Source of the DNA: Candidatus Thorarchaeota archaeon
Lineage (GTDB): Archaea; Asgardarchaeota; Thorarchaeia; Thorarchaeales; Thorarchaeaceae
Length of the DNA stretch: 64,000 nucleotides
NCBI GenBank assembly: GCA_038893995.1
Contig: JAWAQK010000001.1
Location: 43,776 to 107,775 of the forward strand
Direction of reading: 5' to 3'
Below are positions 1 to 64,000 of this stretch, piece after piece; within the stretch, counting starts at the first letter, position 1, and the number at the start of each line of letters is the position of its first letter. Under the pieces are notes generated by a model. The model was given only the letters and a program-made list of their open reading frames with translations, had not been told where the DNA came from and made no database searches. A program made the translations under genes and the position numbers.

Positions 1-244
1 TGAGTTCCTTCCAGAACTCATAGTGTGCCAACTCCTCATCGGACAGACGCTGGAGGACTTCCCTGTTCGCCGCATCCTTGGTCGAAGATGCCAGTCTACG
101 GTAGACGATGTGTTCAGTGAGTTCATTCTTCTGGTATTCAGCGATCAACGGTAGCAAGTCTCGGATCAGGGGCTCTGGCATCATGACACCGTTGACAAGA
201 ATTCGATTTATCTGTGACGATACCCCCTTCGCCACAGCATCCAT
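1..244 (-). CDS. Partial CDS running off the left edge of the window. It encodes a ferritin-like, rubrerythrin/VIT1-type helical segment.
   Basis: Minus-strand reading frame is open to position 1. It translates to ...MDAVAKGVSSQINRILVNGVMMPEPLIRDLLPLIAEYQKNELTEHIVYRRLASSTKDAANREVLQRLSDEELAHYEFWKEL. The E..HYxFW and YRRLA motifs resemble the ferritin-like domain of VIT1/CCC1 or rubrerythrin-like proteins. The six-frame track only lists the + strand ORF 108..368, which looks spurious. Confidence 0.3.
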   Translation of the reverse strand, partial: MDAVAKGVSSQINRILVNGVMMPEPLIRDLLPLIAEYQKNELTEHIVYRRLASSTKDAANREVLQRLSDEELAHYEFWKEL

Positions 245-458
245 CTCCCTGCCAAACACGACCTGGGAACATCTCTGCAGGATGCTGCTCTTCTTCAGTC
301 TAGGAGGTCAAGATCGCCGTCGCAAGGCCCTGCTCATTTACTGCCTGATGGTGAGATCAAAGCATTGACTTGAGGTACAGAGTAGTTGAGGGACCTAGAT
401 AGTGTCGGCAAGATGGTGACTGGAACGCCAGTGGCGACAGATTTAGGAGGGCTACACC

Positions 459-1514
459 TTGTTTGCCTCGACTGTGACAGGACTGACAACGTTGCTAGAC
501 AAGATGATCGCTCAGTCTAGGATGAGAGTCGCTCAAGACCGACAAGACGAGCTCGCGAAAGAACTCATGCGGAATGCCGCTCAGGGACAGTCGCCGCAAT
601 GGCTACTGATCTCGTCTATAGGACGGGCGGCTCAAGACCTGGACATGTGGAACGTGAAGAGAGGAGAGATGTTCTGTGCAACGCGTATCCCAGGAACGCC
701 AGTCCTCACTCCATCAGACGCTCTGGTCCTGTACGGCGGTCCAGTCGAGTACTTCCATCACTTCCCAGACCGAGTTGGAGCCGTGATGACGTTCGAGATG
801 GACGAGAGCAAGGCGATAGTGGACGAATCGGTCAGGAATATCACCAATGGCGGTCTGCATGACTGCAGCGTGGTGGCTCTTGAGGTCGACTATGAGTCCG
901 CGACAGTAGAACCAATTGCGTTCAATCTTCACGAGCCACGAGAGTTCCCGGGCAGGTTCGTCAGCTATGTCAAGACACCTTCACCTGTGGACGCGAGAGT
1001 CCTCGTAGTCATGTGCTCAGACTCACGCATCTGTCCTCCCGAGACCCCCGACGGGGTTCCCATGGTCATTCGCACTCTCGGAGGCTATCTCCCGCCATAT
1101 GCAGATGGAAGCAACGAGACAACCCTCCTCAATAGATACTTGAGAGTGTGGCTAACGGGCGGACCTGCAGACAAACACATCGTGATAGTTGCTCATGGCG
1201 ACTTTGGAGGGGGAGGTCAGCCATGTGGAGCGGCAAGGGCCGCACTCGATCCGTGCGGGGTGCATGGAGAGTGCCTCAGAGCAGTCATCCAGACCATTAG
1301 GAATGATACAATGAGATACGAGAGGACCGCCATCGTCGATCCGGAGTCCTCTGCAAGATCAATTGCTGAGACCACGAGAAGAAACATCATGTCCTACCCT
1401 GCCGTGGCCGAGTCTATCAGAGCAGGGACCGAGTCTGATGAACTTGTAGGAGTCCTTCTCATGGACACCGTGACAAACGAGCTGTTCCATGCGGATTTGT
1501 CAGACTTTGACTGA
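459..1514 (+). CDS. Protein with a degenerate beta-carbonic-anhydrase-like C-terminal domain.
   Basis: 351-aa ORF. Contains CSDSRI (matching the beta-CA signature C-[SA]-D-S-R-[LIVM]) and a downstream HGDFGGGGQPCG that aligns loosely with the second beta-CA motif (G-H-x2-C-G). The N-terminal 150 aa is unrelated to beta-CA. Confidence 0.4.
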   Translation: MFASTVTGLTTLLDKMIAQSRMRVAQDRQDELAKELMRNAAQGQSPQWLLISSIGRAAQDLDMWNVKRGEMFCATRIPGTPVLTPSDALVLYGGPVEYFHHFPDRVGAVMTFEMDESKAIVDESVRNITNGGLHDCSVVALEVDYESATVEPIAFNLHEPREFPGRFVSYVKTPSPVDARVLVVMCSDSRICPPETPDGVPMVIRTLGGYLPPYADGSNETTLLNRYLRVWLTGGPADKHIVIVAHGDFGGGGQPCGAARAALDPCGVHGECLRAVIQTIRNDTMRYERTAIVDPESSARSIAETTRRNIMSYPAVAESIRAGTESDELVGVLLMDTVTNELFHADLSDFD

Positions 1515-1634
1515 GTCAGTCCAGTCCGGAGAGATCTCATACCGTGGGGCCCAGAGAGACAGGGTCGATCAGCGGTGCCAAGACGCGCAATGTATTTCTG
1601 GTCACGCTGCTCTCTCAAGAGAGACTTACAATCG

Positions 1635-2054
1635 ATGGCCACACGGGTGGGGGCGCCAGTAGACATGAGCGTGAAGGAGCCGGAACATCGTTGCGACTGG
1701 TGTGGGGCAGAGGTTTCACAGTTTCGCTATAAGAACGGCAGGAAGGTCTACTGCTCAGGGAAATGCTGGTCAGCAGGAATGTACCCGCTTTTCTTGCCCC
1801 TCTTCGTCTTCCTTGTTTCGTTTGATGTGCTGATCATGTTGTTCCCAAGTCAGGTAGTGTACATGTTTCTACGATATCAAGGATACAACGGTCCGTTGCC
1901 AAGTGAGCTCAATCTGGCACTCTTCACTGTGATTGCGCAGATCTCATTACTCGTACTGATGACGCTGTGGACTGGGAACGAGGTATGGATAGGTCGGAAG
2001 GTCCGTCGTGAAGTTAGGCAACATACAGACAACTTGACGTCACATCAAATATAG
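1635..2054 (+). CDS. Small membrane protein with an N-terminal zinc-ribbon (CxxC...CxxxC).
   Basis: Within ORF 1575..2054. The motif HRCDWCGAEVSQFRYKNGRKVYCSGKCW is followed by three hydrophobic helices (LFLPLFVFLVSF, LALFTVIAQISLLVLMTLW). Start chosen at an internal Met after the upstream stop at 1514. The start is uncertain (1575, 1635 or 1665). Confidence 0.35.
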   Translation: MATRVGAPVDMSVKEPEHRCDWCGAEVSQFRYKNGRKVYCSGKCWSAGMYPLFLPLFVFLVSFDVLIMLFPSQVVYMFLRYQGYNGPLPSELNLALFTVIAQISLLVLMTLWTGNEVWIGRKVRREVRQHTDNLTSHQI

Positions 2055-2130
2055 CATCATTCAGAACTCCGCGATGCGAGGGACAGACATTCCAGCAGAT
2101 TGTATGATACGCCCGACCTCGCAGACCTTG

Positions 2131-3189
2131 TCAGGACCTGGGAAGCAAGCGCCGTTTAAGTTCAGACTTCACGAACTCCTCACGGACAGTGTTATCTGCA
2201 CCCATCACAAACCGACGCAGCTCTTCGACCATCGATGATAGACCGTCTGCTGCGCTGATATAGGTGCTCAGGACGGATGATCCATCACGGAGATGTGCTG
2301 CGATTGCGAGCGCTGCCATCTCGCCACTCTCTATGGCAGGACGGATGCCCTCACCCGAGAGGGGATTGCATAGCCCTGCAGCGTCTCCGACCAGTAGCAC
2401 ATTCTCGGTACCGTAGATTGTGGGACCGATGGGAATGGACCATCTCTCATTGTTGAGCCTCTCCCGGCAGATCAGCAGACCCTCTCTCTCCAGCCACTCT
2501 CTTAGCATACGGAGGGAGGCTGTGATGTTCATTCTGGATCCTGAGAGAACGCCGGTCCCAACGATGACCTTTCCATCTTTAGGAATGAGATACGAACAGG
2601 CAGGCGAGATGTGTCTGTCAAATAGGACATAGAAGTCGCTCTCATAGTTCCCATCGCCATGCCATGTTTCCTGACCGACAATCATCAGGTTGAACTGACA
2701 TTGTGGGAACAGAACACGTCTGACAGAGGACCGTGCCCCATCTGCCCCGACGACGAAACGTGTGCGAAACAAGCAGGGATGACCCTCCACTTCACAGGCG
2801 ACCAAGATGTCATCGGTCTGCTCAAGTGAGATGAATCTGGTCGAGAACATCACACTCACACCCTCGTCACGGGCCAGGTCGATCAACCACTTGTCGAATG
2901 CGTCACGGTCGATATTATGGACCTCGTACCCATGCATCCTTCCGCCATTTGTCAGACCACTGGGCGGAACATAGGTCAGACCAAGCTGTGGGGGGTACGC
3001 ACTTACCTCGGGAGGAATGTCTCGGCCCAAGATCTGTTCGATTATGTCAGGGGCTACCAGAGGAAGTACACCGCCGCAGGGCTTGTGTCTTCCCCGCTCC
3101 CCTTTCTCCATCAGGAGTACGTTGAAACCCTGCCGGGCGCAACACACAGCTGCTGATACACCGCCGGGCCCCCCACCCACTACTATCAC
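2131..3189 (-). CDS. FAD-dependent geranylgeranyl reductase (digeranylgeranylglycerophospholipid reductase family).
   Basis: N-terminal Rossmann motif MIVVGGGPGGVSAAVCCARQGFNVLLMEKG. Length 352 aa. C-terminal GDAAGLCNPLSGEGI is typical of the GGR family. Confidence 0.8.
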   Translation of the reverse strand: MIVVGGGPGGVSAAVCCARQGFNVLLMEKGERGRHKPCGGVLPLVAPDIIEQILGRDIPPEVSAYPPQLGLTYVPPSGLTNGGRMHGYEVHNIDRDAFDKWLIDLARDEGVSVMFSTRFISLEQTDDILVACEVEGHPCLFRTRFVVGADGARSSVRRVLFPQCQFNLMIVGQETWHGDGNYESDFYVLFDRHISPACSYLIPKDGKVIVGTGVLSGSRMNITASLRMLREWLEREGLLICRERLNNERWSIPIGPTIYGTENVLLVGDAAGLCNPLSGEGIRPAIESGEMAALAIAAHLRDGSSVLSTYISAADGLSSMVEELRRFVMGADNTVREEFVKSELKRRLLPRS

Positions 3190-3208
3190 ATCGTAGGTAG
3201 TCGACAGC

Positions 3209-4801
3209 TCAGCGTCCCCCCATTAGACCCATCGCAGCAAGCCTCAACAGTACTTGCTCAAGCAGCTCAGTCTTAAGGGTAGTCTGGCTCTCGAAGACAC
3301 CTATGTAGGCCTCTCGTTCCTTGCCAAGGTCATAACAGGTAGAATCATCAATGTCGATCAGTATGGCCGGGACTCCTGTGGCGACAAAGTCATCATGGTG
3401 TTTGCAGAAGAATCCCTCACAACAGGACCCCACAAACCCCCTTGCGCCCCTTGCCTTGAACTCGTCAATGGTCGCGATCAGATGCTCGAAGTTCTGAATG
3501 GTACGATAGGGCACCCCGATCTTCTCTATGGTTTCTATCACAGTGCCTACAGTGCAGCCTCCACAGACTGAGCAGCCCTCTTTGCGTCGGTACTCGCACT
3601 CGACCAGCTTGGCACAGTAGGGTAGCAGTACGTAGTCAAACCTCTGCCGACCCAGATGCTCGGGGGAGAAGTTGACGTACATGAGATGGTTGGTCTCATC
3701 GAGCGACAGCCCTAGTTGAGTGAATGCCTGCTTTCGAATGGCCTCAACTATGACGTCTGCCAACTCTTGTGGCTGAATGCCGACCATCACCGCGCCCGAC
3801 TCTGCAAAGAATGACTCGACCTCGTGGCGTATTGTAGACTCGTCAGTGGAGATGTTCTTTAGTCTCGCCTCGAGGTCCATCATGGCCCTCTGAGGAAACA
3901 CCTGAAAATCACCAGTCAGCAGGCTACTCACGATGAAACGACCTGCACTGTCTATAGAGAGAGAGGCTCTCACGAGCCCGCCGGGAGTCTTCCTGACCGC
4001 ATTTACGTGTCCAGTGGACTCTGGTCTTCGACGCTCTAAGAAGATCCACTCATCAGACTGGAAGAAGGGCAGGCTCCTCTCATATGTCCGGATCTCTTCT
4101 TCAAGCAGGCCACCAGGAACCAGTCTGATTCCAAGGACGCTCTCGAAGCCCTCTGCGACTGTACTCTTGATCTCAGCCAATGACGGAGTGTATCCAAGTT
4201 CTCGTGACAACCAAGTGACACGGTCTCTCACACTCTCGATCTCCTTGTCCTTCAACTTCTCCATGGGAATCCTCAGTGACTTGAGCATCAGCTCAAGGTC
4301 GAAATCTATTAGTAGAGTTCCCTGATACATGAAGGACCCGCCTCTCTCGGTCCCTCCGGTCCCCGATATCTTCCGCCCACCTACCTCGATGTCGTTCCTG
4401 GGCCTGAATTCTGCACTGACACCGAGTTTCTTGAGCGCAATTACGACTGCGGAGCAGAGGGTCCGCGCAAGCCAATCGAGGTCCCGGCCCATCTCTGCAA
4501 TGCCTGGTGTCCTCTTGTCAGCATAGATCTCCCAGCCAAGACACTTTGGAGTGAACAGTATTGCACCGCCACCAGTTATGCGTCGATTGATGTCGACGCC
4601 GGTCCTGCGGCAATAGTCGATCCGGATCTCTTGTTCGACAGACTGGTGATAGCCTACAAGGGCAACAGGGGGATTGAACTGTAGGAAGCGTAGTGTATTT
4701 GGAGATATGCCGAGACTATGACACTCCAAAAGAGTGTCGTCCATAGCCATGTTCTGTGCGCCGGTAAGCACACCTGTGTCAAGAAGCCTCCACTCCTTCA
4801 T
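3209..4801 (-). CDS. lplA: Lipoate-protein ligase A (catalytic plus C-terminal accessory domain) fused to a roughly 170-aa Cys-rich C-terminal domain.
   Basis: Sequence MKEWRLLDTG...AQNMAMDDTLL...TLRFLQFNPPVALVGYHQSVEQEIRIDYCRRTGVDINRRITGGGAILF matches LplA/LipB-fold ligases. The extra C-terminal region carries a CAKLVECEY...CSVCGGC...GSCCEGFFCKHHDD cysteine cluster. The start is placed at the internal Met (MKEW), giving an ATGA-type overlap with the stop of the upstream gene at 4803. The ORF track gives 4918 as the longest start. Confidence 0.75.
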   Translation of the reverse strand: MKEWRLLDTGVLTGAQNMAMDDTLLECHSLGISPNTLRFLQFNPPVALVGYHQSVEQEIRIDYCRRTGVDINRRITGGGAILFTPKCLGWEIYADKRTPGIAEMGRDLDWLARTLCSAVVIALKKLGVSAEFRPRNDIEVGGRKISGTGGTERGGSFMYQGTLLIDFDLELMLKSLRIPMEKLKDKEIESVRDRVTWLSRELGYTPSLAEIKSTVAEGFESVLGIRLVPGGLLEEEIRTYERSLPFFQSDEWIFLERRRPESTGHVNAVRKTPGGLVRASLSIDSAGRFIVSSLLTGDFQVFPQRAMMDLEARLKNISTDESTIRHEVESFFAESGAVMVGIQPQELADVIVEAIRKQAFTQLGLSLDETNHLMYVNFSPEHLGRQRFDYVLLPYCAKLVECEYRRKEGCSVCGGCTVGTVIETIEKIGVPYRTIQNFEHLIATIDEFKARGARGFVGSCCEGFFCKHHDDFVATGVPAILIDIDDSTCYDLGKEREAYIGVFESQTTLKTELLEQVLLRLAAMGLMGGR

Positions 4802-4802
4802 C

Positions 4803-5825
4803 TCACTGAGCCTCAACAACTGCTGTGAACAGCGAACAACACTCATCAGACAAGACCACGCGGAGACCTCTCTTTCTCGCATAGTCAAATGCCTCTGGTG
4901 TGGGATATGCGATGGCACTCACCCCCGCATCTATCGCCAGACGATCAGTGAGGACACGGTGTTCTCCCAGTGGTCTTGCACAGCCGAGGATGATAGCCCG
5001 TTCGGGCATCGCGAACCTAGATGCTAGCAAGACCCGTGCTATGTCAATGGGCTCCGGCGGACGCACACCGGTCATCGGAGTCTCATCGAGGGGCATGAAT
5101 GCTACCACGACTACGGACTTGGTCTTGTGCCTCGAGATCAGTCTGATTGCGTTGCCCTCGCCCCTGAGACGGCCAAAATAAAGACCGACAACAACGTGCG
5201 GTACGATCTCAACACCATTCTCCTCCAGTAGATCCATTGATCGGTCAAGGGACTCTGGGCCCATATCAAGGTGATATATGTCATGAAGGGTCTCACGGTC
5301 GCCGATTATGTCAATCATGGCACCATCAACCCCTGCATCAGCCAGTCCCCTGGCGACGTCGGGATACACAATTCCGGTGTGTACCACCAGGTGGAGACCG
5401 AGTTCCCTCTTCACTCTCTTCATGACCTGCGTGTATCGTGATATGGGAGTGTTGCCAAGCCGCGTAGATCCCCCGCTGACCAGTATTCCCTTGCCACCTC
5501 TCCTGACGACTTCCAAGCATATCTCCCACAGCTGCTCCGGCGTCCTGGCAGGGAGCATACTCTCAAGGAGCTTGCCCCTGCAGTGCTCACAGTTGAGAGA
5601 GCACTCCGTACCTGTGACCGAAACGCTCGGGAATCTGAAGATGTTCGTGCCCGAGTAGAAGTCAGTCTCATAGTGTCGCATGCCTGGCATGTGAAATGAT
5701 ATCACGTCGGAGAACCTCTCCCGTGTCAGGCTGTAGGCCCGACTGAACAGGTTCTCAAGGACCTCGACCGGAAGGTCCAGGCACTCCTCAACGGACGGAA
5801 ATGTCTCAGTCAAACTCCGGCTCAT
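4803..5825 (-). CDS. Radical SAM protein. It is a candidate LipS-type lipoyl synthase component.
   Basis: CSLNCEHC (Cx3Cx2C) near the N-terminus and a TIM-barrel-like G-rich region. 340 aa. Sits in the same operon as lplA and a second radical-SAM gene. The archaeal two-component lipoyl synthase LipS1/LipS2 is the known precedent. Confidence 0.55.
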   Translation of the reverse strand: MSRSLTETFPSVEECLDLPVEVLENLFSRAYSLTRERFSDVISFHMPGMRHYETDFYSGTNIFRFPSVSVTGTECSLNCEHCRGKLLESMLPARTPEQLWEICLEVVRRGGKGILVSGGSTRLGNTPISRYTQVMKRVKRELGLHLVVHTGIVYPDVARGLADAGVDGAMIDIIGDRETLHDIYHLDMGPESLDRSMDLLEENGVEIVPHVVVGLYFGRLRGEGNAIRLISRHKTKSVVVVAFMPLDETPMTGVRPPEPIDIARVLLASRFAMPERAIILGCARPLGEHRVLTDRLAIDAGVSAIAYPTPEAFDYARKRGLRVVLSDECCSLFTAVVEAQ

Positions 5826-7080
5826 CCATCCTATACTCTAGCGAATAGTCCCAGATCTGGGTCCGGATCGTATTCAGGTCGTCGTCTGTTGGCGGAAAGG
5901 GCAGGTTTCTCCAATGACCTATGGAGGCCTGGTAGGGTGTGCAGTTACCCATGGGCCGGTTGCATGCATACTTATGGTTCGGACTCGAGCAGCCAGACGT
6001 CATGAAGGCCTCGCCTCTCGAGATCGTCTGGTCCAGCACCTGTGACGGTACCCCGAAATCAATCAGTTGCCCCATTCTGTTGAACTTCATCTGATCGGCC
6101 CTCGCAATGCCCTCGTTGATCATGTAGCGGGCCAGCTGGACTCTCCGATACGCGCCGAGGGGTGGCTGATGGTGTGTTTCCATGATTGACCCCTCCTCAG
6201 GAAAGAAAGAGAATAGATGAGTGTCTGCACCCCTGTCATATGCGCTCTGTATTGTCTCTATCATCTGCTGCTCGGTCTCGCCTAGCCCAACTATGAGATG
6301 GACACCCACGTTGTGTCGTCCGAATATCTCTACGGCCTCGTCCAGTGTCTTCCAATATCGCTCCCACTTGTGTGGGCCGCGAACACCGCTTCCACGTAGC
6401 CTGTCAAACAGATCAGGCGTAGCGGCATCAATGGCCACCCCAATCTTGTCCGCACCGATTTCTCTGACCCTTGCCAGCCACGCACGATCGACTATCGTAG
6501 GCGTCACCAACACTGAGATGTGGTCCATCACTTCCCGCAGGCTAGACACGACCGTGAGTGCGTCCTGACGCGCCCTGCCGGTTGTGATCATTGAAACGCA
6601 GATTCTCTCCACGTGAGGACATTTCCTGTCGGCAATTGCAGCCTTCACATCGTCAACGGAGACAATCGGCCAATCGACTCGAATGAAGGTGTTATTGACC
6701 CAGTCCGTATTCGTGACTCGAGAACCTGAGAGGCCGCAATAGGCACAACGCGCATGACACCCCTCGTCATACGTGAGCAGCAGATTGATGCAGTAGAGCT
6801 TTGCATCCCTGTAGAATCGGCCGTTCGCCTTACCCATTGTCATATAGGCGGCTAGACTCGTGCGGACAAACTCCGGTGACTCGAGGATCCGATCTTCCTG
6901 ATTGACAACATCACGTACGGACATCTTGGGGGTCACCGACAACGTAGAGAGCCACCTTTGCGCTCTTATTACAGTTTCCATAGGAATATTGCAGGGGGCA
7001 TGAATGACTGCGCCTCTGCGATTGCACCAGGGTCCAGGCTGAGTGAGCACTACTCTTAAGTCTGCAGAGACAGACCGCAT
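5806..7080 (-). CDS. Radical SAM protein. It is a candidate LipS-type lipoyl synthase component.
   Basis: CHARCAYC (Cx3Cx2C). 424 aa. Overlaps the downstream radical-SAM gene by 20 nt and sits in the lplA operon. The start is uncertain (internal Mets at METVIRAQ and MSVRDVV). Confidence 0.55.
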   Translation of the reverse strand: MRSVSADLRVVLTQPGPWCNRRGAVIHAPCNIPMETVIRAQRWLSTLSVTPKMSVRDVVNQEDRILESPEFVRTSLAAYMTMGKANGRFYRDAKLYCINLLLTYDEGCHARCAYCGLSGSRVTNTDWVNNTFIRVDWPIVSVDDVKAAIADRKCPHVERICVSMITTGRARQDALTVVSSLREVMDHISVLVTPTIVDRAWLARVREIGADKIGVAIDAATPDLFDRLRGSGVRGPHKWERYWKTLDEAVEIFGRHNVGVHLIVGLGETEQQMIETIQSAYDRGADTHLFSFFPEEGSIMETHHQPPLGAYRRVQLARYMINEGIARADQMKFNRMGQLIDFGVPSQVLDQTISRGEAFMTSGCSSPNHKYACNRPMGNCTPYQASIGHWRNLPFPPTDDDLNTIRTQIWDYSLEYRMDEPEFD

Positions 7081-7149
7081 CTTGATCGAGACATCCGACC
7101 GCAGACAATTGCCAACCCGTATCGAGATGTCTTTCCCATCACTGGGCAG

Positions 7150-8073
7150 GTGATGAAGACTAGCATGGAGAGGATAGCGTTTAGGCGGAGTCAGTTGCTC
7201 ACCATTGTACTCATCTGCATTGCAGCTGTAGTGGGCACTTGGGCATACCTGACAGGGGCCGCTCTTCCCGATGATACGCCACCACTGACTCCATGGAGTG
7301 TGTTGATCCTGATAGCAGTTGGTACGATGGCAGGTATCCTCGGCGGACTGATTGGCACTGGGGGATGTAGTATAATGCTACCAATACTACACTTCTGGTT
7401 GGGCTACCCAGCACCGGTGGCCATTGGGACCACGCTATTTGCAGTCATCTTCACTGCAACTTCCGGCGGTCACGGCCATCTAATACGTGGAAACATTGAC
7501 AGGAGCGCTGCAATGTGGTTGGGTGGCTTTGGTCTGATTGGTATCCTGATAGGGTCGTGGCTGTTTACAATTCTTGCTTCACAAGTAGCATTACTGGGAC
7601 TCATCCTCGGCATGGCGTTCATCCTGCCAGCTCTGCGGATGATATGGGAGGGGTCAAGACCTGCGGAACAGCCCCAAAAGGTAGGAGAGATGATCCAAGG
7701 CTCAAGATACCGAATGGGAGTCTTTGGAATCATCATCGGTGTCCTGACGGGCATTGTAGGCCTTGGTGGCGGCTATGCACTTGTCCCCGGCCTGATCTAC
7801 CTCTTCGGTGCCCCTGTGTATCTCACAATGGGCACATCTCTGTTGACCATGATACCCCTTGCACTGGTCGGAGGGACCATCAAGCTTGCACAGGGGTTCG
7901 TGGCTCTTGTAGCCGCTGTGACAATGGGGGCCGGCTCCACTGTGGGTGCCAGGTTCGCTGCGTCTATAATCAGACGCTTCAAGCCAACTCAACTGAAACT
8001 GCTCTTTGGCATCTACTTTCTCTACGTGTCGCTGAAGTTCATCCTCGGCTACTTTGGAATCATGATATGGTAG
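7150..8073 (+). CDS. TauE/SafE (DUF81) family membrane exporter.
   Basis: 307 aa and polytopic. Gly-rich helices GGLIGTGGCSIMLPIL and GIIIGVLTGIVGLGGGYALVPGLIYLFG are typical of the sulfite-exporter TauE/SafE family. Confidence 0.6.
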   Translation: MMKTSMERIAFRRSQLLTIVLICIAAVVGTWAYLTGAALPDDTPPLTPWSVLILIAVGTMAGILGGLIGTGGCSIMLPILHFWLGYPAPVAIGTTLFAVIFTATSGGHGHLIRGNIDRSAAMWLGGFGLIGILIGSWLFTILASQVALLGLILGMAFILPALRMIWEGSRPAEQPQKVGEMIQGSRYRMGVFGIIIGVLTGIVGLGGGYALVPGLIYLFGAPVYLTMGTSLLTMIPLALVGGTIKLAQGFVALVAAVTMGAGSTVGARFAASIIRRFKPTQLKLLFGIYFLYVSLKFILGYFGIMIW

Positions 8074-8728
8074 AACACTTCACAGACAGAATGTACTGAC
8101 TTGATCTGACCAGAGAAGGAGAATGATGAATAGTGTATGGGCCCGGTGCGGACGCTCGCACCGGGTACTGAACTACTAGGTCGGTGACCCTAGTCTAGTA
8201 TCCCACTAGCAGGCAGACCAGCCTAGGCCGTGATGATCGTCGTACGAGATCACATCTCTTGCTCTGATGTCTCTCGGACGCCTGTGATTGACGCGGCGCT
8301 TGCGAGGGGTTGAATGATTGTGTCTACTCACTCTCTCACCTCCTGACTCCCTGCAAGGTCGGTCTGCCTAGATGGTAAGAAACAAGTATGCAGTCGACCA
8401 CTGGCAATCAGCCCACACTCGTCGGAAAAGTACGAGAGAAGCAGATAGTCCAACACTGACGACGACCTGACTGCCGTGACTCCGTTGGTATGATCCGGGT
8501 GAACCATCTTGGAGCAGTTACACCTGCACATAAGAACAACTGGTGAATGCGAATAAATCTTTGCACGACGTCCCTGGTCCTTCGTGGCGGCAAATAGGGG
8601 CATTCTATGAGCGTAATGTGTTTCGAAGGGCGGCCTGGCCGAAACTCAGAGAAGGGCCGGACGAAGAAGTTCCGTGAGACCCGCTATGACACAATGCATA
8701 AGTGCGAACATCATGAAGGAGGTCGCTG

Positions 8729-9676
8729 ATGGTGCCTCTATCACGGATATACAGAAAGGCAATGATCACTCTACTTGAACTGGGGGTCATACTCACACCC
8801 ACTGCGTTATGGTGGATCGTCATGGATGGACTTGGACTCCCAGTCATGTCGGTCTTCCTGGAACTTGCGCTTCCTATAGCCGGACTCGGACTTGTGTTCC
8901 TCATGCTCGGAGGCATCGAGGTCGTGATGAACATCCATCAACACAGTGTCGCTGTCCGGGGCATCAAGTCCGTCCTCAGCTCCGCCAATATCTCCGGCCA
9001 GTTTACCCCGGCAATGCAACCGGCATATCTCCTTGCGGACTCAATGGACAGAGAGGTGCTCGCAGCCATCAGGGAGATTGGCTCAGACATCCTCGACATA
9101 GAGGATCATCTGGCAAGTAGCGCAGTGCTCCCTGCCGGACAGGACACCTACCGTGTCCTCGCCAAGCTGCGAATGTTGGGGCTGATCATGATATCAGAGA
9201 AATGGGGGAAGGTGTTTCTGACTTCGGCAGGGATTGATGCACTGAATACGCCTGCAATCATGTACACGACGCGGATCCCCGATCAAGTCTGGAACTATGT
9301 GTTTAGCGAGAAGGTCCATCTGTGGAATCAAGAGTGGGGCGAAGTCGTGATCTCTGCTACGAGAGCACTTGAGGCTGCAATGAAGGAGAGGGTCAGGGTC
9401 AGTGTGAGCGCACGGCCTGAGCTGGAACAGGAGATAATGGAGATGGCTGCCGGCAAGCCGGTTGAGACCTGGAGCGCAGGCAATCTGCTTGGAGCCCTGC
9501 GTAAGATAGGCGTGGTGAGATCCAGTAGCCTTGAGGACGTGTTGGCTGGCGAGATCATAAAGACGAGGAATCTGGTTCACGACAAGGGAAGAGAGTACAC
9601 GTTCGGACCGGGAGATGCGGACCGCTGCGACACATGCCTGAGTATCCTGCTGAGGTCATGGTATGGTCCCCGGTGA
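8729..9676 (+). CDS. Hypothetical protein (two N-terminal TM helices plus a soluble helical domain).
   Basis: 315-aa ORF after a 650-bp non-coding gap. The hydrophobic N-terminus is LLELGVILTPTALWWIVMDG / LALPIAGLGLVFLMLGG. No recognisable catalytic motif. Confidence 0.4.
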   Translation: MVPLSRIYRKAMITLLELGVILTPTALWWIVMDGLGLPVMSVFLELALPIAGLGLVFLMLGGIEVVMNIHQHSVAVRGIKSVLSSANISGQFTPAMQPAYLLADSMDREVLAAIREIGSDILDIEDHLASSAVLPAGQDTYRVLAKLRMLGLIMISEKWGKVFLTSAGIDALNTPAIMYTTRIPDQVWNYVFSEKVHLWNQEWGEVVISATRALEAAMKERVRVSVSARPELEQEIMEMAAGKPVETWSAGNLLGALRKIGVVRSSSLEDVLAGEIIKTRNLVHDKGREYTFGPGDADRCDTCLSILLRSWYGPR

Positions 9677-9701
9677 TTAGTCCACCTGCCAGGACTTCCA
9701 C

Positions 9702-10556
9702 CTATGACTGCTCGTCCTCAACTACCGAAGCTATTCGAAGGGACCTTACAATCTCCTTGCACCGGGTTCTCAGTGTCACCTCGGTCACTCCGGCACTGAG
9801 CGCAATGGTCGCCTGGGGAATCCAGCAGTTGAGGTGTCTTCCTGCCAAGTAGATGGCCGCAGCCGCCATACCCCACGGATCCCTTCCAGCGACAAGTCCT
9901 CGCTTCTTTGACTCCTCGACTATGTCACACGCGTGCTTCACAACTTCGGTTCTAAGGTGCAGCTCTGCAGCCACACTCCTCACAGCCGCAGTCGGGTCAG
10001 GAGGAGGCGGTCTCAGGTGTAGCGAGCGGGCAACGATCCTGAATACCCTTTTGAGACGCTCTTCTGACACTCCAGCCATGCTTGCAACTCTGCCTAATTG
10101 TACAGGCTCTCCGGACATCCTACAGGCCGCATACACGGCAGCAGATACCAGTACGTCTCTGGATCGACCTCGAAGACAAACATGGCCAAACGCATCTCTC
10201 AGTATTCCCGATGCGATGACCCTGGTCTCATCGGGGATACCAAGCTTGAATGCGAGCGAGTGAAGACTGAACAGTGAATCACTCAGAAGACGTCTGCCCC
10301 TACGCTGGGATCTCACAGACAGTCTCCTCGTGATGTCAGTCCTGGGGCTTGTCACGCGACCAGGTCCGGAGTGTGTTGCAAGTGCAGTGTCTGCATTCGT
10401 CGACGTACCTGACGTCGTAGCACGAAGGGCATCCCGACCGGAGCCAGAAACGGACTTGACACTCGGGTCGTGACGATCTGAGGGAGAGTAATAGTCGTCA
10501 AGACGCGACTGCCAGTTGTGGTCTAGGTGGTCAGACTCACCGTCTCGCACTCTCAC
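9702..10556 (-). CDS. TFB/TFIIB-like protein with two cyclin repeats but no N-terminal zinc ribbon or B-reader.
   Basis: Two TFIIB-type cyclin repeats, RDVLVSAAVYAACRMSGEPVQLGRVASMAGVSEERLKRVFRIVARSL and RDPWGMAAAAIYLAGRHLNCWIPQATIALSAGVTEVTLRTRCKEIVRSL. The N-terminal 110 aa is low-complexity (S/T/R-rich) and has no CxxC pairs. Confidence 0.6.
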   Translation of the reverse strand: MRVRDGESDHLDHNWQSRLDDYYSPSDRHDPSVKSVSGSGRDALRATTSGTSTNADTALATHSGPGRVTSPRTDITRRLSVRSQRRGRRLLSDSLFSLHSLAFKLGIPDETRVIASGILRDAFGHVCLRGRSRDVLVSAAVYAACRMSGEPVQLGRVASMAGVSEERLKRVFRIVARSLHLRPPPPDPTAAVRSVAAELHLRTEVVKHACDIVEESKKRGLVAGRDPWGMAAAAIYLAGRHLNCWIPQATIALSAGVTEVTLRTRCKEIVRSLRIASVVEDEQS

Positions 10557-10825
10557 CCATAGCCCCTTTGCTAGTCAGTCCTACCGTGGCATCGACGTCT
10601 GATATAGGTAAGGCTCACCATGAATAGTGTTTGTCGTTTTTATGAGTTGTTGCGATATCCACAAGAGATCCTACCCGGATAAGACTGTCCAGACGGATAC
10701 TTCGGTCGACTTCGTCTCGCGCACCGTTTCTAATGCTCACTGGAGAGCTGCGGCAAATCATCCTTAGCTGCACAGGACAGCGTGGTATGAACAGCAGTCG
10801 GAGCCGGATTCGGACGCCATTGCCC

Positions 10826-12970
10826 TCATCCCAGCGAGTATCTGTATCTGTCAATGAACTCTCGTTTCTTGGAGGATCCCCACGAACTCAGTGATTGGCT
10901 GTAGCCAGTGATGCGCGATATGACCTCGACGCCCACATAACCACATCTCGGGCAGGGTATCCTACTGAGTTCATCAACCGAGTTGAACTTCGTGACTCGC
11001 CAATCGATACCGCCCTGGTAGGAGCACTTTGGACAGACTAGAATGTCTTTGGTGAAAGCCCAATATGCTGCCAGAGTTTCCCGAGCGATCTTGAGGTTGA
11101 GCCTCCACAGAGCATCAGGATCAGGATCTGCCTCACCCAGGAACACGTGTGTCAGTGCGCCTCCATCCATATAGGGATGGAACATGGCCTCTTTCTTGAC
11201 GCGTTCAGTCAGAGGCAGACCCGCACCGACGTAGAGGCAAGTGCTATTCGTGTAGTAGACATCGGGGGCCTCTCCCTTCAGGTATTTCCTGATTCCTGGG
11301 TATAGCCTGTAGTCCTTCATCGCTAGTCGTCCGGCCGCGGTCTCAGCCGGCGTTCGGGTCACACCGAAATGCAGACCAGTTTCCTCCTTGAACTCGTCAG
11401 CCCTGGCCTTCAGGTGTTTCAGCACCTTTATTCCAAAGCGTGTGCCTTCCCTCTCGTGAAGAGGATATCCAGTCACTATCTCAGCCATCTCGTTAAAGCC
11501 CACCGTACCAAGCAGATACTCTCTCCTCGTGACATCAATGAGTGGCTTTCCGTTGGGCTTGGGCTGTGTGTAGAATGGCACACTGCCGCTCTCAATCAGC
11601 TTCTGCATCAGTCGCTTCTTCTCAAGAATGACGCCCTTGCAGAGCTCAATGTACTCGTCAAGCTTGGCAAAGAATCTGGCCTCGTCAGCCCGGCCGAGCC
11701 ACGCCGCACGACCGAAGTTTGGAGTGACCATCTGCGATGCTCCGAATACCATATTTCCTGTGAGGAACTCTTCCATCTCTTCCTCGCTACTTGCGGTCCA
11801 AAGATGGGAACAACAGCTACTACAACCGGCCTCAATGCTCGATCTCCAGTTGAGGTAGTTCTCAAAATAGGGTGAACCAAACTTGGCAGCCAACTCTGAT
11901 ACAAGTCGCCAAGAACCTTCGTGTTCAGGAGTCATGAACTCCTCGCGCAGGACTATGTTCGGCTTGGGGAAATTGAAGCCCTTGCCTCTGGCATCTCCTG
12001 CAATCATGACCTCCATGAATGCATCGAAGAACTCACGTGCCTCCAGGTCAAAATCGCCATAGGTGAGATCAGTGACCTTGCCTCCCGGCAGGACAGCAGG
12101 TACATCGCGCATTATCTTTGGGATTCCCGGGGTCAGATCGATTGATGAGAAGATCACCTGGCCACCACGGGCAACATATTGCTGGGTGAGTGTGAATATC
12201 AGTTGCTGAGCGGCCTGTTTGATCTCCCTAAAGGTGTGGCCTCTCATGAAGGGCGCAAGGAAAGTGTTGTAGAAGAAGAATCCCTGTCCCCCTGCGAATG
12301 AGCTCTGGGCAGCAGCTAGCCATATGGCAGAGTGATTGACGGCGACGTTCAGATGCTGAGCCGGCCCAGCAGCACTCGAATGCATGCCTCCCAGTCCATC
12401 AGGTGCGATTCCCAGAAGGAGTACCTGGCGCAGGTCCCATGTCGCACAGTAATCACGTGTGGAGAAATACTCTCTGTCCTTGATGTAGATGTCACCCCTC
12501 AGGTGTGCATCGGCCAGCTTGGGGGGAATAGTCAGATAGCAGTGTTGCTCCATGACCTGGTCGTGGACAAGTTTTGCAATCGTCTCGGGGTTGCGCATGA
12601 GATTGGCATTCGACGTGAATAGCCCAGGACTGCTTATGAGTTGGTTCAGGTCATAGATGGGTATACCGACCCGTGTATACCTGATACGCTCTGCCTCCAG
12701 CCCCATTTCCGCCAAGACACTGTTGCACATCTCACGTATCAGGGGACCAGAGAGAAACTTGATTCCGGAGGCGGCAATCCGATCCATCACCTTCAGTGCA
12801 ACTGTTCGTGCAATGGTTTCACTCATGCCGGTCTCGCGCACTAGGCTGCCCACTATACGGCTGGAGTCGAATGGTTCCATTGTGCTGCTTGTAGTACGCA
12901 CCTGGGGGAGCTTCTTCTCCCTGGACTTGACGCTCTCCAAGTCAGCACCGGTTTCTGTGATCTCGGTCAT
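10826..12970 (-). CDS. nrdD: Anaerobic (class III) ribonucleoside-triphosphate reductase with an N-terminal ATP-cone.
   Basis: 714 aa. ATP-cone region (SRIVGSLVRETGMSETIARTVALKV). C-terminal Zn site (CPKCSY...CPRCGY) and glycyl-radical motif (SRITGYSQ). Confidence 0.85.
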   Translation of the reverse strand: MTEITETGADLESVKSREKKLPQVRTTSSTMEPFDSSRIVGSLVRETGMSETIARTVALKVMDRIAASGIKFLSGPLIREMCNSVLAEMGLEAERIRYTRVGIPIYDLNQLISSPGLFTSNANLMRNPETIAKLVHDQVMEQHCYLTIPPKLADAHLRGDIYIKDREYFSTRDYCATWDLRQVLLLGIAPDGLGGMHSSAAGPAQHLNVAVNHSAIWLAAAQSSFAGGQGFFFYNTFLAPFMRGHTFREIKQAAQQLIFTLTQQYVARGGQVIFSSIDLTPGIPKIMRDVPAVLPGGKVTDLTYGDFDLEAREFFDAFMEVMIAGDARGKGFNFPKPNIVLREEFMTPEHEGSWRLVSELAAKFGSPYFENYLNWRSSIEAGCSSCCSHLWTASSEEEMEEFLTGNMVFGASQMVTPNFGRAAWLGRADEARFFAKLDEYIELCKGVILEKKRLMQKLIESGSVPFYTQPKPNGKPLIDVTRREYLLGTVGFNEMAEIVTGYPLHEREGTRFGIKVLKHLKARADEFKEETGLHFGVTRTPAETAAGRLAMKDYRLYPGIRKYLKGEAPDVYYTNSTCLYVGAGLPLTERVKKEAMFHPYMDGGALTHVFLGEADPDPDALWRLNLKIARETLAAYWAFTKDILVCPKCSYQGGIDWRVTKFNSVDELSRIPCPRCGYVGVEVISRITGYSQSLSSWGSSKKREFIDRYRYSLG

Positions 12971-13320
12971 TTTCCGTTCACCCCGACAGCCTCTCGGACT
13001 TGTTCGACTGTTGGAACCCTACCGCTCCACAAGACTGTCAGTCCCTTGCCATTCTCAACAAGAATGGTGGGCGTTGATGCAATAAAGACTTGTGCCTCTA
13101 ACAGTCTGTACTCGAAGTCAGGGTCCATCTCATCAAGATCAACTTCCTTAACAGACACACACGTTCCCTCGAGGGCCTCAGACAGTACCAGCTTTGCAGC
13201 TGGACAATTGACGCACCCCTTCTGTGTGATCAGATAGACCGTAGTCAAGTCAGCTTGTCCTCCCGACGACATCTGCAAGCACCCGGCGCCTGTATTGATC
13301 ACAGGTACTGGAGATGACAC
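12967..13320 (-). CDS. Glutaredoxin/NrdH-like redoxin.
   Basis: CVNC active site preceded by a beta-strand (TVYLITQKGCVNCP). Overlaps the nrdD start by 4 nt. An alternative start at the internal Met (13272) gives a 101-aa protein. Confidence 0.6.
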   Translation of the reverse strand: MSSPVPVINTGAGCLQMSSGGQADLTTVYLITQKGCVNCPAAKLVLSEALEGTCVSVKEVDLDEMDPDFEYRLLEAQVFIASTPTILVENGKGLTVLWSGRVPTVEQVREAVGVNGK

Positions 13321-13610
13321 CTACGGTTGAATAAAAGTCTTGGCACACCGGAATCTTCCAGCATGGAGCGCTCTGTAGGCTCTTGGAGCCCTTGCTCGAA
13401 CGGGTGTGATACATTGTCAGAGTCATGTGCCCGGTGACCCTTAAGAGCTCCTACGAGGAACACTTCCAGAATCAGGTCGGGCGAATTGCAGTCGCACCGG
13501 ATGACTCGTGACGCGAGAGGGGGACAGGACTCGCTGCACTGCTCACCCCTCCTTGCAGGATTGCGCCACAGACACCTGGACGGAATTGCTAAGACGACCG
13601 TGTTCTGACC

Positions 13611-14318
13611 ATGTCACGAAGGCAAGGAGAATCTCCAGAGAGGACAACAAATCATAATAGGTTCATGCAGAACGACGCCAACAGGTACGAGGCAATGCCC
13701 ATCTATCTGAGAGCAAGGACGCCCGCGGCTGGATGGCGAATGGTTGTAAGAAGAATCATGGAATCGGGAAACACTAGACTTGACGAGCGAGGACTGGAGA
13801 CCCTTTGGCTCGACAACGTGATGATCCACGTCCAGGATCCCTACACCGACAGACTGGCATCCGAGTACCCATTCAGCGAGGATGTGATCAAGAACAAGTA
13901 CGCAACTCAATTACTCACGCCTGACAGGTTGGACTTCGAGTATACGTACGGTGAACGACTCAATGCTTGGGGTGACGAGAGGATCAACCAGGTACAGTAT
14001 GTAATAAGGAAACTTCGAGAGAACAAGAATACCCGTCGCGCCGTGGCGACCACCTGGGACCCGAGGAGGGACCACAAGACTGACGAGGTCCCCTGCCTGA
14101 ACCATTTCGTGTTCATGACCAGAGAGGAGGAACTGGATGTCTCGGTAATGATCAGGTCCAACGACATGTTTGGTGCATGGCCGGCGAACGTCTATGGAGT
14201 GTCGGAGCTACTCAGAAAGATCTCAGCAGACACTGGACTCCGACCGGGAAGAGTCACGACCCTGTCAGTCAATGCTCACATATACAGACACGACTGGGAG
14301 AGAGCATCTACAATCTGA
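13611..14318 (+). CDS. thyA: Thymidylate synthase (ThyA family, short archaeal type).
   Basis: RRAVATTWDPRRD, the catalytic PC in EVPCLNHFVFM, and RSNDMFGAWPANVYGVSELL together match ThyA core motifs (Cys nucleophile, RSxD, GxPxN). Confidence 0.6.
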   Translation: MSRRQGESPERTTNHNRFMQNDANRYEAMPIYLRARTPAAGWRMVVRRIMESGNTRLDERGLETLWLDNVMIHVQDPYTDRLASEYPFSEDVIKNKYATQLLTPDRLDFEYTYGERLNAWGDERINQVQYVIRKLRENKNTRRAVATTWDPRRDHKTDEVPCLNHFVFMTREEELDVSVMIRSNDMFGAWPANVYGVSELLRKISADTGLRPGRVTTLSVNAHIYRHDWERASTI

Positions 14319-14346
14319 TTGGCAGAGCGGTTGTCTTCAATACAGG

Positions 14347-15009
14347 ATGGGCCAGATAGTGACGGAGCGTGCTGCAATGAGACATTCGAGTCGAGGACTA
14401 TCCGATCTGGATGACACTGATCGAAGCATAGTTGCAATACTTCGGTCCAATGGACGTACTAGTCTGTCTCAGATAGGTAGGCGGCTTGGCCTGTCGCACG
14501 TTGCAATCAAGAACAGGATCGACAGGCTGGTCAGGAGGGGACTCCTTCGAGTATCAGCCAACCTAGGTCTGACGAAATTGGGAATGCGTGTGATGTTTAT
14601 CCTATTGACTCTTGACGACCCCAAGTGTGCGGACCACCTGGCAGCAAAGTACTCTGGGTGTCCTCGTGCACTGATAGTAACTCAGCTGACAGGGAAGTAT
14701 CATCTCGCAATGACTATTGTTGCAGAGGACGACAAGTGCCTCGAGTCAATCAGCATGAATCACTCCGTACTGAGAGAGCCGTGTGTGAGCAATGCCGAGC
14801 TCCATAGGGGAACAGTGGTTGCGGAGTCCCGGCATCTCCCCACGGATGTCATACAGGAAACCAACAGCAACTGCAGTACAGCATGCGAGAGATCATGTGC
14901 TGAGTGCAGCCACTATCGCTCAAGGGACTGCCCCGCGTGTCCCGGCACTGTGTGGTACAGATGCAGTGGTGCCGGTCCCTGTGTCAATGGCAGCATGAGG
15001 AAGAGTTAA
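14347..15009 (+). CDS. Lrp/AsnC-family transcriptional regulator with a Cys-rich C-terminal tail.
   Basis: HTH region DDTDRSIVAILRSNGRTSLSQIGRRLGLSHVAIKNRIDRLVRRGLL followed by a RAM-like domain. The tail is CSTACERSCAECSHYRSRDCPACPG. Start chosen at the internal ATG 14347, just after the thyA stop. The ORF track starts at 14170, overlapping thyA. Confidence 0.6.
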   Translation: MGQIVTERAAMRHSSRGLSDLDDTDRSIVAILRSNGRTSLSQIGRRLGLSHVAIKNRIDRLVRRGLLRVSANLGLTKLGMRVMFILLTLDDPKCADHLAAKYSGCPRALIVTQLTGKYHLAMTIVAEDDKCLESISMNHSVLREPCVSNAELHRGTVVAESRHLPTDVIQETNSNCSTACERSCAECSHYRSRDCPACPGTVWYRCSGAGPCVNGSMRKS

Positions 15010-15043
15010 CTCGCCATCGTGAAGGGTTCAGCACGGTGTCTGC

Positions 15044-15634
15044 ATGACAGGCAAGTTCATACATCCTCTTGCGGTCGTCGAGGAAGGAGCTACAATAGGC
15101 GATGGGACCCGGATCTGGCACTTTGCCCATGTCAGGTCTGGAGCCCGGATTGGTGAGAACTGCAACATTGGAAAGGACGTATACATTGACGCGGGTGTGA
15201 CGATAGGAAACCGTGTCAAGATACAGAACGGGGTATCAGTATACCACGGTGTGAGCATCGAGGATGATGTGTTCTGTGGGCCACACATGACCTTTACAAA
15301 TGACATGTACCCCCGTGCGTTCTCGTCCAGCTGGGAAGTCGTGAAGACCCTCGTTAAGAGGGGTGCATCAATAGGGGCACATGCAACAATCGTATGCGAT
15401 ACAGTCCTTGGGGAGTATTGCATGGTCGGCAGCGGCGCGGTCGTGACCAGAGATGTTCCTCCCCACGCACTGGTGGTGGGCAATCCAGCCCGCATAATAG
15501 GATTTGTCTGCTTCTGCGGACAACCTCTGAGAGAGGAGGTACATCGGACTGGCGAGGAAGTAGTATTTAGATGCGGGAAGTGTCGCGAGCAGGTCACGAT
15601 ACCAGTGTCCGTCTACAATCAGAGAGTTGAGTAG
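15044..15634 (+). CDS. Hexapeptide-repeat (left-handed beta-helix) acyl/acetyltransferase.
   Basis: Repeated [LIV]-G-x-x-x-x hexads (IGDGTRIWHFAHVRSGARIGENCNIGKDVYIDAGVTIGNRVKIQNGVSV). 196 aa, with a C-terminal CxxC...CxxC tail. Confidence 0.7.
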   Translation: MTGKFIHPLAVVEEGATIGDGTRIWHFAHVRSGARIGENCNIGKDVYIDAGVTIGNRVKIQNGVSVYHGVSIEDDVFCGPHMTFTNDMYPRAFSSSWEVVKTLVKRGASIGAHATIVCDTVLGEYCMVGSGAVVTRDVPPHALVVGNPARIIGFVCFCGQPLREEVHRTGEEVVFRCGKCREQVTIPVSVYNQRVE

Positions 15635-15639
15635 AGTCC

Positions 15640-17724
15640 TTGGCTCATCTGTACAAGAGATTCGTTGGAGAGAAGGTCGTAGGTCTCCTTGAGAACATCA
15701 AGAACATCAGGAACTGTACAGTGATTGCCCACATCGATCATGGAAAGACGACCCTGACAGACTCCCTCATTGCAGCGTCGGGCCTCCTATCGGACGACCT
15801 GGCTGCGTCTGTGAAGCTCCTAGACTACGATGCCATTGAGCAACAGAGAGGCATTACTATCAAGGCATCCAGCATATCGCTGGTCCATAGGAGGAACGGA
15901 CAGGACTTCCTAATACACCTGATCGACACACCGGGCCACATAGACTTCTCATTCCACGTCACCAAGGGACTCAGGATGGCAGACGGAGCCATCGTCGTGG
16001 TTGACATAGTCGAGGGTATAATGGTACAGACTGAGACTGTGACACGTCAGGCGGCCACTGAACTCGTCAGACCAGTGTTGTTTGTCAACAAGATAGACAG
16101 ACTGATATCTGAGAAGCAATACGGAGCCCAGAGGATCGCGTCAGAGGCGGGTCGAATCGTAACAGAGTTCAACGCAATGCTAGGCAAGTATCTACCCGAT
16201 GAGATCCTCAGTGAATGGGAGGTGTCATTTCGACGAGGGTCCCTGGTCATCGGTTCGGCTCTGGACAAATGGGGAATTGACATCGTTGCACTCATGCATC
16301 GGGCCGGAAACGATCGGCAGCCCAGGAAACTCGAGAGAGCACTCATGGAGATCCTTGAGGATATCGTGTCCCTATACAGAGAGGGTCAGGAGCAGGTCCT
16401 CTCGAGAAGATATCCACTGGCCAGGTGCGTCCTAGACGCAGTCGCTGATAGCGTGCCCAGTCCGGATGTTGCCCAGTCATATAGAGTCAGACACTTCTGG
16501 CGTGGCGATACTGAGTCTGACGTTGGTAGGGCCCTGCTGAGATGCGAGAGAGATACGGGCTGCATAGTGTCCGTGGGCGATGTTCAGTCAGACAGACATG
16601 CTGGGACTGTCGCAGCCGTACGCGTGATGACTGGCAGGCTCACAAGAGGTCATGAACTACGGAATCTGAGGACGGGGAAGGTGTCAAGAACCCTGCAGGT
16701 AGGGCTATTCATGTCCAAGACCAGGGTTCCTGTCGATACAGTCCCTGCGGGAAATCTCGCATTCATCACTGGCATTTCCGAAGTGGCAATTGGCGACACG
16801 CTCGTGGAGGGGGACATGCCCAAGATCCAGCCGCTTGATGAACCTCAGTATCCAACTGAACCCGTCGTCACCTACAGTGTGGAGCCCAGGAACCTCGCGG
16901 ACCTGAAGAACATACAGGAACCAATCATGAGGATGGTCCAGTCGGACCCTTCACTCGAGTTCTATGTGAGTCCGGACTCTGGCGAAAACCTGCTCTCGGG
17001 AGCTGGCGAACTTCACATCGAGATAGTGGTGGAGAAGTTGGCCAGAGAGGGAGTGGAGATAGTCGTTGGGAAGCCGATGGTAGTACTCAAGGAGCAGATG
17101 GCCCACGATGGGGAGACCCAAGAAGCGGGAGGAGGAGATGTCAGCTGGTTCAGGGTCCGTGCCCTGCTCACACCAGAAGGACTTGAGTCACCGCCTCCCG
17201 GTACCGTATTCTCAGATGCAAGACAGGGATGCTACCTAGTGGACCAGACAGGCACCATCAACGCACAAAGTCCGGCGTTCGAGTGGGTGGTCGACGGATT
17301 CAAGACCCTGATACGTAATGGGCCTGTGTCCGGGGAGAGGATGAGACGGTTGACAATCAGGATCGAGGATGCCACGATAGTTGCAAGCACACCTGAAACA
17401 TCGTGGAGGGATGTCACACAGCCACTGATTGATGCGTCTAGGGCCAGCATCCTGAGTGGTAAGCCCATGCTGATGGAGCCATGGACAAGGCTTGAGATCA
17501 ACACCCCTGGCCAATACGTCGGTGACGTGAGTGCAATAGTAGCCCGTAGGGGAGGCAGGATAATCGATCTGACTTCGACCAGGTTCATGTTCAAGATAGA
17601 GGCCGAGATACCAGTGAGACAGTCATTCGGATTCTCGACGGAGCTGAGGACTGCGACATCAGGATGGGCGACCTGGGGCGCGCGCTCGGGCGGATATCGA
17701 CCAGTCAGCAATGATAGATCATGA
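15640..17724 (+). CDS. Divergent EF-2/EF-G-family GTPase paralog.
   Basis: G1 AHIDHGKTT, G3 DTPGH, G4 NKID and five-domain length (694 aa). Domain IV reads EDATIVASTPETSWRDV with no His at the diphthamide position. It lies 5 bp downstream of the acyltransferase gene. Confidence 0.8.
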   Translation: MAHLYKRFVGEKVVGLLENIKNIRNCTVIAHIDHGKTTLTDSLIAASGLLSDDLAASVKLLDYDAIEQQRGITIKASSISLVHRRNGQDFLIHLIDTPGHIDFSFHVTKGLRMADGAIVVVDIVEGIMVQTETVTRQAATELVRPVLFVNKIDRLISEKQYGAQRIASEAGRIVTEFNAMLGKYLPDEILSEWEVSFRRGSLVIGSALDKWGIDIVALMHRAGNDRQPRKLERALMEILEDIVSLYREGQEQVLSRRYPLARCVLDAVADSVPSPDVAQSYRVRHFWRGDTESDVGRALLRCERDTGCIVSVGDVQSDRHAGTVAAVRVMTGRLTRGHELRNLRTGKVSRTLQVGLFMSKTRVPVDTVPAGNLAFITGISEVAIGDTLVEGDMPKIQPLDEPQYPTEPVVTYSVEPRNLADLKNIQEPIMRMVQSDPSLEFYVSPDSGENLLSGAGELHIEIVVEKLAREGVEIVVGKPMVVLKEQMAHDGETQEAGGGDVSWFRVRALLTPEGLESPPPGTVFSDARQGCYLVDQTGTINAQSPAFEWVVDGFKTLIRNGPVSGERMRRLTIRIEDATIVASTPETSWRDVTQPLIDASRASILSGKPMLMEPWTRLEINTPGQYVGDVSAIVARRGGRIIDLTSTRFMFKIEAEIPVRQSFGFSTELRTATSGWATWGARSGGYRPVSNDRS

Positions 17725-17728
17725 GAGC

Positions 17729-20032
17729 TCAGGAACGTATGTAGGACCTACGGTTGAGGACCGAACCGAGATGGACCATCACTCTACGCTCCACCATCGC
17801 AACACCATCCATCATCCGGACTGCACGAGAGATATTCGAGAGCACTGCATTCATGTACGGTTGTACCCTTGTCGGCTCTCCTTGAGCCATCATCCCTATG
17901 TAGGCATTGGTTATCTTTACTAGTCCTAGCCAGTCCTCGGGAAGTAGGAATGAAGACTCAAGGAACATATCATCTGATGGAATGGTTTCGGTGTGATCCA
18001 CAGACACCTCGTACTGAACCTCAAGGGCACTTAGAAGTCGCGAGAGCATATTTGTGAACGACGTTGCAACTGAGAGAATGAACTCACGAGACTCTGAGAT
18101 CGATGAGTCTTCTGAATGACATCTTCCGAATGACACGGCAGCTTGATGCAGCAGAGGAGCCAGTTCCTGGTGATTCCTGTTCTCGAAGAAGAGTCGGATT
18201 CCACTAGCCAGCAGGGCCTGGCCCTCCCAGTATCTTGTCAGGACGGGGTCAATATCATGTACCGAGAACTGCTCAGGACTGACGATGCCACTGACTGTTT
18301 CCGTACCAAGAGGTTGGATGTTTATCTTTGCTGTAGCAAAGGCCGCCATCAGCCTACCTACATCTCTGAGTTCAGAGTTGCGCTCCACGAGACTGAGGGC
18401 CCTTCTCTTGAGTTGGAACCAGTCACCGAACATCAGAGGCACAGCGAGTGATATTCCTTCAACGATCGAGGGACTGTCAGGAGGGCACAAGTCAAGGATC
18501 ATCCTATCCAGATCAAGAATGACCCTGCGCAGTCGCTCAGGAATGAATAGTCTATGCCTCAGAGAGAGCCAGGCAATATCGTACAATGCGATTGCGGCCT
18601 CGACAAGAGCACGCGAGTCAGAGGGAAAGAGTCGCATGTAGCGCAGTAGAGATTCACTCAGGAGATCGTTCGCACGGTCATCAATCGTTTCGGACTCACA
18701 GATTGCCGCGAGGCCCAATCCAACCATGGAGCTCAGTAATGCAATCTCCAGGCATTGACCCTTGTTGAGTAGAGATGTCCTCATCTCTACAGAACGCTGA
18801 AACGACTCAACTGCGGCAGACCGAAACTCTGCAGACTCCGAGAGTAGACAGGCCCAGCCAATAGCATGCAGACAACTGGCGATCTCAGACATCATGTCGT
18901 TCTCTGGAGACTTCAGGTCGTCTGCGACTTTCTGAGCCCGGCGGAGGTAGTCGATTGCAAGTGCTGTGCCGTCATCACTTCCGGTCAGGCTGTGGGCATG
19001 GCCGAGACCTACTAGGCAGCGCAGCAATGCCATCCGCTGCTCTCTTGTCGGGTCCTCGATCGATTCATAGACTGCGAGAGCCGCGTTCAGGCGTTCTACG
19101 GCCTGGGGTATCGCCTCCCGCCACCCACCAATGAGTATCGTCGAACCTACTAGAAGATATGCTGCCGCGAGATCGCCCCTGGTCATAAGACCTGCATCCA
19201 CGCTTCTCTCGTACTCCTGCAGTGCACGGTCAGCAAGGTCACGGGCAGTCTGATAGCTCACACCTTCGTCTCGCGTCTCATTTATCGCAAGCTGGAGAGC
19301 CAGTTGAATCCGTGATGCGGGCGGGAGTTCGGAGCCCATCTCTGATTCAAGCTGTTTCAGTAGACTCCTGGAGCGATCGAAGAGTTCCAGGTCAGTAAGG
19401 ACGGAGGCGAGGTCCAGGGTGAGGTCCAGCAAGAGGTCTCTGAATCCCAGCTGTCGTGATACTGAGAGTAGCCGGTCCAGGAGTGGTTCGGCACACTCTG
19501 CAAGGCCTTCATCCATCAGGGACCTGGCCAGGTAGTGCACCTCGGCCACTGCCAACTTGGTGAAGGATATCTGGTCACGGGCGATGATCGAGTCTAGCGT
19601 ATGGAGTGTTTCGTCAGCCAGGAATGCCAAGAGGGGACGTAGACCATGCCCTAAGGAGACTGACATGGACTGGCCCAGCTCACCAAGCAGGTCAATCAGA
19701 ATTGGCAGAGCCTCAAGATCGGGAAGGTCCTCCGCCGCCGTACGTCTGTACTCATTGGTGAACCTGGTGTCCAGTAGAGATATCAGCTCTGACAGCTCCG
19801 ATGTCTTATCAAATGAGTGACGCACGATGAGTTCAAGGAACTTGTAGTTTGCAAGTGCCGGCCTTCTGAGAAGCACTTCCTCGAGGGCTCGTGCCAACTC
19901 ATGACCCAGTTCATGAGAGTCGGGGGAGAAACGTGAGATTCCTTGAAGTGCAGCGAGACCATCGTCGAGGGAGACAGATGCACACAGTAGGTCCCTCAAG
20001 ATTGTCCGAATCCTTGGATCCAAACAGTTCAC
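17729..20032 (-). CDS. Large helical-repeat (TPR/HEAT-like) hypothetical protein.
   Basis: 767 aa, Leu/Ala/Glu/Arg-rich, predicted all-alpha, no catalytic motifs. Sits 47 bp downstream of the KaiC-like pair on the same strand. Confidence 0.5.
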   Translation of the reverse strand: MNCLDPRIRTILRDLLCASVSLDDGLAALQGISRFSPDSHELGHELARALEEVLLRRPALANYKFLELIVRHSFDKTSELSELISLLDTRFTNEYRRTAAEDLPDLEALPILIDLLGELGQSMSVSLGHGLRPLLAFLADETLHTLDSIIARDQISFTKLAVAEVHYLARSLMDEGLAECAEPLLDRLLSVSRQLGFRDLLLDLTLDLASVLTDLELFDRSRSLLKQLESEMGSELPPASRIQLALQLAINETRDEGVSYQTARDLADRALQEYERSVDAGLMTRGDLAAAYLLVGSTILIGGWREAIPQAVERLNAALAVYESIEDPTREQRMALLRCLVGLGHAHSLTGSDDGTALAIDYLRRAQKVADDLKSPENDMMSEIASCLHAIGWACLLSESAEFRSAAVESFQRSVEMRTSLLNKGQCLEIALLSSMVGLGLAAICESETIDDRANDLLSESLLRYMRLFPSDSRALVEAAIALYDIAWLSLRHRLFIPERLRRVILDLDRMILDLCPPDSPSIVEGISLAVPLMFGDWFQLKRRALSLVERNSELRDVGRLMAAFATAKINIQPLGTETVSGIVSPEQFSVHDIDPVLTRYWEGQALLASGIRLFFENRNHQELAPLLHQAAVSFGRCHSEDSSISESREFILSVATSFTNMLSRLLSALEVQYEVSVDHTETIPSDDMFLESSFLLPEDWLGLVKITNAYIGMMAQGEPTRVQPYMNAVLSNISRAVRMMDGVAMVERRVMVHLGSVLNRRSYIRS

Positions 20033-20079
20033 CCGCGATGCGGGTTGACTATTTCATTGGACTGTTAAAGACTTCCGTA

Positions 20080-20787
20080 TCAGCTGAGTCTGAACTCGAC
20101 CCACGCGCGCTTGGTCTCAGTCCCTCTCATTCTCTCCATCCGCACGAAGAACTTGGGAGTATCGCTAGTATCATCCACCCTGAATCTCAGGACCGCATCT
20201 GCGGAGTACGCGAAGCTGGCATACGTCTTGTCGTCATGTACCCCCTCCTCGAGAATGTACATGATACTGTGAGAACCCTGAGTCAGTCGACCGCTGAGTC
20301 TTTGCACGGCCTGAGGTAGAGCTGCAGCACTGGAACTCATGATGAGTGTCGTCAGGCTGTCAACCACGACTCTTGCAACTACAAGTTTCTCCAGCGCCTC
20401 CGTGAGGACGATTCCAAGCTCTGTTATGTCGTCGACCTTTGAGAGTGAGTAGGGACTTGTGCTCTTGACGCCCATCCGGTCCGAATACCCATCTACAAAG
20501 GTGAACATACCATTTCGCTCGTGCTTCTCGATCGGCCAACCATGTCGGCTCATGTCGTTTCGTATCACTCTGGGAGATACATCTGTCGTCACAAAGACCG
20601 CAGGGAAACCCAGCACTAGCCCCTCGGCGAGATATGCCTCGGCATACGTGGTCTTTCCAGAGCCTATCGGCCCCAGTAGCAATATCGACTGTTGAGTCAG
20701 TTGGCCAAACTCGACCAGGTCTCCTAATGTGGGGCTCACCTTGACAGGGTTGCGTTCGTCGATTCGACTATCATCTCGAGCCGTCAA
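20080..20787 (-). CDS. KaiC/RadA-like single-domain RecA-superfamily ATPase.
   Basis: Walker A LLLGPIGSGKTT. Walker B region VVVDSLTTL. 235 aa. Confidence 0.7.
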   Translation of the reverse strand: MTARDDSRIDERNPVKVSPTLGDLVEFGQLTQQSILLLGPIGSGKTTYAEAYLAEGLVLGFPAVFVTTDVSPRVIRNDMSRHGWPIEKHERNGMFTFVDGYSDRMGVKSTSPYSLSKVDDITELGIVLTEALEKLVVARVVVDSLTTLIMSSSAAALPQAVQRLSGRLTQGSHSIMYILEEGVHDDKTYASFAYSADAVLRFRVDDTSDTPKFFVRMERMRGTETKRAWVEFRLS

Positions 20788-20814
20788 TCAATTCACCTCT
20801 CGGATCTAGCTGAT

Positions 20815-21558
20815 TCAGCTGCCGGGGCTTATCTCAGTAGGCCAGACCCGAATACCCTCGTCAGTGATTCTCATGGAGTGTATCCTGGAGCTGTGCTTGG
20901 ATCCTCGGAGCTTCAATACCTCGATCGAACGGGAACGCGACGTGTCGCTTATCTTCTCGTTGTAGAGCACAATGACGCCTGATGCAAGGAAGGCTTCGAT
21001 GTCAAATACGCCCAGTCCGGTGTCCTGTGCAGGTATCTCTGATGTCAGCAGCAGGGTGGCACCTGTGCCTGTTATCTTGGAGCACATCTTGAAGAACTCT
21101 TCTCTGAGAATGTCTCTGCTCCTGAACTTGTATGCAAGGATTGATAGGGTGTCTATGACTACTCTCTTGGCATTCACCTTCTTCATGTTGCTCAGGATGA
21201 TTGACACTAGTGCCGACAGGTCGAAGCTCGGATACTCCTCCACCATGACGGGAGAGGGACGTGACGGTGACAGGTCTACGATCGCCAGCATACCCTGGTT
21301 CTCTAGTTTCTCGAGGTCCATGCCAAATCTCAACATGTTGCGCTTTATGAGGTGAGGGGGCTCCTCGAGAGTGACAAGCACGCCAGGTTCTCCGTATTCG
21401 GTGGCTCCCTTATACAGGAACTGGTTTGCGAGAATGCTCTTCCCAGTACCTGCCTTTCCTGCAATGAGTATGGTGTCACCTCTGGGAAAACCTCCCTCTA
21501 TCAGTTCGTCGAGTCCCGGGATTCCGGTCTTGACTCTATCAATTTGGTAGCCGGTCAT
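20815..21558 (-). CDS. KaiC/RadA-like single-domain RecA-superfamily ATPase.
   Basis: TGIPGLDELIEGGFPRGDTILIAGKAGTGKS (Walker A) and VVIDTLSIL (Walker B). The start is either the internal Met (MTGYQIDRV, 21558) or 21588. Confidence 0.7.
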   Translation of the reverse strand: MTGYQIDRVKTGIPGLDELIEGGFPRGDTILIAGKAGTGKSILANQFLYKGATEYGEPGVLVTLEEPPHLIKRNMLRFGMDLEKLENQGMLAIVDLSPSRPSPVMVEEYPSFDLSALVSIILSNMKKVNAKRVVIDTLSILAYKFRSRDILREEFFKMCSKITGTGATLLLTSEIPAQDTGLGVFDIEAFLASGVIVLYNEKISDTSRSRSIEVLKLRGSKHSSRIHSMRITDEGIRVWPTEISPGS

Positions 21559-21910
21559 CTGGAACACCTCTACGTTTTCTGTATCCAAGGATCATCCTGA
21601 GGATTGACTCTGGTTCGGGTATGCCGGTTATGGAGGCACCTCCGATCATTATCGTCGGAGCAGCGAGTACCCCATAGTACTGTGCGACTTCTGGCTCTTG
21701 GACCACATCAATCTCTCGCAGAGTGAACATGTCAGTATCAAACTCGCCAAGTATGTCTAGCAGTACCTGTTTAGCTCGCGGACAGAAGGGGCATTCATCG
21801 TGGCTAAAGAAGAGGACCTCAACCTTCGAGGATTCCTTCCCATCTTTGGAGCACCCTTCTTCATCAGACGGAGCCAACGAGACGCACTCCCTGTCCTGTG
21901 TGACCTCCAA
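21539..21910 (-). CDS. Thioredoxin/glutaredoxin-like protein (CPFC active site).
   Basis: VLFFSHDECPFCPRAKQVL ... PTIMIGG is a thioredoxin-fold pattern. 123 aa with an acidic N-terminal extension. Same operon as Roadblock and the KaiC-like genes. Confidence 0.55.
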   Translation of the reverse strand: MEVTQDRECVSLAPSDEEGCSKDGKESSKVEVLFFSHDECPFCPRAKQVLLDILGEFDTDMFTLREIDVVQEPEVAQYYGVLAAPTIMIGGASITGIPEPESILRMILGYRKRRGVPDDRLPN

Positions 21911-21948
21911 CTGTGGAGCTGTGCTCTATTGAATGTTATTGCGTCGGC

Positions 21949-22335
21949 CTAACGACGATATGCCATCATCTTTCGTATCTTGGTCGCCACTTTCCCGAGC
22001 GACCGAGAGTGATATCTGAGATGCCGAGGCATCACTGCGGCCAAGAGGAAGGACTGCCCACTGTCGACCAATATCTTGCGGACGACAAACTTTCCCTCCG
22101 AACAACGAATGGAGATCTCGGAGAGCTCCCCAAGCAGCAGTTCGTTCCGGAGACGCTCAACGGAGGAGGCCACATAGCCAGACATTGCAGCAACGATGTC
22201 ACGGTTTGTGGTGGGGGATGCTGAGGATGCCATGAGTAGGCCGTCATCTCGCGCAAGGATTGATGCGACATAGCCTCCGTTTCTGACCATGTCATCAAGC
22301 ATCTCGGTCAATGCCCTGTAGTCAGGTCTTTCCAT
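21949..22335 (-). CDS. Roadblock/LC7 (MglB-like) domain protein.
   Basis: 128 aa. GGYVASILARDDGLLMAS...AAMSGYVASSVERL...SEISIRCSEGKFVVRKILVDSGQSFLLAAVM matches the Roadblock/LC7 alpha-beta-alpha pattern. Confidence 0.7.
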   Translation of the reverse strand: MERPDYRALTEMLDDMVRNGGYVASILARDDGLLMASSASPTTNRDIVAAMSGYVASSVERLRNELLLGELSEISIRCSEGKFVVRKILVDSGQSFLLAAVMPRHLRYHSRSLGKVATKIRKMMAYRR

Positions 22336-22482
22336 GTGAATCGCTCCGTCATCCCTAATCGATTGCGCATTTTTCTTTTAAAGGATGAGGTCACATCCCC
22401 TGCTCCAGTATCTTGCAGTTGCACTCACAACATAGTTTTAAGTTAGGCTCCAAATGTGAGTCAGACGAGGATGTGATGTCGT

Positions 22483-23031
22483 TTGACTGCCGAATATAGA
22501 TTCAAGGTGGTCATGCTCGGTGATGGCGCGGTAGGGAAGACTGCGCTCACCAACATGTTCACGCAGGGCCACTTCATCTCCGAATACAAACGGACGATTG
22601 GGTCAGACTTTGCAGTCAAACGTGTCTCAGTACCCCAGAGGAATGCACAGGTCACTCTCCAGGTATGGGACTTGGCAGGACAACCACGATTCGAGATAGT
22701 CAGGCAATCTTTCTATCGTGGAGCAAGAGGAGGATTGCTTGTCTACGATGTCACACGACGCAGGACATTCCTGAACCTCGATCACTGGAGACAGGAAACT
22801 AAGAACAGTCTGAGTCGCGAAATACCCCTGGTCGTGGTCGCCAACAAGGTGGATCTGACAGGCGCACGCGTCGTGACGAGGGAGGAGGGAGAACAGTATG
22901 CTGCCAAGAGCGGACTCATATATGTGGAGGCAAGTGCACTCACAGGCCAGAACGTAGAGGATGCATTCGTGGAACTATGTGTCGAGATGATCGACGAGTC
23001 AAAGTCGGAAGCGAGATCTCAGACAGGTTGA
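22483..23031 (+). CDS. Rab/Ras-like small GTPase (Asgard type, no C-terminal prenylation motif).
   Basis: G1 GDGAVGKT. Switch I YKRTIGSDF (Rab-like TIGxDF). G3 WDLAGQ. G4 NKVDL. G5 EASA. 182 aa. Confidence 0.8.
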   Translation: MTAEYRFKVVMLGDGAVGKTALTNMFTQGHFISEYKRTIGSDFAVKRVSVPQRNAQVTLQVWDLAGQPRFEIVRQSFYRGARGGLLVYDVTRRRTFLNLDHWRQETKNSLSREIPLVVVANKVDLTGARVVTREEGEQYAAKSGLIYVEASALTGQNVEDAFVELCVEMIDESKSEARSQTG

Positions 23032-24179
23032 CCCTTCAAGAGGCCTAGATGCTTCTTGCACTGCCAGACGATATAGAAGATGGTCTTGTCCTGCAACACC
23101 TCACTGCCATATTGTGACATCAGGGACTCGAACCTGCGTACCAGATCAACCCTTCTCTCGCCTGCAGTATCGCTCTCGATCTCTCGCAGCAGTGCCTGGA
23201 GGGGCTCAATCATTGCAGTCCTGTCGACGATTTCCCACCGCCTTATTGCTCCGGTGGACTCACAGGTCAGGAACTCGTTCGAATCTGCCACCCATTCTAG
23301 AGAGTCCGGTTCGCCCCGTGTCATTGTCTCGGCCTGCCTAGTGAAATCACTTGTCCGCCACAGGAAGATGTTCTTGTCAGCAGACCCAGACGCAATAAGG
23401 GACCCATCGTGGTTGAATCCCACACAGCGGACCTCTTGTGTATGTCCTGTGAGTGTCTTCTCATGTCTGAGCTGCCCGTCTGAGGCGTCCCAGACCATGA
23501 CCGTCTGATCAGAAGATGCCGAGGCCACCCTGGTACCGTCCCTGGAAAAGCGCACCTGATGCAGTGCAGATCTGTGTTCTTGGAGCCACTCTATCCTCTC
23601 ACCAGTCGTCGGATCCCAGAGACCAATCATCGCATCGACACCACCGGACACTATCCGATCTCCACGAGGATCCCAGTCGCAGGACACTACGTATAGAGAA
23701 TGGCCCTTGAGCTGTCTCAGTGGCTTGGAACTGCCGATGTCCCACACCATGAGGGTCGTATCGCCACTCGATGACACTAACCTATCGCAGTCGGGAGAGA
23801 AGGCGAGCGACAATATGGGATACCGATGACCCTCGAGACGACATATCAACTCTGCACTCCTGACGTCCCAGACCTTGATAACCCTGTCAACACCACCAGA
23901 CGCTATCACATCACTCCGGGGGCTGAATGCAAGGGCTGTGCACAGGAAGTCGTCTGTGATTCGCTGGACCTCTTGGCAGTCTCTCGCATCGTACAGACGT
24001 ATTGTTCGGTCCTGATGAGCAGCAGCGAACATGCGTCCCACTCTGTTGATGGTGAAACGACGAATGATGTCGTCAGCAGTTTCCGCCTCGGGTCTTAGCA
24101 GCCTAGGACGAAGAAACAATGATGGTACGGACTCCGTCATCTTGCTCACCAGAGTGATTGTCATCGTCTCAAGCAGCAT
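23019..24179 (-). CDS. WD40 repeat (7-bladed beta-propeller) protein with a C-terminal helical tail.
   Basis: Seven GH...WD-type repeats (VWDVRS, MVWDIGS, IGLWDPTT, VMVWDASD, IFLWRTSD, IRRWEIVD). The C-terminal roughly 70 aa are non-WD. Starts 82 bp downstream of the second Rab-like gene on the same strand. Confidence 0.8.
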   Translation of the reverse strand: MLLETMTITLVSKMTESVPSLFLRPRLLRPEAETADDIIRRFTINRVGRMFAAAHQDRTIRLYDARDCQEVQRITDDFLCTALAFSPRSDVIASGGVDRVIKVWDVRSAELICRLEGHRYPILSLAFSPDCDRLVSSSGDTTLMVWDIGSSKPLRQLKGHSLYVVSCDWDPRGDRIVSGGVDAMIGLWDPTTGERIEWLQEHRSALHQVRFSRDGTRVASASSDQTVMVWDASDGQLRHEKTLTGHTQEVRCVGFNHDGSLIASGSADKNIFLWRTSDFTRQAETMTRGEPDSLEWVADSNEFLTCESTGAIRRWEIVDRTAMIEPLQALLREIESDTAGERRVDLVRRFESLMSQYGSEVLQDKTIFYIVWQCKKHLGLLKGQPV

Positions 24180-24261
24180 ATCTAAAAAGAGTTGTGAGGA
24201 TGCGATGGGCCCCTCAAGTCAGTATGGTATGGGTGGCTGGTGGTCCGAAGATGAGCATGGC

Positions 24262-24834
24262 TCAGAGAGTACTCTGGCCAATCGACTCGACCATCATGAT
24301 GATGAGCTCAATGAATGCCTTCTCCACGTTGTGTCCGGTCTTGGCAGATGTTTCAAGGAAGACCGTGCTGACCCCACTTTCTCTGAGCGCCTGTGTGAAC
24401 TTCTCACCCTCCTGCGTCGTGACTATCGATCCCTTCATGGCAGGATTGTCCTTGAACTGGTCCCGGAGATCAGTCTTGTTGCCGATGACTACAATAGGAA
24501 TGGTCTTGCCTGTGTTCGCCCAGCACTCCTCAAGCCAGTTGGGAAGATTATCAAATGACGAACGTTCCACAGTCGAGTATACAGCCAATGCTCCCTGGGC
24601 ACCCTTGTAGAAGGTTGATCGTACGTTCTTGAAGTGAGCCTGTCCAGCAAGATCCCATATCTGGATGTGCACCTCTGTGCCACTCTCAAGTGCCAGTTTT
24701 TTCACTGCGAAATCGGCGCCGATGGTGACCATGTATGAGGCCTTGAAACCTTCGCCCATGTAGGTCCGACGGAGCGAAGTCTTACCTACTGAGCCGTCGC
24801 CCATGAGAACTATCTTGAACAATGCTCTCGGCAT
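24262..24834 (-). CDS. Rab/Ras-like small GTPase.
   Basis: G1 GDGSVGKT. TIGADF. WDLAGQ. GNKTDL. ETSAKTGHNVEKAF. 190 aa. Confidence 0.8.
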   Translation of the reverse strand: MPRALFKIVLMGDGSVGKTSLRRTYMGEGFKASYMVTIGADFAVKKLALESGTEVHIQIWDLAGQAHFKNVRSTFYKGAQGALAVYSTVERSSFDNLPNWLEECWANTGKTIPIVVIGNKTDLRDQFKDNPAMKGSIVTTQEGEKFTQALRESGVSTVFLETSAKTGHNVEKAFIELIIMMVESIGQSTL

Positions 24835-25079
24835 CTGGTGTCACCTTGTAAGTCGGGTGAGTGTTCGCTCCGTAATCCGGAGTTCCACTATATGAGTCTA
24901 TGTGGACTGTGTTCTTGTGCCTCTCAGATACTCTCCTGGTGGAGCCATTGACCATCTTGACTTGACCTGATGCGGAGAGAGACCTTGTTGAGCAGGCGCT
25001 GTTGGGATTCGGTTATGCCCATCCCTCATGAGATCAATGGCCATGGCGACGAATAAGGGGACCATAGATATGTCTTCTG

Positions 25080-25649
25080 ATGCCACATCATCGATGGAAT
25101 CTCCTCAAGGCACTTCCCGAGAGACCACCGATGGCGTTGTTCGCTCGGGACACAGTCCCAGCGGCTCTGTATACGGTGGCCCCGCTGACTAATGCTATCA
25201 ACATTCACTTTCGGTCATCCGTCCCCGACGAACACGTCTGTGAGAATGAACATGAGTCAGAAACAAACCCCAACTATGACGTCATCTTGAGGAAACTACA
25301 ACCTGTAAGGAAACATCGTATCAGAACCCCCTCCTGGAGTTGGATTGAGATGGGTAGGACAGCCCATACCTTTCACGATCTCCTCGCAATGGAGGAGAAA
25401 CGCTGGAGTCAGTTCAGACGCGTACTCAGACAGTCGAAGCGGGAGTTGGTGGACAGGGTGTTCGACTACGCCAGAAAGAATTCTGATGCTGGCTCAATGG
25501 TATTGACACTCCGACCAATGGAAGTCGTACTCATGACTGCAGTCATTGAGATCCTCGACGAGCTGACCAGACTTGATGAGCGAGTCGGTATGCTGGAGAG
25601 GAGGGTCATGGGAGGTGCCAGCAGCGAAGAAGCGAGGCTGGCTACTTGA
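25080..25649 (+). CDS. Hypothetical protein.
   Basis: 189-aa ORF upstream of polB, overlapping it by 76 nt. No motifs recognised. The true start may be an internal Met (MGRTAHTFHDLL). Confidence 0.3.
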   Translation: MPHHRWNLLKALPERPPMALFARDTVPAALYTVAPLTNAINIHFRSSVPDEHVCENEHESETNPNYDVILRKLQPVRKHRIRTPSWSWIEMGRTAHTFHDLLAMEEKRWSQFRRVLRQSKRELVDRVFDYARKNSDAGSMVLTLRPMEVVLMTAVIEILDELTRLDERVGMLERRVMGGASSEEARLAT

Positions 25650-27888
25650 CGTCAGCCTGGATGACGAAAAAGGGGACCTGATCCTGTGGATAAGGGATGA
25701 GACAGGGACCAAGGGACTCAGATATCGTCGATTCAGACCGTCCCTGTTTGTGAAGACAGACCTGATCGACAGACCGGAGTTTCCGGTCAGAGAACTGATC
25801 AGGAGAGTCAGCGAGCATCCCAGAGTTCTCGGCGTTCGGCTTGTCAAGAGATACCTCTCCGTATATGACGAACATAGGAGCAAAGTACTACAGGTATTCG
25901 TCAGAGGAAACTCATTGCAGAGAGTTGCAGAAGACCTGGAAACATTGCCAGGGGCAATCGTGTTTCATGCAGACCTAGATGCCGTACAGCAGTTCTTCAT
26001 CGACAGAGAGATCTTTCCCTTCAGTCTCATCGAGTATGAGACGGATGGCATCGAGTTGTTCGACATCAGGTGCCTCAGCAGGAGGGAGGAGGTAGAATAC
26101 GAAGTGCCCCCGCTCAGAGAGATACAGATTGAGCCATACATGGAAACGAGAGGCCCCTTTCCCAGAATCGAGGATCCAATTCACCACATTCGAGTTAGAT
26201 TCGACAATCGGACTCTCTACGTGAGAGGACACAGCGAGAGAGAGACACTGTGTCTGTTTCAGGAGGTAATTGACCGCATAGACCCCGATATCATCATCAC
26301 ACGTGGCGGAGACGATGGAGTGCTAAGATATCTCAGCATGAGATACAGGGTCAACAACATGGCCCTGAGACTCTCAAGAGACGGAAGGCCGCTCATCATC
26401 AATGAGAGAGAACCGTCTTCATTCTGGCAGTACAATAGGATCGTCTTCAGACCGGGCAATCAGGTCATGCTCAGAGGCAGGATACATATAGATATGGCAG
26501 ATAGTCTCTACTACGCGCCCTCCAGGGTGGAGGGGGTGATTGAGGGCTGTAGACTTGCGATGGCACCTCCCCAGAGAGTTGCACGTATGTCCATCGGAAG
26601 CGTCAACGCGGCAATGCAGTACTACACCGCAATGAAGAGGGAGATCCTCATTCCCCCAGTCAAGCGCAATCCCGAGTATCTCAAGACAGTGGAGAGGCTC
26701 CTCAATCTTGACAGGGGAGGGCTCATACTTCAGCCACGTCCAGACATCTATGAAAATGTGGGGGAGTTTGATTTCTCATCGATGTATCCGACAATAATGA
26801 TCACCAAGAACATCAGCCCTGAAACTGTCTGCACACGAACCACCTGTCCCTACGATAAGAAATACTGCATCGATGTTCCAGAACTCGACTACAAGATATG
26901 TGGCCGAAAGAGGGGACTTGTGCCCGAGTCATTAGAGCTAGTGGTCAAGAAGAGAAATCAGCTCAAGAGGCTCATGCTTGACGGAAAGGACGTCAGACGG
27001 CATGGAGTCATCCAGAACACCCTCAAGGGAATACTGGTCTCCTGTTTTGGATACCTCGGATTTAGAAACGCCCGATTTGGCCGTGTTGAGGCGCATGCTG
27101 CAGTGACGGCCTTTGCGCGAGACATTCTGCTCAGGACGCAGGAGATTGCGGAGGAGAGAGGCCTTGAGTTGGTGCATGGGATCGTCGATTCTCTCTGGGT
27201 ACACTCGAGAACAGAGTTGGGTCACCAAGACCTGTTGGAGTTCGCCAGACAAGTCACCGAGTGCGTCGGCATTGAGATGACGCTGAAGGGAGTCTACAGA
27301 TGGATGGTCGTGCCATCATCAAGACTGCATCCAGTGGTAGCACCCATGAATCGTTACTACGGAGTATATCGGAATGGTTCAATAAAGGTCAGGGGTATTG
27401 AGGCCAGACGCAGAGACACTTGTCTCTACGTGAGGGACTGTCAAAAGGAGATGATCCGGACGCTTGCACATGCACCAGACAGAGATGCTCTTATCCGGGC
27501 AATACCCGATGCGAGGGCGGTCTGTGAGGAATTCATCCGGAAACTGAGGGAGGGAGATGTTGACATTAGAGACCTGGTCCTGCAGTCAAGACTGACACAT
27601 CATCCGGATGAGTATCATGGTACTACAAGAGTGGCGGTGGCAGCCCGCCAGTTAGCAGGCATGGGACGGAGACTCTACCCTGGACAAAGCGTGCGATACA
27701 TAATGGTGGAGTCCAAGTCAAGGAACCCGGCTCGACGGGTGAGGGCCATCGAGCTGGTAGATGAATCCACAAGATATGACCCGGACGCATATTCGGAACT
27801 CTGTATCCGTGCCTTCGAGAATCTGATACCGGCCCAGTATCTCGACTCATCATCAGAACTGGCTCACTCGGAGACCAGATTGACCTGA
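25573..27888 (+). CDS. polB: Family B DNA polymerase with degenerate exonuclease motifs and a degenerate polymerase motif C (PolB2-like paralog).
   Basis: Motif A DFSSMYPTIM. KxY/motif B region LKGILVSCFGYLGF. Motif C reads HGIVDSLWV instead of YxDTDS. Exo I reads LFDIRCL instead of FDIET, and Exo II reads TRGGDDGVLRYL. 771 aa, no inteins. Confidence 0.8.
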   Translation: MMSESVCWRGGSWEVPAAKKRGWLLDVSLDDEKGDLILWIRDETGTKGLRYRRFRPSLFVKTDLIDRPEFPVRELIRRVSEHPRVLGVRLVKRYLSVYDEHRSKVLQVFVRGNSLQRVAEDLETLPGAIVFHADLDAVQQFFIDREIFPFSLIEYETDGIELFDIRCLSRREEVEYEVPPLREIQIEPYMETRGPFPRIEDPIHHIRVRFDNRTLYVRGHSERETLCLFQEVIDRIDPDIIITRGGDDGVLRYLSMRYRVNNMALRLSRDGRPLIINEREPSSFWQYNRIVFRPGNQVMLRGRIHIDMADSLYYAPSRVEGVIEGCRLAMAPPQRVARMSIGSVNAAMQYYTAMKREILIPPVKRNPEYLKTVERLLNLDRGGLILQPRPDIYENVGEFDFSSMYPTIMITKNISPETVCTRTTCPYDKKYCIDVPELDYKICGRKRGLVPESLELVVKKRNQLKRLMLDGKDVRRHGVIQNTLKGILVSCFGYLGFRNARFGRVEAHAAVTAFARDILLRTQEIAEERGLELVHGIVDSLWVHSRTELGHQDLLEFARQVTECVGIEMTLKGVYRWMVVPSSRLHPVVAPMNRYYGVYRNGSIKVRGIEARRRDTCLYVRDCQKEMIRTLAHAPDRDALIRAIPDARAVCEEFIRKLREGDVDIRDLVLQSRLTHHPDEYHGTTRVAVAARQLAGMGRRLYPGQSVRYIMVESKSRNPARRVRAIELVDESTRYDPDAYSELCIRAFENLIPAQYLDSSSELAHSETRLT

Positions 27889-29219
27889 GATAGGATCAAT
27901 GGCCTGAGCTCACGGAGAGGTATTCCCGTCTCAAGGGAGATCTTACCCACATCATCTGCCTCAGGTTTGATGTTGACAACGCTACCATCTGGGGAACGTG
28001 AGACCTTGACACGGACCATGTACTCCCTCTCGTCAATCCTGACCCTGCATACCATGGACTCTCTGAACGTCTTCAGACGTTGCCAGCTGGTGTAACGGAT
28101 GCCCAAGGTCCCAAGGTGGTGTATCATCAACCTTGCAATTGTCTTCAGTCCGGTCCTAGGAGCCACGACCTGAACTATTGTACACGGACGATTCTTCTTG
28201 CCGTAGGCCGGGATCATCACTACATCGTAGGCCAGCCCCTCGGATAGGAGAAAGTCGAACAGCTGGCCCATTACTTCGCCGTCCACATCGTCCACTGTGG
28301 ACTCAATGACTACGACCTCGTCGGTGTCCCACGCGTCGAGGGGCTCAGTCGTTTCAGGGACCGCCTCCTTAGCGGTCACGGCGGCCGAGACAGGGGCTCC
28401 AGTTGCCTTGGCACGGAGACGTGGTTCGACCTCTGTAGATTCTACGCTCGGCACCTCGATGTCGCCGATGAGTATTCTCATCGTGTTAGGAAGGGTACCA
28501 AGGTCCCTTGCGCCAAAACCAACGCCCTGTCGCTTGATCATGAAACCCTCCAGACTATCGACATAAGACTGTACCAGTGCAGCAATGAGGGCGGCGCCAG
28601 TTGGTGTTAGCACCTCGGTCTTTGCATCACCAGGGTGATGGGGTATATTGTGCTTTGTCAGGATCTCAACGACCGCTGGCACTGGGACCTGCATCGTGCC
28701 ATGTTCAGTCACAATCTGGCCACTGCCAACCGCAACATGCGTAGCCATGAACTTCGCTCGGTCAATCAGACGGGCCCTCTCCAAGAGATACACAGTCCCC
28801 AGGATGTCAAGCATCGTGTCAATCGAGCCAGTCTCATGCAGCTTCAGATTCTCAATCGTGGTACGGTGTGCCTTCATCTCAGCCTCGAGCAATATCTCAA
28901 GCGCGGTGCGTGCGATCTTCTTGGCTGCGGGGGACAACTCGAGTTCCTCGCTGACTGTTGAGAGCATTCCATGCAATGAGCCCGGAGAAAAGCGGACTCC
29001 CCTGTCACACGACACGTCAATTCTCTTGCCCGACCCTGATTCCGAGACCCGTGAGTTGACCCTGACTCGAAGTTGTGGGTCATATATCAGGAGACTTGCA
29101 GCCACGGGAACCAACGCCTGGTCCTCCCCGAGGAGGTCTACCAATGCAGACAGGAACATGTCTCCAGATGCTCCAGCCCTGGAAACATCAAAGAGGACTA
29201 TACTCTCCGGCAAGCACAC
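27864..29219 (-). CDS. larC: LarC-family (DUF111) protein, a putative nickel-insertion / CTP-dependent enzyme.
   Basis: N-terminus LFDVSRAGASGDMFLSALVDLLGE matches the DUF111/LarC start (FDCFSGISGDMLLGALVDLG). 451 aa. Confidence 0.6.
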   Translation of the reverse strand: MCLPESIVLFDVSRAGASGDMFLSALVDLLGEDQALVPVAASLLIYDPQLRVRVNSRVSESGSGKRIDVSCDRGVRFSPGSLHGMLSTVSEELELSPAAKKIARTALEILLEAEMKAHRTTIENLKLHETGSIDTMLDILGTVYLLERARLIDRAKFMATHVAVGSGQIVTEHGTMQVPVPAVVEILTKHNIPHHPGDAKTEVLTPTGAALIAALVQSYVDSLEGFMIKRQGVGFGARDLGTLPNTMRILIGDIEVPSVESTEVEPRLRAKATGAPVSAAVTAKEAVPETTEPLDAWDTDEVVVIESTVDDVDGEVMGQLFDFLLSEGLAYDVVMIPAYGKKNRPCTIVQVVAPRTGLKTIARLMIHHLGTLGIRYTSWQRLKTFRESMVCRVRIDEREYMVRVKVSRSPDGSVVNIKPEADDVGKISLETGIPLRELRPLILSQVNLVSE

Positions 29220-29378
29220 ATTGCTCCTTGGGGTGTGCGGCGGGCGCGCAGTTTCGATGCTAATCGGTCCTAAATAACATTATGACCGGGCCTCGACACT
29301 AGGATTGACAGACGCCAAACGATATCAGGCATGATGAGATGGTGCCCCTCAGGGAGCCATCACCTGTCTGGCAGTTCC

Positions 29379-30173
29379 TCAGTCATGATGTAATGTCTGC
29401 CGATTTCCCCGGCGCCACTGCTCAAATATGGCCATGTACATACACTCATCTGGGGGAATCCACATCTCAGAGGAATCGAATGAGCGGTCCACAAACTCAA
29501 CGGGAGCGTCTCTCACAAGCACTGCAGGAACGGACTCATCGGACTCTCCCATCACTGCTGTACAGGCAGAGGCGATATTGTCAGCAACGGCCCTCCGAGT
29601 GATCCTGAGACGATTCCCGAAGAGGTCCTGTCGACCCCGATCGTCAGCTACCGGGCGAAATCCGGAGACTCCCAACGCCATGCCTATGTTACCGAGCCGC
29701 AGGGGCTGAGTCCGACTGTCAATCACCATCACGCCTATGGATTTGCCGAACCGTCTCCGGACCTCCTGCCTGATTCTCTCTGCGCTTCCAGCGGGGTCTC
29801 TGGGTAACAGACATGCAAACCCTGGAGGCACATTCGACTTGTCGATACCAGCATTGGCCATCAGCGTGTTGTCCTTGATCGTGAGGACCACGTGAGGAAT
29901 CCCGCCCAGGATCTCGTCAGACTCGCGCAGGATCAGCTCGGCGACGGCCGGCAGGAGATCGTACTTCTTCGCGAGCTCCTCGGCGCGGGGAGATACTGTC
30001 ACCGTGGATAGTCGAATGACGCATCCCTCAGTCGTCCCAAGCGGAGTCTCAGCGACAACTAGAATGTCACGATCCTGAAACTCGTACCCCGCCCGGTGCA
30101 TTCCTTCGGTTATCACGTCAAGAATGTTGTCAGTAGGAGTTATGATGCGTGTCCTTATTGGCAAGACCAGCAA
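29379..30173 (-). CDS. cofE: CofE-family protein (F420-0:gamma-glutamyl ligase-like).
   Basis: The conserved CofE blocks are all present: NAGIDKSNV, LLPRDPAGSAERIR, GKSIGVMVIDS, RAVADNIASACTAVMGESDESVPAVLVRD. 264 aa. Confidence 0.65.
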   Translation of the reverse strand: MLVLPIRTRIITPTDNILDVITEGMHRAGYEFQDRDILVVAETPLGTTEGCVIRLSTVTVSPRAEELAKKYDLLPAVAELILRESDEILGGIPHVVLTIKDNTLMANAGIDKSNVPPGFACLLPRDPAGSAERIRQEVRRRFGKSIGVMVIDSRTQPLRLGNIGMALGVSGFRPVADDRGRQDLFGNRLRITRRAVADNIASACTAVMGESDESVPAVLVRDAPVEFVDRSFDSSEMWIPPDECMYMAIFEQWRRGNRQTLHHD

Positions 30174-30333
30174 TCTTGGACCCTCGACTCCGTACGACAG
30201 GAATCTCTAGAAAAAGGCACCGTCATGCAGGTACTATTGCCGCGCAACTCGTATGCCGACGTGGCTACGCGATCAGGCGGGTTGTGTCAGGGAGGTATGT
30301 CTATATCGATGATGCTGCTGGGGGAGCAACAAC

Positions 30334-31251
30334 ATGTTCGTGTTCAAGAGAGAGCAGACAGTCTTTGACGCAGGAGGTGTCAGGATAGGCGGTCAGCCAG
30401 GTGAGAATCCCACAGTCCTCGTTGGAGGTCTGTTCTTCAAGGGTCAGCCGATAGTTGAGGATGTCAGCAGTGGGAGGTTTGATCAGGCACTGGCTGCTGA
30501 ATGGATATCGACTGCGATGGGCATGTCCCAGAGGACTGGGCATCCGCTCATCCTGCAGGTCTATGGCGCCACGCCAGAGGCAATGGAGAGGCATCTACAG
30601 TGGGTCACAGAGAAGTTCGATGGCCCCTTCATGTTTGAGTCTACCAACAGTGATGCAAGGAAGCGAGGTATCACCTACTGCAGTGAAGTCGGACTCGAGA
30701 ACAGGACCATTTACAACTCGGTCAACATGTCCATGAGGGATGACGAGAGAGAAACTCTGAGGAACAGTCCGATACACATGGCGGTCATCCTTGGATGGTC
30801 ACCCCGGATTGTCTCAATGCTGGACAGGATGGAACTGATCAGGTCCACATTGAGTGAGGCGGAGGGCCTGGGAATCGATGTCTTCCTCGTGGATCCAGCC
30901 GTGATGCCAGTCGGAGCGGGCTATGGGAGTGAGTACAGGACCCTGATCTCCATCAAGGCAGAACTTGGACTCCCGACCTGTCTTGGGCCTCACAATGCGG
31001 TGTCGTCCTGGAGCTACCTCAGACAACACAGTTCCGACAATAGAGACATGTATCTTGCATCAATCGCTGCGTCTGTCGCTGCGGCTCAGGTCTGTGCCGC
31101 GGACTGCATAATGTTCGGTTCTCTGCAGTGGGCGAGGGAGATATTCGCATCAGTGGCACTCGTTCAGAACGCCATAGTGACAGCTGTGGGAGAGGCTGAC
31201 GAGACACTCGGGCTGAAGCGAGATCTGTTCGAACCACCAACATGCAGATAG
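30334..31251 (+). CDS. mtrH: MtrH-like corrinoid:tetrahydromethanopterin/tetrahydrofolate methyltransferase.
   Basis: MFVFKREQTVFDAGGVRIGGQPGENPTVLVGGLFF...GHPLILQVYGATPEAMERHLQWVTEKFDGPFMFEST matches MtrH/pterin-binding (DHPS-like) methyltransferases. Confidence 0.75.
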   Translation: MFVFKREQTVFDAGGVRIGGQPGENPTVLVGGLFFKGQPIVEDVSSGRFDQALAAEWISTAMGMSQRTGHPLILQVYGATPEAMERHLQWVTEKFDGPFMFESTNSDARKRGITYCSEVGLENRTIYNSVNMSMRDDERETLRNSPIHMAVILGWSPRIVSMLDRMELIRSTLSEAEGLGIDVFLVDPAVMPVGAGYGSEYRTLISIKAELGLPTCLGPHNAVSSWSYLRQHSSDNRDMYLASIAASVAAAQVCAADCIMFGSLQWAREIFASVALVQNAIVTAVGEADETLGLKRDLFEPPTCR

Positions 31252-31264
31252 GGGGTGCTGAGAC

Positions 31265-31957
31265 ATGACCAATTCTGACAAGCGAAAGTGGCCGCCGGTA
31301 CCAGGTGACTACCGTGTCGGGAATGCCAGCAGCCCTGTCGCCATCTGCACACTGGGAAAATGGATTGATGTCGATGTCGACTACGCGATTCTTGGCACCT
31401 GCAAGACAGAGAACATAGGAATTGAACGGATCATCGTAAATACCATATCAAATCCTCACATCCGATTCTTCATTCTTGCAGGCCCCGAGGTCCCAGGACA
31501 CAGGACCGGTGCCTCGATAAGAGCCCTGTTTCAGAACGGGGTCGATCCCAGAGACCGCAGAATAGTAGGAGCCGAGGGCGCAATACCCTACATCGAGAAC
31601 ATTCCACTCGAGGCAATCGAACGTTTCCGGAGGCAGCTTACGCTCTGCGACATGTTAGATGTGGTAGAACCCGAGAGAATCAGGGCGGCGGCAGTGGCCC
31701 TTATCTCAAGACCAGTGGAACCTCTCGCAGAGGAACCGATGTGGGTTGACTTTGGGTCAGGCAAGCGAAGTACGCAGCATGCGATGCAGGCAGGGAGTGT
31801 CTCTTTAGTCCCCGAGTTAGGACTGGTCCTGGATCCGCGCATATCCATGGTATCCAGACAGAGCCGAAGTGCAACGGTGACCCAGCATCCGTCACCAGCG
31901 GGCGTGGAGATTCAGACTAGGGATGGGGGAACACTACTGATGGCAAGGGGGTATTGA
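31265..31957 (+). CDS. mtrA: MtrA-like corrinoid-binding protein (soluble, no C-terminal TM anchor).
   Basis: YRVGNASSPVAICTLG...TCKTENIGIERIIVNTISNPHIRFFILAGPEVPGHRTGASIRALFQNGVDPRDRRIVGAEGAIPYIENIPLEAIERFRRQ aligns closely with the MtrA N-terminal cobamide-binding domain, including the His in GHxTG. Confidence 0.75.
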   Translation: MTNSDKRKWPPVPGDYRVGNASSPVAICTLGKWIDVDVDYAILGTCKTENIGIERIIVNTISNPHIRFFILAGPEVPGHRTGASIRALFQNGVDPRDRRIVGAEGAIPYIENIPLEAIERFRRQLTLCDMLDVVEPERIRAAAVALISRPVEPLAEEPMWVDFGSGKRSTQHAMQAGSVSLVPELGLVLDPRISMVSRQSRSATVTQHPSPAGVEIQTRDGGTLLMARGY

Positions 31958-31960
31958 GAG

Positions 31961-32896
31961 TTGTTTGTGTTCGAGAGAGAACAATACATCTACAACATCG
32001 GAGGCGTCAGGATAGGGGGCAACCCGGGCGAGAGAGCGACTGTACTGGCTGGCACCATATTCTATTCGGGAGACAAGACTGTCAGCGACCCCAGTGCGGG
32101 TGTGTTCGACAGGACCGCGGCCGAGACACAGATCCGGAACCAGGATGCGATCTCAGAGACTACGGGAAATCCTGCACTGGTACAGGTATTCGCAGAGTCG
32201 GAGAGCGCCATGACGAGGTATATCGACTTCGTGACCGAGATGACAGACGCTCCGTTCCTCATTGACTCCACGGATCCGAAGGTCCGGATAGCCGGTCTCA
32301 GACACGCAGAAGAGGTGGGAGTCATAGGTCGGGCCATCTACAACTCGCTCAATGTCAGCATCAACACAGAAGAGTTGCAGACTCTCTCCGAACTGAGACC
32401 AGAGGCCGCGATCATATTGGCTTTCAATCCTGCCGACACGTCAATTGCTGGAAGACGTGCAGTGCTAGAGGAACCGTATGCTGAGTATGGCGAGGGTCTG
32501 CTATCACTTGCCAAGAGGGTCGGAATAACAAAGCCCCTCGTCGATACCGCAACTACTGCTATGGGCGCAGGAGCAGGTCCATCTGTGTCTTTCGTGTTCG
32601 TGGCCAAGAGCGTCTATGGTCACCCAACAGGATCTGGAATCCACAACGCTCCATCATCGTGGCCATGGCTGAGAGCGCACAAGAAGGTCAACCGTGCGGC
32701 CTTTGAGGCATGTGATGTCGCATCGGCACTGCTCGTACATTCTATGGGGGCGGACTTCATCTTGTACGGGCCCATCGTGAATGCAGACAGGGTCTTTCCT
32801 GTGGTGGCCATGGCTGATGTCCTGGCCGCAGAGTCTCTGTCTACGGAGTTTGGTCTGGGGCCACCTGAGAATCACCCATTCCGAAGGCTCCTATGA
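31961..32896 (+). CDS. mtrH: MtrH-like methyltransferase (second paralog).
   Basis: MFVFEREQYIYNIGGVRIGGNPGERATVLAGTIFYSGDKTVSDPSAGVFDRTAAE...DAPFLIDSTDPKVR. Starts 3 bp after mtrA. Confidence 0.75.
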   Translation: MFVFEREQYIYNIGGVRIGGNPGERATVLAGTIFYSGDKTVSDPSAGVFDRTAAETQIRNQDAISETTGNPALVQVFAESESAMTRYIDFVTEMTDAPFLIDSTDPKVRIAGLRHAEEVGVIGRAIYNSLNVSINTEELQTLSELRPEAAIILAFNPADTSIAGRRAVLEEPYAEYGEGLLSLAKRVGITKPLVDTATTAMGAGAGPSVSFVFVAKSVYGHPTGSGIHNAPSSWPWLRAHKKVNRAAFEACDVASALLVHSMGADFILYGPIVNADRVFPVVAMADVLAAESLSTEFGLGPPENHPFRRLL

Positions 32897-32918
32897 CAGA
32901 TGTCGAGGAATCCGGTCA

Positions 32919-34355
32919 ATGAGGTACAGGATCATTCACCCGCGCGGCATAAGCATGCTCTCGGTCAGGCTGGGCTCCTTCTTCACTGTTGCGTCGGTTG
33001 AACTCGGCAATACCACGACCAAGTGTATCGTGGTCACCACTAATCTGAAGACGGCCGAGGTATTTGAGATTGGGAAGGAGGTGCGGATGACGCGTGACAT
33101 CAGATTACCATGGGACGGGGAGACACCATTTGGGCATACAATCACCCGCAGGCCTCTCACGAGAGAGGCTGTATCGGAGATGGTGAGTGACATCCTGACA
33201 ACAACGGTGAAGCGCAATGGTATGGATATGAAGACTGATCTTGACTTCGTCGTACGCTCTACAGGCGTTACGGCGGGATTCGCACATCCTGATGAAGTAG
33301 ATGGGATGATCAGAGCGCTTGCAGACGGTTGTCTGAATGCGGGCGTGCCACCTGGAAAGATGATGGCCGCAATGTCAGTAATCAACCTCAACCCACGATT
33401 GCGCTCCCACAGCTGGTTGAACAAGGTGCACTTCGATGGTGCAGTTGCGAGCTGTCTTCCACCGGCAGGCAGACAGGTGGTGGCAAATGAGATGGAGGGC
33501 GAGCTTGTCACTGCCGGAATAAAGGGGGCCGCCAAGGGTACGGGTATTGACTTCCGCAATCCAGTCGCCACGATGGACTTTGGAACGACCCTCGCAGGGA
33601 GAATCACAGACGACTCCTATCCGTACGCAAACACAGTGGCCTCCTTTGTTGGCCTTGCAGGAGCCATTCCTGACGCCGTTGTGAGAGGGACCGGTTTCGT
33701 AGACAGGAACGAGGGATGCACCATCGACCTCACCTTACCGCACAAGAGAGAGGAGATAGAGGAATCGTCTTCGTGGTTGGAGGAGGCCAGCAGGATCATT
33801 ACGGTCGATAGGGTGCCCAGGGGAGTGGAGAGGTTCGGGACTGTACCCGTAGACATGAGGGCTGCAGAGGAGGCAGACCTGACCTTGCTCGGAGTCGATG
33901 TGGGGTGCAATGGATCTAGACTAGCTGATCTTGGTGAGATAGGACTCAGCATTGTTCAGGAGAAGGGCCCAGAAATCTTGCACTCATTTCTTGATCATCT
34001 TCAGGCACGCATAGTCCACAGACTGATAGAACTCGCTGAGTCAGAGGGACTGGTCAACGGACGCACATCGATAGGCCTCACAGGACGGGCGATAACAACT
34101 GGAATGAAACCTGAGCTGATCAGCAGCTGGCTGGAACGGTCTGGCGTATTGCCCCAGAGAGAGCAGGACATCGTAGTCTTTGTAGAAGATGGCCTCGCAT
34201 TTGGCGCAGCTGTGGCCGCCAGGTGCATGAACTCACTGGGAACGCCTCATGAGCCAATGGGAGGACGTAGGGGAGACAGATGCATAATGGGGGCGCGCAT
34301 GGCAATCCAGTCAGGCAGGGCTGGGGAGGTCAGGAGGAACTCGGCAGACAACTGA
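32919..34355 (+). CDS. ASKHA-fold (acetate/sugar kinase / BadF-BcrA-HgdC-like) ATPase-like protein. It is a possible corrinoid activase or chaperone.
   Basis: N-terminal phosphate-1-like motif VASVELGNTTTKCIVV. Further Gly-rich D/G motifs (MDFGTTLAG, LGVDVGCNGS, IGLTGRAITTG). 479 aa from the internal ATG 32919, 22 bp after mtrH. No ferredoxin Cys cluster. Confidence 0.4.
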   Translation: MRYRIIHPRGISMLSVRLGSFFTVASVELGNTTTKCIVVTTNLKTAEVFEIGKEVRMTRDIRLPWDGETPFGHTITRRPLTREAVSEMVSDILTTTVKRNGMDMKTDLDFVVRSTGVTAGFAHPDEVDGMIRALADGCLNAGVPPGKMMAAMSVINLNPRLRSHSWLNKVHFDGAVASCLPPAGRQVVANEMEGELVTAGIKGAAKGTGIDFRNPVATMDFGTTLAGRITDDSYPYANTVASFVGLAGAIPDAVVRGTGFVDRNEGCTIDLTLPHKREEIEESSSWLEEASRIITVDRVPRGVERFGTVPVDMRAAEEADLTLLGVDVGCNGSRLADLGEIGLSIVQEKGPEILHSFLDHLQARIVHRLIELAESEGLVNGRTSIGLTGRAITTGMKPELISSWLERSGVLPQREQDIVVFVEDGLAFGAAVAARCMNSLGTPHEPMGGRRGDRCIMGARMAIQSGRAGEVRRNSADN

Positions 34356-34394
34356 ACAAGTGCCGAAAAGTGCAGGCCCCTCTCCGGGATCATT

Positions 34395-35756
34395 TCAGGT
34401 CAGATAGGACTTCTCAGGAGGAGAATCGATGCACTTCAGACTACCTTCGGGCAGCCCCCTGGCTAGGTGCTCAGCAACATCCTTGCTGAGGATGACCTCA
34501 ACAAGAATCTGATCCTCGCCGAACTCCTCTCGCTCAATCCGAGCGACCTCATGAATCCACGACAACAACCTCATGCCCTCAGAGCCATATGGGAGGGTCA
34601 CCACAAATCTCTGTTCGGAGGGAAGCATCGATATGATCTGATCGATCAGAAGATCGATGTTGTGACCAGTCTTCGCTGACACCGGTACCACTTCTCTCGA
34701 GAAATGGCTGAGCAGTTGTAATCGGTCGGGCACTAGGGCGGGGTCTATCATATCGATCTTGTTGAGTACGATTGCCAGGTTCGGTGTGAGGACTCCGATC
34801 GACTCGAGTGTTGAGAAACATGCCTCCGTCTTTCGGACCATCTCGTTCGAGGGCTCCGAACCATCAACAACGAGCAGGACCACATCTGCAGTTCCGATCT
34901 CCCTCAGGGTCGTGTTGAATGCCTGAAGTAGGGAACGAGGGAGATCGCTCACAAAACCGACGGAGTCTGTGACCACAATGTTCCTTCCTGTGACACTCAT
35001 CCTCGACGTCTTTGTCGACAGCGTGGTGAACATCTGGTCACTCACTTCAGCATCAGACTGTGTCAGAGCCCTATGCAATGTACTCTTGCCCGCGTTGGTA
35101 TAGCCTGCGAGTGCTACCTCGTAGTATCCCTCACGGATCCGCTTCTTTCTCTTCAGATCCTCTGCATCCGAGATCGTTCTGAGCTTGTCTCTTATGATGG
35201 CGATACGCCTTCTGACCTCCATCATCCTGAGGTTGAGAATGTCTTCACCGGCACCTACCTGCTGCCCAACCGGACGAGCACCTGTATGCTCCCTCTGCAG
35301 ACGTTTCCGCAGCTGGTGACGGATGAAGGGCAGTTCATATCTCAGCCGGGCCTCCTCGATCTGAAGCTTCGCCTGGGGTGTCCTCGCGTGGAGATCAAAG
35401 ATCTCGAGGATGACCTGACCCCTGTTCCGGACATCAGTCTTCCACGCTCTCATAAGACGATACATCTGGCTTGATGTGAGATCCGGAGACACTAACACTA
35501 CGTCCACCTCGTTGTTCCTGATGTACTCTCCAATCTCATCCACCTTACCAGCACCAATTCCGTACCTCGTCTGATGTCGGCCCACTATGTCAAACCGACC
35601 TACCACGTCGTACCCTGCTGTCGATGCAAGTGCCTCAAACTCAGCAAGTAGATTCTCCGAGGCAGGGTTCCTGCGCTGTATGATGATGGCTCTCTGTCGT
35701 TCCACACGGAACGGACCCATGGATACTGTCTTAAGTAGTTCGGGCCGGGACACCAC
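34395..35756 (-). CDS. hflX: GTPase HflX.
   Basis: HflX N-terminal domain. G-domain VALAGYTNAGKSTL...DSVGF...LNKID. 453 aa. Confidence 0.8.
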   Translation of the reverse strand: MVSRPELLKTVSMGPFRVERQRAIIIQRRNPASENLLAEFEALASTAGYDVVGRFDIVGRHQTRYGIGAGKVDEIGEYIRNNEVDVVLVSPDLTSSQMYRLMRAWKTDVRNRGQVILEIFDLHARTPQAKLQIEEARLRYELPFIRHQLRKRLQREHTGARPVGQQVGAGEDILNLRMMEVRRRIAIIRDKLRTISDAEDLKRKKRIREGYYEVALAGYTNAGKSTLHRALTQSDAEVSDQMFTTLSTKTSRMSVTGRNIVVTDSVGFVSDLPRSLLQAFNTTLREIGTADVVLLVVDGSEPSNEMVRKTEACFSTLESIGVLTPNLAIVLNKIDMIDPALVPDRLQLLSHFSREVVPVSAKTGHNIDLLIDQIISMLPSEQRFVVTLPYGSEGMRLLSWIHEVARIEREEFGEDQILVEVILSKDVAEHLARGLPEGSLKCIDSPPEKSYLT

Positions 35757-35821
35757 AGTTCACCGTGAGAGAATACTACTGAGATTCATGAGACCCCCAA
35801 GACCTGCAAGGGGATAGGAAG

Positions 35822-37879
35822 ATGGATGTCTTCGAGTTGAGGGACCGAGATGGTCTTGCCAGACTTGGCCGACTGATCACAAGACACGGGACTGTGACAA
35901 CACCTCTCCTGATGCCGGTGGTACATCCCGGGAAGTCGACCGTCACTGCACAGGAACTGCGAAGCGAGTTTGGATTCGAGATGGTGATAGCCAACTCGTT
36001 CATAATCCGGTCTCGGCCGGAATATAGGGACGTCGCGCTCGAGAGAGGAATACATGCCCTGCTAGACTTCAACGGGCCGGTGATGACTGACTCAGGAACG
36101 TTCCAGATGTACTATCATTCGCTGCCTCGTGAGACTATCGACCCCATCGAGATCGTCAGATTTCAACGGAGCATCGGGACGGACATTGGTACGATACTTG
36201 ACGTGTTCTCAAGACCCGACGCAGGAAGAGAGAAGATCGAGGAGGACGTCAGGACATCAGTTGAGAGGGCGAGGAGGTCGGTTGGGGAAAAGGGAGACAT
36301 GCTCCTGGCAGGAACAGTGCAGGGAGGGGCCTACACTGACCTGAGAGAGGCATGCGCACGAGAGCTCGCCTCAATGGACTTTGATCTACACCCAATCGGC
36401 GGGGCAGTACCACTCATGGAGAGTTACCGGTATTCAGACATTGTCAGGGTCGTCCTTGCCGCAAAGAGGAATCTCCCAGCTAACCGGCCCGTACATCTGT
36501 TTGGGTGTGGACACCCGATGTTCCTGGCTCTCGCAGTGGCCCTGGGATGCGATCTGTTTGACTCGGCGTCATATGCTAAGTTTGCAGAGGACGGAAGACT
36601 ACTCCTACCAAGTGGTACTGTGCATCTGGACGACCTGAATGAGATGCCCTGCGAATGCAAGATATGCTCAAGCACGACACCTGAGGAGATCAGACGACTG
36701 GAGAGGGACCAGCGCGAAGACATGATCACTCGACACAACCTCTACGTCATGGCCGCCGAGATGAGGAGAGTACGGCAGGCGGTCCGAGAAGAGAAGATAC
36801 TCGAGCTTGCAGCGCTCAGGGCGAGGTCGCATCCTCGGCTAATCGAGGCGCTGATGCAGCTGCTCAACCACGCAGACCAGATCGAGGCTGAGGACCCCGT
36901 GGGGAAGACTGCATCGGTGTTCTACACAGGACCTGAGACCGCCCTTCATCCCTCACTGTACCGCTTTCACAAGAGGGTACTCGAGAGGTATCCGTATCTC
37001 GAAACGGACACCTTGCTCCTAGTCCCAGACATGGGGTACGTTCCATTCTCAGAGTCCAATCCGACAATCGAAAGTCTGGCCGGCACTCACACCCCCGAGG
37101 AGCTCATCGTGGTGTATGTGACTCCCATTGGTGTTGTCCCGTGGGAGTACGGACAGGTCTATCCGGCCCAGCAGTGCGTCTTCGGGAGGATGCTAGATAC
37201 AGATACCCTTGATACGGTGGCCAGGAGAACAAGTCAGTTTGTTGATACTGTGACCTGCCGCCGTGTCGTGTGGGTTCAGAGAGAGCATGTAGTTGACTCG
37301 GTGCGTCAGAGGATGAAATGGTCTGTCGAGCCAGATACGATCAGTCCATCGGACCTGTCGAAAGATCTGGTACCGGAGGCAGAGGGTCGTGAGAAACTTG
37401 CCGTGGAGCGAACTCTGAAGGCCCTGTTTCGATACCAATGGGGGGTCGATATCACGCGGGCAATTCCCATAGAGCAGATGAGGTGCGAATTCTCGAGGCG
37501 CACAGGCAAGATGAGACATCTGTTCCACGGGGAAGAATTGCTCTTCACGATTGTCCCCACCACAGGTCTCATGACGCCAACTGTTCGAGGTGCGCAGGTG
37601 CTCCTCGATGCAGGCATCGGCGACGATTACCGAGTTGTAGTATCTGACGAGGCAGCACCCTTCATCCGACAGGGAAAGTCAGTGATTGCCAAGTTCGTCA
37701 TGAGGGCCGGTACTGACCTGAGGCCTGGCGAGGAGGTGCTGATCCTCGATCAGGACGGAAATCTGCTTGGAACCGGACCTGCACTGTTGAGTGGCCGAGA
37801 GATGTTGACGTTCAAGAGGGGAGTGGCTGTAAATACTAGGCACCAGCAGAGGCAGCAGCCTGCGATGAGTGACGCGTAA
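35822..37879 (+). CDS. tgtA: Archaeosine tRNA-guanine transglycosylase (ArcTGT) with C-terminal PUA-type domains.
   Basis: TIM-barrel TGT core (VMTDSGTFQMY, GGAVPLM, CxCxxC Zn site CECKICS). 685 aa, the long C-terminal extension is typical of archaeal TgtA. Confidence 0.85.
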   Translation: MDVFELRDRDGLARLGRLITRHGTVTTPLLMPVVHPGKSTVTAQELRSEFGFEMVIANSFIIRSRPEYRDVALERGIHALLDFNGPVMTDSGTFQMYYHSLPRETIDPIEIVRFQRSIGTDIGTILDVFSRPDAGREKIEEDVRTSVERARRSVGEKGDMLLAGTVQGGAYTDLREACARELASMDFDLHPIGGAVPLMESYRYSDIVRVVLAAKRNLPANRPVHLFGCGHPMFLALAVALGCDLFDSASYAKFAEDGRLLLPSGTVHLDDLNEMPCECKICSSTTPEEIRRLERDQREDMITRHNLYVMAAEMRRVRQAVREEKILELAALRARSHPRLIEALMQLLNHADQIEAEDPVGKTASVFYTGPETALHPSLYRFHKRVLERYPYLETDTLLLVPDMGYVPFSESNPTIESLAGTHTPEELIVVYVTPIGVVPWEYGQVYPAQQCVFGRMLDTDTLDTVARRTSQFVDTVTCRRVVWVQREHVVDSVRQRMKWSVEPDTISPSDLSKDLVPEAEGREKLAVERTLKALFRYQWGVDITRAIPIEQMRCEFSRRTGKMRHLFHGEELLFTIVPTTGLMTPTVRGAQVLLDAGIGDDYRVVVSDEAAPFIRQGKSVIAKFVMRAGTDLRPGEEVLILDQDGNLLGTGPALLSGREMLTFKRGVAVNTRHQQRQQPAMSDA

Positions 37880-38996
37880 GTGGGTGGCCCCGAACTCTCT
37901 TCAGGGCCTCAACACCGCCCGTAGGAAGCACCATCACGTTCGAGGGTGAAACAAACAAGTGAAGGGTGTCTCCGGCATTGACTGTACTATGAGGAGGCAA
38001 CAGGGCCTGAGCACTCACATCACCGACATTGAAGTAGACCTCAAGTGAGTTGCCAACAAAGATCGTTCGACTGACTGTGCCGATAATCTCGTTGTCCTCA
38101 GGACTCTGACGAGACATCGACATGGCCTCGGGTCGGATTGCACAGATCGCCGACTCGCCTATCTCGAATGGATAACCGGTGACTGTCGATCTCCCCCGGA
38201 CCTCCTGTCTGGCTGAGAGTTGAACAACAGTCCAGTCACCGATCGAAGATATGGAGCCTCTCAGTAGCGTGCATTTTCCTATGAAGTCGGCCACAAACAC
38301 AGTCTGCGGATTCAGGTATATCTGCCGAGGCGTGTCAAACTGCTGCACATATCCACGGTCCATCACAGCAACTCGGTCAGAGATGCTGAGCGCCTCGTGC
38401 TGATCGTGAGTCACGTAGACGGTGGTGATAGACAGTTCCTTCTGGATACGCACTATCTCCTCTCGCATGTCACTACGCAGCTTGGCATCGAGATTTGAGA
38501 GCGGTTCGTCGAGTAGAAGGACTGCGGGCTCTATCACAAGTGCGCGGGCCAGTGCGACCCTCTGTTGTTGACCACCAGATAGTTGGTGAATATGTCGATT
38601 CTCAAGACCCTCGAGCCGGACTAGGGCGAGCGTCTGGGAAACACGTCTGTGGATGGCACTGGCGGTATACTTCATTCCATTGATGCGCTTCAACTTGAGA
38701 CCATATGCTACGTTTTCGAACACAGACATGTGTGGCCAGAGGGCATAGTTCTGGAAGCACATGCCCGTGTTTCGTTTGTGAGGGGGTAGCTCAGTCACAT
38801 CACGGTCGTCAAAGTAGATCTTACCGGAATCAGGGCGATAGAATCCTGCGATAAGCCGAAGTAGCGTGGTCTTGCCACATCCAGATGGACCAAGCAAGGT
38901 CGATAGTTCGCCCTCCCTGAGGACGAGATTGACCTCATCAGTGGCGACCACGTTGCCGAATGTCTTTCGGAGATTCTCCAGACGTATCTCAACCAT
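37836..38996 (-). CDS. ABC transporter ATP-binding protein with a C-terminal TOBE domain (Fe3+/spermidine/thiamine importer type).
   Basis: Walker A GPSGCGKTT. Signature LSGGQQQRVALARA. Walker B LLLDEPLSNLD. 386 aa. Confidence 0.85.
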   Translation of the reverse strand: MVEIRLENLRKTFGNVVATDEVNLVLREGELSTLLGPSGCGKTTLLRLIAGFYRPDSGKIYFDDRDVTELPPHKRNTGMCFQNYALWPHMSVFENVAYGLKLKRINGMKYTASAIHRRVSQTLALVRLEGLENRHIHQLSGGQQQRVALARALVIEPAVLLLDEPLSNLDAKLRSDMREEIVRIQKELSITTVYVTHDQHEALSISDRVAVMDRGYVQQFDTPRQIYLNPQTVFVADFIGKCTLLRGSISSIGDWTVVQLSARQEVRGRSTVTGYPFEIGESAICAIRPEAMSMSRQSPEDNEIIGTVSRTIFVGNSLEVYFNVGDVSAQALLPPHSTVNAGDTLHLFVSPSNVMVLPTGGVEALKRVRGHPLTRHSSQAAASAGA

Positions 38997-39005
38997 AGTG
39001 ACACC

Positions 39006-40919
39006 TCATATACCCGTCATTGCAGATGTCCTAGTACCCAGTATCTTGGTGGTCACTGCGATTACTGCCATCTGCATGGACATCATGAGCGTTCCTAGGC
39101 ACGCCGCATTAAACGGACCACCATAACGTCCTGTGGCATACAGGATCTCTCTGGTCCAGAACGTCATTGGGGCAAACTCGTGTCCGAGACTGCCCAGAAT
39201 CAGGCTAGTACTTACTTCACTGACTGAGTACACGAACGACAGCAACGCACCTGCCAAGACATTGACCCCTATCAGGGGGAGTGTTATCCGAAGGAATGTC
39301 TGACTCTTGCTTACTCCGACACTCTGTGACGCTTCCTCGAGTGAGACAGGCGTAGAACGTAGACCCGCATATGCAGCCCGGACCGTGAATGGAAACTTCC
39401 TCACTGTGTAGGACCACACGAGCAGAAAGGCAGGACCGGGCCAGCCCTGTGCGGGAAAGAACGGGGTATTATAGAAGAGTGTGAAGTAGCCAGTTGCAAT
39501 GACGATCCCGGGCAGTGCGACTGGGGATGTGACAAGCAGATCAAGAATGGTCCGACCAGGAATGTCTTTTCGGACTATGATGTAGGCGGCCCCGGTGCCC
39601 AGTAATGATATCATTGCTGTTGCAATGAGACCATACAACAGAGTTAGCAGTATAGAGTTCCTGACGTCCGGATAGGCCCAAAGCACAGAATAGTTGTCTA
39701 GGGTCCAAGCATCGGGGAGCACGGCATTAGTGGACCAATAGCTCGTCAGAGACAGGACTATGACGCTCATCTGAGGGATCAACGCGAGAAACAGCAACGG
39801 GATGAGCACTGCGTAGAGAATGATGGTCGATCTACGAGAGAGCCTTCGGACTCGAGGATTCCACTGACCCCCCTTGGTGCCAGACTCGTAGGACCTCAAC
39901 GAGGCGTATCGTCGGATGGCTATAAAACCTGCAAGTGCAAAGGTGAGCAGGATGACACCGATGGCGGGTCCCACGGGGTTGATCGTGCCCGCCTGGGTCG
40001 CGATGCTGCTGAACACCTGAAACGACAGAGTCTTTTGCGCCTGTAGGTTCTCGTAGTACACTATCGGTCCGCCGAGGTCTTCCAGGCTGATGATAAAGGT
40101 GAGAATTGCACCAGCCTGAATGCCAGGCATGGCCAGCGGGAGGGTGACCGAACGAAATAGCTTGAAGCCAGTTGCCCCGAGATTCTCTGCCTGTTCCTCT
40201 AGTGAGGGGTCGATGCTCATGAAGGATGAATATGCATTGAGATAGACTAGAGCAAAGAGCGACAGCGACTGAACGAAGATTATGGCGGCGAGACCCTGCA
40301 GCTGTATCCTGGGGGGAGTCTCGATTGCGAGCCAGGGAAGGGTCGTCTGTAGCCAGGAAACAATGGCTCTTGCCGCGTTATTGAAGAAGCCATGTGTACC
40401 CATGAAGTACTTTACACCTATAGCACCTACGAAGGGAGTGGCCAGGATTGGGAATATCAAAACAGTGCGGAGTACTCTCTTGCCGGGGAAATCGTAACGA
40501 GCCATGACGAACGCGAGGAAAACACCAATGATGACAGCGAAGAATGTCACGAATGTGGCGACATATAGTGAGTTGAGTATGGCACCAAGGTCCCAGCCTC
40601 GAATGACAATCGTTTCCGGTCCTACCACGATCGTTTCCAGATTAATATAGAACACCCAGCCTGAGTTGGGATCATACTGAAAGGGCCAGATATTGGAGTT
40701 CTGGAAAAGAGACTGAAAATGTATCAACGATGGCAGTCCTGTACTCTGGTCAGTGAAAGAGAATCGGATGACATCAGCAAGCGGCAGCACGAGGAACAGA
40801 CCAAATGCAATGAGTACAGCTGCAAGCTGAACAGTAGACAACATGTCTAGTTCTGCCCGGAGCTTGACAAACATTCCACGAATTGCTGCAGCAGGGTTTC
40901 TTGAGCGCCACGCCACCAT
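39006..40919 (-). CDS. ABC transporter permease with fused double TMD (FbpB/ThiP-like).
   Basis: Two repeats of the permease EAA-like region (LEEQAENLGATGFKLFRSVTLPL and LEEASQSVGVSKSQTFLRITLPL) and about 12 TM helices. The start is uncertain: the longest ORF start is 41174, and internal Mets at 40970, 40919 and 40874 lie after the SBP stop at 41108. Confidence 0.7.
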   Translation of the reverse strand: MVAWRSRNPAAAIRGMFVKLRAELDMLSTVQLAAVLIAFGLFLVLPLADVIRFSFTDQSTGLPSLIHFQSLFQNSNIWPFQYDPNSGWVFYINLETIVVGPETIVIRGWDLGAILNSLYVATFVTFFAVIIGVFLAFVMARYDFPGKRVLRTVLIFPILATPFVGAIGVKYFMGTHGFFNNAARAIVSWLQTTLPWLAIETPPRIQLQGLAAIIFVQSLSLFALVYLNAYSSFMSIDPSLEEQAENLGATGFKLFRSVTLPLAMPGIQAGAILTFIISLEDLGGPIVYYENLQAQKTLSFQVFSSIATQAGTINPVGPAIGVILLTFALAGFIAIRRYASLRSYESGTKGGQWNPRVRRLSRRSTIILYAVLIPLLFLALIPQMSVIVLSLTSYWSTNAVLPDAWTLDNYSVLWAYPDVRNSILLTLLYGLIATAMISLLGTGAAYIIVRKDIPGRTILDLLVTSPVALPGIVIATGYFTLFYNTPFFPAQGWPGPAFLLVWSYTVRKFPFTVRAAYAGLRSTPVSLEEASQSVGVSKSQTFLRITLPLIGVNVLAGALLSFVYSVSEVSTSLILGSLGHEFAPMTFWTREILYATGRYGGPFNAACLGTLMMSMQMAVIAVTTKILGTRTSAMTGI

Positions 40920-41107
40920 CTTTGCCCAGTCCCGTGGCCTTGAAACCAGCGATGAGTATGCACGCAGCATCCTCCGCTTGACAAGGGAGGGGAGTGCGCC
41001 CACGGCCTCTCTGACCCTGCCAGGGATGCTGTCTGGGACCAGTTCCGTTTCCTCAGGCTGGTGTCCCGTCCTTTGGTCTGTCGTTCCCGACACACTCCTG
41101 ATAGAGG

Positions 41108-42616
41108 TCACTGAAACAAGGCTTGAACGAGACTCATCACATACTGATACTGGTTCTTTGCGGCAGTCGTCCACCGGCTTGCAACTATTGAGGCATAGGA
41201 TGCATCGTATATCATGTCATGGTTTATTGACCGGGCATACTCCACGGTGAACTTCTCGTCCTTCAAGGTCTTCGGGTCTTGAATCGTGACCGGGGATCCC
41301 ATCAGGCCAGCGTAGTAGTCGACATCGATCAGCGAGATACGACCTTCGAAGTAGGCACTCAATATTGCGGTCCAGCAATTCACGAGCTCAGTGTGAGCAT
41401 GAGTGAACACAGACTGGAAGTACCTAATGAACGCGGAATTGGTCTCGACTGACAGGGTGTCATTGAATTCGATCCCATGTGTCGCTACAGTCCTGTTATA
41501 GGCTGCATAGAGGTCCTGCGCTTCGCTGGCCTCGGGCTCGAGGAATGCCTCCCTGAGAATGGGCATTCTCCGGATGCTCTCGTCAAGCCACAGGACTTGG
41601 CCACGAGGCGACAGTACAAAGTCGATGAAGCCTTCTGCCAGTTCCATCTTTGAGGTCGTAGCGGCTATTGCTATGGGGTCTGCATTGACAATGGTCTGAC
41701 CCTCAGGGACTATGTACTCACAATCGGGATTCCTGTACTGCGTCTGGTAACCATAGAAGTCTATTGACATCGCTATGCCTACCTGTCCAGTCTCGGCAGC
41801 ACTCTGAGTTTCGACCGAGCCTCCGTAGATGTTTGCGCTACCCGCCATCCTCGCCAATGTGATCCATCCAGCATCCCAACCAAGGGCCTGAGTGATGATC
41901 TCGTAGATGCGTGTGTTCGAGGTCGTGTCTGGAGCATTACCCATTGCTATGGTTGCCTGTGAAGGTAGGAGCTTCCCGTAAGTCACATTGGCGAGATCTG
42001 TCCATGTATGGGGAGTGGGAAGACCATACTCGTCGAGAAACGCATGATTCACAGTAAAGCCGAAAGAAGATATTGCAGCGCCAATCCACACGGTCTCGCC
42101 TGCCGTATTGTTTCGCTTCATTACTGAACCGGCGATTGTATTGTTTACGCGGGCTGCGACTTCAAGCATGAGAGGGCTTGTCAGGGGGGCAAGCCTTCCA
42201 TCACGTGCCAATTGATCGAAGAGAGTCGGACCGCCGCCCCAGCATACATCAACCTGTCCGGTGTCGATCAGATCATCCCAGAATTCCTGAGAGGGGGTCC
42301 TCCAGATAATATCTACAAGCCCGTGAGATCGTGCAAACTCTGTCTGCAAGAACGCTGGTTCAAACACATTCTGAATTGAAGTGTCATGCCGCGTCAGGAT
42401 AGTCAGAGTCGTGGTTTGAGTAGTGTCTTCAGCCAGAGGTCCACTGAGTATCACGAGGCCGACTGCAGAAGACACGACAACCAGTGCCGCAATGGCTGCA
42501 ACAAGCTTCGTCTTTGAGGCTGTTTCAAACTCAGACACCTGTACACACACCTCTCTAGGCCATGGGATGATGGAGTCATGTACCTCTGCTCGTAGTCGGA
42601 ATAATAAACCTTTCAC
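41108..42616 (-). CDS. ABC transporter substrate-binding protein (family-1 SBP, iron(III)/thiamine type), membrane-anchored.
   Basis: N-terminal signal/anchor helix LVAAIAALVVVSSAVGLVILSG, then a periplasmic-binding-protein-like sequence. 502 aa. Heads the operon with the permease and ATPase. Confidence 0.7.
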   Translation of the reverse strand: MKGLLFRLRAEVHDSIIPWPREVCVQVSEFETASKTKLVAAIAALVVVSSAVGLVILSGPLAEDTTQTTTLTILTRHDTSIQNVFEPAFLQTEFARSHGLVDIIWRTPSQEFWDDLIDTGQVDVCWGGGPTLFDQLARDGRLAPLTSPLMLEVAARVNNTIAGSVMKRNNTAGETVWIGAAISSFGFTVNHAFLDEYGLPTPHTWTDLANVTYGKLLPSQATIAMGNAPDTTSNTRIYEIITQALGWDAGWITLARMAGSANIYGGSVETQSAAETGQVGIAMSIDFYGYQTQYRNPDCEYIVPEGQTIVNADPIAIAATTSKMELAEGFIDFVLSPRGQVLWLDESIRRMPILREAFLEPEASEAQDLYAAYNRTVATHGIEFNDTLSVETNSAFIRYFQSVFTHAHTELVNCWTAILSAYFEGRISLIDVDYYAGLMGSPVTIQDPKTLKDEKFTVEYARSINHDMIYDASYASIVASRWTTAAKNQYQYVMSLVQALFQ

Positions 42617-42674
42617 AATCGAGCTATAAAGGTTAAATCCAAGCGTTTGATTCGGAAACTACCCAACGAGCCCG

Positions 42675-43751
42675 GTGCTCGAGGAGAGAGACTCCATGAA
42701 TCAGACGAGAGTGAAGAGCATCCTCGCAATGACCATGATATTGATCATGGTCGCTTCCATATTCTATAGCTACTCGATACCGGCCACAGCAAGTGACGTC
42801 ACACCCGGCTACCGTGGGAAGATACTCATCGACTATTCACACGGACAGTTCAAGGAAACGGCTCAGTACCTTGACAATCTTCTTGCGGCTAACCTTACTG
42901 AGATGGGCTTTGAGGTGGTCTTCCTGCGGGGAGGAATTAACAGCACAGTGTTGTCAGACGCAACAGGGCTGATAGTCAGTGGTATATACGAACCGACAAA
43001 CGCCATCTTGCCCGCTGAGGTCGAGGCGATAGCAGCATGGTTCAACGCGGGACACAAGTTCCTGTGGGTCGGTTATGACTCAGACTATCCCACCACAACA
43101 ACAGGCCAGTGGATCCTGGACAACATGACTGCGATACTTGAGGCAGTGGGCTCTCACGTCTACGGAGAACCAACTGCGGTACAGGACCCAGTACTGAACG
43201 CCGGAGCAGCATACAGACCAATCGCCAATGGCACAAGTAACGATCCGGTCGTCGCATCATGTGTGGCAAACGTGGGTCGAGTCCTAGTTCACAGCCCGAC
43301 CATCCTCTATGGCAGCAACAGTCCGACTCCAGGTGAGAACGTCAGTCCAGTGGCGCTTGAGGAGGTACAGATTGAGAATGTATACCCAATCCTGTATCAC
43401 AGCAAGAACGCCACTATAGTCGACAGCGATACCCTGTATCCCTATGCCCACCAGGATGGCCAGAGAGGCGCATTTGTGTCAATGACCCTGGAGCTGAAGG
43501 CAGGTGCAGCCAAGAACGGCGCCATCGTTGTCTCCGGTGCCAACCCCATCGGCTACTACTGGCCAATGACCGCTGACTTCTATTATGGACAACTGAGGCT
43601 GACAGGTTTCAACTTGGTACTCCAGACAATTGACTTTGGCATTACCGAGGCGCTGAAGGTTCAGTTTGACTGGACAACAATCATCGTAATTGGCGGGGTA
43701 GTCGCACTCGTTGTGATCGTTGCAGCTGTAGCGATCAAGCTCAAGAAGTAG
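42675..43751 (+). CDS. Secreted, C-terminally membrane-anchored surface protein with many N-glycosylation sequons (ThuA/DUF4350-like fold suspected).
   Basis: N-terminal signal helix ILAMTMILIMVASIF. C-terminal anchor TIIVIGGVVALVVIVAAVAIKLKK. At least 9 N-x-S/T sequons (NQT, NLT, NST, NMT, NGT, NAT and others). The ILIDYSHGQ region is paralogous to the N-terminus of the next gene. Confidence 0.5.
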   Translation: MLEERDSMNQTRVKSILAMTMILIMVASIFYSYSIPATASDVTPGYRGKILIDYSHGQFKETAQYLDNLLAANLTEMGFEVVFLRGGINSTVLSDATGLIVSGIYEPTNAILPAEVEAIAAWFNAGHKFLWVGYDSDYPTTTTGQWILDNMTAILEAVGSHVYGEPTAVQDPVLNAGAAYRPIANGTSNDPVVASCVANVGRVLVHSPTILYGSNSPTPGENVSPVALEEVQIENVYPILYHSKNATIVDSDTLYPYAHQDGQRGAFVSMTLELKAGAAKNGAIVVSGANPIGYYWPMTADFYYGQLRLTGFNLVLQTIDFGITEALKVQFDWTTIIVIGGVVALVVIVAAVAIKLKK

Positions 43752-43820
43752 AAGAGAATCGCCCGGCAACGGCCGGGCCTCATTTTTCTTTCTTGGTCCC
43801 ATAGGAGAACGAGAATACTT

Positions 43821-46241
43821 ATGAGAGGCGGCGACAGTGTCAGGGCGACTATGAAGACAGGACGACTGGGCACGACCATCCCTGTGTTGTTGATCATTCT
43901 GTTCATTATGTTTCCATGGATTGTAGTTACGGATTCTGTGCACACGACCGAACCCGATCGTGAGCCAACATCAGACGCTATCTCAGCGAGAGTACTGATC
44001 GACGAGTCTCACTGTGCGAACGGAAGTAGTCTGTGGACTCCCGGCAACCTATCTCTCTTTGGATGGATACTTCAGCAGAACGGCCATGTAGTGACTACAA
44101 ATCTTGCCACGAGCCTGGATTCTGGGATCCTGCAGGACTACGATGTTGTCGTCCTCTTCTATCCTGCAGTCAACCTGACCGCAGGCGAATTTGATGCTAT
44201 CCGAGCGTTCGTTGAGTCGGGTAGGGGACTAGTCCTGGTTGGTACCGACAATGAGAATTGGTGGAAGCTCAGGCCAGATTATCTCAACACAATCTCCCGA
44301 GGATATGGTATAGAGTTCAACCAGGACCGTGTGACTGCCGATGTGACAGATCTTGCTGTGCACCCCATCAACCATCAGGTCTCGGTGCTTCACACGAGAG
44401 GGATCCAACTTGATGGGTGTACTCTCACTCTAAGCGGAGCGGCAGCGTATATTGCAGCAGTCCCTACGGGTCCAGTTGCTGCAGTAACAGAGGCCGGTGC
44501 GGGTAAGATCGTTGCAGTGGGTACGCCCGCACCATTCTACATGTACCGCATGCTCGACCCATCAGCCAGCAGAGCACATTTCCAGTTCGCTCTAAACATA
44601 ATTGATTGGCTGGCGAGCAATTCACCCAGGACCGTCAACGAGCCCGAATATGCCATCATTAGAGTCAAGTCAGGACCGACTCTGAGTGCTGAGGACCTGG
44701 AAAGATACAAGCTGTACGTAGGACTGTATCACGACCACACCACTCATAGTGACGGCGCAAACTCGGCTGCACGCATGCTTGAAGCAGGGCTCGAAAAGGG
44801 ACTCGACTTCATGATACTGACGGACCATTCGCACTTGCAGCCAAACACCATATCCGGGGTGTATGGAGCCATGGAGGCGAGGAGCATCGCCGAGAAGTAC
44901 GGACTCGACTGTCTTCAAGTCATTGGAGCTGAACTGTCGTCCGTAAAACACACAGCGGGATTCCCACTGAATGAGAATATCTGGACAAACAACCAGTCGG
45001 AGGCAGTCATTCGGATTCACGAACAGGGCGGAATCGCTATACTCTGCCATCCGACAATGGAATACTCCTACGGCGAGGTCTTCTCGCGAATGAACGAACT
45101 CAACTATGACGCATTTGAGGTCGACAACAGCGGATACATTTTCGGCTCGGGCGAGGATGCTCTGATCTGGCCATTCATGGGTGCCTGTGACAGTCACTCT
45201 GCGTCCCATGTAGGTGACGTGCTGAACGCCCTTTTCGTCGAGAACCCCAGCGGACAGGAGGGACAACTGGCAGATGAGGACATCAAGAACGCAGTCCTCA
45301 CCAGACAACTGGTCGTGCTGGATCAGCTCAACAAGATCATACTCGGCGACAAGACATGGGTCGACAGACTCGTGGAGATGTGGGACAATGCCAAGAATGA
45401 CATCACACAGACGGAGAATCTTCTGACCCAGATCGAGTCAACAGGACAGAAAGTTACCATGTCCAGATACTACCTCGACTCAGCAAGGACCTCGCTCGAA
45501 CACATGAGCATCGGACGTGCAGGACGTCTACTTGGAAATGCGACATCTGAACTTGTGTTGGGATTGGACATTGGAATTGAAACGATCGAGATTGGCGAGC
45601 CTTGGTCCAGCATACCAATAGTGATCAGGTTGGCCAACAACCATTCAGCTCCAGTCGTTCTAAATACAACCGTCTATCCGCTGGGTGAGGTGGTGATTGA
45701 CCCTATCAACCAGATCATCAATGCCTCTGCCAAGTCTGTGACAACTGAGACAAGGACCATGCAAACCGGAAACTATGGCTATCTGAATTTCTGGCTCAAT
45801 GTCATGAGCCTGTCTGATGAATATACTCTCATTCCTATCTTCATCTCAAGTCGGGGTCTTATCGATCATGTGACACACACAATAACACCTGTAGGTGACA
45901 GCTTTCAGGTCGAGTTTCAATTCTGGATAGGGAGGCAGAACACCAAGACAGTCATCGATGCGTCTCTATTCTACGACACGGGATCGGGCTGGACGATGGC
46001 CAAAATGGAAGAGTCCTGGAACTACTTCTTTGCCCGAGTTGGTCAACTGCAGGCAGGCATGAAGATTCGTTATCGTGTCGTCGTGGTCACTGAGAGTGGT
46101 GTATTCACCCTCCGTGAGAGGTTGGCAGAGATACCTGGCACAAGTCCAGACCTGGGCATCATAGGGCTAGTCGTTGCCGTGGGAGCGCTTGGGCTGGTCA
46201 CTGTGCTTGGCGTCTGGCGCATGAGGATCCGTCGAAACTGA
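43821..46241 (+). CDS. Surface-anchored protein with an N-terminal domain paralogous to the previous gene, plus a PHP-family phosphoesterase domain.
   Basis: Signal helix LGTTIPVLLIILFIMF. VLIDESHCANGS...VVLVGTDNEN resembles the upstream paralog. PHP motifs are LYHDHTTHSDG and IAILCHP. C-terminal TM anchor GIIGLVVAVGALGLVTVLGVW followed by a basic tail. 806 aa. Confidence 0.6.
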   Translation: MRGGDSVRATMKTGRLGTTIPVLLIILFIMFPWIVVTDSVHTTEPDREPTSDAISARVLIDESHCANGSSLWTPGNLSLFGWILQQNGHVVTTNLATSLDSGILQDYDVVVLFYPAVNLTAGEFDAIRAFVESGRGLVLVGTDNENWWKLRPDYLNTISRGYGIEFNQDRVTADVTDLAVHPINHQVSVLHTRGIQLDGCTLTLSGAAAYIAAVPTGPVAAVTEAGAGKIVAVGTPAPFYMYRMLDPSASRAHFQFALNIIDWLASNSPRTVNEPEYAIIRVKSGPTLSAEDLERYKLYVGLYHDHTTHSDGANSAARMLEAGLEKGLDFMILTDHSHLQPNTISGVYGAMEARSIAEKYGLDCLQVIGAELSSVKHTAGFPLNENIWTNNQSEAVIRIHEQGGIAILCHPTMEYSYGEVFSRMNELNYDAFEVDNSGYIFGSGEDALIWPFMGACDSHSASHVGDVLNALFVENPSGQEGQLADEDIKNAVLTRQLVVLDQLNKIILGDKTWVDRLVEMWDNAKNDITQTENLLTQIESTGQKVTMSRYYLDSARTSLEHMSIGRAGRLLGNATSELVLGLDIGIETIEIGEPWSSIPIVIRLANNHSAPVVLNTTVYPLGEVVIDPINQIINASAKSVTTETRTMQTGNYGYLNFWLNVMSLSDEYTLIPIFISSRGLIDHVTHTITPVGDSFQVEFQFWIGRQNTKTVIDASLFYDTGSGWTMAKMEESWNYFFARVGQLQAGMKIRYRVVVVTESGVFTLRERLAEIPGTSPDLGIIGLVVAVGALGLVTVLGVWRMRIRRN

Positions 46242-46486
46242 TTGACCCAGTGATGTGGCCGCGTACATTACTGCGAGCAGTACAATAGTTTCCCGGGTGG
46301 ACCGACTGTCACGTGTCGGTCTGGGATCAAAGCCAATTGACTGCTTATGCATCCTTGAAACCGGTGACGGACATAGACACTAGGACTGCGAACATTTGAC
46401 CGGGTCTGTGTCTAGTAGTCATCGGCTAGAACTCGAGAAGTTCTATCTGCCCAAAGTAGCTCGCAAGCTCCATCTCTGGTCCTTCA

Positions 46487-46500
46487 CATAATTTAATATT
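46487..46500 (+). promoter_or_regulatory. Putative archaeal TATA box / BRE for the 46567 gene.
   Basis: ATAATTTAATATT lies in an otherwise GC-rich intergenic region about 70 nt upstream of the ATG. GGAACTGGAG precedes the start codon. Confidence 0.3.
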
Positions 46501-46566
46501 CATTGATGAGTATTGTACATAAGATAGGGATAGAACTTACATCGGACTGAGTGAGAGGAACTGGAG

Positions 46567-47139
46567 ATGCACGACCTCGAACGGGACGTAATAACAGCCT
46601 TCGGTCATGCAGTTGTTGAGTTCGAGGCCGCCCTGTATCAGAAGTTCATCATGATGTCTAGCGGTCATTCGTTGATAACCGTGGAGGAGTTCAGGAAGAT
46701 CCTGCAGGAGATGTACGCCAAGGGCTACATCAGTCCGTTAGATCTTCTGGGGAAGAAGGCATGGAAGAAGCTCGTGATCGAGGACAGGATCGATGACGCA
46801 CTGGTGCCACGAAGAATGATGATGAGTGGCGAGACACCCCCAGAGAGGATGGTCAAGACAAAGGGTCGTGTCGTCACTGAGTCCAGATGGGTTGCAGATC
46901 AGATAATGGAGGCCCTATCACGTAGCAGGTTCACAAGTAAGTCGCCTGAGAAGCGCATGGTCGAACTGCAGAAACATCTCTTAGAGATGAGGAAGGCACT
47001 CACGGTATCACAGAATGAGTTCATGAGCTATGTCGACAGGCACTTCCCCGATGTCAAGGAAGATCTGGCCAACCTGTTGAGGTCAAGAGGGGACCAGATG
47101 CTACTCCTTGGCATTAGGGTCCTGGAGGCTGTCGCATGA
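46567..47139 (+). CDS. Hypothetical protein.
   Basis: 190 aa, helical, charged, no recognised motif. Preceded by an AT-rich TATA-like element and a GGAG-type RBS. Confidence 0.4.
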   Translation: MHDLERDVITAFGHAVVEFEAALYQKFIMMSSGHSLITVEEFRKILQEMYAKGYISPLDLLGKKAWKKLVIEDRIDDALVPRRMMMSGETPPERMVKTKGRVVTESRWVADQIMEALSRSRFTSKSPEKRMVELQKHLLEMRKALTVSQNEFMSYVDRHFPDVKEDLANLLRSRGDQMLLLGIRVLEAVA

Positions 47140-47148
47140 GAGGCTGAA

Positions 47149-48270
47149 CTAGTAATCTCTCTTGACCAGGAATTCAGAGAAGTCCAACAGGAACTTACTG
47201 TATTTCTCGACGAGAGGTGGTAGTGCTTTTCCAAGACTCCTCTGACCCTCGTTGAGGAGCTCGAGCATAAGGCGCCTGGAGGCCTCAAGCGCACCGGAGT
47301 CTACGAAGACCTTCCGCACCTGATCAACCTCTTCGGGGGTCATGTCTCTCTTCCCCAGTAGCTCACGGAGAATACGTCTGTGTTCCGAACTGCCCATCTC
47401 GTTTGTCTTGACCACCAGGATCGTCTTCTTACCCTCTCGTATGTCCCCATCAGCGGACTTGCCTGTCACCTTCTCATCGCCGAAAGATCCAAGTATGTCA
47501 TCCTGAATCTGGAAGGCCTGACCCACCCGTGTTGCATAGACACTCAGCGATGACTTCTGGGACTCACTGGCACCAGCAATCGTGGCGCCCATCAAAAGTG
47601 ACTTCTCGATAAGCGCAGCAGTCTTCATTCGAATCATATCGAGGTAGGACGCAGTACTTGTCTCGGTATCGTGGACCATCACCATCTCAAGGAGTACTCC
47701 ATCGACAAGCTCGTGGTATGCGGCCTGGTAATGACGCATGCACTCGACGCATGTCGTGGGATCTAGTCCAGAGCTCGCAATCAACTCGGCACCCATGTTC
47801 AGTACTGAGTCGCCACTGAGTATGGCCATAGCGGCTCCAAATTCTGCAGCCCGGTCGGGGGCTGCACCTCGTGTCTTGGCCGCCCAGTCACGGTAGAGAG
47901 CGTGGACAGTGGGACCACCCCTACGCGTTTCATCACGGTCGATCAGATCATCGTGAAGAAGCGAACCGTTGTGGAGGAACTCCACTGCGCATGACACCCT
48001 ATAGAGATTGGCGGGCGCGGGCTGGTCTGAAATGGCCTTGTAACCTATCACGGTCAAGAGTGGTCGCAGACGCTTTCCCCCACGCATCATATAGTCGCGG
48101 ATGTTCGTGTAGAACTGGTGGAACAGAGGTCCCATCTTCTCGCTGCCGACGAGTATTGATGCAAAGTGCTCGGACAATGCTGCGCTAACACGCTGGAGTT
48201 CGGTGGTCATTATCTGTTCGTATTCTGACAGGTGTCTCAGCCCCTTGACGACGGGAGCGAAAGACCTCAC
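47149..48270 (-). CDS. idsA: Polyprenyl (geranylgeranyl) diphosphate synthase with a C-terminal extension.
   Basis: FARM LLHDDLIDRDETRRG and SARM FQIQDDILG. 373 aa. Confidence 0.8.
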   Translation of the reverse strand: MRSFAPVVKGLRHLSEYEQIMTTELQRVSAALSEHFASILVGSEKMGPLFHQFYTNIRDYMMRGGKRLRPLLTVIGYKAISDQPAPANLYRVSCAVEFLHNGSLLHDDLIDRDETRRGGPTVHALYRDWAAKTRGAAPDRAAEFGAAMAILSGDSVLNMGAELIASSGLDPTTCVECMRHYQAAYHELVDGVLLEMVMVHDTETSTASYLDMIRMKTAALIEKSLLMGATIAGASESQKSSLSVYATRVGQAFQIQDDILGSFGDEKVTGKSADGDIREGKKTILVVKTNEMGSSEHRRILRELLGKRDMTPEEVDQVRKVFVDSGALEASRRLMLELLNEGQRSLGKALPPLVEKYSKFLLDFSEFLVKRDY

Positions 48271-48777
48271 CTATTTTAGCGTTACTGATTGTGTCGAGTC
48301 TCAGTTCTTCAATCAACGATAGGGCAAGAAGAGTTGGACACTGACACGGGTCTATTGTGGCTCGACTAGATGATGTAGGACACTGCAATTGTTCCGTGTG
48401 GCTACAGAGTTGCTACGATCACTCGGTACGGACAATCTATGGATGTCCCACCCGACATGCCCGACGCTCGGACACTGGGACCTCGACGCATTGAATCCAT
48501 TGTCGTAAGGCGCATAGTAGATCTAGGAATCCCACACATTCGACGTGTAGTTTAAGCCTGGTTTAACCCAGACCGTGAGGTCAGGATCGTATCCTCTGGG
48601 GTATCGCCCAATGGGATGGCCGGCACTACCAGACCCGGGTTGTAGACATGCTTTTGACGAATATGCAATCCACCTGAACCCCAGGCCTGGTCCCTCATTG
48701 CTGACGGGCCTCAACGGGCGCGTGCTATCACGATCAAGTCTGTCATGGGCATCGAGCGTATAGTTCTGTGAGCACAC

Positions 48778-49698
48778 TCAGATCAGGAGGGTGCCTCTCA
48801 TGACAGTCACTCCCTTTCCACTCACCTTGACGTGTCTGATCTCGTTCTGGTCACCGTCAACCTCAACGAAGATCTTACCGGGTCTGCCAAGTATATGCCC
48901 CTGCTCAATGACAATACTCGTGACAGGCTGCGAAGGAGCAATGATGCCATACTTGATCAGGTAGCCGGCCATGCTTCCTGCAGCCGAGCCTGTCACAGGG
49001 TCCTCTTCAATTCCAAGCAGTGGGGCAAAGTGCCTGACATGAACATCTGATGTGGGATCCAACGTTTCTCTTGTGAAGACCTGTATAGACAGCCAATCGG
49101 AGTCACTCTGAAGTTGGTTGAGCAGTTCAGGATTGGGCTGGATGCGTCGGAGAGCACGGAGACTGGACACCGGTACCATCAGCTGAGGAACACCGGTACT
49201 TACGGTCTGGATAGGAAAGGGGGACATGATATCGGCCAGTGACAGTCCCAGAGCCATGGCATACTCGTGTGGGTCATATGTCTTCATGAAGGTGGGACGT
49301 TCGTGAGTTATCTGGACCTCGTGAAGTCCAGTCACCCGATCGTGTACGACCTCGATCTGGAGCACACCGGCTCTAGTTTCCAGGCTATGGACTGAAACGT
49401 CTCTCGATGTGTCGATCAGTCCCTGATCAATGAGGGCTACGAAGCCCGCCACGGTTAGATGTCCTGAGAATGGCATCTCTCCTCCCCGGGTCATGTAACG
49501 AAACAGCCAGTTTGCCGATGCAGACTTTCCAATGAACACGGTCTGGCCAGGACCGATCTCATCCACGATCTTCATCATCTGGTCGTCATTCAGATCGGTA
49601 CTGAACACCACAAGTGCGGGATTGCCGCCAAACGGGATATCGGTAAAGGCATCTACCTGGAAGACACCGATTTCGCTTCTACGATGCGCCATGCTCAA
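48778..49698 (-). CDS. PhzF-family (phenazine biosynthesis-like) isomerase/epimerase-fold protein.
   Basis: FQVDAFTDIPFGGNPALVVF at the N-terminus, and a second half with GSAAGSMAGYL, typical of PhzF/DAP-epimerase-like duplicated domains. 306 aa. Confidence 0.7.
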   Translation of the reverse strand: MSMAHRRSEIGVFQVDAFTDIPFGGNPALVVFSTDLNDDQMMKIVDEIGPGQTVFIGKSASANWLFRYMTRGGEMPFSGHLTVAGFVALIDQGLIDTSRDVSVHSLETRAGVLQIEVVHDRVTGLHEVQITHERPTFMKTYDPHEYAMALGLSLADIMSPFPIQTVSTGVPQLMVPVSSLRALRRIQPNPELLNQLQSDSDWLSIQVFTRETLDPTSDVHVRHFAPLLGIEEDPVTGSAAGSMAGYLIKYGIIAPSQPVTSIVIEQGHILGRPGKIFVEVDGDQNEIRHVKVSGKGVTVMRGTLLI

Positions 49699-50140
49699 CT
49701 ACACAAATCACACACCTGCTAATTAACCCTGTTCAGGTGTTCGACTTGTGAGACCAGGTGGTTGAGAATGAGGTGGCAGGCACATGGGACATCGTGGTAG
49801 GAGGGGGAGTTTCATAGTTGAGGGCATACAACTAAAAACAACCCATGTACCTGCCATTGCTAAGTGATTGCACCAGGGTTGTGTCTCGCGCTACCACTGT
49901 ACCATAGACAGAAGTCCTCGCCCTATTTAATATTTCTATTATGCGATGACTAAACGAGTGTTTAGTCCGTGTGACAGTTCCGGTACTTCGTAGTTTAAGA
50001 TGCATGAATCAATATCGCAGAAACGTATTGCAGGTAGAAGACGAACAGTGGCAAGGCCAGCCAGGGAATGTGCACCCGGCCAGCCCGACACACCGCTAGC
50101 ATGCTCCTCGGAACTAGGGCGGACTTGCCACCTCAGCGGA

Positions 50141-51844
50141 CTAGACATGGAACGGCCGAGATATGCTCTCTTCCTCAACGGCGTCAGGTCTATGGCCCTC
50201 TCTCCACTGATCCAGAGTCACGGAGTACTTTCTCTCTAGCCTGGACCGGTGAATGGTATTCATGGTGCAGAAGGGTACGATTCGGCCGTCGGGAGTAGCA
50301 TAGTTCACGTCACAGTGTTGCACACGTTCGAGGTCGAGGTTGAAAGGATCCTGAAAGTGCATTATGCCGATCATGATGACACGACGCATGAACTTCGCCA
50401 ACGATTCGTAGTCACCCCGGTTGAGGAAGGCGACCAGCAAGTCCTTTAGGACGCCCTTCTTCTTGATGAAACGGACACTGCCCAGCATCTTCGCCTTCGC
50501 ACGGGCACTTGCACCCCGTTTCTCGTTGGCATAGAGATCAGAGATCTCCGAAAGCACCTCAAGGAACTTATCCACGTCGATCATGTCCGTGATGGGACGA
50601 TAGCTGCCGTCCTCGTCAATGTATATGAACGTGGACATCCCACATGCAAAGTGTGAGCTGAGTTCTAGCTGAGGACTGCCCTTCATGAAACCCAGGGCCC
50701 TCCCAACGGGCAACATGGCTGGCACTGGATACCACACCGTTGCAGGGATGAGACCATTGGTCTGCTCTTCGATGAGGTGTATGACATCGGGAACAGTGAT
50801 CCTCATCTTCATCCGTGCGCTATAGTCAATCCTACCAGTGATGCTGACTGGCTGGAAGTTCACACAACGCACCACATCCCTGTTCTGTACTGCGAACTCA
50901 ACTATCTTGCCAAGTTGGTCATCATTCACGCCCCTAACAACAGTGGGAACTAGCACGAGAGACTCCATACCTATCTCTCGAGCATTCTGGATTGCCTGTT
51001 TCTTCACATCGAGCAGGTTCATCCCTCGGGCGGCAATGTAGGGTTCGGGCGTGACTCCATCAAACTGCATGTAGACTGTCGACAGTCCGGCGTCTCTGAG
51101 CTCCTGGAGATACTCCTTGCTCTTCCCAATCCGAATCCCGTTACTGGCGATCTCCACGTGCCTGAAACCAAGCTGCTTTGCCCATCGTATGTACTGAGGC
51201 AGATGCTTACTGACTGTGGGCTCACCACCTGCGAACTGGATGGCTGGGGCGGGCACCGGAAGGTTTCTCCTCAGATTTCGCATCATTTCCAGGACCTCTT
51301 CGGGTTTGGGCTCGTAGACTGTGCCGCCCTCTGCTGCAACCGCGAAACAGATTGGACATCTCAGGTTGCAGCGGTTCGTGACGTCCAGGAGTGCAAGCGC
51401 AGTGTGGGACTTGTGCTGTGGGCACTGTCCGCAGTCCTCGGGGCAACCTGCTACAGTTTGGGTCCTGGGATTGTCCAACCCTACTGATCTGTACCACCGG
51501 CTCATGGCTCTCCTGAACATATCTGCGTCGCCCCAGTATATATCGACGAACTCGCCGTGCTTCTCGCATGTCTTCTTGTACATGACCTTCCCGTCTTCTT
51601 CATACAGCGTGGCATCGATGACATGCACCTTGTCCTCTCCCAAGAAGCACTCTGGACAGATTGACTTCGTGGTGTATGGGAGGGACCTCATAGGATACTT
51701 CTCGATCCGATACCTTGACAGACTGCCTCCATCGGCATGGGTCACCGGTTTCTCTGGAATAGGAGTCACATCTCCAGATGTCATATCATTCACCCAGACA
51801 ACTATTTTACCACTAGACAGGGTGGTATTGTAGCAACACGGCAA
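50141..51844 (-). CDS. Radical SAM protein with N-terminal and mid-protein Cys clusters (Tes/GDGT-MAS-like architecture).
   Basis: CNLRCPICF (Cx3Cx2C). Upstream CPECF...C...H and CPEDCGQCPQH clusters. 567 aa with a long C-terminal domain. Confidence 0.55.
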   Translation of the reverse strand: MPCCYNTTLSSGKIVVWVNDMTSGDVTPIPEKPVTHADGGSLSRYRIEKYPMRSLPYTTKSICPECFLGEDKVHVIDATLYEEDGKVMYKKTCEKHGEFVDIYWGDADMFRRAMSRWYRSVGLDNPRTQTVAGCPEDCGQCPQHKSHTALALLDVTNRCNLRCPICFAVAAEGGTVYEPKPEEVLEMMRNLRRNLPVPAPAIQFAGGEPTVSKHLPQYIRWAKQLGFRHVEIASNGIRIGKSKEYLQELRDAGLSTVYMQFDGVTPEPYIAARGMNLLDVKKQAIQNAREIGMESLVLVPTVVRGVNDDQLGKIVEFAVQNRDVVRCVNFQPVSITGRIDYSARMKMRITVPDVIHLIEEQTNGLIPATVWYPVPAMLPVGRALGFMKGSPQLELSSHFACGMSTFIYIDEDGSYRPITDMIDVDKFLEVLSEISDLYANEKRGASARAKAKMLGSVRFIKKKGVLKDLLVAFLNRGDYESLAKFMRRVIMIGIMHFQDPFNLDLERVQHCDVNYATPDGRIVPFCTMNTIHRSRLERKYSVTLDQWREGHRPDAVEEESISRPFHV

Positions 51845-51901
51845 TAGGGCCGGATATAATCTTTGTCCGACGAATCAGAGTATGAATAGATAGTCCGGTA
51901 G

Positions 51902-52225
51902 TCAGATGGACATGACGAGACCCTGGTCAAAACCACCACGAGACTTACGTTTCTGTTCACGGATCTGGTCAATCTCTGCAGGAGAGACACCCCGAATGTC
52001 AAGAAGACGTGAAACAGCCTCTAGTAGGTCAGCGATCTCCTCAATGTCGCCTGACTGCTCGAGTTCATATGCCTCCTCCACTATCTTCCGTCGGAGCATG
52101 AGGTCGAGCTCGACACCCGTCACGATACGTACTCTCACGGAACAGCCCCTGCTCCGCATGATATCAGGGACTCTATCACGGACCAGTTTTTCAGCGGGCT
52201 GCAAGATACCGGGCCCATTGCCCAT
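51902..52225 (-). CDS. MazG/PRA-PH-like all-alpha NTP pyrophosphohydrolase.
   Basis: KLVRDRVPDIM...EEAYELEQSGDIEEIADLLEAVSRLL...KRKSRGGF matches the PRA-PH/MazG-like family pattern. 107 aa. Confidence 0.5.
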   Translation of the reverse strand: MGNGPGILQPAEKLVRDRVPDIMRSRGCSVRVRIVTGVELDLMLRRKIVEEAYELEQSGDIEEIADLLEAVSRLLDIRGVSPAEIDQIREQKRKSRGGFDQGLVMSI

Positions 52226-52242
52226 CGGCCGTCACTCCCCCG

Positions 52243-52944
52243 TCACAGGATCATTGCCACGTCAATGTGGTCCCTGGCTGTGGTCATGAAAGAGTCGACG
52301 GCGGTAGCAACGTCGTCAGGCAGACTTCCGCTCCAGATTGCTGGGTCACTACGTTTCAGGCCGGCCCTCATCCGCTCCAGTGGTAGGAATCGGGGAGTCC
52401 GGTGAGTCAGGCTGAGAGATCCGAGCCACCGGCCCTGCCTCACGAGCTCATAGAGCGGCCGCAGTCCCAGCATCTCTTCAGGCACTAGAGCATCCCAGAA
52501 GAACGATACGCCACCGAACTGCTCAGGCTCGCCAATTCCGATCGCGTAGGTGTCAAGCGTAGCAACGGCTGAGCGGATGTCATAGAGCAGTCCGACCCGG
52601 CAATTGAGACACTGGTTGAACTCAAGACCATCACCGTTCGGTGCAACAAAGGCTATGCCGTTCTTCTCGACGTTGCTGTCGTTGCAGTGCATGCAGAGGT
52701 TCATTCCCCACCGTACCTGAAGATGATCCTTCATGGGTCCGTTCAGCAGTCGTCGCATCGACCCGTCGAAGGCATCTCTTACAACATCATGACCCTCAGT
52801 ATCGAGGCGTTGTCGAATAGCGCTCCAGAGATGTAGCCGGTCCTGCCAGAGGACATTCACAACCATGTCAGCCAATCGGTCAATACTCTTGGAGTCCAGT
52901 CCACTCACAGTCTCGCACCTAGGACTAGACAGGAGTCGCACCAA
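52243..52944 (-). CDS. Hypothetical protein.
   Basis: 233-aa ORF in the same operon as the MazG-like gene. No recognised motifs. A CxxC pair is present (CLNC). Confidence 0.35.
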   Translation of the reverse strand: MVRLLSSPRCETVSGLDSKSIDRLADMVVNVLWQDRLHLWSAIRQRLDTEGHDVVRDAFDGSMRRLLNGPMKDHLQVRWGMNLCMHCNDSNVEKNGIAFVAPNGDGLEFNQCLNCRVGLLYDIRSAVATLDTYAIGIGEPEQFGGVSFFWDALVPEEMLGLRPLYELVRQGRWLGSLSLTHRTPRFLPLERMRAGLKRSDPAIWSGSLPDDVATAVDSFMTTARDHIDVAMIL

Positions 52945-53185
52945 TTAAGTCTTGGCTGCGTCAATGGTCGACTCTGCTGCACATGGCCCGCCTCGGGATT
53001 GCCGAATGTTTTTAAGGGGATAGAGACTCGGAGCTTCCGGCAGCGGTCAGGTGAGATAAAGGATGGATTGCCAAATCGTCACTGCATCTCTATGACGTAC
53101 ATGAGATAGATGTCGTCACTTCACCTGAAGTCTTGCTGGATAACACTTTCTGCCCTTGTCTATTACTCTCAAAGAGGATACTGAG

Positions 53186-56100
53186 ATGAGTCCACTATCT
53201 AAGAGGTACGAACCACAAGCAGTAGAGGAAGAAGTGCTCGAGTTCTGGAGCAAGAACCGCATATTTGAGAAGACCGTGAAGATGCGCGAGACAGGTCCCA
53301 GATGGAATTTCCTTGAGGGGCCTCCAACCACGAATGGGTTCATGCATGTGGGCCACGCGCGCGGACGCGCAATGAAGGACGCAAAGATAAGGTACATGAC
53401 AATGAGGGGCTACAACGTCTGGAGACGCGGTGGCTGGGACATGCAGGGACTTCCAGTGGAGCTGGAGGTCGAGAGAAAGGAGGGGATCGAGGAGAAGGGA
53501 GATGTAGAGAAGACCATTGGGCTGGATCTCTTCGTGCGCAAGTGCAAGGAACTTGTGGACTACTACCTCGAGGGATGGGTCAGAGACTCAGTCCGACTTG
53601 GTCTCTGGCTCGACTTTGATACGGCCTACCAGACGAGGAGAGACGACTACATAGAGCATGTCTGGCACTTCGTAAAACTTGCCAGTGAGAAGGGTCTACT
53701 GAGCAGGGGGTATCGTATCAACCCAGTCTGTCCACGATGTGTGACTGCGCTCTCTGGTCACGAAGTCTCACAGGGATACATGACCAAGACAGACCCATCC
53801 ATATACGTGAAGTTCCGACTCGTCAGGAATCCCAGGGAGTATCTCGTCATCTGGACAACCACACCATTCACACTGCTATCGAACGAGATGGTCTCAGTCC
53901 ATCCTGACTATTCATACGCAAAGGTCCATGTCGGAGACGAAGAGTGGTGGATCGCGGAGAGTCTCGTGGAAACGGTCATGTCAAAGGCAGGCGTATCAGA
54001 GTGGAAGGTGGTCACCACTCTTAGGGGAAGTGACATGCTAGGCTGGAAGTACGAACACCCCTTCAAGGACGAGGTCGCGTGGCATTCGGAACATACAGAG
54101 CAGTACATGCATGCCGTCGTGACCGGAGAGCATGTCACCATAGAGGATGGCACAGGACTGGTACACACGGCGCCAGGGTTCGGTCCAGACGACTTCGAGA
54201 TGGGAAAAGAGTATGGAGTACCTGTGTTCTGTCCGGTGACAATGTCGGGGCGCTTCACCAGCGATGTCCCCATGTTCAATGGGATGTCAGTATTTGAAGT
54301 CAACCCGTTAGTACCACCGATGCTCAGGAACAAGGGTCTCCTTGTCAAGGAGGAAACGATCGACCACGAGTATCCTCACTGTTGGAGATGCGACACGCCT
54401 CTCGTCTACCTGGCGGATGCATCACAGTGGTTCTTGAAGATGGAGGGAGTAAGAGACAGGCTCGTGGAGCTTAACAGGCAGATAGACTGGACACCCGAGT
54501 GGGCGGGCACCGGGAGATTCGGTGACTGGTTGGAGAATGCAGATGACTGGTGTATCTCCAGATCTCGTATATGGGGATCGCCTCTACCGGTATGGATCTG
54601 TGAGAGATGCGGGAACGAGATCGTGGTCGGATCGAGAGACGAACTCTCAATGCTGGCGGGGGGACTCCCGGCTGACTTTGAGCTCCACAGACCATGGGTG
54701 GACAGAGTGGACGTCAAGTGCCCCAGGTGCGGCGGGCACGCCAAAAGAGAACCATTCGTGGTGGACTGCTGGCTTGACTCGGGTATGGCGCACACTGCGA
54801 GCGTGGACTATCTGAAGGATCCAAGCCTCTTCAGAGAACTGTTTCCATTTGACTTCATCACAGAAGCGGTCGACCAGTCGAGGGGCTGGTTCTATAGTCT
54901 CCTGTACACATCGGCGGTCATGCACGACGAAACTCCCTTCAAGTCATGCCTGAGTCAGGGGCACGTACTCGACGAGCAGGGAGGGAAGATGAGCAAGTCC
55001 AAGGGCAACGTGGTCTGGGCGGAGAACGCGTTCAGGGATGTGGGTGCGGATCCATTCAGGCTCTTCGTACTGAGTCGATCAGCCCCCTGGTCAGCCATGA
55101 ATTACTCCAGGTCCGAACTGGAATCGGCGACCAAGAACCTGAATATTCTCTGGAATGTGGTCCTGTTCGCAGACACCTACATGACTCTTGACCATTTTCG
55201 GTTTGACAGGGACAGAATGCTGAGAATGTTGCCTAAGGCGGATCTCGAAGACAGATGGCTCGTGTCAAGGACCCAGTCCGCCCTCAAGACGTATCACGAA
55301 TACATGTCACGTCATCTGTTCCACCAGGCGAGCAGGGTCATGCTGGACCTGATAACGGAGGACATAAGCAGGGTCTACCTTCCCCTCGTCAAGAAACGCG
55401 TCTGGCTGGAGAGCAATGATCCGCGAAAGATGATGGCCTACGACGTGATGTACTATGCCCTCCAGGTGGTAACTAGAGCATTCAATGTATTCACACCCTT
55501 CCTGTGCGAAAAACTGCATCAGGACTTCCTCCGTAAGTTCGGCGATAGCGATGTTGAGTCAATCAACATGACGGAAATACCCGATGCTGACATGGACCTG
55601 AACGATCCAGAAGTGGAGAGGGCGTTCGATCTGTTGCAGGAGTTGCGGACGGCCGCCAGCCACGCCCGAAACAAGAGAGGCGTAAAGCTCAGACACCCTG
55701 TCGCATCTGTGATGTTTCTGCCCTCTACTCCCGAGGCCAGAACTGATGCACAGAGACTGTCAGGCATACTGCCAGAGGACCTGAACACCAAGGAGTTCCT
55801 GATACTCGATGAGAGCTCAGTACCATCGTTTGTCAAGGTGGTAGCCAAGCCAAACTTCAAGGTCCTTGGTCCAAGGGTGAGAGACAAGATGAGGCAACTT
55901 GTGGCCTCCCTCGAGAGCACAGATGTGACTTCCCTGCGCAGGGACTTGGAGAAGGGGTCGGCGAGGTTGAGAGTTGGTGACGAGTACATCGAACTTGTGC
56001 CTGGTGACCTGGAGTTCGAGGAGACCATGCCTGATAACATAGGCGTCGCCCAGTGTAGAATGGGCACTGTCTATGTCGATGTCTCGAGGACCAGAGAGCT

Positions 56101-56383
56101 GCTTGCTGAGGGACTCATCAGAGATGTGACCCGAAGAGTCCAGGTGATGAGAAAGGAACTCGACCTCAGCGTGGAACAGTTTGTGAAGATAGCCATCAGG
56201 TTCTCAGACGAGGAATCAAGAGAACTTGCACAGTCATTCACCGACTATCTCTCCAGTGAGACTCGTGCAAGGAGTCTCAAGATCCTTGGACCCAAGGGTC
56301 GGACAAGGTGGAGTGACTTCAAGCACGTCAAGGACTGGGAGATAGAAGATCTGAAGATCAGGATTGGTATGTCACCTGCGTGA
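53186..56383 (+). CDS. ileS: Isoleucyl-tRNA synthetase.
   Basis: HIGH motif PPTTNGFMHVGHARG. KMSKS motif GGKMSKSKGN. CP1 editing domain. C-terminal Zn-binding CxxC pairs. Start taken at the internal ATG (MSPLSKRY). The ORF track starts at 53156. Confidence 0.9.
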   Translation: MSPLSKRYEPQAVEEEVLEFWSKNRIFEKTVKMRETGPRWNFLEGPPTTNGFMHVGHARGRAMKDAKIRYMTMRGYNVWRRGGWDMQGLPVELEVERKEGIEEKGDVEKTIGLDLFVRKCKELVDYYLEGWVRDSVRLGLWLDFDTAYQTRRDDYIEHVWHFVKLASEKGLLSRGYRINPVCPRCVTALSGHEVSQGYMTKTDPSIYVKFRLVRNPREYLVIWTTTPFTLLSNEMVSVHPDYSYAKVHVGDEEWWIAESLVETVMSKAGVSEWKVVTTLRGSDMLGWKYEHPFKDEVAWHSEHTEQYMHAVVTGEHVTIEDGTGLVHTAPGFGPDDFEMGKEYGVPVFCPVTMSGRFTSDVPMFNGMSVFEVNPLVPPMLRNKGLLVKEETIDHEYPHCWRCDTPLVYLADASQWFLKMEGVRDRLVELNRQIDWTPEWAGTGRFGDWLENADDWCISRSRIWGSPLPVWICERCGNEIVVGSRDELSMLAGGLPADFELHRPWVDRVDVKCPRCGGHAKREPFVVDCWLDSGMAHTASVDYLKDPSLFRELFPFDFITEAVDQSRGWFYSLLYTSAVMHDETPFKSCLSQGHVLDEQGGKMSKSKGNVVWAENAFRDVGADPFRLFVLSRSAPWSAMNYSRSELESATKNLNILWNVVLFADTYMTLDHFRFDRDRMLRMLPKADLEDRWLVSRTQSALKTYHEYMSRHLFHQASRVMLDLITEDISRVYLPLVKKRVWLESNDPRKMMAYDVMYYALQVVTRAFNVFTPFLCEKLHQDFLRKFGDSDVESINMTEIPDADMDLNDPEVERAFDLLQELRTAASHARNKRGVKLRHPVASVMFLPSTPEARTDAQRLSGILPEDLNTKEFLILDESSVPSFVKVVAKPNFKVLGPRVRDKMRQLVASLESTDVTSLRRDLEKGSARLRVGDEYIELVPGDLEFEETMPDNIGVAQCRMGTVYVDVSRTRELLAEGLIRDVTRRVQVMRKELDLSVEQFVKIAIRFSDEESRELAQSFTDYLSSETRARSLKILGPKGRTRWSDFKHVKDWEIEDLKIRIGMSPA

Positions 56384-56392
56384 GGGCCCCTG

Positions 56393-57706
56393 TTAGTGGA
56401 GCAGACCCTCTATCAGCCGTTGGAACATCCGACCATTCTCCTCCACTGACCTGAGGGAGACCCACTCATTTGGACCGTGGATGTTTCCGCCAACTGGACC
56501 AAAGTCAAAGACCTGGGCATGGCGGTGGAAGTACCTGGAGTCAGAGGCACCGTAGCCCTCGACAAGGGAGTACCGAATTCCCTCAGCCTCGGCTGCTTGC
56601 CGAGCTGCTCTGATCAGTGGTGAGTTCGGGTCAGAGCACACACAGCCAGCACCAGCACTGACAGTCAGACTCTCAGGAACCACATACAGCTCAAGTGCTC
56701 TGGCAACAGCCTCTCGAAGCGGTTCCCCGTCATCAGTCATGGCTCGGACATCGAAGTACAGGTCCCATAGGCCATTTTCATAACGCATGACGTTTGGAGA
56801 GATTGTCGTTCCCCTGTCAGAGTGCTGGGTCGGGAAGTTGACATGCGAGACCGGAAGAAGTGACCTCATCAGGCCCGTGAGTCCCGCGTCGTACTGACAC
56901 TCAGTCCCACCGGAGTCCTCATGCACCACGTCTAGTTCCACCCAGTCGGGTACCACATTCGACTTCACAAACGACCCACGGATGTCTCTTACCACCGTAT
57001 GGGGATTTAGGTCAAGATATTTCGATGCTGCAAGCATCGAGTGTCTGTCTACACCTCTCTGCATGTAGGCAGAATGTCTTGACTCGTTTCCGAAAGTCTC
57101 AGTATGGATCCTGATAGTCTCATTCACGCCGGTGATGGTCCGAATGGAGCTCTTCACGCTGATTCGAACAGACATTGCGTTTCGTCTTCTGAAGATTATC
57201 TGTTGACCGATGCCATCTGCGACAACGACATAGTCCGGACTTGACCCGGTTTCTTTCAAGTGAGCCGCGAGATACCCGGCACCCGAAGAGCCACCAACCT
57301 CCTCATCGCCAGTGACTGCAAACAGGATCCTACATCCCGGTGTCTTGCGACATACGCTCTCAGCAGTGATCAGTAGTGAAACAATATTCCCCTTGTCATC
57401 ACAAGTTCCACGACCATATGCTCGGTCGCCCTCGACAACAAGATCAAAGGGATTCGTATTCCAGCCTTCGCCGATTGGGACTGTGTCGAAGTGTGCCAGA
57501 AAGAGGATTGTAGGGCAACCCGCGCCCACGCGACCCAGCACTGAATACACGCCTCCGTGCTCGAGCATCTCCGCCTCGAGACCGAGTTCCCTGAACCGCG
57601 AGAGTATGTGGAGGGGACACTCACGTCCGGGCCTGATACCATTGGCCGGGTCACTGACGGTATTGAAAGCCACGAGATCCCTCAGTTCCATCTTGACGTC
57701 CGTCAT
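56393..57706 (-). CDS. M20-family metallopeptidase/deacylase (ArgE/DapE/CPG2-like).
   Basis: HFDTVPIGEGWNTNPF and GRGTCDDKGNIV match the M20 metal-binding/catalytic blocks. 437 aa. Confidence 0.7.
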   Translation of the reverse strand: MTDVKMELRDLVAFNTVSDPANGIRPGRECPLHILSRFRELGLEAEMLEHGGVYSVLGRVGAGCPTILFLAHFDTVPIGEGWNTNPFDLVVEGDRAYGRGTCDDKGNIVSLLITAESVCRKTPGCRILFAVTGDEEVGGSSGAGYLAAHLKETGSSPDYVVVADGIGQQIIFRRRNAMSVRISVKSSIRTITGVNETIRIHTETFGNESRHSAYMQRGVDRHSMLAASKYLDLNPHTVVRDIRGSFVKSNVVPDWVELDVVHEDSGGTECQYDAGLTGLMRSLLPVSHVNFPTQHSDRGTTISPNVMRYENGLWDLYFDVRAMTDDGEPLREAVARALELYVVPESLTVSAGAGCVCSDPNSPLIRAARQAAEAEGIRYSLVEGYGASDSRYFHRHAQVFDFGPVGGNIHGPNEWVSLRSVEENGRMFQRLIEGLLH

Positions 57707-57887
57707 TCTGACGTGGACAGGGGTGGCACCCGTATATCAACCGCTCGATGACAGTAGAGGAAGTCGCATCTATATCTGAAATGCACATGCATTAGGACTG
57801 TGTCTGAGCAGATGCTCTACAGAGTCCTCTGGTCACTTGGAACGAGGGAAGAGACACCGGGGAGCCCGACTTCAGGCTCCACTCGGC

Positions 57888-60113
57888 CTAACCAGTACGC
57901 TTGTAGACGAATCGAGACCAGTTGCTAATGGTCGGAACTTCAGCTGGCAGATTCTTCCTCTTTCGGATGTCGGCTATCTTCGACTCACTCAGATGGGACG
58001 GTAGCGGTTCGAACCCGCGGAACTCGTATCCAAAGAAGCTTCTGCCTGACGTCGCGCCACGAAACTCATCCGCGATACCGATGGTCTCTGCGGTAGGCAA
58101 GGTCCCTCTGACTGTTACTGTATCCTCCTCTGCATCGATGGTGAGAATCTGTCCCCTGTGGCCGGTCAAGACCTTGATCACCTGCCCCTGAGTGTCTGTA
58201 GGGGTCTTGATGTCCACGTTCAGGACGGGTTCGAACAGCACAGGGGCTCCGGTCAGAAACGACATGTTGAGTGCCGCTCCAGTCATCGTTGCAACTTCGC
58301 TGTAACCCGTGTGGGCAGGATCAGTGTGTATTGTGGCATCTGTAATGACTGCTTTTACGCCCATGACGGGCTCGCGTGCCAGTGGACCCCCATCAATGAA
58401 TTCCCTGAACGTCGCCTGGACATACGGAAAGATCCGATCAAATCGCTGCACTCCAGTCATTGCGTCAATGAGCATCGACGTCTCGTATATGTCAATGATC
58501 TTTCGGGCCTCCTTCGGGTCCCATCCTGCCTCTGCACGAAGTATCTCTGCCCTGTCCTTTGCGTTCTGTTCCGCAGTGATCTTCTTCTTGCGAATTAGCT
58601 CGAGAGTCTTCTCGTCCAGTGGCTCGAGGTACATCTTGATGCGGTTGTGACCGTTTGGTGACTTGGTGTGGAACTCCTCGCCGCGCTGAGTCATGCGTTC
58701 CCTGTAAACTATGATGGGCTCTGAGACCTTGATCTTGACCTGCTCGTCGATTCGCTTGGTCAATATCTCGATCTGAAGCGGGTCAATACCATCAAGGCGA
58801 TACTCTCCTGACTCCTTGTCGTGAACGAACCGAGCAGTAGGATCAGCCATGATCCACTTGGAAACGACCTCGCCAAGTCTGGCTATGTCCTGTGGGTCCA
58901 CGGGCTTTATGCTCCTGCTAACTACCGGCTCACAGACGTACTCTATGGCCTCGAAGCCGGGGATATCAGAGTCTGGGTCAACAAAAGACTCACCCGAGGG
59001 ACACATGAATCCAAAGATCGAGAACAGGTTGCCTGCAGGTACTTCGTCAATGTCAAGGATATCAGTTATCTCCTGGACACCAAGCCTGCGCACTCGGGCG
59101 TTCTGTTTCATATTGACTAGTCTGATCTCCTGACCTGACCTCAGGGTGCCCGAGAAGAGACGACCAATGAGGGTGGGCCTCTTGCTCTTGGGATCTACGA
59201 ATATCTTCGTTATCATACCGACAAGGGGTCCCTTCGGATCGCAGTTCAATAGTGCCTGACCCGCAGGACTATTCAGGTCACCTCTCCATATTCGCGGAAT
59301 CTTGTACTTCTGGGCCTCCCTGGGGTTTGGCAGGTGCTTGACTATCATCTCGAGTAGGGCATCGTCAAGCGGTAAGTTCTCCCTGAGCCATCTGTCGTCG
59401 CCAGACTGATACTTCTCAAAGACGACCATAGGATTGACGTTCTTCCTCCTGAGGACGTTGGACGTGAAGGCCCATCCAGTCTTGGCGCTACCTATGGCAA
59501 CACTGCCTGCCTGGAAGCTCACCTGCCAGTCCTTTGCATGCTCGGGCGGTGCCACCTTTCTGATCAGCTCGTTGACCTTGGCAATGATCGCATCAATACG
59601 TTCTGATACTTTCTTGGGTGGTAGCTTCAGCTCATTGATTAGTCTGTCGACCTTGTTGACGAAAAGGACTGGTTTGCAACCCTCACCACCCACTGAGAGA
59701 CGGATGTTTGTTTCAGTCTGGGTCATGACACCCTCGAGTGCGTCCACCAGCAGAACAACACCATCACTGGCACGCAACGCGCGTGACACCTCGCCAGTGA
59801 AGGACAGGTGACCTGGCGTGTCCGAGAGCTGAACTAGGTACTCCTCTCCGTCGATCTCAAAGTTCAGCAGCACTACGGATGTGAATATCGTGATACCTCG
59901 GGCCTTCTCTTCCTCATCACTGTCAGTGAGTAGGGCCTGACCAGCCTGTGCATCGCTCATGAGACCTGCTGCACGCAGAAGATAGTCTGACGTAGTCGTC
60001 TTGCCATGATCAATATGTGCACTGATCGATATTATCCGCTTGTGCTCAAAGTCGTCAGACTTGATGAGATTCTTGATGGCCTCAGGATCCTTGATCTTGA
60101 CCAATGTGTTCAC
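57888..60113 (-). CDS. fusA: Translation elongation factor 2 (aEF-2), the canonical-type paralog.
   Basis: AHIDHGKTT, DTPGH, NKVDR. Five-domain layout. Domain IV reads DATIHTDPAHTGYSEV. No in-frame ATG upstream of the G-domain. A GTG start at 60113 gives a typical roughly 30-aa lead before G1. The ORF track runs to 60182, also from GTG. Confidence 0.8.
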   Translation of the reverse strand: MNTLVKIKDPEAIKNLIKSDDFEHKRIISISAHIDHGKTTTSDYLLRAAGLMSDAQAGQALLTDSDEEEKARGITIFTSVVLLNFEIDGEEYLVQLSDTPGHLSFTGEVSRALRASDGVVLLVDALEGVMTQTETNIRLSVGGEGCKPVLFVNKVDRLINELKLPPKKVSERIDAIIAKVNELIRKVAPPEHAKDWQVSFQAGSVAIGSAKTGWAFTSNVLRRKNVNPMVVFEKYQSGDDRWLRENLPLDDALLEMIVKHLPNPREAQKYKIPRIWRGDLNSPAGQALLNCDPKGPLVGMITKIFVDPKSKRPTLIGRLFSGTLRSGQEIRLVNMKQNARVRRLGVQEITDILDIDEVPAGNLFSIFGFMCPSGESFVDPDSDIPGFEAIEYVCEPVVSRSIKPVDPQDIARLGEVVSKWIMADPTARFVHDKESGEYRLDGIDPLQIEILTKRIDEQVKIKVSEPIIVYRERMTQRGEEFHTKSPNGHNRIKMYLEPLDEKTLELIRKKKITAEQNAKDRAEILRAEAGWDPKEARKIIDIYETSMLIDAMTGVQRFDRIFPYVQATFREFIDGGPLAREPVMGVKAVITDATIHTDPAHTGYSEVATMTGAALNMSFLTGAPVLFEPVLNVDIKTPTDTQGQVIKVLTGHRGQILTIDAEEDTVTVRGTLPTAETIGIADEFRGATSGRSFFGYEFRGFEPLPSHLSESKIADIRKRKNLPAEVPTISNWSRFVYKRTG

Positions 60114-60686
60114 CTTGGAATTACTTCGACAACCCCCATCACACAACAGGCCAGCTGCGAAGAAGTCTGGCGGGGGAACCACGTGGGCGTGGCACTTGGA
60201 GCGACGTCCAGACTATCCAATAAAAGATTATCGTCATGACTCGAGGAATTCAGGACGGCTCCAGTCGCGAGAGGCCATATGTCGTTTCTACGACCATGAG
60301 ACATGACTGCAGAGCACTCACTGAATAGGAACACATAATCTAGAGTGGTCCGACATATGGCCGCAGGTTTAGATGTATGCGGGACAGTGACCACCAGAGT
60401 GGAGCGACCCGCACCTGTCGTTCTCGCCGGGAGGGAAGCAGACTTGACCAACAGGAAGTATACGTCCAGTAAGGACTACGGGTCGTATCTCCGTCGGAGG
60501 AGACTTATAACTTACCTATAAAGATATTCTTCTGAGCATTGGGGGAACGATCTGTCGCAAAATCGAGGAGCCACTCAAGACAGTTTGGAAGTATCGGCAC
60601 GAGTCAGGGACCCCAACTCGAGAACGATTCTGGAGGCCTAGCTGAGCTGAGGCTGCGAGAAGGACATCACAAAACGAACAGTTGAA

Positions 60687-60762
60687 TGGTAGCCCCGCCA
60701 GGATTCGAACCTGGGTCAATGGATCCAGAGTCCATTGTGCTTGACCACTACACTACGGGGCT
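60687..60762 (-). tRNA. tRNA-Gln (anticodon CUG) with genomically encoded CCA.
   Basis: The reverse complement folds as a canonical cloverleaf: acceptor AGCCCCG/CGGGGCT, anticodon stem ATGGA/TCCAT with loop CTCTGGA (U33, anticodon CTG, G37), T-arm CCAGG-TTCGAAT-CCTGG, discriminator A, then CCA. 76 nt. Confidence 0.85.
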
Positions 60763-60805
60763 ATCATCAGGAGATCCAGGATGGACCTGGCCTAGCGTAC
60801 CTGCC

Positions 60806-60820
60806 AGTGATTTAATAACT
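60806..60820 (-). promoter_or_regulatory. Putative TATA-like element upstream of tRNA-Gln.
   Basis: The minus-strand reading GAGTTATTAAATCA (TTATTAAAT) lies about 45-55 nt upstream of the tRNA 5' end. The spacing is somewhat long, hence the low confidence. Confidence 0.2.
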
Positions 60821-60875
60821 CTTGCGCAGCGAGTATGCGCATCGACAATCAGCTGCGGGGACGAGAACCGGAACT

Positions 60876-61610
60876 ATGCCAAGATGGACAGAGCTGACGC
60901 ACCTGAGTTTTGTCAAGGCGATATCAGGCACCAGGGTCGCCATTCTTCCCACTGGATCCCTGGAGGCCCACGGAAATCACCTGCCTCTTGGTACCGACAC
61001 AATACTGCCGGAGTACCTTGCTGACAGGGTGAGCCGAAGGACGCATGCGCTGGTACTGCCGCCCATCCCATTCGGCGACAGCTGGGCCCTTGAGGGGTTT
61101 GCCGGTACCGTGACTGTAAGGCACCAGACGCTGGTCGAGTTCTACTGCGAGGTCATGGAGAGCATCTTCAGGAACGGCCTGAGCAGAATCGTCGTCCTGA
61201 ACGGTCACGGGGGTAACACGTCTGCGATAGAGTCTGCTGCGAAGACTGCCACCCAGGACAACGACAGGATCGTGGTGATAGTCAACTGGTGGGTGGACCT
61301 CGCCAAGGAAACCAGACGCGAGGTCCTAGAGACCCCGGAGGGACACGCTGCTGAGGACGAAACTTCCGAACTCATGTATGTCAGGCCGGACCTCGTCGAC
61401 ATGACTGACCTGAAGTCAAGTACAGTACTGATGAGATACCGGGTGATATCAGCAGAGCATAGGAATGACCTCTATCGGTACGCTGCAAGTGGTGATCCAG
61501 GGAAGGCCAACCCGGAAAAAGGAAAAAGGATTCTCGAGTCTGCCGAGGACGAACTGGTGCATCTCGTGGAGGATCTTGAACGCGACCTCCTGCCCGTTGA
61601 GAGAGGCTAG
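60876..61610 (+). CDS. Creatininase-family amidohydrolase.
   Basis: VAILPTGSLEAHGNHLPLGTD and VLNGHGGN match creatininase-family metal-binding motifs. Start at the internal ATG 60876, so the ORF no longer overlaps the tRNA. Confidence 0.65.
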   Translation: MPRWTELTHLSFVKAISGTRVAILPTGSLEAHGNHLPLGTDTILPEYLADRVSRRTHALVLPPIPFGDSWALEGFAGTVTVRHQTLVEFYCEVMESIFRNGLSRIVVLNGHGGNTSAIESAAKTATQDNDRIVVIVNWWVDLAKETRREVLETPEGHAAEDETSELMYVRPDLVDMTDLKSSTVLMRYRVISAEHRNDLYRYAASGDPGKANPEKGKRILESAEDELVHLVEDLERDLLPVERG

Positions 61611-62440
61611 AGACCCACCTTGAAGATCAGGGCATCACGGAGTATTCTTTGAAACATCCTCACGAGGTTCTTTCCCTCTGTGGCTACGGTCGGAAAGACC
61701 GGATGGGCCTCCAGGCCGAGCAGACTCATCATGTAGTCGATTGGAAGCGCGTTTGGCAGGTCCCTCTTGTTGAGTGCCACGACGAGGGGTATGGTCGCCA
61801 TCCTGTCGGTCCCCAGAGCCATTCTCAGCTCCTCTATGGATGCTATGTTCTCATTCATGGACTCAGGACGGGAATCAGCCATGAATATTATGCCATCTGC
61901 GTCCTTCAGAACGAAGATACGATTCTGAGCGTGTCGTCTCTGACCAGGGACCGTGAACACATCAAAGACCACTCTCTCGTTGGCGGACACGGGTACGAAA
62001 TCGAAGAAGGTCGTACGTCCGAGCTCATCCATCACTTCGACCAGTCGACTCTTGGAGAGTGTCCTCAGATTTGCAAAGAGCCACCTCAACGCGGTTGTCT
62101 TTCCCGACAGTGAGGGCCCGTAGAAGACGATCTTGATATGGAGCCGGCCAGCGCTGTCGCGCTTCAACAACCTTCCTGGGACCAGCTCAGCTGTGCTCAT
62201 TGGCTCAATACCAGCAGTCTGAGCCCTTGCCATCGTGGCAGATACGTCCATGATATCTTCATGTGTTGCGACCAGTGTACCAGCAGGGGTCAGGGGAGTT
62301 CTTGCCTCGGGAGAGACTGACGGAGAAGACTCTACAACATGGGTCTCTCCAGGGGGAGAACTGGTCTCTACACTAGTTTCTTCGGGCTTGGCCTCGGGGG
62401 CACGTCTCCTGCCCAACCGGGCCGCCAACCAACGAATCAC
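61607..62440 (-). CDS. mglA: MglA-family small GTPase with a Pro/Ser/Glu-rich N-terminal extension.
   Basis: KIVFYGPSLSGKTT (compare MglA KIVYYGPGLCGKTT), TTFFDFVPVS, TVPGQ, NKRDLPNA, all MglA hallmarks. An N-terminal extension of about 110 aa of low-complexity sequence follows if the start is 62440. Alternative starts are at 62251 and 62200. Confidence 0.7.
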   Translation of the reverse strand: MIRWLAARLGRRRAPEAKPEETSVETSSPPGETHVVESSPSVSPEARTPLTPAGTLVATHEDIMDVSATMARAQTAGIEPMSTAELVPGRLLKRDSAGRLHIKIVFYGPSLSGKTTALRWLFANLRTLSKSRLVEVMDELGRTTFFDFVPVSANERVVFDVFTVPGQRRHAQNRIFVLKDADGIIFMADSRPESMNENIASIEELRMALGTDRMATIPLVVALNKRDLPNALPIDYMMSLLGLEAHPVFPTVATEGKNLVRMFQRILRDALIFKVGL

Positions 62441-62542
62441 GGCGCTCCTCTCCGTAACCTAAAACGGATGGCCATGTTTTAAAACTTCGTCAGATAGTGT
62501 CCGAGTGATGTTTATCAGTACGGAGGCCTAGCGGGTAGCACC

Positions 62543-63670
62543 GTGGACGAGAAGAGCGTTCGAGATCTTGTGGCCAGGTCCTTTCCCAGCCTGGCAGAGA
62601 TGACGTACCTCAACAATGCATCGACAGGGATACCTCCTGTCGAGATGATCAATGCCGTGAACGCCTACCTGAGCGAGCGCATGATGGCGAAAGACCTGAT
62701 GGAGTATACCATTGAGAAGATGACAAGCGTCCGAGAGAGGCTTGCACGTCTCCTAGGGGGGCGTCCCGAGAACTACGCACTCATGACCAGCACATCGGAT
62801 GGCCTCAACGCTGCAGCTCACAGCATATCGTATCGGCCCGGTAGCAACATTGTCATCAGTGATCTAGAGTTCCCATCCAACTACATCCCCTGGCAACACG
62901 CATGTCGGTTGTATGGTACGGAACTGCGTGTGGTGAGGTCCAAGAACGGAGCAGCGCCCGAAGAAGACTACATCCGGCTCATAGACGACAAAACCACAAT
63001 TGTAGCAGTCAGTCACGTTCAGTTCGCATCTGGCTACAGATCAGACCTGTCCCTGCTGAGTGAGTCTGTTCATCAGGTCGGCGGCTATCTCGTGGCAGAC
63101 ATCATTCAGTCTGCGGGGTGTGTCTGCATCGATCTTGAGCGACTCGGGGTGGACTTCGCGGCTGCACAGGCTGCAAAGTGGCTGATCGGGCCCATTGGAG
63201 CAGGGTTTCTCTACGTCAGCGATCGAGCCATCGAGACCGTGACACCGCGTTATGCGAGCTGGTGGGGAATGGAAGACCTAGAGGACTTCTCATTTCGGGA
63301 ACGCAGGATGTTGCCTGACGCACGGAGATTCCAGACCGGATCATTGCCAATGATGCCCCTTGTAGGATTCGATGCATGTCTTCACGTGCTGTCCACCATC
63401 TCAATCGATACCGTTTCGAATCTGGCAAATGATAGAGCGGACTATCTGAGGAGCAGGTTACATGAGGAGGGTGTGAGCCACTATGACTTCGGCAGAGAAC
63501 ACAACTCGACGATCGTCTCTCTTCAGGTTTCAGATGCCGAAGAGGTCGTCAAGAGATTGGCTGAGGAACGCATCTACTGTTCTGCAAGACAGGGTCGACT
63601 GAGGGTCTCGCCTCATTTCTATAACACACGTGGTGATATAGACCGGCTCATTGAACATCTGGTGATGTGA
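62543..63670 (+). CDS. Class V aminotransferase-fold PLP-dependent enzyme (cysteine desulfurase / epimerase-like).
   Basis: 375 aa. AVSHVQFASGYRSDLSLL...GGYLVADIIQSAG...AAQAAKWLIGPIGAGFLYV is an AAT-V pattern with a candidate PLP-Lys. Confidence 0.65.
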   Translation: MDEKSVRDLVARSFPSLAEMTYLNNASTGIPPVEMINAVNAYLSERMMAKDLMEYTIEKMTSVRERLARLLGGRPENYALMTSTSDGLNAAAHSISYRPGSNIVISDLEFPSNYIPWQHACRLYGTELRVVRSKNGAAPEEDYIRLIDDKTTIVAVSHVQFASGYRSDLSLLSESVHQVGGYLVADIIQSAGCVCIDLERLGVDFAAAQAAKWLIGPIGAGFLYVSDRAIETVTPRYASWWGMEDLEDFSFRERRMLPDARRFQTGSLPMMPLVGFDACLHVLSTISIDTVSNLANDRADYLRSRLHEEGVSHYDFGREHNSTIVSLQVSDAEEVVKRLAEERIYCSARQGRLRVSPHFYNTRGDIDRLIEHLVM

Positions 63671-63671
63671 G

Positions 63672-64000
63672 TTGTTTGAGACAATAGACGAGTGCATTCA
63701 CTTCCGTGCTAGCACCTCATTTGATAGCAATATCACTTTCCTGGACTGCGGGGCCAGCCGCGTACTGATAGACACGGGAACGGGTCTATTCCACGACAGG
63801 CTTGAACAGGACCTGGCAAAGATTGGAAGGAAGCCCAGCGAGATCACGGACATTGTTCTGACACACAGTCACATCGATCACATCGGAGGAGTTGCTAACT
63901 TCCTCGACAACGAGGACTTGACTGTTCATCTACACCGGATTGAGGCGGAGAGAATAAACAAGGGGGACCTTGAACTTACCCTGGTTGACACGTTTGGTGG
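63672..64000 (+). CDS. Metallo-beta-lactamase-fold hydrolase, 5' part (runs off the right edge of the window).
   Basis: Frame translates ...FLDCGASRVLIDTGTGLF...IVLTHSHIDHIGGVANFLD (HxHxDH motif). No in-frame ATG, so a TTG at 63672 overlapping the upstream stop is the likely start. Confidence 0.45.
   Translation, partial: MFETIDECIHFRASTSFDSNITFLDCGASRVLIDTGTGLFHDRLEQDLAKIGRKPSEITDIVLTHSHIDHIGGVANFLDNEDLTVHLHRIEAERINKGDLELTLVDTFG

Follow-up and report, generated by a model that had tools for sequence, protein, structure and literature searches.

A ppb2-polB2 operon on a Thorarchaeota chromosome and its probable role in DNA damage tolerance

Although archaeal DNA polymerases of the PolB2 group were long regarded as inactivated, we found that the Thorarchaeota member described here most probably is a specialised, non-proofreading and distributive damage-tolerance polymerase, not a replicase, which would act together with the small protein PPB2 and is encoded with it in a two-gene ppb2-polB2 operon on a Thorarchaeota (Asgard) chromosome. 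We put the probability of this explanation, operon included, at roughly 0.8. The locus lies in a stretch of 64,000 nt, hereafter the window, from Candidatus Thorarchaeota archaeon (GCA_038893995.1, contig JAWAQK010000001.1, positions 43,776 to 107,775, forward strand), and its features are collected in Table 1. By analogy with Sulfolobus Dpo2, PolB2 would extend primer ends that are mismatched or lie opposite a lesion, once another polymerase has inserted a nucleotide, and a PPB2 trimer would insert its MGRT arm beside the D(K/R) loop of the polymerase and the DNA, as in published models (PMC11791011). Enzymatic activity of the Thorarchaeota protein is presumed from the distantly related Sulfolobus enzymes, and damage induction and complex formation are likewise presumed.

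Table 1. Features of the ppb2-polB2 locus, numbered from the first nucleotide of the window
Feature	Positions	Strand	Remarks
ppb2 (arCOG07300 / Pfam DUF8156)	25350..25649	+	99 aa; N-terminus MGRTAHTF
polB2 CDS	25615..27888	+	757 aa plus stop; Pfam, NCBIfam and PDB matches
FDIR, earlier taken for Exo I	26059..26070	+	chance look-alike in the preceding beta-strand (model)
Exo I-equivalent strand IQIE	26122..26133	+	HMMER alignment to 5mdn places FDIE opposite IQIE
Degenerate Exo II TRGGDDGVLRYL	26299..26334	+	alignments to 5mdn and Pfu Pol; conservation in 115 homologues
Loop LIPPVKRNPEYLKTVERLLNL, then D(K/R)GG motif	26647..26721	+	conserved, disordered; DRGG at 26710-26721
Motif A DFSSMYPT	26770..26793	+	invariant or near-invariant in 115 homologues; aligned to Pfu DFRALYPS
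Motif B KGILVSCFGYLGF	27025..27063	+	Lys kept; Asn replaced by Val, Tyr by Phe
Motif C HGIVDS	27175..27192	+	invariant in 115 homologues; PolB2-type HxxxD; D525 kept

The open reading frame at 25573-27888 (+), from which the preliminary description of this DNA started, is real and uninterrupted and encodes a family-B DNA polymerase (Pfam DNA_pol_B, PF00136, E=3.4e-32), with a weak additional match to DNA_pol_B_exo1 (Pfam, E=7.6e-6). Position 25573 marks the longest possible frame and not the likely start of the gene. Judging from the sequence context, translation most likely begins at the GTG at 25615 and not at the TTG at 25573: a GGAGG lies approximately 10 nt upstream of this GTG, and homologues start 4-7 residues ahead of a conserved GWLLD, which fits the same codon. 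The resulting product is 100% identical to database protein P0001. The entry name "DNA polymerase domain-containing protein" could be replaced by the more precise PolB2.

The sequence identifies the protein as a typical representative of PolB2 (B2 group), a known archaeal family in which ExoI is not conserved, ExoIII is missing and a D(K/R) motif is present (PMC7544198), while motif C reads HxxxD in place of YxDTD and the exonuclease has been lost (PMC8764526). The earlier assignment as PolB2-like and not the replicase was right, as the protein shows every B2-group signature and groups with sequences labelled PolB2. Its best NCBIfam models, NF004416 and NF004418, score 344 and 329 bits, compared with 162 for the next, and published PolB2 of Archaeoglobus and halophiles match both models above their cut-offs. 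BLASTP gave 505 bits and 39% identity to a published Bathyarchaeota (Bathy) PolB2 and 422 bits to a Lokiarchaeota (Loki) PolB2, versus 127 bits to Pfu PolB3; by HMMER, the best PDB PolB3 scored 141 bits and Sulfolobus PolB1 (1s5j) 73 bits, and the top PDB match was P. calidifontis PolB (5mdn, E=2.7e-40). HxxxD and D(K/R)GG were found in almost all of the 149 best library representatives (at least 310 bits). The phylogenetic placement proposed earlier as a check gave the same answer: in a neighbour-joining tree without bootstrap and with a single PolB3 outgroup, PolB1 being compared by score only, the Thorarchaeota clade nests within the PolB2 sequences, near Loki and Helarchaeota and far from the outgroup. 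PolB2 membership is already known and adds nothing new, a Thorarchaeota PolB2 having been included in a published alignment (Fig. 1A of PMC8764526).

The small gene beside polB2, described earlier as an ORF of unknown function, encodes PPB2, the known partner of PolB2, as judged by its DUF8156 assignment, its MGRT start and its similarity to published PPB2 (BLASTP against Loki PPB2 TET04597, 42% identity, E=5e-12; against Bathy PPB2 UCF59053, E=7e-9). PF26485 is precomputed both on this ORF and on the PPB2 genes of the published Loki and Bathy operons; a Pfam scan of the ORF gave no match, apparently with a copy of Pfam without PF26485. PPB2 is typically a protein of approximately 90 aa with three helices and an N-terminal MGRT arm (PMC11791011), and the AlphaFold2 (AF2) model of the window protein has helices at 8-23, 28-45 and 54-98 (pLDDT 71.5). 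This model is only moderately confident because a word-indexed search with the 99-aa query returned 3 proteins only, too few homologues for a deep alignment. In six other Thorarchaeota loci, the PPB2 orthologues are 86-91 aa long, and all four whose sequences were read start with (M/L)GRT. A 189-aa ORF from 25080 was rejected as ppb2, being an artefactual upstream extension, and the "hypothetical" upstream gene of 172-189 aa should be re-annotated as the 99-aa PPB2.

With the small ORF identified as PPB2, polB2 does sit in its characteristic operon, though without the third member, iRadA. The two genes are co-oriented and their reading frames overlap by 35 nt, which suggests that they would be co-translated. 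A DUF8156 gene directly upstream of polB2, abutting or overlapping it, was found in all seven Thorarchaeota loci, and the chromosomal synteny around the pair is identical in all seven genomes. These shared chromosomal neighbours speak against a casposon or other mobile-element PolB, as does the absence of mobile-element genes from the flanks of the seven loci. The damage-response neighbours of other PolB2 loci (orc1/cdc6, SRAP, DUF72) were not found in the 64-kb window, and the aligned 120 nt 5' of ppb2 in the seven loci revealed no robust shared element.

The catalytic centre of the polymerase is conserved. Motif A is intact, as had been claimed, with D386 as its catalytic Asp. The motif A Tyr occupies the position of the steric gate in other family-B polymerases. 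Motif B and the KxY element were also thought to be intact, which holds for the motif B Lys but not for two further motif B residues (Table 1) or for KxY, which reads NRY; comparison with other PolB2 indicates that these changes are typical of the family. The reading of motif C as HGIVDS was correct, the motif lining up residue by residue with the YGDTDS/YIDTDG of canonical enzymes; it is the commonest form of motif C among the 149 distant representatives and occurs also in PolB2 published from halophiles, Archaeoglobus, Bathy and Loki. The conclusion that one of the two metal-binding Asp residues had been lost was mistaken, however. The residue that is missing is the first Asp of DTD, which is oriented away from the metals according to structural work cited in PMC8764526, whereas the ligands D386 and D525 (the second motif C Asp) are retained and are invariant in 115 Thorarchaeota homologues (50-63% identity). 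The motif A Asp and Tyr, the motif B Lys and the second motif C Asp were each found in 115/115 of these homologues and in 45-48 of 48 other PolB2. To judge by sequence, the palm, fingers and thumb carry all residues needed for catalysis.

In the exonuclease domain, by comparison, the fold is kept and the active site is lost: the Asp residues of Exo I and Exo II are replaced and Exo III is deleted. In the strand equivalent to Exo I, which lies inside a beta-strand of the AF2 model (169-176), Gln stands at the catalytic Asp position and the Glu is still present; across homologues the Asp column holds G, D, R or Q, and the Glu is retained in 97 of 115. The FDIR previously proposed as Exo I was not borne out, its columns being variable among the same 115 sequences (T/V/I, S/K/E/D, I/V/L, R/K/E). 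Exo II is degenerate and lies where it had been placed, with the catalytic Asp of N-x3-F-D aligned to Val here and replaced by Leu in most Thorarchaeota. No YxxxD of Exo III was detected in the alignments to 5mdn and Pfu Pol, and the distance from Exo II to the next conserved helix is approximately 43 residues shorter than in Pfu Pol. The motif set of replicative PolB1/PolB3 (DxE, NxxxFD, YxxxD, YxDTDS) is not intact in the Thorarchaeota protein. The AF2 model of the polymerase is confident (pLDDT 86.4), includes a well-folded exonuclease-like domain and matches full-length archaeal PolB structures in Foldseek with TM scores of 0.72-0.75; residues 350-368, the loop ahead of motif A, fall below pLDDT 50.

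These data bear on two other views of the protein. The preliminary description leaned towards a pseudo-polymerase devoid of catalysis, whose role would be structural or regulatory only, in keeping with the published view of 2008-2014 ("inactivated PolB") and with the replacement of the first DTD Asp and of the exonuclease catalytic residues. We consider this improbable, as the invariance of the catalytic residues described above is hard to explain without catalysis, and Sulfolobus PolB2 enzymes with the same HxxxD are robust polymerases (PMC8764526). The statement that the group is inactivated and of unresolved function is also out of date: Sulfolobus Dpo2 is an active, damage-inducible and exonuclease-free enzyme that extends mismatches and lesions in translesion synthesis, and damage-induced mutagenesis depends on its gene and on no other polymerase gene. 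The Thorarchaeota PolB2 should not be described as inactive. Another view would make it the replicative polymerase of this archaeon, PolB1/PolB3-like in function and merely unusual in its motifs; the protein has the domain set of a full-length family-B enzyme (N-terminal, exonuclease-like, palm, fingers and thumb), and among structures the replicative archaeal PolBs match it best. However, the protein lacks a proofreading site, clusters with PolB2 and not with PolB3 or PolB1, and is paired with PPB2, and there are no replication genes near polB2. No clear PIP box (PCNA-binding) was found at its C-terminus either, which ends in SETRLT, without aromatics; many Thorarchaeota homologues carry (D/E)Q-x-x-L-L there. 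In S. islandicus, deletion of PolB2 has been reported to give a modest growth advantage (PMC8100216). A replicative role is thus very improbable, and the damage-tolerance polymerase acting with PPB2 is the explanation that we prefer.

The one point of possible specialist interest concerns iRadA: clade-wide, no gene for it is linked to the operon, and the docking element for it is altered. In published models, the loop ahead of motif A binds iRadA via F-x-x-A/G, and the DR of the following motif contacts the N-terminal arm of PPB2 (PMC11791011). DRGG (D366-R367-G-G) is invariant in the 115 Thorarchaeota sequences, and its D is present in 48 of 48 other PolB2. At the F-x-x-A/G register, by contrast, the window protein reads L-K-T-V and the six Thorarchaeota loci scored read L-K-(S/T)-(V/I/A), while F-x-x-(G/A) was found in all 45 PolB2 from iRadA-containing loci, 44 of which are of the Loki type. 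No Rad51-family gene was found in the flanks (up to approximately 8 kb on each side) of the seven Thorarchaeota loci, and phmmer with six published iRadA sequences and hmmsearch with a 120-sequence profile detected no iRadA in the 64-kb window or in the Thorarchaeota loci. The best window match of the profile (E=0.012) was a KaiC-like ATPase with an intact Walker A. The KaiC-like ATPases at 20080-21588 were rejected as substitutes for iRadA: they have an intact Walker A, lie on the opposite strand and five genes away, and the profile match is not significant. When a large protein database was searched with the profile, only Loki and Bathy proteins were among the best 120 matches listed. A scan of a genome collection for iRadA/PolB2 loci gave at least 80 loci, of the Loki type, among which three labelled "Thorarchaeota" are uninformative on the clade of the window; one of them (L082) has a full PolB2 that groups with Loki and shares 32% identity with the window protein, and another (L077) has only a weakly similar fragment.

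The missing iRadA gene counts against the preferred explanation, as do the lack of a clear PIP box and of the damage-response neighbours, and with its docking element altered the complex may be built differently from the published pentamer. Tentatively, the Thorarchaeota PolB2 might work as a two-component PolB2-PPB2 complex, either lacking iRadA or using another, unlinked partner instead, as a lineage-specific variant of the mutasome, although we hold this to be doubtful. A Rad51-family gene adjoins ppb2-polB2 in the Loki and Bathy operons examined and in none of the seven Thorarchaeota loci, which, together with the profile search of the window and the altered docking element, speaks for such a variant. 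Against it, the loop is strongly conserved (N352, P353, E354 and L356 are invariant) even though the monomer model shows it as disordered, a combination that hints at a binding partner of some kind, and most Thorarchaeota sequences have an aromatic residue one position before the F-x-x-A/G register, which might substitute in docking. In addition, iRadA evolves fast and may escape sequence searches (PMC4104785), and our searches for it in Thorarchaeota DNA covered the window and the locus flanks. Perhaps, then, but with less than even probability, iRadA was lost or replaced by an unlinked and unrecognised partner, with the docking element remodelled clade-wide to (F/Y)-L-K-(S/T)-(V/I). If so, these archaea would offer a natural experiment on the contribution of iRadA to the PolB2 complex, and a true lack of iRadA would bear on the assembly and recruitment of that complex in the archaea most closely related to eukaryotes.

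Compared with PolB3 (Pfu, KOD, Tgo, P. calidifontis), the Thorarchaeota protein has a similar overall fold (TM 0.72-0.75) and keeps both motif A and the catalytic Asp residues, but identity is approximately 20-25%, and the intact Exo I-III, YxDTD and C-terminal PIP box of PolB3 are all missing from it. Pol zeta (Rev3) and E. coli Pol II are likewise family-B extenders of distorted primer ends, and Pol zeta also combines a dead exonuclease with accessory subunits (PMC11791011); however, both belong to other clades and have other accessory proteins, and Pol II keeps proofreading, so that the likeness is no more than an analogy of function. In the Loki and Bathy operons (PMC11791011), the PolB2 are 34-39% identical to the Thorarchaeota protein and share HGIVDS and DRGG, PPB2 has DUF8156 and an MGRT start, and ppb2 lies immediately 5' of polB2. 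These operons differ in starting with the Rad51-family iRadA gene, which is missing from the Thorarchaeota loci, and in a docking element that reads PE-x-F-x-x-(G/A), in contrast to PE-(F/Y)-L-K-(S/T)-(V/I). With Sulfolobus islandicus Dpo2 the Thorarchaeota protein has in common the HxxxD form of motif C, the D(K/R) motif, an exonuclease domain that is inactive and the association with PPB2, and the role of Dpo2 as an exonuclease-free translesion extender is presumed for it as well. The Sulfolobus gene order is PPB2-PolB2-iRadA, whereas the Thorarchaeota order is ppb2-polB2 without iRadA; Dpo2 is described as the smallest PolB2 known (PMC8764526), and the Thorarchaeota protein is a larger, 757-aa enzyme with a well-folded exonuclease-like domain.

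The product of the ORF under study is a family-B DNA polymerase: it matches Pfam DNA_pol_B (E=3.4e-32; the exonuclease-domain match is weak), its closest solved structure is Pyrobaculum calidifontis PolB (E=2.7e-40), and its AlphaFold2 model (mean pLDDT 86.4) reaches TM 0.72-0.75 to full-length archaeal PolBs. It is 100% identical to a 757-aa database protein that NCBI names [quoted passage not shown]. The preliminary description had used the longest possible reading frame; GTG 25615 is most likely the true start, because it reproduces the 757-aa protein, is preceded by GGAGG, and falls 7 residues ahead of a conserved GWLLD, ahead of which homologues begin by 4-7 residues. Residue numbers here follow the 757-aa protein and are 14 lower than in that frame.

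A homology search gave over 110 proteins sharing 50-63% identity with it, whose source, where named, was nearly always Thorarchaeota. The classification as PolB2 proposed earlier was borne out by several comparisons. The top two NCBIfam models are PolB2 models (344 and 329 bits; next best 162), and published Archaeoglobus and halophile PolB2 fragments exceed the cut-offs of exactly those two. BLASTP gave 505 bits to a published Bathyarchaeota PolB2 and 422 to a Lokiarchaeota one, versus 127 to Pfu PolB3; by HMMER, the best PDB PolB3 scored 141 bits and Sulfolobus PolB1 73. An exhaustive search of 1.8 billion representatives yielded 683 relatives at E<=1e-30, and among the best 149 of these (at least 310 bits) almost all carry HxxxD at motif C, HGIVDS being the commonest form. 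In a neighbour-joining tree, which with one outgroup and no bootstrap counts as supporting evidence and not as proof, the Thorarchaeota clade was nested among these relatives beside Loki and Helarchaeota sequences, and a long branch parted it from the PolB3 outgroup. Feng et al. 2022 (PMC8764526) stated that the invariant YxDTD of other PolBs "is mutated into HxxxD in PolB2", and their Fig. 1A alignment already contains a "Candidatus Thorarchaeota archaeon" PolB2. Read from sequence, all motif features of the window polymerase are those of the published PolB2 (B2) signature (see also Kazlauskas et al.). PolB2 is a known family, previously noted in Thorarchaeota, and its partner gene PPB2 is likewise known.

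Motif A (DFSSMYPT) and motif C (HGIVDS) were found where they had been described, the latter aligning column for column with YGDTDS and YIDTDG. The location of the degenerate Exo II was also right: TRGGDDGVLRYL aligns with YNGDSFDFPYL, the catalytic Asp standing opposite Val. The FDIR proposed as Exo I proved to be a coincidence, since its columns vary freely among 115 homologues and profile alignment sets FDIE opposite IQIE (aa 170-173), a beta-strand in the model, as expected of Exo I. At this site the Thorarchaeota clade has G, D, R or Q at the Asp position and keeps the Glu in 97/115. Exo III is missing altogether: alignments to the solved PolB and Pfu Pol show no YxxxD, and from Exo II to the following conserved helix the protein has ~43 residues fewer than Pfu Pol (the Pfu sequence used was checked against PDB 3a2f, 1749 bits over 1-775). 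Motif B had been called intact together with KxY; its Lys is present, whereas its Asn and Tyr are replaced by Val and Phe, and KxY reads NRY. D366-R367-G-G is invariant in 115 Thorarchaeota PolB2, and its Asp is found in 48/48 other aligned PolB2. Four cysteines (C406, C411, C418, C429), invariant in 70 Thorarchaeota PolB2, may form a metal-binding site; C411 and C429 recur in almost every other PolB2, other lineages show C-x-C-C and one distal Cys in this region, and the two shared positions roughly coincide with cysteines of Pfu Pol.

PolB2 genes were reported to be tightly linked to two others, encoding PPB2 (arCOG07300; ~90 aa, three helices, a conserved N-terminal "MGRT" arm) and iRadA, an inactivated RadA (PMC4104785, PMC11791011). 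The neighbouring small ORF, previously described as of unknown function, is PPB2: a 189-aa frame upstream of polB2 holds an internal IE-MGRTAHTF, Pfam PF26485 (DUF8156) matches this gene, its Thorarchaeota orthologues and the PPB2 genes of published Loki and Bathy operons, identity to the Loki PPB2 is 42% (E=5e-12), and the AlphaFold2 model (pLDDT 71.5) has three helices behind an unstructured N-terminal arm. The operon that holds the polymerase is therefore the characteristic one. Gene calls at the corresponding site in six other Thorarchaeota genomes give 86-91 aa, and four translated orthologues start with (M/L)GRT(V/I)RTF. The window PPB2 is 8-9 residues longer at its C-terminus, which produces the overlap with polB2; elsewhere the two genes adjoin or share only a few bases, apart from a 20-nt gap in one locus. 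Upstream of ppb2, three of the seven Thorarchaeota regions (L002, L003, L005) contain (G/A)(G/A)(T/C)CAGATTT at ~50-100 nt from the start; the window (TCAGAAAC) shows no clear copy, and two loci (L004, L089) have the inverted repeat TGTTCA-N7-TG(A/T)ACA in common. These elements could be regulatory sites or chance matches.

Features of the ppb2-polB2 region (window coordinates unless a Thorarchaeota locus is named)
Feature	Coordinates	Strand	Remarks
ppb2	25350-25649	+	99 aa; ATG at MGRT; 35-nt overlap with polB2 start
ppb2 overextension	25080-25349		in mechanical ORF (189 aa) and public gene call (172 aa)
polB2	25615-27888	+	757 aa
Longest polymerase frame	25573-27888	+	
Four-Cys cluster	26830-26901		aa 406-429; putative
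Signalling block	17729-24834		767-aa TPR-like protein, two KaiC-like ATPases (one with DUF7504), thioredoxin/KaiB-like protein
Signalling block (continued)	17729-24834		Roadblock/LC7, Ras-like GTPase, WD40 propeller, second Ras-like GTPase
400-420-aa ORF, L004	5638-6900		
400-420-aa ORF, L088	5500-6702		
400-420-aa ORF, L089	5675-6904		
MtrH-MtrA-MtrH-DUF2114	30334-34355	+	
TFB/NrdD/thymidylate-synthase-like region	9702-15009		
TFIIB/TFB homologue	9702-10556	-	10-15 kb upstream
Anaerobic ribonucleotide reductase NrdD	10826-12970	-	10-15 kb upstream
Thymidylate-synthase-like ORF	13611-14318	+	10-15 kb upstream; overlaps AsnC-type HTH ORF

The chromosomal context is strongly conserved: in all seven Thorarchaeota loci, ppb2-polB2 lies between a Ras-like GTPase gene, divergent to it, and a LarC-type nickel-insertion gene, convergent with it, and this conservation argues against a mobile-element polymerase. 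Neither a second family-B polymerase nor the orc1/cdc6, SRAP and DUF72 genes enriched at other PolB2 loci were found among the window genes scanned. Immediately upstream lies a block of Asgard "eukaryote-like" signalling genes, identical in order in the seven genomes. Three loci carry an additional ORF between the WD40 and second Ras-like GTPase genes, absent from the window and the three others; it has no Pfam match, and the iRadA profile gave no match to the L004 copy. In the six other loci, the MtrH-MtrA-MtrH-DUF2114 block runs on the minus strand in reversed order, which suggests a local inversion in the window genome. There is no indication that the TFB region is linked to polB2 regulation (cf. 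TFB3 in Sulfolobus).

In family-B enzymes, the catalytic metals are ligated by the Asp of motif A and the second Asp of motif C. Both are retained here (D386, D525), and structural work indicated that the first Asp of DTD faces away from the active centre (PMC8764526), so the loss of a metal-binding Asp inferred in the preliminary description does not hold. D386, D525, K471 (motif B) and Y391 (motif A, steric-gate position) are invariant or nearly so in 115 homologues despite divergence to 50-63% identity, and this pattern of selection argues for a catalytically working polymerase. Dpo2 (PolB2) of S. islandicus and S. solfataricus, with the same motif, polymerise robustly but distributively and show no detectable exonuclease; they are poor at insertion opposite lesions and efficiently extend mismatched and lesion-opposed termini. 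Given this conservation and the behaviour of Sulfolobus Dpo2, the window PolB2 with PPB2 is most likely, by analogy, an exonuclease-free translesion "extender". PolB2 would extend lesion-opposed ends together with PPB2, whose N-terminal arm is modelled in contact with the DR loop and DNA; we infer enzymatic activity, damage induction and complex formation. No convincing PCNA-binding motif was seen at the C-terminus (…SETRLT); many Thorarchaeota homologues have a (D/E)Q-x-x-L-L tail. The preliminary description was thus largely right in its observations (motifs A and C, Exo II) and its classification, partly wrong (Exo I locus, start codon, metal-binding Asp), and out of date in reading the protein as inactivated, its function unresolved.

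iRadA was not detected in the 64-kb window with six published sequences and a 120-sequence profile; the best profile match, a KaiC-like ATPase (E=0.012), has an intact Walker A and was rejected. Nor was any Rad51-family gene found in the flanks (up to ~8 kb each side) of the seven loci. In published models, a PolB2 loop docks onto iRadA via a Rad51-oligomerisation-like element. This loop reads PE-x-F-x-x-(G/A) in 45/45 PolB2 from iRadA-containing loci (44 Loki-type) and PE-(F/Y/S)-L-K-(S/T)-(V/I/A), with invariant Leu356, in the six Thorarchaeota loci scored. The missing gene and altered element would fit a true loss of iRadA, leaving a genuine two-component variant of PolB2 and PPB2, but we consider this rather doubtful. 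The loop combines strong conservation with disorder in the monomer model (pLDDT <50, aa 350-368), suggesting that a partner is still bound; iRadA sequences are known to drift so far that they are not easily recognised (PMC4104785); and the search covered the window and locus flanks, the one genome scan being saturated by Loki-type matches. Three contigs from that scan (L040, L077, L082) are labelled "Candidatus Thorarchaeota archaeon" (others Hod-, Hermod- and Odinarchaeota), and their iRadA are 71-80% identical to a Lokiarchaeota iRadA; the L082 PolB2 is 32% identical to that of the window. Either these labels cannot be relied on, or there is a second PolB2 operon, of Loki type, in circulation among Asgard lineages. 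Only the missing iRadA and the altered docking element warrant follow-up, and they set the Thorarchaeota loci apart from the Loki and Bathy operons we retrieved, in which the order is iRadA (Pfam Rad51)-PPB2-PolB2.

Follow-up and report, generated by a model that had tools for sequence, protein, structure and literature searches.

Genomic organization of the MtrH-MtrA-MtrH-marker 14 operon

The MtrH-MtrA-MtrH-marker 14 block of a Thorarchaeota (Asgard) archaeon MAG is a real four-gene operon, and its genes correspond in Thorarchaeota to the catalytic, non-membrane portion of methanogen Mtr. The operon lies in a 64-kb window, the whole stretch of DNA analyzed here, at positions 30334 to 34355 on the plus strand, where ORF calls give, in order, MtrH, MtrA, MtrH, and a 478-amino-acid (aa) protein. 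The ORFs were found where the first-pass annotation had placed them, and its intergenic gaps of 13, 3, and 22 nt were confirmed. A GGGGG/GAGG Shine-Dalgarno-like motif is located 5' of every one of the four genes. The features of the locus are as follows.

27864 to 29219, minus strand: LarC-family nickel-insertion protein gene (PF01969, E = 3.6e-87; LarC1 and LarC2 models both above their cutoffs)
29379 to 30173, minus strand: CofE-family gamma-glutamyl ligase gene (PF01996, E = 5e-72; TIGR01916, 196.4 versus a cutoff of 180.65)
30174 to 30333, no strand: 160-bp intergenic region between the divergent cofE-like gene and mtrH1, presumed operon promoter region from the gene layout
30334 to 31251, plus strand: mtrH1, 305 aa, divergent MtrH-family pterin methyltransferase paralogue
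31265 to 31957, plus strand: mtrA, 230 aa, corrinoid-binding MtrA without a membrane anchor and with a conserved soluble C-terminal extension
31961 to 32896, plus strand: mtrH2, 311 aa, TTG start, canonical-type MtrH
32919 to 34355, plus strand: DUF2114/methanogenesis marker 14 gene (arCOG04866, marker m26), 478 aa, predicted ASKHA fold

The CofE- and LarC-family genes upstream of mtrH1 are transcribed divergently from the block, and their profile scores support the families assigned to them in the first-pass annotation. The 160-bp region presumed to hold the operon promoter in this genome had no Rfam match. The earlier claim that mtrB to mtrG are missing holds for MtrC, MtrD, and MtrE, for which no family match was obtained among the nonoverlapping window ORFs of at least 150 aa. 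Together with the anchorless MtrA and the Thorarchaeota host, this result supports the proposed cytoplasmic system outside methanogens.

The presence in Thorarchaeia of "canonical MtrAH without other subunits" and of marker 14 (m26) was already reported (Adam 2022, PMC9635834), and the window cluster is this published locus rather than a new one. No published mention was found of a metF-led operon or of an inverted block without metVF, both of which are described below.

Conservation and synteny among Thorarchaeota

The four-gene block was found in all 22 of the Thorarchaeota species loci fetched, which indicates that the arrangement is not due to chance, and its proteins share identities of 50% to 65% across these species. 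Compared with the other Thorarchaeota loci, the block in the window is inverted in place with collinear flanks on either side, which indicates that it behaves as a unit. The usual Thorarchaeota operon begins with metF, a partner that was not visible in the first-pass annotation: metF is directly upstream of mtrH1 in 17 of the 17 loci extending that far, with a gap of 4 to 9 bp in L082 and L084, the two loci for which genes were called. The promoter context in the window is therefore specific to the inverted arrangement. As the 64-kb window has no metVF, operon-level linkage to MetF, if any, is not obligatory. The remaining Thorarchaeota loci have cofE directly downstream of the DUF2114 gene on the same strand, with larC after it. 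However, the whole 20-kb neighborhood, including this adjacency, is conserved within Thorarchaeota, and neither gene is beside DUF2114 in the methanogen loci examined, so that the adjacency is weak evidence of a functional link between CofE, LarC, and the operon.

MtrA is a soluble corrinoid protein

The Thorarchaeota MtrA keeps the full cobamide-binding site, with the membrane helix swapped for a conserved soluble tail. The window MtrA matches PF04208 with 174 bits, and its residues 6 to 169 match the M. marburgensis MtrA structure 8q3v_A (phmmer, E = 8e-47). Glu49, His79, and GAIPYIEN (residues 105 to 112) match the published MtrA cobalamin-ligand network and are conserved in 19 of 19 Thorarchaeota orthologues; the GHxTG motif carrying the His ligand, which the first-pass annotation had recognized, is G78-H79-R80-T81-G82. 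The absence of a membrane anchor was likewise borne out. The window MtrA has no transmembrane helix (maximum Kyte-Doolittle 19-mer score, 1.16), nor has any of the 19 orthologues, whereas the helix is present in all methanogen MtrAs examined, every one of which scores 1.7 to 2.8 at its C terminus. In the AF2 model, the N-domain has a pLDDT of >90 and superposes on the solved MtrA structures 5l8x, 5laa, and 9qtr with an rmsd of 1.0 to 1.4 Å and a target-normalized TM of 0.84 to 0.90, in agreement with the corrinoid-binding fold on which the earlier reading of this gene depended. The tail (residues 176 to 230) is predicted to be beta-rich with a pLDDT of 50 to 67, and its model had no fold match. 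No published mention of a soluble tail replacing the membrane helix in thorarchaeal MtrA was found.

Two conserved MtrH clades

The first-pass description of two MtrH proteins flanking MtrA was upheld by PF02007 scores of 248.5 bits for MtrH1 and 348 bits for MtrH2. With TIGR01114, MtrH1 scored 241.5, below the equivalog cutoff of 271.4, and MtrH2 scored 356, above it; MtrH2 also matched M. mazei MtrH 9qtp_o with 250.7 bits. A public annotation of MtrH2 begins two codons after the TTG start. The two window proteins share 39% identity, and phylogenetically MtrH1 and MtrH2 form separate clades, each with 100% bootstrap. The MtrH1 clade is 34% identical to both MtrH2 and methanogen MtrH, and MtrH2 has a mean identity of 49% to methanogen MtrH, with which it grouped in 58% of bootstraps. 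Conservation within the MtrH1 and MtrH2 clades is equal (0.67 and 0.66, respectively), which indicates that MtrH1 is not decaying.

The catalytic His-Asn pair is kept in both proteins; at the residue equivalent to this Asn, PDB entries 6sj8 and 6sjp of the MtrH homologue MtgA differ. MtrH1 has fixed changes at the family-conserved sites T32G, Y35F, N70H, Y87H, D103E, F156W, G225C, and P275S (M. mazei numbering). These include residues conserved even in H4F-dependent MtgA, which indicates that the pocket is not simply folate-type, and it could bind something other than folate, or nothing. No published mention of two distinct, equally conserved MtrH clades with MtrH1 altered at family-conserved sites was found.

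Marker 14 is predicted to have an ASKHA fold

The 478-aa protein, which the first-pass annotation left without a family name, belongs to methanogenesis marker 14 (TIGR03285, 598.6 bits with a cutoff of 274; PF09887 [DUF2114], 612 bits), whose link to Mtr and presence in Thorarchaeia have been published. Its exact sequence is present in NCBI as [quoted passage not shown] Homologues support its start, an ATG inside a 524-aa ORF.

The BadF/BcrA/HgdC-like ASKHA protein of the earlier reading was retained in part: the VELGNTTTK motif is present and an ASKHA fold is predicted, but the resemblance to BadF/BcrA/HgdC is confined to this motif, with no BcrAD_BadFG match even at an E value of ≤10. Sugar kinase identity, raised there as a competing assignment, was rejected since no sugar-kinase profile matched. 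DUF2114/TIGR03285 was the sole profile match, no kinase or Kae1 profile was matched, and there was no sequence similarity to solved proteins. As the first-pass annotation held, no ferredoxin or Fe-S domain was found.

A Foldseek search with the AF2 model (pLDDT, 79.6; pTM, 0.84) gave a probability of 1.0 to Kae1/TsaD, RACo, glucokinase, and Hsp70. Matches to RACo, Kae1/TsaD, sugar kinases, and Hsp70 all had E values of ~1e-6 and TM values of ~0.3 to 0.5. RACo (3zyy and 4c1n) was at ranks 3 to 5 with a TM of 0.28 to 0.35, and the best matches by TM score were Kae1, TsaD, and Qri7 (TMt, 0.48 to 0.53), plus sugar kinases. In the model, RACo is thus no closer to marker 14 than other ASKHA proteins are. 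Identity reaches at least 95% at 104 positions when the 22 Thorarchaeota and 58 methanogen sequences are compared; these positions include GNTTTK (30 to 35), D220-F-G-x-T-L-x-G-R228, G386-x-T-G-R390, C138, C436, and C455. The phosphate-1, phosphate-2, and adenosine-type motifs are near-invariant in these 80 sequences, and the three cysteines are invariant in 80 of 80. No published mention of the fold of marker 14 (m26), its kept nucleotide-binding motifs, and its three invariant cysteines was found.

Marker 14 was previously tied to Mtr, being located near mtr operons and absent from the Mtr-less Methanomassiliicoccales (Borrel 2014, PMC4153887; Adam 2022, PMC9635834); a divergent form in Persephonarchaea is the sole reported exception among Mtr-less lineages. 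Consistent with this, 23 of 58 methanogen loci have the DUF2114 gene on the mtrH strand and downstream of mtrH.

Comparison with known systems

The methanogen MtrA-H, the Na+-pumping methyl-H4MPT:coenzyme M methyltransferase, resembles the window system in that MtrA and MtrH2 are canonical-type homologues, MtrA keeps the His, the Glu, and GAIPYxEN, and marker 14 accompanies both. It differs in that no MtrC, MtrD, or MtrE was found in the window, so that Na+ pumping and a known coenzyme M site are lacking, in that the window MtrA has a new soluble tail, and in that Thorarchaeota have two nonidentical MtrH genes rather than one, with metF as the usual operon partner.

Soluble MtrA and MtrH homologues are also co-encoded in MtxXAH of Methanosarcinales and as short cytoplasmic MtrA homologues of methanogens. 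However, no MtxX is present in the window system, the window MtrA scored 157 with NF010654, which we take to be the Mtx-type model (cutoff, 279), and the cytoplasmic homologues are <215 aa and lack the Thorarchaeota tail. In AcsE-CoFeSP-RACo and in MtaABC/MtgABC with RamA-type activators, methyltransferases, a corrinoid protein, and an ASKHA-fold protein are co-encoded as in the window; MtgA is an MtrH-family enzyme, and RACo ranks high among the structural matches to marker 14. Unlike these systems, the window has an MtrA-type corrinoid protein with a unique binding mode, not an MtaC or CoFeSP type, and marker 14, with neither an Fe-S domain nor detectable sequence similarity to RACo or RamA, is a candidate activator only.

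Compared with the published Thorarchaeia MtrAH and m26 remnant (PMC9635834, PMC4153887), lineage, genes, and DUF2114-mtrA-mtrH synteny are the same, but the window block is inverted and lacks metVF. The MtrA-MtrH fusions of Atabeyarchaeia and Freyarchaeia (PMC11291895) are also Asgard modules outside methanogenesis; they are single polypeptides of a phylogenetically distinct clade with marker 14 unreported, whereas the window genes are separate and of canonical type.

Putative function of the operon

The reading we favor, tentatively, is a soluble corrinoid methyl relay using methyl-H4MPT, with marker 14 as a nucleotide-dependent factor for the maintenance or activation of MtrA. MtrH2 would transfer methyl groups between methyl-H4MPT and the MtrA-bound cobamide in its Co(I) state, the reaction catalyzed by MtrH in Mtr. 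MtrH1 would take the place held by MtrCDE in methanogens, either as a second methyltransferase with a different methyl-pterin as its substrate, for which the product of the MetF encoded immediately upstream in other Thorarchaeota is the most plausible candidate and would give an H4F-to-H4MPT methyl relay, or as the partner subunit in an MtrH1/MtrH2 heterodimer. Both the H4MPT and H4F branches of the Wood-Ljungdahl pathway have been reported in Thorarchaeota (PMC6737245), and in Mtr, one subunit of the MtrH dimer is the docking site of MtrA (bioRxiv 10.64898/2026.07.03.736320). However, the Asgard-type MetF was proposed to act on H4MPT rather than H4F (PMC9012536), which would weaken the two-pterin relay.

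An unlikely alternative is anabolic methyl supply, in which MtrH/MtrA hands the methyl group of methyl-H4MPT to a MesA-like "core" methionine synthase and marker 14 is an adaptor or chaperone, not a redox activator. MtrA is the predicted methyl donor for MesA in methanogens (Price et al., PMC7857596), and a methionine requirement would account for MtrAH being kept in a non-methanogen. A diverged DUF2114-like subgroup of ~400 aa lies head-to-head with split-MetE/Meth_synt_2 genes in 4 of 4 informative contigs, which, split MetE being cobalamin-independent, points away from a strictly corrinoid-centered role for the wider family, and in L060, a methanogen-type locus, a MetE-like gene follows DUF2114 after ~650 bp. 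However, the four contigs are from one study of related organisms and represent few independent observations, and the subgroup lacks GNTTTK and the cysteine tail and may differ in function. Moreover, no Meth_synt gene accompanies the cluster, either in the window or, in Thorarchaeota loci, at a distance of up to 10 kb, split MetE requires no corrinoid, and the second MtrH is left without a role.

Somewhat less likely again, marker 14 may be a small-molecule kinase or Kae1/TsaD-like transferase acting on the pterin or cobamide cofactor of MtrA/MtrH and not a protein-directed activator. The Kae1, TsaD, Qri7, and sugar kinase structural matches fit such an enzyme, as do the CofE-family glutamyl ligase adjoining marker 14 in all Thorarchaeota loci extending that far and the MptE-like and DHNA pterin-biosynthesis genes near the diverged subgroup; the lack of kinase or Kae1 profile matches and the distribution of marker 14 with Mtr argue against it.

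Methylotrophic entry, in which MtrA receives methyl groups from compounds such as methanol, methylamines, or methoxylated aromatics through a substrate-specific methyltransferase encoded at another site and MtrH then feeds them by way of H4MPT into the Wood-Ljungdahl pathway, appears improbable. It is the general hypothesis for MtrAH outside methanogens (PMC9635834, PMC11291895), and mtrH is near trimethylamine methyltransferase genes in some Asgard genomes (PMC11291895). [quoted passage not shown] That the genes are decaying, functionless leftovers of an ancestral Mtr complex, as the term "remnants" of ancestral methanogenesis (PMC9635834) might suggest, is already contradicted by the conservation pattern, with four intact reading frames in 22 species, conserved ligand and catalytic residues, the marker 14 positions shared with methanogens, and the new tail conserved in MtrA.

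With regard to marker 14 in the favored methyl relay, its partner must be MtrA or MtrH, since Thorarchaeota keep only these two components of the complex. Late-1980s biochemical work described an ATP-dependent reductive activation of the Methanobacterium methyltransferase, to which, to our knowledge, no protein has ever been assigned. We hypothesize that marker 14 is a reductive activator. The predicted ASKHA fold, the RACo matches at ranks 3 to 5, the near-invariant nucleotide-binding motifs, and the invariant cysteines count in favor, whereas the lack of an Fe-S domain, the presence of only three invariant cysteines, the lack of sequence similarity to solved proteins, and a match to RACo no better than to other ASKHA proteins count against. 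As an ASKHA-fold factor that services the MtrA/MtrH module in a nucleotide-dependent manner, marker 14 would most likely return oxidized Co(II) cobamide to active Co(I) or load the cobamide, and its role for Mtr in methanogens would be the same.

Organization of the locus and its host

The window encodes four tightly spaced forward-strand genes, separated by gaps of 13, 3, and 22 nt and each preceded by a purine-rich ribosome-binding motif. The first-pass annotation had read the first three as genes for MtrH-like, MtrA-like, and MtrH-like proteins and the fourth as one for an ASKHA ATPase-like protein, with CofE-like and LarC-like genes alongside, and the Pfam and NCBIfam matches confirmed the three Mtr-type genes and these neighbours. 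The fourth product, of 478 aa, is methanogenesis marker 14 (DUF2114; TIGR03285, PF09887, arCOG04866, or m26).

Genes of the locus
27864-29219, opposite strand, upstream of mtrH1: LarC-family gene
29379-30173, opposite strand, upstream of mtrH1: CofE-family gene
30334-31251, forward strand: mtrH1, MtrH family (248 bits, Pfam)
31265-31957, forward strand: mtrA, MtrA family (174 bits, Pfam)
31961-32896, forward strand: mtrH2, MtrH family (348 bits, Pfam)
32919-34355, forward strand: marker 14, DUF2114 (612 bits, Pfam; TIGR03285, 598.6)

Genes for HflX and archaeosine tRNA-guanine transglycosylase lie 3' of the block; the remainder of the window is archaeal, with a WD40 protein and GTPases of the Ras and Arf types among its products. 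NCBI lists identical marker 14 and MtrA proteins under "Candidatus Thorarchaeota archaeon," and the host is a Thorarchaeota archaeon, in line with the non-methanogen context that had been proposed. For the membrane subunits MtrC, MtrD, and MtrE, the claimed absence also held, with no match to these families among nonoverlapping ORFs of at least 150 aa in the window or among the called genes of two other Thorarchaeota loci (L082 and L084). No riboswitch or other RNA element was found in 27000-36500.

The gene cluster is already known and correctly annotated, since it has been covered by two published studies. Borrel et al. (2014, PMC4153887) found arCOG04866 missing from the Mtr-less Methanomassiliicoccales and near mtr operons elsewhere, and Adam et al. 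(PMC9635834) linked m26 to Mtr through distribution, phylogeny, and synteny, "even including the Thorarchaeia clade." The searchable literature assigns marker 14 no function beyond being "involved in the functioning of Mtr."

Several other genes of the window were recorded. Eukaryote-signature genes at 22483-24834 and 61607-62440 encode a pair of Ras-family GTPases, a beta-propeller protein of the WD40 type, and an Arf-like GTPase, which fits an Asgard host; L082 and L084 carry the same genes in synteny, along with a Roadblock/LC7 gene. A radical SAM protein with an HMPTM zinc-ribbon of the methanopterin-methylating type (50141-51844, reverse strand) suggests that the organism makes a methanopterin-type cofactor. 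A creatininase-family protein is encoded at 60822-61610 (forward strand), which we take to be possibly ArfB-like. A fusion of a lipoate-protein ligase catalytic domain with DUF116 is encoded next to two radical SAM genes (3209-7080, reverse strand), a possible instance of the archaeal lipoyl synthase made of two proteins. The 64 kb also contain two paralogues of the EF-2/EF-G family (15640-17724, forward strand; 57888-60182, reverse strand).

A soluble MtrA

MtrA matched PF04208 (174.2 bits; cut-off, 25) and the subfamily model NF002126 (173; cut-off, 161), scored 171.8 against the full-length equivalog TIGR01111, below its cut-off of 249.15, and matched the solved cytoplasmic domain of Methanothermobacter marburgensis MtrA at an E value of 8e-47. 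In the MtrA ligand network, His84 is the axial ligand, Glu54 its hydrogen-bond partner, and 109-GAIPF/YxEN a meander motif (Wagner 2016). The Thorarchaeota equivalents, Glu49, His79, and GAIPYIEN (residues 105 to 112), are kept in 19/19 orthologues. The AlphaFold2 (AF2) model superimposes on 5l8x, 5laa, and 9qtr with root mean square deviations of 1.0 to 1.4 Å (TMt, 0.84 to 0.90) and has the Rossmann-type MtrA fold. Thorarchaeota MtrA is thus a predicted corrinoid binder with the ligand residues retained, and the corrinoid-binding fold claimed in the first-pass annotation is borne out by structure prediction.

The protein was also correctly described as lacking a membrane anchor. No C-terminal transmembrane segment was found, the hydropathy maximum being 1.16 and located away from the C terminus, whereas every methanogen MtrA examined has a C-terminal helix scoring 1.7 to 2.8. 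The hydrophobic terminal helix occurs in 0/19 Thorarchaeota orthologues, which instead have in common a conserved soluble tail about 55 aa long (residues 176 to 230; window positions 31790-31957) with the motifs LLPEFG, HPS, and GT(I/L)L.GKE. This tail is predicted at low confidence to be beta-rich in the AF2 model and gave no fold match. Two Thorarchaeota-type MtrA proteins (P0321 and P0360) are labelled Deltaproteobacteria or Lokiarchaeota, probably through binning or labelling errors in public records.

Two divergent MtrH paralogues

MtrH1 and MtrH2 share 39% identity. Against the equivalog model TIGR01114 (cut-off, 271.4), MtrH2 passed with a score of 356 and MtrH1 fell short with 241.5; MtrH1 matched Pfam PF02007 at 248.5 (cut-off, 22.8). 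In a distance tree that took in methanogen MtrH, MtgA, 8z9u_B, and both Thorarchaeota paralogues, MtrH1 and MtrH2 formed separate clades, each with 100% bootstrap support; just 11% of replicates placed the two as sisters. MtrH2 leans towards methanogen MtrH (58% bootstrap; 49% identity), and MtrH1 forms a long branch with 34% identity to MtrH2 and to methanogen MtrH.

The family pocket residues TGNP, IDS, YGP, and Phe156 are all kept in MtrH2. In MtrH1, these sites, which are otherwise conserved in MtrH and the folate-dependent MtgA, carry fixed changes in 19/19 orthologues (TGNP to TGHP, IDS to FES, YGP to YGS, and Phe156 to Trp). The catalytic His-Asn pair (H220-N221 in MtrH1 and H228-N229 in MtrH2) is invariant within each clade; in the homologue MtgA, the equivalent Asn differs between PDB entries 6sj8 and 6sjp. 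Because within-clade conservation is alike (0.67 for MtrH1 and 0.66 for MtrH2), the His-Asn pair is kept, and the pocket replacements are fixed, MtrH1 is predicted from its sequence to be a functional but re-specialised paralogue. The residues that might identify the MtrA-docking paralogue are mixed: of the MtrA contacts in the Methanosarcina mazei structure, MtrH2 retains Glu79, which MtrH1 replaces with Arg, and MtrH1 retains Met200-Pro201, which is changed in MtrH2.

Family and fold of marker 14

Marker 14 matched TIGR03285 with a score of 598.6 (cut-off, 274) over residues 21 to 464 of 478. The marker was originally defined as methanogen restricted, whereas the host here is represented by a Thorarchaeota metagenome-assembled genome (MAG); this Thorarchaeia exception is already on record (Adam 2022, PMC9635834). 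The family is small, with 124 clusters at 50% identity among 1.84 billion representatives.

The first-pass annotation had seen a BadF/BcrA/HgdC-like motif at the N terminus of the protein, but a BcrA-like assignment is wrong. DUF2114 is the only Pfam match at an E value of ≤10, and PF01869 (BcrAD_BadFG/HgdC activators) gave none even at that level, so the likeness is one of motif only; a sugar-kinase identity was rejected on the same result. Searches with phmmer and the family profile revealed no credible sequence similarity to RACo or other solved proteins (best PDB E values, 0.25 and 0.64, respectively).

The ASKHA fold proposed earlier is upheld by modelling. The AF2 model (pLDDT, 79.6; pTM, 0.84) is predicted to have two RNase-H-like domains, and Foldseek returned a probability of 1.0 to Kae1, RACo, glucokinase, DnaK, and FtsA. 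The best matches were Kae1/TsaD, RACo (ranks 3 to 5), glucokinases, Hsp70, and FtsA, with E values of about 1e-6 and low TM-scores, which for the model establishes the superfamily and no special closeness to RACo. An alignment of Thorarchaeota (22) and methanogen (58) sequences has 104 positions with an identity of 95% or more. ELGNTTTK (28 to 35), DFGTTLAGR (220 to 228), and GLTGR (386 to 390) are near-invariant and, judged from their pattern and their location in the model, are putatively the phosphate-1, phosphate-2, and adenosine motifs. C138, C436, and C455 are invariant, and C36 is conserved in about 80% of sequences. No extra domain or Cys-rich cluster motif indicating a ferredoxin-type Fe-S domain was found in marker 14.

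Gene neighbourhoods across genomes

A one-genome-per-species scan yielded 568 relatives, and the best 80 loci of these were retained. Among these 80, the order mtrH1-mtrA-mtrH2-DUF2114 occurs in 22/22 Thorarchaeota loci, wherever the contig reaches. All 17 Thorarchaeota loci that extend far enough have metF directly upstream of mtrH1, often preceded by metV, and the metF-mtrH1 gap is 4 to 9 bp in L082 and L084. In the other Thorarchaeota loci, cofE and then larC lie downstream on the same strand as the block. In the window, the block of four genes runs in the opposite direction between flanks that are collinear with those of L082 and L084, an in-place inversion which indicates that the four genes move together as one unit; metVF is missing throughout the 64 kb. 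This arrangement implies that co-transcription with metF, cofE, or larC is dispensable. Inverted repeats that could explain the inversion were limited to chance-level pairs, with none at the block ends. The cofE and larC adjacency is weak functional evidence, because synteny within the Thorarchaeota class extends over the full 20-kb neighbourhood and neither gene was found near DUF2114 in methanogen loci.

Of the 58 methanogen loci among the best 80 of 568, 23 have DUF2114 downstream of, and codirectional with, mtrH; all are from Methanobacteriales except one contig labelled Methanomicrobiales. In Methanosarcinales and Methanococcales, the genes around DUF2114 show no evident connection to Mtr; its neighbours in these orders and in Methanothrix are mostly housekeeping genes (DNA repair, PAC2, and Pth2) and offered no clear clue to its role. 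A Methanosarcina FrhB-like F420-dependent Fe-S protein is encoded divergently upstream of DUF2114 (L025, 7823-9034, reverse strand), and a Methanolobus thioredoxin directly upstream (L054, 9590-9991, forward strand); each was seen once, and both are possible redox partners. Public records place three methanogen-type DUF2114 loci (L047, L077, and L079) in Bacteroidaceae, Bacteroidales, and Acidiferrales MAGs, probably also through binning or labelling errors.

Proposed mechanism and alternatives

Marker 14 must serve MtrA or MtrH, because Thorarchaeota keep only these two Mtr subunits. A methyltransferase, a corrinoid protein, a second methyltransferase, and an ASKHA protein are encoded together, and since this layout matches that of corrinoid systems with ATP-dependent reductive activators of the RACo or RamA type, a maintenance role on the MtrA cobamide is favoured. 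MtrH2 would catalyze the canonical methyl-tetrahydromethanopterin (methyl-H4MPT) half-reaction, and MtrH1 the other half-reaction, or it would be a partner in an MtrH1/MtrH2 heterodimer; MtrH is a dimer in Mtr (bioRxiv 10.64898/2026.07.03.736320). Marker 14 would perform nucleotide-dependent maintenance of the cobamide through reactivation or loading. This composite mechanism is our preferred reading, held tentatively and at somewhat less than an even chance. The first-pass interpretation is partly supported overall, and its ATP-dependent activator role for the ASKHA protein is plausible.

The main rival is an anabolic role in methionine supply, which we regard as rather unlikely. It is raised by three observations: a diverged group of DUF2114-like proteins, about 400 aa long, is encoded head-to-head with split-MetE genes in 4/4 informative contigs; a MetE-like gene lies just downstream of a methanogen-type DUF2114 in L060; and MtrA is a predicted methyl donor to the core methionine synthase MesA (Price et al., PMC7857596). 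The diverged proteins lack the GNTTTK motif and the cysteine tail, and a single sequencing study is the source of all four contigs. The partners of the diverged genes are one or two Meth_synt genes of about 330 aa (split MetE/core methionine synthase).

Loci of the diverged DUF2114-like group
L088, 2551-4836
L089, 667-2929
L090, 1708-4976
L091, 5381-9176

MptE-like and DHNA pterin-biosynthesis genes lie near the L091 locus. In L060 (10001-12778), from a Methanobacteriota MAG, the MetE-like gene (11990-12778) is codirectional with DUF2114 and lies after it, and mtrA and mtrH lie 3.5 to 5 kb upstream.

A more specific form of the preferred mechanism is a folate-to-methanopterin methyl relay, suggested by the gene order metF-mtrH1-mtrA-mtrH2 and by the presence of both H4MPT and tetrahydrofolate (H4F) branches in Thorarchaeota. 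Methyl-H4F from MetF, whose gene lies upstream in most Thorarchaeota, would pass through MtrH1 to form methyl-cobamide on MtrA and then through MtrH2 to form methyl-H4MPT, which would be supplied to the archaeal CODH/ACS. To our knowledge, no enzyme is known for methyl transfer between two pterin pools. Both branches have been reported in Thorarchaeota (PMC6737245), but the Asgard-type MetF has been proposed to use H4MPT (PMC9012536), which argues against the relay. The lack of an Fe-S domain in marker 14 argues against an activase role: the RACE/RACo/RamA activators have a ferredoxin-type Fe-S domain for electron input, and no sequence homology to the RACo ASKHA domain was detected in marker 14. 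That the locus is a self-contained soluble two-pterin relay and that marker 14 is a new, Fe-S-less ASKHA corrinoid activase, serving also as the ATP-dependent activator of Mtr in methanogens, is unlikely.

Mtr is the sole energy-conserving step of hydrogenotrophic methanogenesis, and we know of no protein assigned to keeping its cobamide in, or returning it to, the active Co(I) state. Marker 14 is a conserved methanogenesis marker protein without an assigned function. Although the genomic finding itself was already known, Thorarchaeota offer a natural minimal system comprising MtrA, MtrH, and marker 14 only, all soluble, which narrows the partner of marker 14 to MtrA or MtrH and makes a recombinant-protein approach to its role feasible. 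Should the two MtrH paralogues differ in substrate, the locus would moreover illustrate the way in which folate and methanopterin C1 pools are connected in an Asgard archaeon.

Follow-up and report, generated by a model that had tools for sequence, protein, structure and literature searches.

Five open reading frames were recovered between positions 37836 and 46241 of the window, the whole 64,000-nt stretch of a Candidatus Thorarchaeota MAG that was analysed, all at the coordinates reported in an earlier sequence-only reading, and its description of a minus-strand SBP-permease-ATPase set with two plus-strand surface-protein genes was thus confirmed. The importer genes lie on the minus strand and encode an ABC ATPase of the TOBE type, a permease with two fused TMDs and a binding protein matching SBP_bac_6 (SBP); diverging from them, on the plus strand, are the genes for P4 (358 aa) and P5 (806 aa). 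The features, with the evidence in brackets, are as follows.

37836..38996, minus strand: ABC transporter ATPase of 386 aa that carries TOBE_2 at its C-terminus (Pfam, NCBIfam)
39006..41174, minus strand: fused double-TMD ABC permease, ORF of 722 aa (two BPD_transp_1 stretches, hydropathy, PhnU2)
41108..42538, minus strand: membrane-anchored SBP of the COG1840/AfuA class that has a TM at its N-terminus and a linker rich in Thr (SBP_bac_6, profile against the PDB)
42539..42695, no strand: intergenic region separating P4-P5 from the divergently oriented importer operon (sequence reading)
42675..43751, plus strand: P4, predicted surface-anchored protein with a GIFT-like domain only, likely start ATG 42696 (AF2, Foldseek, hhalign)
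43821..46241, plus strand: P5, predicted surface-anchored GIFT-PHP ectoenzyme, 806 aa (deposited annotation, AF2)
43983..44624, plus strand: GIFT/DUF4350 domain of P5, about aa 55-268 (Pfam DUF4350, Foldseek, invariant columns)
44706..45350, plus strand: PHP metallohydrolase barrel of P5, about aa 296-510 (alignments, profile against the PDB)
45351..46130, plus strand: stalk of P5, comprising a bundle of helices (aa 511-580) followed by two beta-sandwiches (aa 582-770) (AF2, Foldseek)
46158..46229, plus strand: C-terminal TM anchor of P5, then the basic tail RMRIRRN (hydropathy, AF2 helix 781-805)

Homologues were also informative for the gene starts. The SBP ORF reaches 42616, but its homologues begin at MSEFE, corresponding in the alignment and sequence to GTG 42538, which was therefore taken as the start. 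Similarly, the permease homologues are 672-685 aa long against 722 aa for the ORF, suggesting that the true start probably lies downstream of 41174. Homologues indicated ATG 42696 for P4 and ATG 43851 for P5, the latter being the start (M11) of the deposited annotation; P5 is 100% identical to QXQ81_01090. In the divergent intergenic region, an AT-rich, TATA-like stretch, ctataaaggttaaat, was read from the sequence at about 42624-42640, and the region may act as a promoter region common to both operons.

For the importer, Pfam searches detected ABC_tran (E 1.9e-38) and TOBE_2 (E 1e-7) in the ATPase and two BPD_transp_1 stretches in the permease, for which hydropathy indicated about 12 hydrophobic segments, in agreement with the double-TMD permease and TOBE ATPase proposed before. 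The SBP matched SBP_bac_6 (E 2e-14), and its profile matched an iron(III) SBP (8x1a, E 1.3e-7) and a pyridoxal-5-phosphate binding protein (6wce, E 2.3e-7) in the PDB, its nearest solved relatives thus binding Fe3+ or phosphorylated organics (6wce; AfuA as a weak match). The JGI name for this protein is 'ABC-type Fe3+ transport system' component. Among curated transporters, the putative 2-aminoethylphosphonate system was the top match for both the ATPase and the SBP, and its fused-permease model PhnU2, covering permease residues 197-700 (140 bits, cut-off 593), was the only one of these models to span both permease TMDs. The best NCBIfam matches of the ATPase, PhnT2 (356 bits, cut-off 458) and PotA (347 bits, cut-off 482), were likewise below their cut-offs, and each curated NCBIfam transporter family scored far under its own cut-off against this importer, so that the cargo could be Fe3+ or a non-phosphate compound. 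The earlier label 'iron(III)/thiamine-type' accordingly holds only as a broad class. The importer shares with its best-scoring curated families, PhnS2T2U2 (putative 2-aminoethylphosphonate), FbpABC/AfuABC and ThiBPQ, a common architecture of a cluster-D SBP, a two-TMD polypeptide and an ATPase whose C-terminal domain is regulatory, but differs from them in its scores against the equivalog cut-offs (356/458, 140/593 and 43/393) and in an SBP that is about 150 aa longer and TM-anchored.

A signal helix opens P4, a single class I glutamine-amidotransferase-like domain follows, and the C-terminal TM ends in KLKK. Pfam and NCBIfam searches of P4 gave no match, and its 74 homologues come nearly all from Thorarchaeota. 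Its AF2 model (pLDDT 89.3) matched, in Foldseek, the N-terminal GIFT domain of IFT52 (E 4e-6), GATase1 folds and one ThuA-like structure. Pairwise BLASTP between P4 and the N-terminal domain of P5 gave only E 0.038, but hhalign of the two family alignments gave 96% probability (E 3e-9, 132 columns); the two domains are therefore homologous yet distant. The common domain is GIFT/DUF4350-like with a class I glutamine-amidotransferase-type fold, so that the proposed shared ThuA/DUF4350-like domain proved real, if remote, and the term 'paralogous' applies at the level of this domain and not beyond it. The domain matched only the functionally uncharacterised DUF4350/GIFT group. It has the same fold as the GIFT domains of GldG, IFT52 and OST48/Wbp1, and among solved structures the IFT52 N-terminal domain matches P4 best and the P5 N-terminal domain strongly; Pfam IFT52_GIFT (24.1 bits, cut-off 27.2) and ABC_transp_aux (15.3 bits, cut-off 34.7) both stayed below cut-off, and the likeness is one of superfamily level only. 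The layout of P4 recurs in OST48/Wbp1, where a signal peptide and a GIFT domain are followed by a C-terminal TM and a short tail of basic residues; no OST48 or Wbp1 chain was within the top 50 fold matches of the P4 model. In addition, H56, D67, E115, D137, H161, E165, R181, H206 and H259 of P4 are invariant, and so many invariant polar residues suggest that P4 may itself have a role in binding or catalysis.

In P5 (AF2 pLDDT 87.7, pTM 0.81), the N-terminal domain passed the Pfam DUF4350 cut-off (31.1 vs 30.4 bits), resembled the IFT52 GIFT domain 5fms (Foldseek E 1.8e-8, TM 0.68) and retained D61, E62 and H64 as invariant residues in the family alignment. The PHP domain, just below the Pfam cut-off on its own (24.7 vs 26.4 bits), was confirmed by the family profile, the AF2 fold and an intact metal site: all nine ligands (H304, H306, D311, H336, E371, H377, H410, D457 and H459) are invariant, including in homologues of only 21-26% identity. 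The P5-family profile retrieved TM0559 (E 2.5e-17), BVU_3505 (E 1.3e-16) and RNase AM (7ug9, E 1e-13) from the PDB, indicating PHP phosphoesterases as the nearest solved relatives, with RNase AM and a pAp phosphatase as the nearest characterised enzymes. By both profile and fold, the closest solved barrels are TM0559 (2anu; fold E 2.5e-10) and BVU_3505 (3e38; fold E 2.3e-13), whose metal-ligand motifs align one to one with those of P5; these are structural-genomics proteins of unknown function (255-343 aa, one or two domains) that, unlike P5, have neither a GIFT domain nor a membrane anchor and share only 14-20% sequence identity with it. The best NCBIfam match of P5 was the CehA/McbA metallohydrolase domain. 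The stalk matched transglutaminase beta-barrels, Caf1M and FN3 in Foldseek.

Signal-peptide cleavage and topology were assessed from hydropathy and charge heuristics only; these indicated that both P4 and P5 have K/R ahead of a hydrophobic helix at the N-terminus, and a basic tail after a TM at the C-terminus. The PHP domain of P5 is thus predicted to be extracellular, in agreement with the positive-inside rule at both ends. Moreover, the Heimdallarchaeota homologues terminate in a curated signal for surface sorting, Heimdall-CTERM (30.5 and 25 bits, cut-off 24), which also points outside rather than to a cytoplasmic PHP domain; the P5 C-terminus itself matched none of the curated CTERM sorting models. 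The description of both proteins as sequon-rich held for P4 (7 sequons vs 2.3 expected, P 0.006; family ratio 2.7x, four positions at least 93% conserved), and weakly for P5, in which 8 vs 5.7 expected is not significant alone (P 0.2; family ratio 1.5x, N76 100% conserved). Cytoplasmic neighbours had 0 or 1 sequon, so that the conservation and enrichment of sequons also speak for an outside location, and P4 and P5 are presumably glycosylated. An extracytoplasmic PHP domain turned out to be less unusual than the sequence-only reading had supposed: many of the nearest PHP-only relatives of P5 have N-terminal hydrophobic leaders, and one PHP phosphodiesterase that is secreted through Sec is known as a purified, characterised enzyme (PMC5460133). 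That enzyme, Sb-PDE of Sphingobium sp. TCM1, is comparable to P5 as a PHP-domain protein with a Sec signal peptide and acts on phosphodiesters outside the cytoplasm, as P5 may do, but it is a soluble homodimer of 441 aa with no GIFT domain, stalk, TM anchor or described linked importer (PMC5460133).

A survey of 35 species-representative Thorarchaeota loci revealed that P4 adjoins P5 in 19 of them, and that the SBP, permease and ATPase were all present in 14 of the 15 evaluable loci among these; locus L011 kept the module with a rearranged gene order. Many module copies add a third surface protein, PLC-GIFT, a zinc phospholipase-C domain (Zn_dep_PLPC, E 2e-12) fused to a GIFT domain, with a signal peptide ending just ahead of WGLxxH and a C-terminal TM. 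Its gene was adjacent in 17 of the surveyed loci and was not found within the 64,000-nt window; its GIFT domain is 25% identical to P4, and a Heimdallarchaeota orthologue of the protein is 35% identical. Beyond Thorarchaeota, P5 homologues (21-26% identity) were found in Hodarchaeales (L007), putative Hodarchaeales (L008), an Asgard-like contig (L009), Heimdallarchaeota B3 (L010) and Methanofastidiosia (L053). Each of them has a TOBE ATPase as a neighbour, together with an SBP orthologue (E 1e-120 to 1e-126 at L007-L010) and a protein resembling P4 (E 8e-31 to 5e-96). Gene orders and strands differ among these five loci, and in L053 a single nucleotide separates the ATPase and GIFT-PHP genes. 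The suspected link between surface proteins and importer is therefore real and survives reshuffling in Thorarchaeota, Hodarchaeales, Heimdallarchaeota and Methanofastidiosia, and the adjacency of importer, P4-like and GIFT-PHP genes is a conserved module of several archaeal lineages, apparently undescribed. At least seven Thorarchaeota loci have 'solo' paralogues of P5, no partner lying within 10 kb of them, which indicates that enzymes of this type can function independently of the importer.

This conservation across lineages lends good support to an extracellular scavenging role, and the locus is read here, at a probability of about 0.55, as a five-gene extracellular scavenging module in which an external organophosphate ester is hydrolysed and the product imported. 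P4 and P5 would be type-I-like surface proteins tethered by their C-terminal TM anchors; P5, with its GIFT domain, trinuclear-metal PHP hydrolase and stalk, would hydrolyse the ester, as would the tethered PLC-GIFT protein in most sister genomes; the membrane-anchored AfuA/FbpA/PhnS-class SBP would capture the product, and the divergently encoded fused-permease/TOBE-ATPase importer would take it up. Flavodoxin/GATase1-like folds such as those of the GIFT-like domains act as oligomerisation modules in other proteins; here they probably join the tethered proteins to one another or keep them at the transporter. The possible binding or catalytic role of P4 is left unexplained by this model. In Thermococcus/Pyrococcus, the maltodextrin cluster has a membrane-anchored amylopullulanase next to malEFGK. 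It follows the same logic, the gene of a C-terminally TM-tethered hydrolase being paired with a neighbouring SBP-dependent ABC importer of the products; the module here differs in having PHP/PLC metallo-phosphoesterase-type domains instead of glycoside hydrolases, a GIFT-like domain on each tethered protein, and an SBP of the AfuA/FbpA/PhnS class instead of a sugar binder. Digestion of a phosphate ester with product uptake is the most likely activity, with phosphodiesters or phospho-head groups from lipids as the leading guess for the substrate and nucleotides or phosphorylated cofactors as alternatives. Of the phosphoester scavenging for uptake proposed earlier, the extracellular role and the importer link thus stand. 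The phosphoester chemistry is inferred, and the best NCBIfam match is the CehA/McbA domain, named after carbamate esterases.

PHP belongs to the amidohydrolase superfamily, and with CehA/McbA as the top match the bond cleaved by P5 need not be a phosphoester. The enzyme could instead cleave another ester or amide, the module then scavenging a non-phosphorus nutrient or chelated Fe3+, in line with the CehA/McbA domain being the best NCBIfam match for 15/15 PHP-region sequences (best E 7e-29 among members), the periplasmic location of McbA in the literature and the Fe3+ name given to the SBP by JGI. P5 of the window, however, reaches just 34-37 bits against the CehA/McbA cut-off of 80 and keeps all nine positions of the trinuclear ligand set that PHP phosphoesterases typically have, its next-best matches are nucleotide phosphoesterases, and the zinc phospholipase-C domain of the co-occurring third enzyme belongs to a phosphodiesterase family, making this explanation decidedly improbable. 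It is also unlikely, to a lesser degree, that P4 and P5 belong to the transporter itself as integral auxiliary subunits, like GldG in GldAFG, with GIFT domains docking on the permease or SBP to gate or deliver cargo and PHP processing it at the transporter mouth. The GIFT/DUF4350 fold is that of GldG-type 'ABC_transp_aux' proteins, P4 has the GldG-like layout of N- and C-terminal hydrophobic helices around an external domain, the weak Pfam PF09822 matches become stronger in homologues, and the co-occurrence with one importer subfamily is tight across archaeal phyla, down to the 1-nt spacing in L053. Against this, PF09822 reached 15.3 bits with a cut-off of 34.7, GldG models gave no match, the partner of GldG is an ABC-2 exporter and not an SBP-dependent importer, and the solo P5 paralogues have no transporter nearby.

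Alternatively, P4 and P5 could be envelope or secretion proteins like the arCOG01314 DUF4350 proteins, their adjacency to the importer being metabolically meaningless. The arCOG01314 proteins have the layout of P4 and P5, in which a signal peptide, a DUF4350/GldG-like domain outside the cell and one C-terminal TM follow each other. They are found together with vWA proteins and an AAA+ ATPase of the MoxR type, were predicted to form a secretion or membrane-remodelling complex with them (PMC5898192), and have been proposed to oligomerise through the DUF4350-like flavodoxin-fold domain (Makarova et al. 2015, PMC5898192). The Ig-like stalk domains of P5 and the conserved housekeeping surroundings of the Thorarchaeota locus would fit such a role, yet the MoxR/vWA partners were in none of the loci examined, the partners here being an ABC importer and hydrolase domains, and P4, unlike the arCOG01314 proteins, matches no Pfam model. 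Importer linkage that outlasts the total loss of surrounding synteny in four other lineages, together with intact hydrolase active sites that argue for an enzymatic role, renders this the remotest of the readings, and scavenging by tethered hydrolases is preferred. The housekeeping genes conserved around the Thorarchaeota locus encode HflX, ArcTGT and polyprenyl synthase.

The five open reading frames (ORFs) that the sequence-only reading ascribed to an ABC importer and two surface proteins (P4 and P5) all lie where it had placed them, in a window with a G+C content of ~54%:

37836-38996, minus strand: ATPase, with Pfam ABC_tran (E 2e-38) and TOBE_2 (E 1e-7)
39006-41174, minus strand: permease, with two BPD_transp_1 stretches and ~12 hydrophobic segments
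41108-42616 (longest ORF), minus strand: substrate-binding protein (SBP), with SBP_bac_6 (E 2e-14), an N-terminal transmembrane (TM) segment and a Thr-rich linker
42675-43751, plus strand: P4, 358 aa, with its real start at ATG 42696 by homologue alignment
43821-46241, plus strand: P5, 806 aa, with its real start at ATG 43851 by homologue alignment

The ATPase, permease and SBP genes follow one another on one strand, and the ABC_tran, BPD_transp_1 and SBP domains all scored above the Pfam cut-offs, as is characteristic of a Type I SBP-dependent ABC importer. Homologue alignment placed the real SBP start at GTG 42538 (MSEFE...), and because such alignments reset the starts of both SBP and P4, the divergent intergenic region between them measures 157 nt; it includes an AT-rich, TATA-like stretch. 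The longest permease and SBP ORFs share 67 nt. The permease ORF exceeds its homologues by ~40-50 codons, and the annotated permease start, with the ~110-aa N-terminal extension that it yields, probably lies too far upstream.

The linkage of these genes was assessed by scanning 35 species-representative Thorarchaeota loci with an HMM for each component, the query alignment recovering only full-length Thorarchaeota loci. P4 adjoined P5 in 19 of the 35, and SBP, permease and ATPase were present in 14 of the 15 P4-P5 loci with sufficient flank; one locus (L011) kept the module in a rearranged order. In close Thorarchaeota genomes the whole stretch is common, comprising HflX, ArcTGT, the ABC genes, P4, P5, a ~205-aa protein and polyprenyl synthase, with a phospholipase C (PLC) gene in some only. 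Moreover, an exhaustive protein search revealed P5-type proteins (GIFT-PHP) with 21-26% identity in Hodarchaeales, Heimdallarchaeota and Methanofastidiosia. All five distant loci examined harbored an orthologous SBP beside GIFT-PHP (HMM E 1e-120 to 1e-126 for L007-L010, the four Asgard or Asgard-like loci) and a P4-family protein (E 8e-31 to 5e-96), one of which has three tandem P4 domains. A TOBE ATPase was present in four, none being found within the flank of L008, and a long BPD_transp_1 permease lay near GIFT-PHP in L007-L010 only. The short Methanofastidiosia contig (6.2 kb) encodes, in this order, an SBP, a GIFT protein, an ATPase and GIFT-PHP, the last two 1 nt apart, and no permease was seen on it. 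Gene orders and strands vary among the five loci, and their flanking genes are unrelated. Mere lineage synteny, to which the conservation of HflX, ArcTGT and polyprenyl synthase around the locus had pointed, was rejected, since distant lineages with unrelated flanks keep the linkage. The survival of the linkage through such divergence and rearrangement indicates that the importer and the surface proteins form a functional unit.

At least seven Thorarchaeota loci with full flanks carry 'solo' P5 paralogues without a partner (L020, L022, L023, L029, L030, L038 and L043, each near 10001-12400), P4, PLC and ABC genes all being absent within 10 kb; in genome SRP214966_co4_397 a solo copy (L023) coexists with a module copy (L039). 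Component sizes also differ: the very long orthologous permeases of Hodarchaeales and Heimdallarchaeota at L007 15771-19925, L008 4075-9066 and L010 18973-21768 comprise 1384, 1663 and 931 aa, respectively, versus 722 in the window, and the Heimdallarchaeota SBP reaches 813 aa with FN3-like additions.

Hydropathy analysis revealed in both P4 and P5 an N-terminal hydrophobic helix after K/R residues and a C-terminal TM segment with a basic tail behind it. As both ends obey the positive-inside rule, most of each protein is predicted to be outside the cell. Both had been described as sequon-rich, which is clear for P4 (7 sequons vs 2.3 expected, P 0.006; family ratio 2.7x; N73, N89, N150 and N185 at least 93% conserved) but weak for P5 (8 vs 5.7 expected, P 0.2; family ratio 1.5x; N76 invariant); each of five cytoplasmic neighbours has at most one. 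In Heimdallarchaeota homologues the C-terminus matches Heimdall-CTERM, a curated domain for surface sorting (30.5 and 25 bits vs a cut-off of 24), and the tails of P4 and P5 in the window matched no curated CTERM model (PGF-CTERM, Heimdall-CTERM, Loki-CTERM) at or above its cut-off, suggesting that these two are plain TM-anchored proteins as far as sorting models show.

The N-terminal domain proposed to be shared by P4 and P5 proved real but remote. Pairwise BLASTP was nearly uninformative (E 0.038), whereas their family profiles aligned with 96% probability (hhalign, E 3e-9, 132 columns), and the domain is therefore common to both but ancient. In P5 it passes the DUF4350 (PF14258) cut-off over residues 83-260 and remains below that of the IFT52 GIFT model (PF23355, 24.1 vs 27.2 bits), the likeness to the latter being in fold only. 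No Pfam or NCBIfam model matched P4, for which the AF2 model (pLDDT 89.3) predicts a class I glutamine-amidotransferase/flavodoxin-like fold with the IFT52 GIFT domain as its best solved match (Foldseek, E 4e-6), followed by ThuA-like and GATase structures. Together, profiles and models support homology of P4 to the P5 DUF4350/GIFT domain at the superfamily level only. Many polar residues are invariant in the P4 family (H56, D67, E115, S136, D137, S160, E165, D171, R181, H206 and H259), the motifs they fall in including DYSHGQ, YDSDY and GSHVYGE; this suggests that P4 may have its own site for ligand binding or catalysis, within a fold that is usually considered non-catalytic in this context. 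An OST48/Wbp1 homologue, alike in topology and fold class, was also considered for P4 and rejected, as no OST48/Wbp1 chain occurred among the top fold matches.

P5 is 100% identical to a Candidatus Thorarchaeota MAG protein annotated as hypothetical, which identifies the window as DNA of an Asgard archaeon, and its AF2 model (pLDDT 87.7, pTM 0.81) resolves the following parts:

aa ~55-268: GIFT/DUF4350 domain (PF14258, 31.1 vs 30.4 bits; IFT52 fold match E 1.8e-8)
aa ~296-510: PHP barrel (AF2/Foldseek)
aa 511-580: helical bundle (AF2)
aa 582-770: two beta-sandwich domains, then the membrane anchor (AF2)

The PHP superfamily groups trinuclear-metal phosphoesterases within the amidohydrolase superfamily. 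The PHP region was modelled as a distorted (beta/alpha)7 barrel (Foldseek 3e38, E 2.3e-13; 2anu, E 2.5e-10, TMt 0.71), and it retains all the conserved motifs for metal binding (HxH...D, H, E, H, H and DxH). The nine ligand positions (H304, H306, D311, H336, E371, H377, H410, D457 and H459) align with the TM0559 motifs and are invariant across 25 close and 9 distant (21-26% identical) homologues. P5 itself scored 24.7 bits against the Pfam PHP (PF02811) gathering cut-off of 26.4, and some homologues exceed it (P0138, 34.8 bits; others with precomputed PF02811 matches). Against the PDB, the PHP family profile matched TM0559 (E 2.5e-17), BVU_3505 (E 1.3e-16) and RNase AM 7ug9 (E 1e-13), as well as the PHP phosphoesterase 9etk and the pAp phosphatase Cv1693 (2yb1). 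By its ligands and profile matches, the PHP domain of P5 is intact and its chemistry is likely that of a phosphoesterase, short of proven because the best-scoring NCBIfam model, CehA/McbA metallohydrolase (NF038032), is named after carbamate esterases; P5 is not a member of that family (cut-off 80 bits; the whole protein scored 33.7 and the PHP region 37.1). Among Hodarchaeales relatives, P0136, P0147, P0148, P0151 and P0161 have lost the PHP ligands in part (HxH replaced in P0136; SDG motif lost and DH motif changed to DY in the other four), and these paralogues may be inactive or re-purposed.

A third surface protein of ~630 aa, combining a zinc PLC domain with a GIFT domain (PLC-GIFT), is encoded adjacently at 17 of the 35 Thorarchaeota loci scanned, as well as in Heimdallarchaeota B3. 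Copies of the gene were located at these positions:

L002 12681-14624: PLC-GIFT gene
L004 12451-14376: PLC-GIFT gene
L006 12489-14369: PLC-GIFT gene
L003 8193-9866, minus strand: PLC-GIFT gene
L010 7809-9734, minus strand: PLC-GIFT gene

Its predicted signal peptide ends right before WGLxxH and is followed by a Zn_dep_PLPC domain (E 2e-12), a GIFT domain with ~25% identity to that of P4 (tblastn E 2e-7), a beta domain, a Ser/Thr linker and a C-terminal TM segment; the Heimdallarchaeota orthologue shares 35% identity across 500 aa. PDB profile matches were to bacterial PLCs only. An S1/P1 nuclease, raised by the WGxxxH mature N-terminus with its W1-H6 spacing, is not supported, as Pfam and PDB profiles match phospholipase C only. 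Across the 64 kb of the window, tblastn detected neither a PLC-GIFT gene nor a remnant of one; the gene is also missing from some sister loci (e.g., L001).

For the importer cargo, the top curated transporter match of the ATPase and the SBP was the putative 2-aminoethylphosphonate system PhnS2T2U2 (NCBIfam TIGR03261/03262/03265), and the fused PhnU2 was the only curated model covering both permease TM domains, all below their equivalog cut-offs (356.3 vs 457.7 bits for the ATPase, 140.5 vs 593.25 for the permease and 42.6 vs 392.75 for the SBP). PotA, ferric and other models ranked next, every curated transporter model being far below its cut-off. The SBP had as nearest solved structures 8x1a (iron(III)-annotated, E 1.3e-7) and the pyridoxal-5-phosphate binding protein P5PA (6wce, E 2.3e-7), with a weak match to AfuA, and the homologues found with its profile bear merely generic names ('ABC transporter substrate-binding protein', 'ABC-type Fe3+ transport system') that give no substrate clue. 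The ferric FbpABC and thiamine ThiBPQ equivalog cut-offs were not reached either (ferric ATPase 324.6 vs 496, ThiP 24.4 vs 788, ThiQ 168.9 vs 245). An iron-related cargo, or PHP chemistry other than on phosphoesters, appears distinctly improbable: the carbamate-esterase name of CehA/McbA and the Fe3+ label of the SBP speak for it, the full set of nine PHP ligands and the co-occurring zinc PLC against it. The presence of PLC together with the PhnS2-like scores points to lipid head-groups or phosphodiesters as candidate substrates; the kinship with RNase AM and a pAp phosphatase makes nucleotides an alternative candidate, as that with P5PA and AfuA does phosphorylated cofactors or sugars.

The best-supported reading of the module, with a probability of roughly 0.55, is extracellular scavenging of organophosphate esters, which agrees with the function first proposed. 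The tethered metallo-hydrolases (PHP, often PLC) would cleave external organophosphate esters, the anchored SBP would catch the product, and the importer would take it up. The GIFT-type fold is an oligomerisation domain in GH42 beta-galactosidases, with an equivalent role proposed for archaeal DUF4350 proteins (PMC5898192), and by analogy the GIFT-like domains here probably join the tethered proteins to one another or keep them close to the transporter. That P4 and P5 are instead GldG-like auxiliary transporter subunits seems rather unlikely: P5 does draw a score from the GldG/ABC_transp_aux model (PF09822), at 15.3 vs a cut-off of 34.7 bits, and GldG partners an ABC-2 exporter (GldA/GldF type), whereas the transporter encoded here is a BPD_transp_1 importer that depends on an SBP. 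A role in the envelope or in secretion to which the importer is irrelevant would suit proteins anchored at the surface and is very improbable beside the importer linkage kept across distant lineages. Going further within the scavenging reading, the GIFT-like domains of P4, P5 and PLC-GIFT might form a defined hetero-oligomeric complex of ecto-enzymes that docks on a dedicated ABC importer, which is a speculative and rather unlikely extension; if true, it would constitute an undescribed archaeal surface 'metabolon' for organophosphate acquisition and provide the first biochemical role (assembly or substrate hand-off) for the GIFT/DUF4350 fold, which eukaryotes reuse in IFT52 and OST48.

Clusters of surface hydrolases and ABC importers are classical in archaea. 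For this reason, and because one PHP phosphodiesterase secreted through Sec is already characterised (PMC5460133) and archaeal proteins with a signal peptide, DUF4350 and a C-terminal TM segment are known, the latter resembling P4 and P5 in layout but differing in context (MoxR and vWA partners; PMC5898192), an extracellular PHP domain is less unusual than the sequence-only reading had claimed. The principle is not new, as surface hydrolase/ABC importer pairs and secreted PHP enzymes are already known; what is new is the coupling of GIFT-only, GIFT-PHP and PLC-GIFT ectoproteins to one importer subfamily in Asgard lineages and Methanofastidiosia. No description of the module was found in the open-access literature searched (Thorarchaeota with phospholipase C; DUF4350), and for the members examined other than the transporter the annotation reads hypothetical or gives a bare domain name (e.g., 'PHP domain-containing protein'). 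Asgard archaea are mostly uncultured, and their surface biochemistry and nutrient acquisition are known almost wholly by prediction; the module, with two or three tethered ecto-proteins and a specific importer, offers a concrete testable unit. The identity of its substrate would reveal how sediment archaea obtain phosphorus or phosphorylated metabolites and could give a first functional handle on the GIFT/DUF4350 fold.

Several neighbouring genes were also recorded. Downstream of P5, a plus-strand ORF (46567-47139) encodes 190 aa with no Pfam match and no obvious TM segment, and it could be a regulator; unannotated ORFs of ~200-208 aa occupy the matching position (after P5 or PLC) in L001, L002, L004 and L006, matched by position alone. 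Roadblock/LC7 and small Ras/Arf-like GTPase genes are typical 'eukaryotic signature' genes of Asgard archaea. Roadblock/LC7 genes were located a few kb from GIFT-PHP in two distant loci, L003 (17006-18071, minus strand), where a small Ras/Arf-like GTPase gene adjoins, and L010 (2344-2778, minus strand), and they are probably unrelated to the module, as is the GTPase gene. Directly upstream of the Hodarchaeales GIFT-PHP in L007 lies a gene (9060-9809, plus strand) for a 249-aa Metallophos (calcineurin-like phosphoesterase) protein, which is probably cytoplasmic since it has no leader sequence.
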